Positions 1 through 33,525 of a stretch of DNA of 33,525 nt are shown in pieces. This stretch comes from Nemertoderma westbladi (taxonomy: Eukaryota > Animalia > Xenacoelomorpha). The position numbers were made by a program, and so were the translations under genes. The DNA is taken from the NCBI GenBank assembly GCA_032718475.1, contig JAUCBJ010001548.1, forward strand, positions 1 to 33,525, in the 5' to 3' direction. The notes under the pieces were generated by a model. It was not told the origin of the DNA, ran no database searches, and saw only the letters and a list, made by a program, of their open reading frames with translations. The first letter of the stretch is position 1; each line of letters opens with the position of its first letter.

Positions 1-246
1 GCGCTAGAGAGTCGTCCCTCTAGCCTTCCAACTTCTTATATTATATCAAAAGGTTATATATATAATGATATCGTGTAATGAAACAATATAGGCCGTTAGG
101 TACCGGTAGGTATGTGACAGCAGTATATATATATGAACTCAATGTTGATCTAGTTGCTAGGAAACCCCCGCAGTTGCCACAGAGATCAACCAAGCAAAAA
201 CACGGGTTATCAGTGACCATTAGCCCCGAAGGGGCAGTCCGCTACA
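1..246 (-). repeat. 3' LTR of element 1 (about 7 bp missing at the window edge)
   Basis: Matches 4146-4391 with no difference seen by eye. Ends ...CTACA next to the polypurine tract. Confidence 0.95.
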
Positions 247-258
247 CCACCCCCCCTA
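247..258 (-). promoter_or_regulatory. Polypurine tract of element 1
   Basis: Purine-rich G run on the minus strand (TAGGGGGGGTGG-like) immediately before the 3' LTR. Confidence 0.85.
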
Positions 259-3200
259 GTGATAAACCCAAGGTGTTTTGGTTCCTGTAAAACGCGTGGA
301 CTGTTGTGAAACGCGTCCAGATCGAGTTGTTACGGCGGGTCGCGGTTGAACAGTTTGTTCCGGTGTACAGGGTGGGTTTTGGGTGGTGGTATCCACCAGG
401 GTGGGTGTGTCGTCCACGAAAGCTTGCTTCAGGCGGTCGACAGAGACGTTGGTCGAACGACCGTTGACAGACAGTGTGTAAAACTTGTCCGCCCGTGCCA
501 GAACGCGGAAGGGGCCGTCGTACTGACACTGCAGAGGGCCTTTGTGGGCGTCATGGCGGACAAAGACGTTGTCCGTTCGCAGCAGGTCAGACGGGACGTG
601 TGTGTGGCGGTGTTCCTGGCCATGGCTGGTCGTTGGTGTTGCGCGAAGGCGGCGCATCGAGTTCCTGAGGCCAGTGATAAACTCGCCGTGGTCGGGACGA
701 GTGTCGCTCGAGAGTTCGGAGGATGAGAAGAACTCTCCGGGGAGGCGAATCGTTGTCCCGTAGAGGAGTTCGGCTGATGTGCAGCCGAGGTCTTCTTTCG
801 GGGTAGTCCGTATCCCGAGGAGGACGATCGGGAGTTCATCCACCCAGTTCGGGCCGCGGAGGCGGGCTTTAAGGGACGCCTTAAGCTGCCGGTGGAATCG
901 TTCCACGATGCCGTTGGACTGTGGGTGGTAGGCTGTGGTGTGGTGGGCGTGGGAGCCGAGCAACTCGTTGAGGGAGGCCCACAGTTCGGACGTAAACTGG
1001 GATCCACGGTCCGACGAGATGTGTGCCGGGACGCCGTAGTGGGCCACCCAATGGGCGAGCAGTGCACGGGCGCAGGAGACAGTGGTGGAGTCAGCCATTG
1101 GGACGGCCGTGGGCCATCGGGTGAATCGGTCTACAATGGTAAACAAGTAACAGGCGCCTTGAGAAGGAGGAAGGGGACCCACGATGTCGACGTGGATCTT
1201 CTCAAAGCGTCTGTCTGGGGTTTCAAAACGTTCGAGTGGGGCGGAGACGTGGCGCTGAGTTTTAGCCCGCTGGCAACCGACGCACTCCTTGGCCCACTTC
1301 CCGACATCGCGGTGTAAACCGTGCCAGACGAAACGTTTGGCAATGAGGCGGCGGGATGAACGTATTGAGGGGTGGGAAAGGTCGTGGATGGCGTTGAAAA
1401 TCCGGCGACGCCATTGGTCCGGAATGATCGGACGTGGGCGGGAGGTGGACACGTCGCACAACACGGAAAATGTACCATTGTCTACTGGGATGTCTTGTAG
1501 GACGAGGTTGGTGATTGCGGTGCGATATGCCTGTACACCAGGGTCGTTGTACTGGGCCTGGGACAATGCGGCGTAGTCGATGTGTTGGTTGGGGAGTGTC
1601 GCGTTGAGTTCGATCGGGGGATCTGCATCTGCAAGTTCGACCCGGGAGAGGGCGTCGGCCACGAAGTTCGACTTGCCTTCAATGTGTCGGATGTCGGTTG
1701 TAAATTCCGACACGAACGCTAGGTGGCGCTGTTGACGTGGCGACCAGCGTTCTGAGGCGCTGCTGAAAGCGAAGGTTAGTGGTTTGTGGTCCGTGTAGGT
1801 GTGGAATCTACGTCCCTCGAGGAAGTACTGAAAGTGCCTGATCCCCAGATACATTGCGAGGAGTTCGCGATCGAACGCGCTGTATCGGGTTTCGGCGGGT
1901 CGCAGTTTCCGGGAGAAGAAAGCGACGGGGCGCCAGAGTCCGTCGAGGAACTGCTCGAGGACTCCGCCAACCGCCTTGTCGGAGGCGTCCACGGTGAGGC
2001 TGGTGGCGGCGGAGTGACTCGGATGGACGAGGAGAGTTGCGGAGGCCAACGCGGTCTTGGCGTTCTCAAACGCCGACTCCATGGCGGGTGTCCAGTTAAG
2101 GGACTTCGCGGTCGAAGCGAGTGCACTGTGGAGTGGATGGAGCAACTCCGCGGCCTGGGGGATGAAACGATGATAAAAATTTATCATCCCAACGAATTGT
2201 TGGAGGCCCTTCTTGTCGGCTGGGCGGGGAAACTCCGCGATGGCCTCGACCTTCTCTGGGATTGGCGTTGCACCGGAGGCGGAGATGTTGTGTCCCAGGA
2301 AGGTGAGTGAGGCGACACCGAAAACGCACTTTGATACGTTTATGATTAGTCCATGAGCAGTGAGGCGTTCGAACAACAATCGGAGGTGTCGGAGGTGCTC
2401 TTCGGGGCTGGAACTCGCGACAAGGATGTCGTCGAGGTAAATAAACGCAAAATCGAGCTCCCGGCAGACATTATCCATGAGTCTCTGGAAAGACTGAGCA
2501 GCGTTACGGGTTCCAAAAGGCATCCGGCGGAATTCGAATAAACCGAATGGAGTGATCACTGCGGTCTTTGGGATGTCCTCCTCGGCAACCGGGATTTGAT
2601 GGTATCCCCGGACCAGGTCTACCTTTGAATAGATTGTGGTGCCGGCGAGTTGGGAGGAGAAATCCTGGAGGTGTGGAATGGGGTATCTGTCGGGGATTGT
2701 CGCGTCGTTGAGTCGGCGGTAGTCTCCGCAGGGGCGCCAACCGCCGTTCGGTTTAGGGGCGAGATGGAGCGGGGATGCCCAGGTACTCGAGGAGCGGCGG
2801 ATGATCCCCATCTGCTCCATCTGCTCGAATTCGCGCCGAGCAATGGCGAGTTTCTCGGGGGAAAGTCGACGAGGCCGAGCGTAAACCGGCTGCCCTTTCG
2901 TGGGTATGTGATGTTCCACGCCGTGTTTGGTGCTCGGCTGCGAAAAACAGGGTTCTGTTAGAGTGGGGAACTCTGACAAGAGTTTGTTGTACATATTGTC
3001 GGTTTGGTCGATGGAATGGAGGCCAGGAGCGACAGTATCGGCAAGACGTGCCGGTGTACTGGTGAAGGTCTTCGCATCGATTATACGTTGCCCCTTTATA
3101 TCGATGAGCAGTCCGTTGTTGCGGAAAAAGTCGGCGCCGAGAATCGGTTGTGAAACGTCGGCGAGGGTAAACTTCCAGTTCATCCGGCCCAGATTCAAGT

Positions 3201-3438
3201 TTAGCGGGATTTCCCGAGTTCCGAAAGTCTTAATTGGGCTGCCGTTTGCTGCGACGAGGGAAACGGTTGGCGTGTTGAGGCGCCGTTCTCGTGGGGAGGC
3301 GGGGAAAACGCTGAGTTCGGCCCCGGAGTCGACAAGGAACCGTAGACCAGCGTTCCGGTCCCAGACATAGAGGAGGCGACTTGTACCGTCTCGACCAGCG
3401 GCACTCGCCGCCATTAGTGGCTGGTCGGGCCGTTTCCC
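256..3438 (-). CDS. pol: Pol polyprotein (aspartic protease, reverse transcriptase, RNase H, integrase)
   Basis: FLVDSGA protease; RMPFG and YLDD in RT; TVDAS, DRELLA and TDHKPL in RNase H; HHCC, HVDIVGP, SDRG and VERFH in integrase; YDGPF in the GPY/F region. Uninterrupted ORF, probably entered by a -1 frameshift at 3432-3438. Confidence 0.96.
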
Positions 3439-4076
3439 GAGAAGGAACACGGGGCCTTACAGTTCTTCGCTTTGGCACCGTACTTGGCGTGGTACCAGCA
3501 TAACGTCGAGGAAGTCGAGGACCGTGCTGGCGTATCGCGTCCCCCGTCGCTGCGGTGGGGGCGACTGACTCCGAAAGCGGGAGGTTGTTGGGCCTTGGTC
3601 TCGACAACGGCGTCGGCGGCTTCCGCGAGTTCGCGAACGTCAGCAATTTTTAAGGCGGAAACCATTAGCCGGACATCGTCTGGAAGTTGCTGAAGAAACA
3701 GTTGGCGGAACAGTTGATCCACGGGGTTGTTGCCGTTTAATGCCAGCATGTAGTCCAGCAATTCTGTAGGTCGTTTGTCGCCGAGTCCAGGAAGGTTTAA
3801 TAGTTTAGAGGCCTTCTGCTCCGGTGTCAGGCCGTAACACCGCAGGAGAGCCGCCTTCAGGAAATCATATTTCCCGGTGGTTGGGGGGTTCGAGATCGTC
3901 GCTACCATCCGACTGGCCACGGTTTGTTCCAGCGCGGCGACGACGTAGAAATACCGCGTTTCGTCAGTGGTGATGGCGCGGGTAGCGAATTGGGCCTCGG
4001 CCTGGAGGAACCACACGTGCGGTTCGAGGGGCCAAAACGTTGGTAGTTTTAGTGATACCGCGTTTTGTTCTGCCAT
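3414..4076 (-). CDS. gag: Gag protein of element 1
   Basis: N-terminal VSLKLPTFW...WFLQAEAQF motif and C-terminal CWYH-x9-C-x3-C (CHCC) zinc knuckle, located upstream of pol. Confidence 0.93.
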
Positions 4077-4120
4077 CGTGATCGTGACGTTGGTTGTTCC
4101 GGTTATCGGGTGGTAGCAAA

Positions 4121-4137
4121 TCTCGTCCGGGTCACCA
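4121..4137 (-). promoter_or_regulatory. Primer binding site, tRNA-Trp type
   Basis: TGGTGACCCGGACGAGA on the minus strand, 1 nt from the 5' LTR. Resembles the complement of the tRNA-Trp 3' end. Confidence 0.85.
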
Positions 4138-4138
4138 A

Positions 4139-4391
4139 TGTGGGAGCGCTAGAGAGTCGTCCCTCTAGCCTTCCAACTTCTTATATTATATCAAAAGGTT
4201 ATATATATAATGATATCGTGTAATGAAACAATATAGGCCGTTAGGTACCGGTAGGTATGTGACAGCAGTATATATATATGAACTCAATGTTGATCTAGTT
4301 GCTAGGAAACCCCCGCAGTTGCCACAGAGATCAACCAAGCAAAAACACGGGTTATCAGTGACCATTAGCCCCGAAGGGGCAGTCCGCTACA
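4139..4391 (-). repeat. 5' LTR of element 1 (253 bp, TGT...ACA)
   Basis: Direct repeat of 1-246 with canonical termini. Confidence 0.95.
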
Positions 4392-5098
4392 CCATCAATC
4401 GGTGCTGAATTAGTATCACATAGAACTTGGATTTAGGGTAGTAGATACTGTTTGTAATTTATTTCGCCAATTAATTTGGTAGCGGTTGGTTTGTATTATT
4501 TTATTATTGTAATTATTAAGTACACCTTGTACGGAGTTAGAGCACACAAGGTCATTGAACCTTAGCGTAGCATACAGTTTTAGAACCGACCAAATAGGCA
4601 ATGTACGCAAATGTTTGAATATATTAATTTTGGTAAACATTGATTGCTCTTTGTATAGCCAACTCTGAACGAAAGATTTTGGAAAGATATATAAAGTTAC
4701 CCAAAACCCGTTTCATATATCTAATTAATTAAAATTTGATTCGAAATTATCCCGATTCCCAAATTAGGGATCCCGGGAGTGGAAATCCCGAAATGTCTGA
4801 TCCCGTTACACTAACTACACACTACAAACATAATACATTTCATCAAATTTCCACGAGCTGTTAATGAGATATTGACGATCGAAATTTGATCCTGGCAGAG
4901 AGAGGGACAATGTCAATTTGTCCATTCTAAACTGTAAGGTTCATTCACTTCGTGGCTCGCCCCTTAGTTATTGATTATGTTATTGTTTTGTTGAATATGT
5001 TATGCTGCTATGCAGGATGTTACACAATCGTGATTTTGGTTGAAACATTAATTTTATGCCGTAGAGTGATTTTTTTCAATTTTAAACTTTATATTTAA

Positions 5099-5810
5099 GG
5101 GGGGGGGGTACACCATTTTGGTCAAAAATATGTCGAAATTTTTTTTATGGTCTATTATAATGCACCATTGAATGGTGTTTCCATATCTGAAAACCGCTAT
5201 TTAATAGCTCTTTTAGTTTTTAAGTTATAACAATTTCCATTTAGGGATTCCTATTGAAATTACTATTACTATGTATAATGAAAGGTCGATTATCTCAAAA
5301 TATTTTTTTTATGAAATTGTCAACTTCAAAACCCTACTACTTCTACAATTTTTGAGCAATTAGTCTGAAACTTTCTGTGAGTGTCTACATAGCGACCCTG
5401 CATAAAAGTATCAGACAACTTTTCGAAATTATTTGTTAATAAAATTTAATACTATTTATAACAAACCTAAAAATTAGGCATAAATTTACAGCGCCACCTA
5501 GCGGTGCAGAATTATTTTCACAAAATTTCGCCTGATAGTTATGTTGCCCCATCTTTGATCTATCATATAAAAAAACTTTCATGTGATTAGATACAAAACT
5601 GTAAAAGCCTTAGGGTTTTAAGCGAAACCAAGTTTTTTTTGTTGTTAACTAATATTAACTAATATTAAATAGCGAAAAATAAAAATTTTCTAACCTGTCA
5701 TGTAGAATAGCATCTTAGGCACCAATATTCCAAATTATAGCCAAAACCAAACAATTTTGAAACGCTGAGAGTGATAAATCGAAGAGTTGTCCGAAAATGG
5801 TGTACCCCCC
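5099..5810. mobile_element. Non-autonomous DNA transposon (Kolobok-like MITE, 712 bp)
   Basis: TIRs GGGGGGTACACCATTTT / AAAATGGTGTACCCCCC, TTAA on both sides (5095-5098 and 5811-5814), and an empty single-TTAA site in the paralog near 13320. GG...CC ends with TTAA fit Kolobok better than piggyBac. Confidence 0.88.
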
Positions 5811-6149
5811 TTAATTTGGTTTATTCTAATAAAGTAATTTAATAACCTATTCGTTGTACAGCGGATGTGGACGTTAAATATTATAGAAGAAGATTAAAAA
5901 ATATTGTCTTGTTCCTTTTCATTGTTTAAATTAATTGACGGTGAAGTAAAATGCATCACGGTTTATTTCGGTATTATTATTTTGATTTAGACAGGATATA
6001 TGTTGGCCTAACTAATTAAATAATTATTAGGAACAGATTTTCATTGTTTGTTAACTTTGTTTACTATCATGTTGCAAATTTTTTTATAAAATAAATGCTT
6101 AACATGTGCAAATTACAGTATTAGTATGGGTTAGTGCTGGCTGATAAAA

Positions 6150-6715
6150 AGGTAACTGACACTCAGATTTGTAATTGAGTACCTGAATTCGTTACTGGAT
6201 ATTTTGATATTCTCATGGCATTTGTTAACTGGGTTCTTGGGTTTGTTTCTGGCAACTTAGATTTGTAACTGGGCAGCTGAATTTATTACCTGGAACTCAG
6301 ATCTAAAAGTGGGTGCTCTGATCTGTAACCAGTAACTACAAATCATAACCAGAGACATAAATTCGTAACTGGGTGCTCATCTTTGTAACCAAACACTGAT
6401 TTTACGTGGGAACACAGATTTGTAACCAGGTACCGAGATTCGTAACTGGGAACTCCAATTCGTAACCAGGTTCTCAGATTAATAAATGATAACTCAGATT
6501 CGAAACCAGAAAGTCAGATTCACAACCATAAACTAAGATTTGTAACAAGGTACTCCAATTTACAACTATGATCATTATCATAATTGTGAGAACAGATTCG
6601 TACCAAGGTGCTTCGATTTGTAACCGAGAACACTAAATTGTTACAGGAATCTCAGATTTGTAACCAAAAACACAGATTTATAACCAGAAACTCAGATTTG
6701 TAACTTGGTAACCGC
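6150..6715. repeat. Degenerate ~20-bp tandem repeat (CAGATTYGTAAC core)
   Basis: GTAAC recurs at ~20-bp spacing (e.g. 6422, 6442, 6462). Paralogous copy at about 13475-13995. Confidence 0.75.
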
Positions 6716-6936
6716 AACCAATTGACAGTTTTTATGAAATACAATATCGGCTCCTTATCGGGCCGCTAAGCCAGTCCCTAGACAACCTTTATTAATCATT
6801 ATAACAAAAGGCGCACGTAGCAGTTCAATCTAAAACTAACGTCATATATAGTTTACTAGTTTAAACCGCAACCAGGGAGCAATAGTGTCTACCAATATAC
6901 ATGAAAGTTGAGAAACGTTCCTGACAAACATTACAG

Positions 6937-7514
6937 TTACCGAGTCTCCCCACTGCGGATACATTTGTGGCGCTTTGCATGATGTCGTTGGGAGAAACAT
7001 TTTCCGCATGTATCGCAGCTAAACGGTCGTTCCCCTGTATGTGATCTCTTGTGGCGCGTTAGATTGCTGCTCTCCGTAAATTCCTTCCCACACGTCTCGC
7101 ACACGTACGGTCGATCTTTCGTGTGAATTCTTTTGTGGGACGTTAAAATGCCGCTCTCCGTAAATCCTTTCCCACACGTGTCGCACATATACGGACGCTC
7201 TCCGGAATGCGTCCTCTTGTGATTGGTTAGGTTGCCTAGGTGAGAGAATCGTTTTTTGCAGATACCGCATTGGTAAGGACGCTCGCCGGTGTGGGTCCGT
7301 TGGTGTATAATTAGGTGGCTGTTCGATGGGAACGTCTTACCACAAGTATCACAGCTGAAGGGCTTCTGATTGGAGCGGCTTCCTTTCACAATATCTTGGG
7401 GTTGAATCCCAGACGGACCAGGTTGGTCGAAGGGATTATTCATACTTCGGAGTGTTACGTCATCCTCGGAAGTGAACATGTCTGAATCATCAGGGGATGA
7501 TTGTGATTGGCCGC
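6937..7514 (-). CDS. C2H2 zinc-finger gene copy A, last exon (4 C2H2 fingers + 1 C2HC)
   Basis: CxxC-x12-H-x3-H repeats with TGERPY-type linkers. Acceptor atccag at 7515 is phase 1 and in frame with the exon at 8054-9017. Confidence 0.9.
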
Positions 7515-7627
7515 CTGGATAATGTAATGGGGTGGATTAATAATGGAGAATATTTATTAATGTAGTTTTAAATTAATATAATTTCTAGACTCATAACTAT
7601 TATAACTGGATCACGATAACAAGAAAC

Positions 7628-7997
7628 AGGGATCCCGGTGAAAAAATGCAATCCCAGTCCAGATCCCGACTTTTTTGGAACGGGATCCCGATGTATAAAT
7701 AGTGAAGTAAATTTGTTGAATATCTGATAAATAGTTCCAGCAGAACGGATTATACCGAATTTTTATGTCAGTAAACCATCCAGTACTTTATTGCAAAATA
7801 ATTGTCTTTATCTTACTAATATTTCAGAAGTGTAAGATAAAGTGAGTGTTACCCTACACCTACCACATATACTAATAACTTTAAGGAGATTCATCAAAAA
7901 TTCTGAAATTGCAATCCCGATTCAAAAAAACGGGATCCTGAGAGTAATATTTCCGGTCCCGGAAATTCCGAAAAGTCTGATCCCATTTAAACACTAG
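7628..7997. mobile_element. Degenerate MITE-like remnant with ATCCCG/CGGGAT subterminal motifs in the intron of ZNF copy A
   Basis: Repeated GATCCCG motifs. Its right end (TCTGATCCC...ACACTA) resembles 4740-4813. Absent from the paralogous intron. Confidence 0.45.
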
Positions 7998-8053
7998 TTT
8001 GCAAGGAATACGGACTATAAACTATGTTTGCTATCCAAAACATATTAACTCAC

Positions 8054-9017
8054 CGATACCGGAAACTGTTGTTGATTTAGGTCTTAACGGAAGGTTGTAG
8101 GTGTTGGAAAGGCGTAAATCGAAGTCGCCTAGAGAATGAAAAGTGAGGCTTGGTGTGAAGCTAGTGGGTGGGGAGAGACCCTGGGTGGTGTGGGGGGCCG
8201 ATGAGCTAGTCCCTGTTAGGATATCGTTACGGATTCCATATGCTAAATCTACAGGGGAGAACAAATCGCCCAAGCCATCGCCAACCTCATTTAGATCGGG
8301 TTTATATTCATGTTCATCTTCCGTCTTAATGCGTAGGATTACCGGAACATCTGACTGGTCTGCTGATAGAGGTTGTGTAGAATAATGGTTTGAGTTGGTT
8401 GTGGTTACTGCAGGGGTATAGAAGGATAAGTTGCTATAAGATAATAACGTAGAACTGGCTGTAGGCCTATTATTACTCGATTCAGATTCAAAGAGGTTTG
8501 GATTGGTGTCTATCCGACTCAGTTTGGGATCTATTTGTCTTTGTTCTCCCGGGAGGTCTGTCTGGTTGTGTTGTTGTAACCTCACCACAGGCTGCATAGA
8601 GGAGGGTTCGGTAGGTTGGTTGCGTTGATTCGAGTATAGAGATTGCGGATGCTTTCCTGTCACAGGATTGTCATTGTTGTGGTACATGGCCGATGTCCTC
8701 AATGGACACTGCGGCATACTGGTCTTGCGGTACCCGGCAGTCGGGACAGTGGTCGGCGATTGGGCCGGACAGATGGGGGCTAGAGTAGAGGTGGTGGCGG
8801 CGTTGTTAGACCCAGAGGAGAGTGAACGCTGCAGCCACTCGGTAATATGAGCAGCTGTACAATTCTTAGCAACATAAGAGTCCAGAAAAATCGAGTTAGC
8901 GTCCAGGTAATCTTCCAGAAACGTCCGTACAAATGAACCATTTTCTGAACAGATGTTCGCGAACATCGATTTGGTAATTACCAATGCGTTGCCTGACTCA
9001 GAAGTAAACCATTCCAT
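8054..9017 (-). CDS. C2H2 zinc-finger gene copy A, upstream coding exon (conserved N-terminal domain + S/T/P/Q-rich linker)
   Basis: ATG at 9017, donor G|GTGAGT at 8053, 964 nt (phase 1). Homologous to 15986-16979. Confidence 0.8.
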
Positions 9018-9879
9018 TGTCTGATTGCTGTCACTTCACTTCAAAGTTCAAGTCGTCCCAGTTCGAGAAGCAATATGAACAATAATGTTTTAATATAGCA
9101 ATACTGCAATAGGAGCAGGCCAGGCCTAATGAGCTAATATTGTAATCAGGTAATAGTTTATACCGGTTATCAGTTATATTAATTCTACAATAATTCAGTA
9201 ATTACTGAATTATGGATCTATTTCTGTATTTCGCTTTGGTTGATTGGGTCAGTGGGTTGTTGCCAGTCCCTTAGTTCTGCAGTTTTCAGTTTTGGCCTGT
9301 TGGGTTTCAGTAATTTCGCGTTATACAGTCTGACAGCCTGACTGCAATACTTCCAAAACTTGCGCCAGATAGTGCCATTAAACCGCGCCAGTAGTGGCGC
9401 GTCCAAAATCGCCATTTTCAAGCCATTCGTTAATATAATTTAATGTCCCGGCCGGATACCCGGGTTCTTTCCTTAAAACATCTGATATTTAATTAAAACA
9501 GCGGATTTGTTTGGGGTGCATGTAAAGAGCGGACTGCGGACTACGGACTGCGGATTGTCAATTAAAAGCCCAAATATGCGCGGTCAATTTGAATTATAGC
9601 ATTATAATGTAAGAATCCGCTCTTTGTTGTCTGGACCATGGAATACTAAATTAAGACGGAACCACATATCTGTTATTGTGTCGTTTGCATAGAGGGGTTA
9701 CGGATATACCGGTACCAGTTAGTTTCTGCTGTAATGCGTGTACCTACCGCTGTAGCTGTATCTTACTTTATTTTATATTAATAGGCCTATAATTAATTAT
9801 TATTATTTTTATTAAAAATTATTATTAATTATAATTAATAAAGGTGGACTTGGTCGTTTGCACGAGAAGGTATCAACAT

Positions 9880-10410
9880 GAAGGTATCAAATCAAGTATA
9901 ATTGCGGTTCTTGTGACAATTAATTTAGTGACAAAGGATATCTAAAGAAAAACATAGTAATCAGTTCATAGAGGTATCTAGTATAAATGCGGTTCCTGTG
10001 ACAAACAATTTAGTCAAAAAGGAAATCTAAAGGTACACATGGAATAAGTACATAAAGTTATCAAGTATAATTGCGGTTCTTGTGACAAACAATTTAGTGA
10101 CAAAGGAAAGCTAAGGACCCACATGGAATCAGTACAAAAAGGTATCAAATCAAGTATAATTGCGGTTCTTGTGACAATTAATTTAGTTACAAAGGATATC
10201 TAAAGAAACACATGGAATCAGTACATAGAGGTATCAAGTATAATTGCGGTTCTTGTGACAAACAATTTAGTGACAAAGGATATCTAAAGAAACACATGGA
10301 ATCAGTACATAAAGGTATAAAATCAATTATAATTGCGGTTCTTGTGACAAACAATTTAGTGACAAAGGGAAATGAAAACACATATACACTCAGTTCACAA
10401 AGATACCAAT
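9880..10410 (+). pseudogene. Decayed tandem C2H2 zinc-finger array (about 6 fingers, 84-bp unit KYNCGSCDKQFSDKGYLKKHMESVHRGI)
   Basis: TGCGGTTC(T/C)TGTGAC recurs near 9903, 9988, 10072, 10161, 10245 and 10334. Interrupted by 5-bp TCAAA duplications and stop codons. Confidence 0.85.
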
Positions 10411-10965
10411 TAAGGCTCCTGGTGGTGGAATCTGTAAATTACCGACTTCAATCCCGTTTTATCAACAGAAATAAACTCCGGTACCGCATCTGTCTGTCTG
10501 TTCATTCCTTTACTTATGTTCGCCCTTTTAGACCTTTAGCAGTTTAACCTGCCAATTTTAGTTGTCTTCTTGTTTATAAATCGACTTTAGCCTAGGTCAA
10601 TTATTTAATGTACGGAAGTTACATCCGCCGAAGCCAGCCTGTGCGCGATCATTCACCCACAGTTAAGAGAGACTGGATTCGGGTGCTTTGAAAGTTATTA
10701 CAGTGCAGACCTACTGTATTATTCCATTGATCGTTAATATATAATCTCTGACAAATATATTTACTTTCGGGGAAATATTAACAGTTCCTTTAGGACGCGG
10801 CGCTTTAAGTATAAAAACAGAGTTATGACTTATACTAATCACAACAAGATGGCCATAGAGTTTCGTAAATAGCGCATTCTTTAAAATAATCATATAAAAA
10901 TCATCTAAAATCAAAAATAATCATATAAAATCACAGTTTCTAAAACATAAAAATACTCTAAACAA

Positions 10966-11409
10966 TTAGTCCTTCTTACGTGAACGGCGTTTACGAAGTT
11001 TTTTGAGGCTAGCAAGAGTCCTTTTCTCTTTGGGGCGAGCCACTTTACTAGGAGGGCCATAACTCATGGGTGAGGGGTGCAATACAATTGCATCGGAAGG
11101 TTTAGGGTTACGGTCGGTGTATCCGCCGGTCGAGGTACCCGGTTGATCGACATCAACCTCAGTGGAACAAGGTCGAACAACCTTTAGAGCGCGTTTCAAG
11201 ACAGCAGCTCTTACTGGTCCCTGACGGGTCGTTTGCACAAGAGCGGTAGGTGGACCGTGAGTAGTGAGAAATTTCCTCGGTTTGATGGTTCTTTCCAACT
11301 CGCGTTCTCTGGCTTTATATTCATATGGTTGTCTATGAACTTCTTGTAACTCTGGATGCGAGTTTATGAACAAGTCACCGCGTGATTTATTAATGGTAGA
11401 AACTTTAAA
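10966..11409 (-). CDS. Unknown protein, C-terminal part with a very basic tail; probable -1 frame continuation of the ORF at 11364-12320
   Basis: No ATG start. The frame is open through the overlap with the upstream ORF and ends LASLKKLRKRRSRKKD. Confidence 0.5.
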   Translation of the reverse strand, partial: FKVSTINKSRGDLFINSHPELQEVHRQPYEYKARERELERTIKPRKFLTTHGPPTALVQTTRQGPVRAAVLKRALKVVRPCSTEVDVDQPGTSTGGYTDRNPKPSDAIVLHPSPMSYGPPSKVARPKEKRTLASLKKLRKRRSRKKD

Positions 11410-12320
11410 CTGTATGTAGGATCTTCCGGTTTCACCATATAATATTGAGTTAAATTGACATAATAAGGGTGGTCTTTGATCCCATAAAATGAGTTTGGTA
11501 AAGGTCTAGCGCATAGGTTGATCTCGTGTACCATACGACGGACAAGATCCGCTCGATTGTCCGGAGGTTCAACGAGTATACCGTCGACATGAGCGGCCTC
11601 GATTGGTGGACGTTGTAACATAGGAGCGTCAGCGATAAGATCTCTAGATCTTAAGTTGATATCAACCAGTTGGGGTTGTACCGTGGCGAAGAGTTTGTCT
11701 CCGAAATGGGGAACCATTGAAGGATGAATAATGGTTTTGGAATAGAGATCAGTCATAAGGATTTGAGCTTCTGGCTGGGCTAAAGCTGCTTCTTCTCTCT
11801 CGTCCATTTCGATATGCTTCTCCTCGAGCTGATTTTCCTCCGCTTGTCGTTGGAAACGTTCGTCCAAAAACTCTTGCAGAGAGTAGGTTCGTCCAAGTTC
11901 GATGTCTTCCTCGAGATTCTGAATTTCCTGATCGAACTGAGGTAAAGCTAATTCTTTTACCGCTTGGACTTGCTGCTGCAATTTTCGTTTATCTAAACAA
12001 TCGTAAGTTCCTTTTCCGATCTTTTGCCGAATAGCATCTAACGCGTTTCGTACAACGCTCTCCTCCACCTCGGTGACGGGTTGTATCGGGGTTAAACCGG
12101 GACGATTATACGGGTTGAACGGCGATATTAAATGTCCGCGTCCCAATCCGGCTAGGTAGGATGGGCGAATATCTAGAGAGCCCACTACTGGAGTGACACC
12201 GATTAATTGTTCAGGTAACACTAGATCTTTGAACAGTGAGTACAGTTCGGGAAGATCCGTTATACTATTAGGATCAAGAGTTGGAGGTCTCACCAGGGAA
12301 TGAGGAGGTCTGACCGAGTA
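11364..12320 (-). CDS. Unknown intronless protein fragment (ORFan; possible endogenous viral element), 5'-truncated
   Basis: Open frame of about 950 nt in AT-rich surroundings, with protein-like composition and an acidic coiled-coil stretch. No ATG at the start; the frame begins at the junction with the repeat at 12326. No family recognised. Confidence 0.6.
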   Translation of the reverse strand, partial: YSVRPPHSLVRPPTLDPNSITDLPELYSLFKDLVLPEQLIGVTPVVGSLDIRPSYLAGLGRGHLISPFNPYNRPGLTPIQPVTEVEESVVRNALDAIRQKIGKGTYDCLDKRKLQQQVQAVKELALPQFDQEIQNLEEDIELGRTYSLQEFLDERFQRQAEENQLEEKHIEMDEREEAALAQPEAQILMTDLYSKTIIHPSMVPHFGDKLFATVQPQLVDINLRSRDLIADAPMLQRPPIEAAHVDGILVEPPDNRADLVRRMVHEINLCARPLPNSFYGIKDHPYYVNLTQYYMVKPEDPTYSLKFLPLINHAVTCS

Positions 12321-12325
12321 TTAAG

Positions 12326-13010
12326 TCAATGGAATCAGTAAAAATTTCATAAGAGTTTTCAAACTTGTATTTTTCGCAGGTGTGCGAAAATTGTTGTGCC
12401 AGCATCAAATTTTGGAAAATAAGCAAATTTATCAGTAGATAGTTCACCTTGTTTCTTGCGTTATACGGGTTTATGAGGGTCCTGAATCCGATGGAATCAA
12501 TAAAAACAGCACTGGACATCGCAAACTTGTACTTTTTGGTGATGGGTACGAAATTTGGTGCAAGCACCAAAACTTGCCAAATTACACCGAAAAATACAAG
12601 TAGCAATGATGTGGCATATTATAAATGTATTCCATTAGAATCAGCGCCCTAGAAAACCTGAAAATGTGAATTTATAGCATCGTATAAGTGAATTAAACAT
12701 TTTGTGTTCAAACTGAAAAGTACTGGTTACTTGTTATTTTCATTTTTTTCCTACACAGAGAGGACTAAACAGTCATTTATAGTAATCATATCATTTTTAA
12801 ATATTTTCCAATGTATTTTGCGCCCCAGAAAACCTGTATTGAAAAACAATTAGCCGAAAAATGTAACTTTCAAATTTTGTGAAAATTGTGCACTACTTGT
12901 AATTTTGGTGCTGCAATATTACCACCCCAGTACATTTTTTCTAAAAATTTTTTTTCGGTCCGATCCAGACTAGTGATACCTACGTACAAACAAAAAAACA
13001 GACGTCTTCG
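12326..13010. repeat. Interspersed repeat fragment with ~162-bp internal subrepeats
   Basis: Highly similar to 29051-29736. Confidence 0.9.
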
Positions 13011-14228
13011 ATAATACCCCGAAATGTCTGATCCCTTTACACTAACTACACACTACAAACATAATGCATTTCACCAAATTTCCACGAGCTGTTAATGAGA
13101 TATTGACGATCGAAATTTGATCCAGGCAGAGAGAGGGACAATGTTAATTTGTCCATTCTAAACTGTAAGGTTCATTCACTTCGTGGCTCGCCCCTTAGTT
13201 ATTGATTATGTTATTGTTGAATATGTTATGCTGCTATGCGGGATGTTATACAATCGTGATTTTGGTTGATACATTAATTTTATGCCGTAGTGATTTTTTT
13301 TCAATTTTAAACTTTATATTTAATTTGGTTTATTCTAATAAAGTAATTTAATGACCTATTCGTTGTACAGCGGATGTGGACGTTAAATATTATAGAAGAA
13401 GATTTTTTTATAAAATAAATGCTCAACATGTGCAAATTACAGTATTAGTATGGGTAGTGCTGGCTGATAAAAAGGTAACTGACACTCAGATTTGTAATTG
13501 AGTACCTGAATTCGTTACTGGATATTTTGATATTCTCATGGTATTTGTTACTGGGTGGGTTCTTGGGTTTGTTACTGACTACTTACTTAGATTTGTAACT
13601 GGGCAGTTGAATTTATTACCTGGAACTCAGATTTAAAACCGGGAACTGGGTGCTCATCTTGGTAACCAAACACTGATTTTATGTGGGAACACAGATTTGT
13701 AAACAGGTACCGAGATTCGTAACTGGGAACTCCAATTCGTAACCAGGTTCTCAGATTCATTAATGGTAACTCAGATTCGAAACCAGAAAGTCAGATTCAC
13801 GACCATAAACTAAGATTTGTAACAAGGTACTCCAATTTCATTTCATTGATCATTATCATAATTGTGAGAACAGATTCGTACCAAGGTGCTTCGATTTGTA
13901 ACCGAGGACACTAAATTGTTACAGGAATATCAGAATTGTAACCAGAAACTCAGATTTATAACCAGAAACTCAGATTTGTAACTTGGTAACCGCAACCAAT
14001 TGACAGTTTTTTATGAAATACAATATCGGCTCCTTATCGGGCCGCTAGGCCAGTCCCTAGACAACCTTTATTAATCATTATAACAAGAGTTGTAGTACTG
14101 AGTGACATATAGCAGTTCAATCTAAAACCAACGTCATATATAGTTTACTAGTTTAAACTGCAACCAGGGAGCAATAGTGTCTACCAATATACATGGAAGT
14201 AGAGAAACGTTTCTTACAAACATTACAG

Positions 14229-14890
14229 TTACCGAGTCTCCCCACTGCGGATACATTTGTGGCGCTTTACTTGATGTCGGTGTGAGAAACATTTCCCACA
14301 TGTATCGCAGCTAAACGGTCGTTCACCTGTATGTGTTCGCTTGTGAGTTTTTAGATTGCTGCTCTGCGTAAATCCCTTCCCACACGTGTCGCACAAGTAC
14401 GGTCGATCTTTCGTGTGAATTATTTTGTGGGACGTTAGATTGCCGCTCTCCGTAAATCCCTTCCCGCACGTGTCGCACACGTACGGACGCTCTCCGGAAT
14501 GCGTCCGCTTGTGCGAGGTTAGGTGGCCTAGTCGAGAGAAACGTTTCTGGCACTCATTGCAGTTATACGGTTTCTCCCCACTGTGGGTTCGCTTATGCTT
14601 GGATAGGTTGCTTACGTGAGAGAATCGTTTGTTACAGATGCCGCATTGGTAAGGACGCTCGCCGGTGTGGATCCGTTGGTGTCTAATTAGGTCGCTGTTC
14701 TTTGCGAACGCTTTATCACAAGTATCACAGCTGAGCGGCTTCTCATTGGAGCGGCTCCTTTTCACAATGTCCTGGGGTTGAATCCCAGAGGGACCAGGTT
14801 GGTCGAAGGAATTATTCATACTTCCGGGTGTTACGTCATCGTCGGAAGTGAGCATGTCTGAATCATCAGGGGATGGTTGTGATTGGTCGT
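14229..14890 (-). CDS. C2H2 zinc-finger gene copy B, last exon (5 C2H2 fingers + 1 C2HC)
   Basis: Six fingers with TGERPY/SGEKPY linkers. Acceptor ttctctag at 14891, phase 1. Confidence 0.9.
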
Positions 14891-15276
14891 CTAGAGAAAG
14901 TAATGGAGTAGATTAAAAATGGAGAATATTGGAAACGAGAATAATTGAAGTAATTAATGCAATAATTAGTCAATAGAACTTGCTAATTACTGTAGTTTTA
15001 AATTCATATATGTAAATAAATACGATTTTCGATTCGACATTGTAAATTAATACGTGTGAGGTTTGATACTTTAATTACTAAAAAAACATAAAATATAAAA
15101 TAAGCACCATTAATTACTGATACTGACTGAAATATTATAACCTGTAAAGGGAGGGGTCTTAGAAAATATTGCAGCACTGATTAATGTGATTATGGAGTGT
15201 CTCGGAAAAACTGAATATTTTAAGTGATAGACGCAATAGTTAGGACCTATTTATAAGACAGTGATTCAGATATATA

Positions 15277-15635
15277 CTCTGGAGTCCCGAATAGACGGGG
15301 TGGGTGGAAAAATTTCATTATGCTAATATTCGGGGTGGCTGGAATGAACGTCGTGGGAGGAAAATTTAGGCCTACTTACTTAACCTACAGTATAGTCGTA
15401 CAGGTACAGTAGTATCTACGGCTACCGGTGGTATACTCGGCACACGGTTTTTGTTTTCTTTCACTTTCAAATCTCAATTATTATGAGAATAAACGTTTAT
15501 TTACTCATAATAAAAAATGTACTAAATTTTTTTAGAAAAACTTAATAGTCGGGGTGTCTGGAATAAGAGAATTGTGGGTGGATTTTTTTTTTAAAAATAA
15601 TAGCCGTGTCGCCCCGTCTATTCGGGACTCCTGAG
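15277..15635. mobile_element. MITE (359 bp) with TA target duplication, Tc1/mariner-superfamily-like
   Basis: 24-bp TIRs CTC(T/A)GGAGTCCCGAATAGACGGGG with one mismatch, flanked by TA on both sides. Lies in the intron of ZNF copy B only. Confidence 0.85.
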
Positions 15636-15985
15636 TAATCGCAATAACTTGTGCGACGCAGAATGAATTCCCTTGTATTTGTATTTCTTCATCTGGATAA
15701 TAGAGTTCAGGCATTTCTCTGACAAAGCTAAAAATGGGATGTCTCTATTCTGGAGTATTGTTTGCAATTTGGCGAGTTTTGGAAATAGGCTTCGTGTATT
15801 ATATTTGTTATTTGGTGAGAAAGGCTTCAGGCTAGATTGAATTTAATTAAACCAGATAAAAACCCTAAAAACAAAAACTAAACTCAGAACCATCATATCT
15901 GTCACTATAAATAAACAACTACTCTGACCAGTTTGGGGGCAATACGGACTAAACGATGTTTATAATACAAATCATAGTAACTCAC

Positions 15986-16979
15986 CGATACTGGAAACTG
16001 TCGATTTGGGGGCCAACTGGATGTTGTAGGTGTTGGGAAGGCTTAACTTGAAGTCGTCTAGAGACTGAGTAGTGAGGGTTGGTGAGGAGCTAGTGTCTGT
16101 TAGGGGACCATGAGCGGTGTTGGGAGACAGGGAGTTAGAGTCCGGGACGAGATTCTGCTGAGCTGAGTGGGTGGTCGAAGCATTAGTGTCTGTACTATTT
16201 CCATATGCTACATCTATTGGGGAGAATAAATGGCCCAAGCCATCGCCAACCTCGTTTAGGTCGGGTTTATATTCCAGTTCGTCTTCCGTCTTAATGCGTA
16301 GGATTACCTGAACATCTGACTGGTCTGCTGATAGAGGTTGGGTAGAATAGTGGTTTGAGTTGGTTGTGGTTACTGCGGGGGTATAGGAGGATATGTTGTT
16401 ATAAGATAATAAAGTTGAACTGGCTGTATTATTACTCGATTCATATTCAATGAGGTTTGGTTTGGTGTCTATCGGACACAGTTTGGGATCCACTTGTCTT
16501 TGTTCTCCCGGTAGGTCTGTCTGGTTGAGATGTTGTAACCTCACCACAGGCTGCATAGAGGAGGGTTCGGTAGGTGGCGTGGGTTGATTCGAGTATCGAG
16601 ATTGCGGATGCTTTCCTGTCGCAGGATTGTAATTGTGGTGGTACGTAGGTGGCGACGCCGATGCCGTCAATGGACACTGTGGCATACTGGTCTCGTGGTA
16701 CCCGGCAGTCGGGACAGTGGCCGGTGATTGGGGCGTGTTGTAAGACAAATCCGAATTGGCGGCGTTGTTAGACCCAGAGGAGAGTGAACGCAGCAGCCAC
16801 TCGGTAATATGACCTGCCGTACATTTATTAACGACATAATAGTCCAGAAAACTCAAGTTCGCGTCCAGGTATTCTTCGAGAAACGTCCGCACAAACGGAC
16901 CATTTTCCGAACAGATGTTCGCGAATATAGATTTGGTAATTAGCAGTGCGTTGCCCGACTCACAAGTAAACCGTTCCAT
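15986..16979 (-). CDS. C2H2 zinc-finger gene copy B, upstream coding exon
   Basis: ATG at 16979, donor G|GTGAGT at 15985, 994 nt (phase 1). Homologous to 8054-9017. Confidence 0.8.
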
Positions 16980-17370
16980 TGTCTGATTGTTGTCGCTTAA
17001 AGAGTTCAGGTCCTCCCGGTTCGAGAAGAAATGGATATTAACTGAATGAAGATTTAATATACTGATATAGGCCTAATGCAGTAATGAGCTAGGTGTAGGA
17101 CTGTACAGTACAAGTCCCTAAAAGGTGCCACCCTGCTCCATAGCGCGGGAAATTCAAATGATTGAATGAAAGACATGTTATTTGTACTGGAAAGGGTGGC
17201 AGATCAGATCTGCCACCTATATATTGGTGGTAAATTCAAATCTTTTTTAACATTGAATACATGAATAGAGTAAGACCAATCTGCCAACTGTGAATGAATT
17301 ATAGAGTTATATATAGTTATAGTTTATTATGAGTTATAGAATGAGTGAATAATAATAGAAGTGATAGTCA

Positions 17371-18092
17371 TCATAACCTTAGTAAATCATTGCTCATGTT
17401 TCGTATTAAAAACTTAAACGTTTTTTTACAGTCGCGTAATGACCCACATAAATGTGGAGGAATCACCAGCAGATGCTGTCCTTCCTGGAGATATCCCTCG
17501 CAGAGAGTCGAAATCTCTGGCATGCATGCCGGCAACGTGCATCCAAACGCTTTCAATGTTTCTATAGAATCTCTTTCTACAGTGTGAAGGTAGTTCGGAC
17601 TTTGCAAATATAAAATGTTCGGTTTTCCTCCAGGTGACAGCGATCCACACCGACGAAGTCTGTGCGTATTGTGGTGGAGTTTTATAAGATCCAACGTTTT
17701 TTGGAGATATGGAAGATATACGTAGCGAACAAGTTCAATATGCAATACGTTTGAAGTATCCAATAACTCCATCTCTAAGTTTCTAAAATGTTCTATCCAC
17801 TGTGATAGTCCTAACACTGGAATCTTCGACCAGAATGCCTCGATCCTTTGGTTCCTCGTAGATTTACCGTATATATACGTTAAACCTCTCATTGCATAGC
17901 TATCTGTTTGAGACAACCTTAGTGTCCGTTGGATAATTTCGATATTTACATTTTCCGTTCCTCGGTCCGACCTAACTATGTGTGGTACACCTCCTAATGC
18001 CTCAATAAGTTCCAAATAATAACCAGCGACTACAAAAGGATCATTATTTGACTTTCCACATTTTAGCCACAATAGTTTTCTGCTAAAACCAT
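17371..18092 (-). CDS. IS3EU-type DDE transposase, exon 2
   Basis: DGFSRKLLWL, RSDRGTEN and GKSTRNQRIEAFW motifs. Acceptor gatag at 18093 restores HGAIDGFSR across the junction. Confidence 0.85.
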
Positions 18093-18387
18093 CTATCACC
18101 CAGGTGAGAGTATTTCTGTGTGAATAATAAGTGACTGAATTGAAAGTGAAAGTTAATTAGATACAGCATCACATGTATCCTTCGACGGGCGGGCCCGGTT
18201 ACAGAAGGGACAGGTTACAGAAAATGGGAATATTAGGACACGCGCTAACGCGCCAGCGCGCTAACTACTGACCAAACGGTAAATACGGTAAACGGTTATT
18301 TCCTAAGTTGAAACAGTGCATGGTGCAAAAACGTGCAGAGTGCACGCACAATTTTATCTATCTCGGACCATCAAGAAATACTCTCAC
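18093..18387 (-). mobile_element. 295-bp GT-AG intron bounded by 16-bp inverted repeats (introner-like element)
   Basis: AGGTGAGAGTATTTCT at 18102-18117 and its exact complement at 18374-18389. G(C/T)GATAG direct repeat at both splice junctions. Confidence 0.7.
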
Positions 18388-18850
18388 CTATCGCGCCATG
18401 AACTGTTAATGAAAACGGCTTGAGTTTATCCCACCCATCTATGTGTATTAAGAAATTTGGCCCTTTGGAAATGTATGTTCGGCGTACGAGTCTATGACGT
18501 ATTCTACATTGTCGACCTTCTGGATCTAGAATGCGCAACAGGTGAGCCACCAACTTTCGAGGTACGTAATGTTTGTACTCATACATTAGAATCTTCTGCA
18601 TTTGTCTGTAACCAACAGGACTGGGTGATTGCGTGACTTCCCTATTCTTCACCAATTCATATTTGAGCGCTTCAATAACGCTTCCAAACTCGGAGGGATT
18701 AAATTGCCTTTTCAATTGTAAGTTGGACATCAACCGCCTAACTGTCCTCGCGGAAATAAACACTCCATGAGTTTCTTTAAATAGCAGCTGAATTTCTCTG
18801 TGAGTAAATCCTTGCCAGTAGTATTGAGTAAGTAATTCATTAACAGACAT
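18388..18850 (-). CDS. IS3EU-type DDE transposase, exon 1
   Basis: HTH-like N-terminus (ISARTVRR, GYRQM), then LDPEG...RRTY...GPN..HIDGWDKLKP..VHGAI. Donor G|GTGAGA. The spliced ORF is 1185 nt, 394 aa. Confidence 0.85.
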
Positions 18851-19013
18851 TATTTATTAGGCTGGCCTACTGCGTACGAAAAGGACTAATGTTTGCTGTA
18901 GGCCTACTGCAAACAACTGGAGTAAACAGAAGTATAGCGATACATATATATTTACATTTATATTTCCCGCTTTCCCATTTATATAGAACGAATTGTCATT
19001 GGTCATATGCAAG

Positions 19014-19513
19014 TATTTTCAACCCGGGTTGATATTATTTTCAACCCGGGTTGATATTATTTTCAACCCGGGTTGATATTATTTTCAACCCGGGTTGATA
19101 TTATTTTCAACCCGGGTTGATATTATTTTCAACCCGGGTTGATATTATTTTCAACCCGGGTTGATATTATTTTCAACCCGGGTTGATATTATTGATATTA
19201 TTTTCAACCCGGGTTGATATTATTTTCAACCCGGGTTGATATTATTTTCAACCCGGGTTGATATTAGTTTCAACCCGGGTTGATATTATTTTCAACCCGG
19301 GTTGATATTAGTTTCAACCCGGGTTGATATTATTTTCAACCCGGGTTGATATTATTTTCAACCCGGGTTGATATTATTTTCAACCCGGGTTGATATTATT
19401 GATATTATTTTCAACCCGGGTTGATATTATTTTCAACCCGGGTTGATATTATTTTCAACCCGGGTTGATATTATTTTCAACCCGGGTTGATATTATTTTC
19501 AACCCGGGTTGAA
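19014..19513. repeat. Tandem array of 22 copies of a 22-bp unit containing the palindrome TCAACCCGGGTTGA
   Basis: Unit TATTTTCAACCCGGGTTGATAT counted directly. Two 9-bp partial duplications and two T>G variants. Confidence 0.97.
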
Positions 19514-19544
19514 ATTAAAAAAAAAAACGCTTAATTAATATTGT

Positions 19545-19566
19545 TTGGCCGCTTTCAGCCACCGTA
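19545..19566 (-). mobile_element. Probable terminus (TIR) of the IS3EU-like element
   Basis: TACGGTGGCTGAAAGCGGCCAA on the minus strand fits the TAYGG-type terminus recalled for IS3EU. No partner TIR was found in the window. Confidence 0.5.
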
Positions 19567-19626
19567 GAATAAATTATTTATTATCGGTTTAACTCACTCA
19601 TCCGTTAATGTTGTTGATTTATCTAT

Positions 19627-20358
19627 TCTGGGACTTCGAGCAGCACGTGAACAATTAAACCAGCACGCTAACTACCGGCAGTCTGGGGCTTCGAGCACCA
19701 CGTGAACAACTAAACTGGCTGGTTACCTGGTCTGGGACTTCGAGCAGCACGTGAACAATTAAACCAGCACGCTAACTACCGGTTGTCTGGGACTTCGAGC
19801 AGCACGTGAAAAACTAAGCTGCCTGGTTAACTAGTCTGGGATTTCGAGCAGCACGTGTACAACTAAGCTGCCTGGTTAACAAGTCTGGGACTTCGAGCAG
19901 CACCTAAACAACTAAGCTGACTGGTTAACAATTTTTATAGTCTGGTACATGTCTGGAACAGATATACAGATATAGCAGTATAGGCAGAAGCATTATACAC
20001 CTATTGTTATTACAGTAGGCAGTTCCCTGCTATATTGTTATAATTATAATGTTTTGATATAATTATAACTGATACAAGCAAATAATAAATGTTCTTTAGT
20101 CTTTACATTTACTGCTAGAAGTTAAGCCAAATCCCCCGACCCCCCCCCCCCCCCTCCTCAATTTGCAATTTTGCTCGAAGTTCCAGACTAGTTAACCAGT
20201 CAGCTTAGTTGTTCACGTGCTGCTCGAAGTCCCAGACTAGGTACCAAGCCAGTTTAGTTGTTCACGTGCTGCTCGAAGTACCAGACTAGGTACCCAGCCA
20301 GTTTAGTTCTTCACGTGCTGCTCGAAGTCCCAGACTAGTTAACCAGTCAGCTTAGTTG
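19627..20358. repeat. Foldback-like structure: six 49/55-bp direct repeats, a ~240-bp spacer, then about four inverted copies
   Basis: Core TCTGGGACTTCGAGCAGCACGTGAACAA at 19627, 19682, 19731, 19786, 19835 and 19884. Reverse-complement copies at 20172-20358. Confidence 0.9.
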
Positions 20359-21540
20359 TCAGCGTGGTGAACGATCAGTAGAGGCTGAGAAAGCGAAGGT
20401 AAGTGGCCTGTGATCAGTAAGTATGTGGAACTTTCTACCCTCGACGAAGTGTTGGAAGTGTTTAATGGAGGTGTAGATAGCTAAAAGTTCACGGTCGAAA
20501 GTGCTGTACTTCGACTCAGCAGTGGTAAGCTTCCGGGAAAAAAATGCCAGTGGTTGCCAAACTCCAGAGTTCTGTTGTTCCAGCTGTGCACCAACGGCAA
20601 TGTCGGATGCATCGGTGCTGATCCTTGTATCCCTCGTACGGCTAGGGTGTATGAGAAGGGTGGCGTTTGCAAGTGCTGATTTTGTGGCTTCAAAGGCGGA
20701 CTGACAGTTTGTGGTCCAGATTATATCTTTACCTTTGCCCTTTGTTGCTTCATGGAGTGCTGAAAGGGTGCTGGCAACATGCGGAATAAAGCGGTGATAA
20801 TAATTTATCATTCCAAGGAAACGTTGGAGTGCAAGTTTTGATTCAGGTACTGGGTAGTCGAGGATGGCAGAAACTTTGGTTGGTAGTGGAGTAATGCCTG
20901 TGGCATTGATGTTGTGTCCTAGGTATGTGAGTTCTGCTGAACCGAAAACACACTTACTCCTATTTATTACCATCCCATTGTCGAGAAGGAGGCGGAAAAC
21001 CTGTCTTAAGTGGTCTGCATGTTCCTCAGAGTTTGTACTAGCAACAAGGATGTCGTCTAGGTAAACAAATGTGAAGGGAATGCCGCGTAGGATGCCATCC
21101 ATGAGGCGCTGGAAGGCCTGCGCGGCATTTTTCAGTCCGAATGGCATCCTGAGGAACTCATAACCCGAAGGGTGTTATGATGGCAGTTTTAGCTACATCG
21201 TTGGTATGGACAGGGATGTGATAAAACCCTCGCACCAAGTCGATCTTTGAAAAAATAGTTGTGCCATCAAGACTGGCATTGAAGTCTTGTATGTGAGGGA
21301 GGGGATATCTATCATCCGTTGTGACATCATTTAGTTGGCGGAAGTCCCCACATTGGCGCCAGCCACCACCAGGTTTGGGGGCGATATGGAGGGGAGAGGA
21401 CCAAGGCAAGTTGGATTGGCGAATGATACCGAGTTCCTCCATTTTGGCAAACTCTGTTTTGGCAATTTCCAACTTCTCAGCATCGAGACGCCGAGCTCGA
21501 GAGTGAAGTGGTGGTCCTTGGGTATGGATATGGTGTTCTA
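20359..21540 (-). pseudogene. pol: pol fragment (RT and RNase H) of element 2, broken reading frame, truncated after RNase H
   Basis: MPFGLKNA, YLDD, TDAS, DRELLA and TDHRPL motifs split over ORFs 21158-21472 and 20359-21147. Confidence 0.92.
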
Positions 21541-21742
21541 TATGACGTACCGGCCAATACAGTATAGCAGTACTGCGGTAGCACGGCTGTAAAACACTAT
21601 TCTGCTGTCAGCTCAATTATATCTAATATCTATATATATATACCGGTAGGTACTGTCAAGCAACACTTAGATCCTACTCGATAATAAAGTAATACAGTAT
21701 ATCCATCATATATGATATCCCTTCACCAGGACGCACTATATA
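21541..21742 (-). repeat. 3' LTR of element 3
   Basis: Identical by eye to 25955-26156. Confidence 0.95.
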
Positions 21743-21807
21743 TCTCCCCATAACAGAAGTGGAACATAAGGTTTTATTAGGGAGGATAAAAATGGACTTT
21801 CGTTCCC

Positions 21808-24800
21808 CTACGTGTAGTGGATAGTGTTATATGGTTGCTCCTTGTCAGTTTTACTTTCAGTTTCTCTTTGGGCAATAGGTAAATGCTGTTTAACTGTCTT
21901 TGGGGATGATTTTGCTAGGTTATCGCTGTTTTGCTTGGGTTTCCACGCCGTATCAGTTACTATGTAAGGTTTAAGTCGATCGATGGAGACATTTTGGTCA
22001 CCACTTGGGGTTAATAGTTTGAAATATTTCTCGCACCGCTCGATGACCTCGAATGGTCCTTGGTAGGGAGCTTGGAGGGCTTTTCTCGCGCGGTCGATTC
22101 TTACAAAGACTTTCTCACATTTTTCTAAGGTCTTTGGGAAGTATGAACGTTGATTTTTATTCAGTGTACCATCTGTAGATTGCACAATAAACCCTAACTC
22201 GGTGATGTGGTTGTGTAATTTGTTGACATAATCTAAATTAAAGTTCATATCAGTAGGGGCCACCAAACAAGCAGGTAGTAATGCTTTTGAGCCAGTCACC
22301 AGTTCAAATGGTGAGATTCCGGTTACATGGGATTGTGTAATGCGGTAACTGAATAAAACGATTGGTAGGGATTCTAACCAGTCTTGTTTACGAGCTTTTA
22401 GGGCAGCTTTCAAAGTTCGGTGGAAACGTTCAACTTTCCCGTTTGCTTGAGGATGGTATGCTGTCATTCTTAACCGATGGAAACCTATTAATTTGGAGAG
22501 GTCGGACATCAACTCAGACTCAAACTGGCCGCCGCGGTCTGTGGTGATGTATAGAGGAACACCGAATCTGCAGAACCATGTTTCAACAAAGGCTGTGGCT
22601 GTTGCAGCTGCGGTAATATATATAACCGGAGTGGCTTCAGCCCATCCTGTATGTCTGTCTATAAACGTTACTACATATGGGTATGGATGATTATCTGTAG
22701 GTAGTGGACCTACAATGTCGGAATGTATGTGTGAAAACCGTGGGGCTAGAGGGAATGGTTTCAATGGGGCTTTTATATGTTGGGTTATCTTTGATTGCTG
22801 GCATGGGATACAGCTACGACACCAGCTTGTTATATCTCTCCTCGCATTGTTCCATATGAATCGGTCTGTGATCAGACGGATAGTGGTTTTAATGCCTGGA
22901 TGTGCTAAGTTATGAATCTCATAGAAAACCTCCTTCTTAAATGATTCTGGAATAATTGGCCGGGGATATGTAGTTGAAATATCACATATTACATCCCTCC
23001 CGCATGCAGTTTTAAATATCTTAATATCAAATGGGTGTTTATCTGACAGAAGATCTGTGTCTTCCTTCTGGGCATTTGCAATGTCATCTAAACCAAATGG
23101 GTCAATGTATGTTGAGTTCACATGTCGAGAGAGTGTATCCGCGACTATATTAGAATTTCCTGGGATATATTCTACTTTATCAATAAATTCAGCCAATAAG
23201 GACAGTTGACGGTTTTGGCGTGGGGATAGACTCTCGGGTTTATTGAATGCGCCGATTATTGGTTTGTGGTCTGTATATAAAATAACGTTTCTTCCCTCTA
23301 ACAAGGATCGGAAATGGACAGTACTGTCGTATGCAGCTAAGAGTTCACGCTCATAGGTTGATAATAGAGATTCTTTAGGAGTGAGCCTACGCGAGAAGAA
23401 ACTAAGAGGAACTGAATCTTCTGTGGATCGTATTTCGTGAACGGCTCCACCAATAGCAAACTTTGAAGCATCAGTTGTTAGTGATAATGGACAATCGCCC
23501 TTGGAAGGGTGGTGTAATAAAACAGCATTGGCCAAAGCAGTTTTAAGTTTATCGTAGGCCGCTGAATGTTCTGGGAGCCACTCATTAGCTTTAAAATCGC
23601 ATTGTTGTTTTTTACGTTTATTAGGTTGTGTAGATGTTAATAAAGTTTGTAAAGGGTGACTAATTTCACTAAATGCTGGGATAAATCTACGGTAGAAATT
23701 GAACATCCCAATAACCCTGCGTAAGTCATTGTAACTACGAGGTTCTGGAATTGAGTTCAATGCAGTGACTCTTTCAGGGGGAGGTAAAATACCATCTGCA
23801 AACACCCGAAATCCAAGAAATGTAATTTCAGTTTTGCACCATTCGCACTTGGTAAAGTTTATTTTTAAGTTGTTGTTATGCAGTCTTTCAAATATGAGTC
23901 GCAAATGTTTATAATGAGTGTCTTTATCAGTACTGTGTACTAGAATATCGTCCATGTATAGAATAACAAATGATAAATCACCTAGAGATTCATTCATTTT
24001 GCGTTGGAATGTTTGCCCAGCATTACACAGGCCATAGGGCATCCTAGTAAATTCAAATAGACCGAATGGTGTTGTAACTGCTGTCTTAGGAACATCTTCC
24101 TCTGACATTGCAATTTGGTTGTAGGCCCTGACTAAGTCTATTCGGCTGAAAATTCTAGAACCTTGTAACTGTGAAGTGAAGTGCTGAATGTGAGGTAATG
24201 GGTATCTATCAGGTTTAGTTATTCTGTTTAGTGCTCTATAGTCGCCACACGGACGCCATTGGTCTTTTTTATTTGCTTTAGGGGCCATATGAAGAGGCGA
24301 GGCCCAGGGACTTTTGGAAGGGCGAATAATTCCCCGTTCCTGTAAGTCTGTAAAAACTTGTTTTGCAGCTGCTAATTTCTGTCCATTTAGCTGCCGTGGT
24401 TTGGCTGCAATTGGTGGGCTATCTCCTGTTATTATTCGATGAGTAGTATTTGATGCAGGATTACTGGAGAATGCTGAATCTTGGTCAAATAAGTCAGCAA
24501 AATCTTTCAATAGTGTATCTATATTTCCATCTGAGTGACTTAATTCAACTTTGTATACCGATTGTGTCTCGGATGCCTCGACAAAAGATACTGTACTCCG
24601 TATTTTTGTAGTTCCATCTATTATTTCACGGTTTTTACAGTCTAAAAGCATATCATAATTAGAAAGAAAATCAATTCCAATAATATTATCCCTCACATCC
24701 GCTACAAAAAATTTCCAAGGAAATTTGCGTCTTAATATTGATAGTTGTAGGTTTACTTTACCGTATACTGTTATAGGGGTACCGCTAGCAGCGCACAGTT

Positions 24801-24993
24801 GTACTGGTGTTGATTCCCATATAAACTGTTTAACAGGTTCGGGTCGTAATATACAAACTTGAGATCCTGTATCTATTAAAAATGGTAGTTTGTGTTCTAT
24901 TTCGCATACTGAGTTAGAGATTGCTGCGGTAGTTTTAAATATGGCAGCGCCCTCAGCGCTCGCAGCCGCTGCACTGAGGGCTGCTAGTTTTCC
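21808..24993 (-). CDS. pol: Pol polyprotein of element 3
   Basis: The frame stays open upstream of the track start (24696) and includes the protease FLIDTGS. It then has YMDD RT, TTDAS RNase H, HHCC/DDE integrase and YQGPF. There is no ATG before the protease, so it is frameshift-dependent. Confidence 0.95.
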   Translation of the reverse strand, partial: GKLAALSAAAASAEGAAIFKTTAAISNSVCEIEHKLPFLIDTGSQVCILRPEPVKQFIWESTPVQLCAASGTPITVYGKVNLQLSILRRKFPWKFFVADVRDNIIGIDFLSNYDMLLDCKNREIIDGTTKIRSTVSFVEASETQSVYKVELSHSDGNIDTLLKDFADLFDQDSAFSSNPASNTTHRIITGDSPPIAAKPRQLNGQKLAAAKQVFTDLQERGIIRPSKSPWASPLHMAPKANKKDQWRPCGDYRALNRITKPDRYPLPHIQHFTSQLQGSRIFSRIDLVRAYNQIAMSEEDVPKTAVTTPFGLFEFTRMPYGLCNAGQTFQRKMNESLGDLSFVILYMDDILVHSTDKDTHYKHLRLIFERLHNNNLKINFTKCEWCKTEITFLGFRVFADGILPPPERVTALNSIPEPRSYNDLRRVIGMFNFYRRFIPAFSEISHPLQTLLTSTQPNKRKKQQCDFKANEWLPEHSAAYDKLKTALANAVLLHHPSKGDCPLSLTTDASKFAIGGAVHEIRSTEDSVPLSFFSRRLTPKESLLSTYERELLAAYDSTVHFRSLLEGRNVILYTDHKPIIGAFNKPESLSPRQNRQLSLLAEFIDKVEYIPGNSNIVADTLSRHVNSTYIDPFGLDDIANAQKEDTDLLSDKHPFDIKIFKTACGRDVICDISTTYPRPIIPESFKKEVFYEIHNLAHPGIKTTIRLITDRFIWNNARRDITSWCRSCIPCQQSKITQHIKAPLKPFPLAPRFSHIHSDIVGPLPTDNHPYPYVVTFIDRHTGWAEATPVIYITAAATATAFVETWFCRFGVPLYITTDRGGQFESELMSDLSKLIGFHRLRMTAYHPQANGKVERFHRTLKAALKARKQDWLESLPIVLFSYRITQSHVTGISPFELVTGSKALLPACLVAPTDMNFNLDYVNKLHNHITELGFIVQSTDGTLNKNQRSYFPKTLEKCEKVFVRIDRARKALQAPYQGPFEVIERCEKYFKLLTPSGDQNVSIDRLKPYIVTDTAWKPKQNSDNLAKSSPKTVKQHLPIAQRETESKTDKEQPYNTIHYT

Positions 24994-25868
24994 GGTCGAC
25001 TCGGTGAGTTTGGTCGCGATTGTGGGCGGGATGACGGGTCTATAGTTGTGGGTTTCTTACCCGGCCAACGACACCATGGTTTACAACGTTTAGCCCGTTC
25101 CCCATAGTATATGTGAAATCTACAAACCTTAGGTTTTTGGCCCTCTGAGAATGGATAAATCGTACCAGAAACGCCCACAGCTCCGGCATGGTTGTGGTTA
25201 CTCGACCGTGAGTTGTATGGTTGTTGATTTTGGGTGGGTGGTGGTCGATAAACAGCAGTAGCTCCGAGGGTAGGGAGTGGTGTTTGGACGTTCTGTTGGT
25301 TTGTGAATTGCAGGATGGTGTCTGCAAGTTTAGCGAAGTCCTCTGGAGGAAGATTCATATGACCGAGTAATGTTGAACGAGCTGATGAAGGAAGAGCTTG
25401 TAACAGTTTATGTCTTACAACATCATCGTCCGCGGTAAGTTGACATTCTGCCATCTTGCGTTTAATTCTCATGTAGACTAGCGAGGGTTTTTGCCCTTCC
25501 ATGGATACTTGGCCAAGCGCTTCTTCTAACAACTCTGACTTAGTTTTCTGATATAATTGTAGGATGATTGATTTAATTTCGCTGTAAGATGTAACTTCCG
25601 GTGTTATATTTAGAGCTACGTCTTCCGGAAGGTTGGCCATAACGTGGTGAAATTGGGTTTGCTCGTTCGTTACTCCTGCCAGGACAAAGTGCGATTCAAT
25701 CGTACGGAACCAAATCGTCGGATTTGACCGATAGAACACGGGTGGCTTTACTGCCACACGTGACACGTCCAAGAGTGCAGACATGCTGCCGCCGCCGCTA
25801 TTATTTTGATTACTGGAGTCTTGAAACGGTGGTGGTTTGATCGTATTCGTATCGCTTCCGGTAGCCAT
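24984..25868 (-). CDS. gag: Gag of element 3
   Basis: VAVKPPVFY...WFRTIESHF motif and CRFH-x9-C-x3-C CHCC knuckle. Confidence 0.93.
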   Translation of the reverse strand: MATGSDTNTIKPPPFQDSSNQNNSGGGSMSALLDVSRVAVKPPVFYRSNPTIWFRTIESHFVLAGVTNEQTQFHHVMANLPEDVALNITPEVTSYSEIKSIILQLYQKTKSELLEEALGQVSMEGQKPSLVYMRIKRKMAECQLTADDDVVRHKLLQALPSSARSTLLGHMNLPPEDFAKLADTILQFTNQQNVQTPLPTLGATAVYRPPPTQNQQPYNSRSSNHNHAGAVGVSGTIYPFSEGQKPKVCRFHIYYGERAKRCKPWCRWPGKKPTTIDPSSRPQSRPNSPSRPEN

Positions 25869-25954
25869 GTTATAATTTACAGAATTTATTTCAGTACATT
25901 AATGTATTTATTAATTAAAAATGGTCAGAATAATTCAATTGTCCGGGTCACCAA

Positions 25955-26156
25955 TATGACGTACCGGCCAATACAGTATAGCAGTACTGCGGTAGCACGG
26001 CTGTAAAACACTATTCTGCTGTCAGCTCAATTATATCTAATATCTATATATATATACCGGTAGGTACTGTCAAGCAACACTTAGATCCTACTCGATAATA
26101 AAGTAATACAGTATATCCATCATATATGATATCCCTTCACCAGGACGCACTATATA
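25955..26156 (-). repeat. 5' LTR of element 3
   Basis: Direct repeat of 21541-21742, 1 nt from the PBS TGGTGACCCGGAC. Confidence 0.95.
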
Positions 26157-26161
26157 TTCTA

Positions 26162-27422
26162 CACCATGTTTGTTTGTCGCGTCTGCGTAGAAGCATGGTA
26201 CCAAAAGTTCAGGGACTCATCAATGATCTTGTCGAAGGGATTACCAGAGACGGAGTGGATGTCTGAGATAGATGGCTGTATGTGGGATTCCTTGGAAAGG
26301 GGTCGTTGTCAGCAGTTTCAAGTCGAGGAGGCGACGCCCAGTCATGTCGATTGCCAAGTGGTTGTCCGCAAAGAAATCTGCACCGAGGATAGGTTGTGAA
26401 ACTTCAGCAAGGCGAAACTTGTGGATGAAGGATCGACGACCGAGTAGGAGAGGGATGTCCCGTGAACCCCAGGTGTGGATGATGGTTGAGTTTGCAGCTT
26501 CAAGTGGATCTGTGCATGCGTTGTACCGCTTTTCATATGCAGATGCAGGGTAAACTGAGTAATCTGCACCACAGTCTACGAGGTAGTGGCGACCAGAGCG
26601 GCGGTCACAAACCGTCATCGTGTTTCTTTTCGTCGTTGGAGGGTGGCCGACCGTAGAGACGCCTAGCAGTCGGCCTTGGAGTTTCCCGGGGCTTTGAGGT
26701 AGTCAATGTTTGTACTAGTTTGCGTAGTGGGCAATCCCCTTGTTTACAGTTCCGTGCTTTCTCTCCAAATTTTACGTGGTAGAAACAAAGGCTGTGTGTA
26801 GTGGTCGTTAGGTGAGGTGGGGCGAAATGGGCAGCATTGATGCTGGATGGACCGAGTTCGAGACATCCAGCCTCGATAATGTGGTCTGCCTCTGTTGCTA
26901 GTTTTTCGAGGTCTGTAGTTCCATATCCAGCAAGGATGCGACACACTTCAGTAGGAATTTGGGCCATGAATAGAGCGCGAAAAATTGTCTCAGGGTCACT
27001 GTTCAGGGAACGCATGTGTCGTAGCAGACCCGATGGTGTTCGGTCTCCAAGGCCAGAAAATGACAGCAGTGCGTTGTCTCTCGCTGCTTGCGTTGTTCCA
27101 AATGCTTTTATCAGGGCAATCTTGAGAGCCTCATAGCGTTCATTAGCGGGAGGATCGAGGATGAGGGCACGAACTTCTTTTGCGGTTGCATTATCAAGGG
27201 AAGCTACTAAATAGTTGAACTTGGTCTTGTCAGCAGTGATCGGTGGAGTAAGTGTCTCAAATTGCGCCTCCACTCGAGTGAACCAGATTTCTGGATCAGA
27301 GGTCCAAAAAGTAGGTAGTTTGACTGACACAGATGTGATTGTTGGAGTGGATCGGTGACGGGTTGTGCCTGTGCTAAGCAGTTGAGGGCCTCGGCGATGA
27401 GCAGAATGTCGTTGGGATCCAT
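26162..27422 (-). pseudogene. gag: gag and protease region of element 2, frameshifted
   Basis: ATG at 27422 is out of frame with VSVKLPTFW...WFTRVEAQF. CFYH-x9-C-x4-C knuckle. Protease site reads YLVDCGA. Confidence 0.88.
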
Positions 27423-27482
27423 CTGTTGCTTCCCAGTGTGCAGGGTGTGTCAGCGAGTAAAGTTCTTGATCGTCCGGGTAAT

Positions 27483-28437
27483 AATTTTTGGAAAGAGGAG
27501 AAGACCACCCAGGCAATATAGCACTTACGGGGGCCCGAAAATTGAAATTATCGGTCAAAGTGGCAAAAATCTTGAAAATCAATATCCATTAATCGAACTG
27601 AAAAAATATTTGGGGTTGGCGAATCTACTAGAGATTGAGGTAATGAGTTCCATACAGGCACCACCCTATTAGAAAAAAAGTATTTTGAGATTAAAAGACG
27701 TGAATGGGAAACAAGTAATTTGTGAGAATGACCCCTAAGCCCAGGTCTACCTGTATAAGAAAAATATTTATCAAAACACAAATCAACTAAATTTCTCTCA
27801 ATTTTATACACCATCTTTAAATCAAAAATTATGCGCCTAACTTCCAATGGTTTTAACTTAAGAAACTGCAGTCGATCTACGTAGGTCATATATGGTAGTT
27901 TGCAACGGGCAAACAATCTGCGGGTGAAGTACTTTTGGACACGTTCGACCAAATCAATTGTACATTTATGATGAGGAGACCAAATGTAAGTACAATATTC
28001 CACTAAAGGACGAATATATGCTTTGTAAGCCGTAATAAGGGCAGATCGATTTGCAGTACGGAAGCACCGAAATATCATATTGGTTATTTTATTTGCTTTG
28101 GCGGCTTGCTCCCTACAGTACACATTAAATTTCAAGTCAGGGCACATAATCATTCCTAGATCCTTGCCATCCATGCATTCCAATTTTAAACCACTTAAAA
28201 AGTAAGGGTTTTCAGGGTTATTTAGTCCTAAGTAAAGCACTTGACACTTATGACTAGCTACGTTAAGTTGCCATGTATTAGACCAGGACGACAAAGCACC
28301 CAAAGAATCACATAAATTAATATAATTAGAAGACGGTGCATAAATCTTTACATCATCAGCGTATAATTTACAGCACACACCATTAATTCCAATTAAATCA
28401 GGTAAGTCGTTTATAAAAATCACGAATAAACTGGGTC
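27483..28437 (-). mobile_element. 5'-truncated CR1-group LINE (C-terminal ORF2 reverse transcriptase, 27548-28423, plus short 3' UTR)
   Basis: FINDLP, LYADDVK, KCQVL, YIRPLVEYC..IWSP, ERVQ, RGHSHKL and FFSNRVVPVWNSLP are typical CR1 ORF2 motifs. Confidence 0.92.
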
Positions 28438-28756
28438 ACCAGTTTAGCGTGAGCTAAATTATGTTCTAATACTTTGTTGTTTATTGTATATGGTGTACAA
28501 TTAGTATATTCAAATGTCAAGTCGTAATTATAAATATACGCTAATGTACAGAGATTCCAGAGAACTGGTTTATTGTGTAACCAACGTGACTTATTACACA
28601 CAATGTCACTATTACAGTATATAGTATCTAATTGTTCTTGTTGTTATGTTGCTAAGCAACATTCTTAGTTATTCTTTGTTCTGTTATCCTGGCTCGTTCC
28701 AGGGTTGCCACAGGGGTTCTGGTTTCGATGAAATATATACGAGTTGCACCAAGCGT

Positions 28757-29822
28757 ATCAAACTTGTATTTTTCGGTGCTGTGTTCAATTTTTGGTGCTA
28801 GCACGAATTTTTGAAAATCCATTCAATGGATAAAATAGCTTGTGACAATTTATTTCTTGCGTTTTGGAGGTTTATGGCTGTTCTGAATTCAATGGAATAT
28901 ATAATTATCGAACTAGACATCTCAAACTTGTATTTTTCGGAAGTGGGTGCAAAATGTGGTGCTAGCACCAAATTTTGAAAATCAATAAATATATCAATTG
29001 ATTGTGTCACCTTGTTTCTTGCGTTATACGGGTTTGTGAGGGTTCTGAATTCAATGGAATCAGTAAAAATTTCATAAGAGTTTTCAAACTTGTATTTTTC
29101 GCCGGTGGGTGAAAATTGTTGTGCCAGCACCAAATTTTGGAAAATAAGCAAATTTATCAGTAGATAATTCACCTTGTTTCTTGCGTTATACGGGTTTATG
29201 AGGGTCTTGAATCCGATGGAATCAATAAAAACAGCACTGGACATCGCAAACTTGTACTTTTTGGTGATGGGTACGAAATTTGGTGCTAGCACCAAAATTT
29301 GCCAAATTACGCCGAAAAATACAAGTATCAATGATCTGGCATATTGGAAATGTATTCCATCAGAATCAGCGCCCTGGAAAACCTATAAATGTGAATTTAT
29401 AGCATCGTATAAGTGAATTAAAAATTTTGTGTTCTAACTGAAAAGTGCTGGTTACTTGTTTTTTTTCATTTTTTTCCTACGAAGCGAGGACTAAACAGCC
29501 ATTTATAGTAATCATATCATTTTTAAATATTTTACAATGTATTTTGCGCCCCAGAAAACCTGTATTGAAAAACAATTAGCCGAAAAATGTAACTTTCAAA
29601 TTTTGTGAAAATTGTGCACTACTTGTAATTTTGGTGCTGCAATATAACCACCGCAGTAAATTTTTTCGAAATTTTTTTTTTCGGTCGGATCCAGACTACT
29701 GATACCTACGTACAAACAAAAAATCAGACATTTTCGTAAAAATTTGTAGATTTTAGAGGGGGGGGGGGGGGGGGGGGGGGTCAATATGACCCCCTCCCGG
29801 TATTTGTACAGCATTTTATAGC
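28757..29822. repeat. Interspersed repeat with four ~162-bp subrepeats, ending in a G-run/GGGGTCAATATGACCCC hairpin
   Basis: AAACTTGTA unit starts near 28760, 28924, 29087 and 29248. Second copy at 12326-13010. Confidence 0.85.
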
Positions 29823-30760
29823 CCGGTGTCACAAGGAAATCAGCCCCCCCTATAATATGCCCCCCGGGGCATTATTTCCTAGGATATTATGTCCCCCCGG
29901 GCAATTTTTCCTAGGAAATTTAGCCCGGGGGGGCATTTTCTCCTTAGGAAATAATGCCTCCCCTCAGGAAAATTAGCCCCCCTCAAAAGTCTGAAAACTG
30001 GTACGATACCGGTCCAGCGGTCTGCTGGTAGCCACTTTTAATCTACCAACTGCAGAACTTGTAATAGTTGGAAGAATAGTACGGTACCGGTCTGCCAGTA
30101 GGTAAGCAGGTAAGGCAGTAAGGGATGTAGAACAGCATACTGAAGTATCTAAGTCAGTAGGCTACTGTAGTAAAGTAAGTACTGGTATAACAGCAGTGCG
30201 AGTGTGTGGTGTTGTGTGGGCGCCGAGCAGCTCCAAGCTTTTTTAAGTCTGTAACCTGCTCCTTTCCCTGATTTGGTAAAGTGATTGTTTATTGTTTTGG
30301 TTAGAAAATCCCGCCTCTGTAACCTGCTCCTTTCTCTCAATTGGTAATGTTATCGTTTATTGTTTTGGTTAGAAAATCCCGTCTCTGTAACCTGCTCCTT
30401 TCCCTGATTTGCTAAAGTGACTGTTTATTGTTTTGGTTAGAAAATCCCGCCTCTGTAACCTGCTCCTTTCCCTCAATTAGATAAATGATCGTTTATTGTT
30501 TTGGTTAGAAAGGCCTGCCTCTGTAACCTGCTCCTTTCCTTCATTTGGTAAACTGGTAAAGTGACTGTTTATTGTTTTGTATTATTTTTGTAAGTTTTAG
30601 TAGTAATAAGTTTTGTTTATTGTATAATTCAGGGGGGGCATAATTTCCTAAGGGGGGGCATGTTTTCCTAGGGAAATTTGCCCGGGGGGGCATTTTTTCC
30701 TAGGAAAATATGCCCCCCCGGGCACATTTCCCGGGGGGGCATATTTTCCTGTTACACCGG
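29823..30760. mobile_element. Non-autonomous DNA transposon with TIRs and G/C-run subterminal repeats
   Basis: Imperfect TIR CCGGTGTCACAAGGAAA... / ...TTTTCCTGTTACACCGG, with repeated GGGGGGGCA..TTTCCTAGG modules at both ends. TSD not clear. Confidence 0.75.
30248..30579. repeat. 68-bp tandem repeat, about 5 copies
   Basis: TCTGTAACCTGCTCCTTT starts at 30248, 30316, 30384, 30452 and 30520. Confidence 0.93.
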
Positions 30761-31544
30761 TACTACTGTAATAGGTGATAGGGTTAAGTTAACCTTATAC
30801 TGGGCTCCCTGATAAAGGTAAGTGTGGAGATTACTATAAACTATAGAGGGAAATTTAAAATGTTGTACTGGACTAATAGTTTGCGTTTTAGACTTTCTGT
30901 CAGTAAAAACTGCTGTAATGCATTAGGCTAGGTATTGTACAGTTGTAACAACATACTGAACTGCTGTGTAGTACCGGTAGGCTAGGAAGCCTACTTAGCG
31001 TAACACACTACATTGCTGTATTGTACTACATTACACTTAGTAATGTAGACTTAGTAATTACCGTTGCTTTATACATAAAAACTGCTTTTGTAATAATAAA
31101 GTCTACTGATCGATGGTTTACTGTATTGCAAGAAGGGAAAGCTACAGCAGGTGGCTAAAGTATTTATTACGGAGACTCTATCTGACTACGTTGTGCGTGT
31201 TAATGATGGAGATGGTTGGTCTGATACAGTGAATGTACGCAAACTATCGAGGGGACCCCAACAACAATATAATCCAATAGGAGAGGAAACTGAAAGTAAT
31301 ATTTTGGGTGGGTCTAACAGCATTTCTGGAAATGAATTTGACCAAGAAGAAATGTCTATTGTGGAAGATAGGTCAGAGGAAATTCATAACTTTCAAAATA
31401 ACCTTCTTGGAGAGGTGGATTCAGATTTGAATAACACCCAGGACCAAATCCAGGACATATCACCAGTAGTGGTTGGGATGTCGTCTCCATACTACCCGCA
31501 AAGGGACAATCTATAAACATTTCAAAACTTAGACGGTACATGCC

Positions 31545-32454
31545 CCAGGTTGGAATTCATGCTGCAAAACTCGGACGCGTACCTGCGCGAATGACCGCAA
31601 ACCAGATGCGCGTTGCGCGTTTGGGTGAGACAGGTGCGCGTTCGGGTGTGAGACAGGTGCGCGTTGCGCCTCAGCGCGCAGCTCTGCCTCTGATGCGCAC
31701 CACAAATTAATTGAAATCACGAAAATACACAAAAAAATTTCGCTCGCTGCGCTCGCATTAATTTCTCATTTCCAATTCTTCAAACAGTCAAATCACTTCA
31801 CCATAGTACTGTAATACCGGCAACCGGAGCTGAATTTGTCTATTTATTTTAACTACAGTACTCTATTGTTGTATTGTTATTAGGTCTATGCAGCTATGCT
31901 ATGCCGATGTTACGTTAGTAAACAGGTAAAGTCAGAAAGTAACAATGTATTATAAGTATGACTTAATTATAAGCCAACTGTATGTTTAAGCCTAATTGTT
32001 AGGTAGGCCTATACAAAGTATTATTGGCAGACTGGTACCTATTTCAATATTCGTTTTTTTGAAATTACCGGTACATGTTTTGTTTGTAATCTAAAATAAT
32101 ATTTTCTGTTATAAAAGCAGTGAGCCCGATGGGCCACCATAGTAGTGGATTAAAAAAATATTTTTTAATATTAACAATTTTGATGTTGCAAAAATTACAT
32201 TTATTATGTAAGCCTAGATTCAACGTACAGACAGACAGACGTAAAGATAAGCTTAAAACGCTCAAACTTGTAAAATAGGAATGTAAAATTGTTCTTATGA
32301 ACTGTGCGATTTTTTGAGATATGCATGACATGAGCTGCGCGATTTTGTTTGGATTATGACATATGATGAGGTGCGCGACGAGCCAATTTCAGGTGCGCGG
32401 TGATTTCAAAACAACAAAGCGTACCTGCGCGCTCATGCATGAATTCCAACCTGG
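31545..32454. mobile_element. hAT-like MITE (910 bp)
   Basis: Perfect 18-bp TIR CCAGGTTGGAATTCATGC and 8-bp TSD TACATGCC (31537-31544 and 32455-32462). GCGC-rich subterminal motifs. Confidence 0.92.
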
Positions 32455-32483
32455 TACATGCCTTTTATTTGGGAGGGGAGTAT

Positions 32484-32673
32484 GTGGAGATTACTATAAA
32501 CTATAGAGGGAAATTTAAAATGTTGTACTGGACTATACCTGTATACTGCTGTAATGCTATTAGGCTAGGTATTGTAACTAACAACATACTGAACTGCTGT
32601 GTAGTACCGGTAGGCTAGGAAGCCTACTTAGCGTAACACACTACCAGACTACATTGCTGTATTGTACTACATT
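32484..32673. repeat. Direct repeat of about 30824-31033
   Basis: Shared GTGGAGATTACTATAAACTATAGAGGG...GTATTGTACTACATTA with small indels. Confidence 0.85.
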
Positions 32674-32915
32674 ATGTATGTATACTATAACTTAATGTTA
32701 TAATTTAGATAAAACCTTTTTTCTTTCTGGAGAGGCAGATATAAGGGGATTCGGCTAGGGGATGAGCTGATGAGGTGGATTGGATGGAAGAGGCACCGAT
32801 ACCAGGATACAGTCAACATCTGGCTGCAGGGAATGCTGATACCGGGGGGGGGGGGGGGTCCGAGGGCGACTTTGGGATTGGGAGGAAGAGACCGAGAGCG
32901 ATGGAGGGGTGGAGG

Positions 32916-33525
32916 CATGGTTGGCAAATCTCGGGATATCCCGGGAAGGATTTCCCGGGAAATCCCGCAGTATTTCCCGGGATTTTGGTCCAAAATCCCG
33001 GGAAATTCGGGATATTGTTAATATATAATTTATATATATAATTTAATATGTTTTTCTATATCTTTAAGAAATATTCATTCATATTATGCTACAGAAAATA
33101 TTAATAAGTAGAAGAATTAGATTACAGATATTAGAAAGTATTATCAATATAATTAGTAAACCAGTGTTAACCAAATTGAGAACCAAATTGAAATTAACCA
33201 AACTATCTTGAGACCATTTGGTAGGGTGTAGTTTGCGGCATTTAGCTACATGAATTTTTCGGTTGTCAATTCTAGTTGATACCTTTGTGCCACATGCAAA
33301 GCAGTTAGATTCCTGGCTGAAAAATGCATGGACTTCAGACCTGGGTTTACTACCACTACCACCACCAGTAGCCATTTAAAAAAAATTATAGTATATTTCA
33401 TAAACAAAATAGGCCTACACACAACTATCTAACTTTATTAAACAAAATACAGCTAGGCCTACGGTACACTGTACTGTCAGTCAGTCATGTACTACAATGA
33501 AGTAGCCAACCACTATTCAGCAGTC
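32916..33525 (-). mobile_element. Probable internally deleted hAT element: terminus with TCCCGGGA subterminal repeats plus a BED-finger-like ORF start (33375 down to about 33200)
   Basis: CATGGTTGGCAAATC resembles hAT termini. TCCCGGGA repeats at 32930-33015. The ORF RSEVHAFF..CFAC..HVAKC is BED-zinc-finger-like and then runs into low-complexity sequence. Confidence 0.55.

What the first reader, a model, noticed from the sequence alone, without database searches (positions are those of the whole stretch)
18093..18389. Introner-like element: a TIR-bounded insertion that splices itself out of a transposase gene
Seen: the only intron of the IS3EU-type transposase splits the conserved HGAIDG motif. 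It has perfect 16-bp inverted repeats (18102-18117 and 18374-18389), and the repeat itself contains AG|GTGAGA, so it supplies a donor in either orientation. The acceptor lies 9 nt outside the far repeat, in GTGATAG, a near-duplicate of the exonic GCGATAG (TSD-like). Splicing restores a 394-aa ORF with the motif intact. Known: introners are non-autonomous DNA transposons that create introns by carrying one splice site and co-opting the other from the target duplication. Inference: a possibly undescribed animal introner family, here parasitising another transposon.
Basis: partly seen in the sequence, partly recalled or inferred. Interest (0 to 1): 0.8.

Follow-up and report, generated by a model that had tools for sequence, protein, structure and literature searches.

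The report
Lone mini-transposon intron inside a transposase
A 288-base insert with matching inverted ends interrupts the enzyme gene of an animal jumping gene and is likely a small transposon that is spliced out as an intron, but no second copy and no RNA were found, so it looks like a one-off of a known kind rather than a new intron-spreading family.

Summary
Observation confirmed: perfect 16-bp inverted repeats (18102-18117, 18374-18389) and a 295-nt GT-AG interval (minus strand, 18387-18093) that splits HGAI|DG; removing it gives a 394-aa IS3EU/GingerRoot-type transposase. The insert is derived: 0 of 80 related loci carry it, and the protein sits in a clade with 13 uninterrupted relatives. 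Best geometry is a 288-bp element plus a decayed 7-bp target duplication (5/7); the acceptor AG is the host's own, next to the duplication. The 'family' claim is not supported: three DNA runs show no other copy and no empty site, while a neighbouring high-copy repeat and 80%-identical paralogues were detected; members sharing only the 16-bp ends would be missed. Splicing is untested (no RNA holder). The intact frame favours a working gene (rough Bayes factor 16-77). A better-looking acceptor at 18135 is also in frame and would add 14 residues. Verdict: a likely solitary transposon-derived intron, Ds1-like in anatomy, inside another transposon. The scan has no earlier look-alike.

The parts
18102..18389 (-). 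288-bp non-coding insert bounded by perfect 16-bp inverted repeats (likely non-autonomous DNA transposon)
   Evidence: absent from 80 of 80 related loci
18374..18389 (-). Near arm; supplies exonic AG and the predicted donor GT at 18387-18386
   Evidence: donors of the two neighbouring zinc-finger genes also read GTGAG
18102..18117 (+). Far arm; the same donor motif on the other strand; its inner AG (18117-18116) is an out-of-frame acceptor candidate
18390..18396 (-). Exonic copy of the probable 7-bp target duplication (GCGCGAT)
18095..18101 (-). Intronic copy of the probable 7-bp target duplication (GGGTGAT, 5/7)
   Evidence: chance of 5/7 or better about 0.015 for one geometry
18093..18094 (-). 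Host AG: acceptor that would restore the 394-aa frame exactly
   Evidence: 11 of 20 upstream bases pyrimidine
18135..18160 (-). Internal branch-like CTAAT, pyrimidine tract and CAG ending at 18135: best-looking acceptor, in frame, would give 408 aa (14 extra residues)
   Evidence: 15 of 20 pyrimidines, 43-nt AG-free run
18274..18296 (+). Cluster of three [A/T]ACGG repeats (two AAACGG), resembling Ac/Ds subterminal repeats; noticed post hoc
   Evidence: 35 of 2000 shuffles have 2 or more
18388..18850 (-). Transposase exon 1 (463 nt): HTH-like region and first catalytic-motif Asp (D138)
17371..18092 (-). Transposase exon 2: PF24764 integrase core with D197 and E239 motifs
   Evidence: (E 1.7e-19)
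19537..19566 (-). Likely 5' terminus of the host IS3EU element (TACGGTGGC...); no matching second terminus in the window
   Evidence: same 9-mer upstream of the ORF in 7 of 80 related loci

Best explanation
A 288-bp insert with perfect inverted ends sits inside the catalytic-core codons of an IS3EU-type transposase gene and is likely a single small non-autonomous DNA transposon that is now removed as an ordinary spliceosomal intron. Inferred steps: it inserted just before a host AG and duplicated 7 bp; its end begins AG|GT, so it brought a donor and replaced the host's exonic AG, while the host AG after the duplication became a possible acceptor (394 aa). The spliceosome may instead or also use the stronger internal acceptor at 18135 (408 aa). 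The insert has since travelled only as a passenger of the host transposon; it has no detectable family of its own in this genome.
For: Anatomy shown. Derived position: 0 of 80 related loci have an insert at this site; 156 of 190 related proteins align without a gap across it, 4 with unrelated gaps, 30 begin too late to tell; the protein lies in a clade (FastTree support 0.978) with 13 uninterrupted proteins; paralogues in the same organism's runs read through the site (loose ends at 18417 and 18390). Solitary: flat depth and no further contig over the insert in three runs, no empty-site joint. Working gene: both exons are open with the three catalytic motifs intact although the duplication has drifted by 2 of 7; rough Bayes factor 16-77 over a dead copy. 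Unspliced RNA would stop 5 codons into the insert and lose two of the three motifs. Precedent: singular transposon-derived introns and this donor/acceptor logic are described.
Against: No RNA evidence of any kind. The exact-restoring acceptor is poor (GGG before TAG, 11/20 pyrimidines, two AGs upstream) while the host's own acceptors nearby are pyrimidine-rich. The duplication is only 5/7, and both mismatches fall in it rather than in the 16 paired positions (p 0.08); CpG decay does not explain this, as CpG observed/expected is about 1. The Bayes factor assumes the duplication is real. No protein with a 14-residue insert at this site was seen among 190, and the site is the end of a core strand in a model of a homologue, so the 408-aa form may be inactive. 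The protein has the longest branch of 46 in the tree (0.79, median 0.45), compatible with relaxed selection. The relatives were ranked by score, which favours uninterrupted genes.
Confidence: 0.55

Rival explanations
1. The insert is a recent ordinary MITE insertion that killed this transposase; the splice-like edges are chance and the element is inert or moved by a related enzyme.
For: No RNA holder could be tested; weak exact acceptor; perfect arms suggest youth; at 0.5-1% divergence the frame stays open with probability 0.2-0.7; 6.4% of positions in this coding sequence are followed by AG, so the geometry is not very rare; the window is rich in short inverted-repeat elements; related transposases exist in the same runs.
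Against: A recent MITE should have close copies elsewhere and the host family should show an empty allele; neither was seen in three runs. Two changes in 23 paired positions are unlikely at such low divergence (0.02-0.08).
Confidence: 0.2
2. It is one member of a true introner family, whose other members share only the short ends, were filtered from the contigs, or live in another species from which the host transposon was horizontally acquired.
For: Textbook introner anatomy with a donor in either orientation. The contig test needs about 40-50 matching bases, and the tool states that some records are left out. Introners are known in aquatic animals and move horizontally. No whole genome was available.
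Against: No copy in three runs, with working positive controls; no arm pair in metagenome or viral contigs at spacing 245-275; no look-alike in the scan's notes; no close relative of the host protein above about 55% identity to suggest a donor.
Confidence: 0.12
3. The intron arose by another route (for example repair filler) and the far arm is an inverted copy of the donor junction made by template switching, not a transposon end.
For: The repeat starts at the exon's last AG and covers exactly the donor. The duplication is imperfect. Unreviewed notes report many splice-junction-seeded repeats in this genome. Other members of this transposase family gained ordinary introns without inverted ends (7 of 80 loci).
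Against: Those noted repeats are head-to-tail, not single inverted copies. Arm plus 7-bp repeat add up exactly to the intron length (288 + 7), and the interior has short repeated motifs like transposon subterminal sites.
Confidence: 0.1

Closest known systems
TIR/TSD introners (Micromonas pusilla IE families, Chrysochromulina, Florenciella, Aureococcus; Gozashti et al., 10.1101/2022.06.06.494994 parts 1-2 of 5 read; PMC12130899 parts 1-2 of 7 and passages read; PMC11282704 parts 1-2 of 5 read)
   Same: Short non-coding element with inverted ends and a target duplication; carries the donor and takes the acceptor from the target site; mRNA length unchanged, or codons added if an internal acceptor is used (as in Aureococcus).
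   Different: Those are multi-copy families in unrelated genes with RNA support; here one copy, in a transposase gene, without RNA evidence.
Maize Ds1 (non-autonomous hAT; PMC3260210 passages read; its splicing known here only from two reference titles in that paper, Dennis 1988 and Wessler 1991)
   Same: Under 500 bp; ends can be read as (T/C)AGG with the same first-base asymmetry as C/TAGGGATGAAA; a few AAACGG repeats; spliced from exon sequence, with alternative acceptors.
   Different: Ds1 has an 8-bp duplication, hundreds of copies and a known partner (Ac). Here 7 bp (or 5 bp in the T/C reading), one copy, no partner. hAT families with 5- and 7-bp duplications exist (PMC12730594, passages). 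The resemblance was noticed post hoc.
IS3EU/GingerRoot DNA transposons (host element; PMC10045372, PMC6839031, PMC12730594, passages read)
   Same: HGAID, VRSD and NQ[K/R]IEAFW motifs as in the GingerRoot query sequence; TAYGG terminus; DDE transposase/integrase fold in a homologue's model.
   Different: Second terminus and 6-bp duplication are not in the window. Some relatives have ordinary introns near codon 294, none at this site.

Membership tests
Introner | Insertion creates a new intron position absent from homologues | tested here: met
   0 of 80 loci; clade of 13 uninterrupted proteins; ranking favours uninterrupted genes
Introner | Transposon hallmarks at the intron ends (TIR and/or TSD) | tested here: met
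   16-bp perfect arms; 7-bp duplication only 5/7
Introner | At least 4 similar copies in genes of different paralogy groups (PMC12130899 methods) | tested here: not met
Introner | Splicing shown by RNA reads | not testable with these tools
   No RNA holder listed
Non-autonomous hAT (Ds1-like) | Termini of the (C/T)AGG type with short TIRs | tested here: inconclusive
   True only in the 290-bp reading, which needs 3 changes against 2
Non-autonomous hAT (Ds1-like) | 8-bp (5-7 in some lineages) target duplication | tested here: inconclusive
   7 bp at 5/7 or 5 bp at 3/5
Non-autonomous hAT (Ds1-like) | Autonomous partner with the same ends | not testable with these tools
   No genome; none in the window
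IS3EU/GingerRoot (host) | Integrase-like DDE transposase with HGAID / VRSD / NQxIEAFW motifs | tested here: met
   homologue model matches IstA, TnsB, MuA (E 2e-5 to 1e-4)
IS3EU/GingerRoot (host) | TA..TA (TAYGG..CCRTA) termini | tested here: inconclusive
   One terminus at 19566, the other absent from the window; both present in L072
IS3EU/GingerRoot (host) | 6-bp target duplication | not testable with these tools
   Second end missing in the window; no perfect TIR+TSD pair in 48 loci of 2.5 kb or more
Group I intron | U at exon end, G at intron end, conserved core fold | tested here: not met
   Any frame-restoring cut slides over GATAG, so exon end and intron end are the same base; no Rfam match in the insert; folding z -0.75

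The most novel reading that the evidence does not exclude
A hitch-hiking introner: a hAT-like mini-element that survives by becoming the intron of another transposon's own enzyme gene, is copied and carried between animal genomes by that transposon, and whose two in-frame acceptors switch the host transposase between an active 394-aa and an altered 408-aa form; its parent family would be found in a donor species or as end-only relatives.
Probability: 0.12. Interest if true: 0.65.

Novelty: new member of a known kind. Interest (0 to 1): 0.3.

Why it matters
If spliced, it is a clean snapshot of intron gain by a transposon in an animal, with the empty state preserved in many relatives, and it sits in a mobile gene that could carry the new intron between genomes. 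The competing in-frame acceptors make it a simple RT-PCR test of how a new intron is first read. Without a family or RNA it does not extend the list of animal introners; single transposon-derived introns are already described.

Tried and rejected
No whole genome is held, so the decisive genome-wide scan for arm pairs could not be run. No RNA holder listed: no evidence either way. A wider read lay-out, meant to compare depth with neighbouring genes, gave no result, so the host element's copy number stays open. The single 16-mer gave 20 single matches in viral contigs, none paired, with no similarity beyond 16-20 bases: taken as chance. Arm-pair pattern: 0 in metagenome contigs, 0 in viral contigs (exact match, spacing 245-275 only). 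No viral relative of the transposase. Exon 1 with read-through into the insert found no protein; neither piece is in the protein collection; none of 190 proteins carries the read-through peptides. PDB sequence search: nothing. Rfam: nothing in the insert. Run X4 covers only 17286-17405 and paralogue pieces; its lack of cover over the insert was not used. A 16-mer shared (15/16) between the insert and the 49-bp repeats at 19660/19764 is borderline (63 of 2000 simulations) and was not used. CpG decay as the cause of the duplication mismatches was rejected. Literature: the arm sequence is in no paper of the library nor in 12 of 14 supplementary files of PMC12130899 (files 13 and 14 not searched, and the introner sequences themselves are deposited elsewhere). 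Searches for a transposon-derived intron inside a transposase gene gave nothing relevant; subscription papers and Repbase entries were not searchable. 10.1101/656579, PMC2921059, PMC4455052 and PMC12905397 were seen as passages only; bioRxiv supplements are closed.

Full report
Observation. The arms 18102-18117 and 18374-18389 are exact reverse complements for 16 bp and do not extend outwards. In 3000 base shuffles of the 321-nt region the longest repeat between the two ends was 12, and the 16-mer has no other match in the window at up to 3 mismatches. On the minus strand 18387..18093 is 295 nt, GT..AG, phase 1, inside the Asp codon of HGAIDG. Removing it gives 394 aa from ATG 18850. Without removal the frame stops five codons into the insert. 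Short inverted-repeat elements are not rare here: 13 pairs of 14 bp or more within 1 kb lie outside the tandem arrays, this one included.

Host gene. Exon 2 matches PF24764 (E 1.7e-19) and exon 1 weakly matches HTH families. The motifs HIDG (D138), VRSD (D197) and NQRIE (E239) are intact and match the GingerRoot query sequence printed in PMC6839031 (passages); IS3EU and GingerRoot are one lineage with TA..TA ends and 6-bp duplications (PMC10045372, passages). A model of homologue P0007 (pLDDT 81) matches IstA, TnsB and MuA and puts the interrupted codon at the end of the second core strand. A TACGGTGGC terminus lies at 19566 on the minus strand; the same 9-mer lies upstream of the ORF in 7 of 80 related loci (8 plus-strand hits; about 1 expected from 287 kb by my arithmetic), and L072 has it at both ends. 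The second terminus is not in the window. There a very high-copy repeat abuts 17286, whereas contigs of three runs carry 773 other letters at that point, and two runs also differ after 18969. So at least two structural versions of the insert-bearing element exist; copy number was not determined.

Is the insert derived? Yes, within the sampling. Of 80 related metagenome loci (best 80 of 545 confirmed, from 26 of 64 parts scanned), 78 align without a gap over residues 145-165, one has a 12-bp tandem duplication there (L023) and one a one-residue gap; none has a long insert. Of 190 related proteins 156 are contiguous, 4 have unrelated gaps and 30 begin too late to tell. In a tree of the window protein and the 45 best of 109 proteins covering residues 110-300, it falls in a clade with 13 uninterrupted proteins (support 0.978), on the longest branch. 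Paralogues in the organism's own runs read through the site: one for a single base past the joint, one for 30 bases (loose ends). Caveats: ranking by score favours uninterrupted genes and some proteins may come from transcripts. The family does gain introns: 7 of 80 loci (two appear identical) are split by 380-1880-nt inserts with splice-like edges, six near codon 294 of P0007 and one near codon 185, none with end repeats longer than 7.

Is it a transposon footprint? Probably. Element and duplication lengths must sum to 295. The fewest changes (2) come with a 288-bp element and a 7-bp duplication GCGCGAT/GGGTGAT; 286+9, 290+5 and 292+3 need 3 changes. A 5/7 match has chance about 0.015 for one geometry, and six geometries were tried. 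In the 290-bp reading the ends are TAGG and CAGG, like the C/TAGGGATGAAA ends of Ac/Ds, and the interior has two AAACGG hexamers (35 of 2000 shuffles), the Ac subterminal repeat (PMC3260210, passages). hAT lineages with 5- and 7-bp duplications exist (PMC12730594, passages). This was noticed after the fact and is a lead, not a classification.

Is it a family? Not shown, and the one available test speaks against it. Contigs of three DNA runs (two samples, two studies, either possibly the window's source) cover the insert at the same depth as the exons (135, 44, 109), with no further contig over it and no joint across it. The same call detected the neighbouring repeat at depth 12,000-53,000 and paralogue pieces of 50-96 bases at about 80% identity, so close copies should have shown. 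Copies sharing only the 16-bp ends would not, and the tool drops some records. The arm pair was not found in metagenome or viral contigs. The published working definition asks for at least 4 copies in genes of different paralogy groups and RNA support (PMC12130899, passages).

Is it spliced? Untested: no RNA run holds the region. Indirect support: no empty allele was seen, and the frame is open over 394 codons while 2 of 23 paired positions have changed; a simple model gives a Bayes factor of 16 (no indels) to 77 (indels at 10% of substitutions) for a maintained over a dead gene, with a flat prior and on the assumption that the duplication is real. Against: the exact acceptor has 11 of 20 pyrimidines and lies behind two other AGs. 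The first, at 18135, has a CTAAT branch-like motif, 15 of 20 pyrimidines and a 43-nt AG-free run, like the pyrimidine-rich acceptors predicted for the two neighbouring zinc-finger genes; it is in frame and gives 408 aa, with 14 extra residues before the Asp. The second, at 18116, is out of frame and lies inside the predicted arm-arm stem. So 'motif intact' depends on which acceptor is used.

Mechanism and odds. Shown: anatomy, derived position, no close copies in the contigs. Inferred: transposon origin, splicing, passenger status. Solitary transposon-derived intron 0.55; dead insertion 0.2; member of a hidden or foreign introner family 0.12; inverted duplication of the donor 0.1, a reading prompted by unreviewed notes on splice-junction repeats in this genome. 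A group I intron, suggested by another note on this genome, is excluded by the junction bases and Rfam.

Comparison and verdict. It works like a TIR/TSD introner that carries its donor (10.1101/2022.06.06.494994, parts 1-2) and like Ds1, but fails the copy-number test for membership. Singular transposon-derived introns are reported in many eukaryotes (PMC11282704), and introners are known in sea urchin and tunicates. I found no paper on such an intron inside an IS3EU transposase, but Repbase, subscription papers, two supplementary files and the deposited introner sequences were not seen. New member of a known kind; interest 0.3.

Noticed in passing
window 17100-17285: Very high-copy short repeat (summed contig depth 12,000-53,000 against 44-135 for the transposase) with a GGTGGCAGAT..ATCTGCCACC palindrome; it abuts and probably truncates the host element's 3' side.
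   Followed up: partly
window 19008-19518: About 23 tandem copies of a 22-bp unit containing the palindrome TCAACCCGGGTTGA, between the host element's terminus (19566) and its ORF; two runs diverge from the window after 18969.
   Followed up: partly
window 19619-19929 and 20172-20369: Inverted arrays of 49/55-bp units, cut at about 20360 by a Gypsy-like fragment; a 16-mer of the unit recurs at 15/16 inside the insert (18253), borderline by simulation.
   Followed up: partly
window 6177-9097 and 13500-17072: Two paralogous C2H2 zinc-finger genes, 80-86% alike, each with a large upstream exon of no Pfam family.
   Followed up: no
L090, L093, L095, L096, L098, L099 (also L091, L092): A subgroup of these transposases shares a probable spliceosomal intron near codon 294, which explains proteins in the collection that end near 'IIQV'.
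   Followed up: partly
L100:775-1549: A different, about 780-nt GT-AG intron at an AG|GT site in a related transposase, without inverted ends.
   Followed up: partly
L023, around the HGAID motif; run X4 piece at window 18390: Short tandem duplications at or next to the same motif (12 bp in L023, 5 bp in the X4 paralogue), possibly excision footprints or a hotspot.
   Followed up: no
L072:3728-7232: Apparently complete 3.5-kb IS3EU element with both TACGGTGGCTC ends.
   Followed up: no
window 256-4148, 20359-27588, 27548-28435: Several Gypsy-like gag/pol frames and a LINE-like reverse transcriptase fragment, judged from the translations.
   Followed up: no
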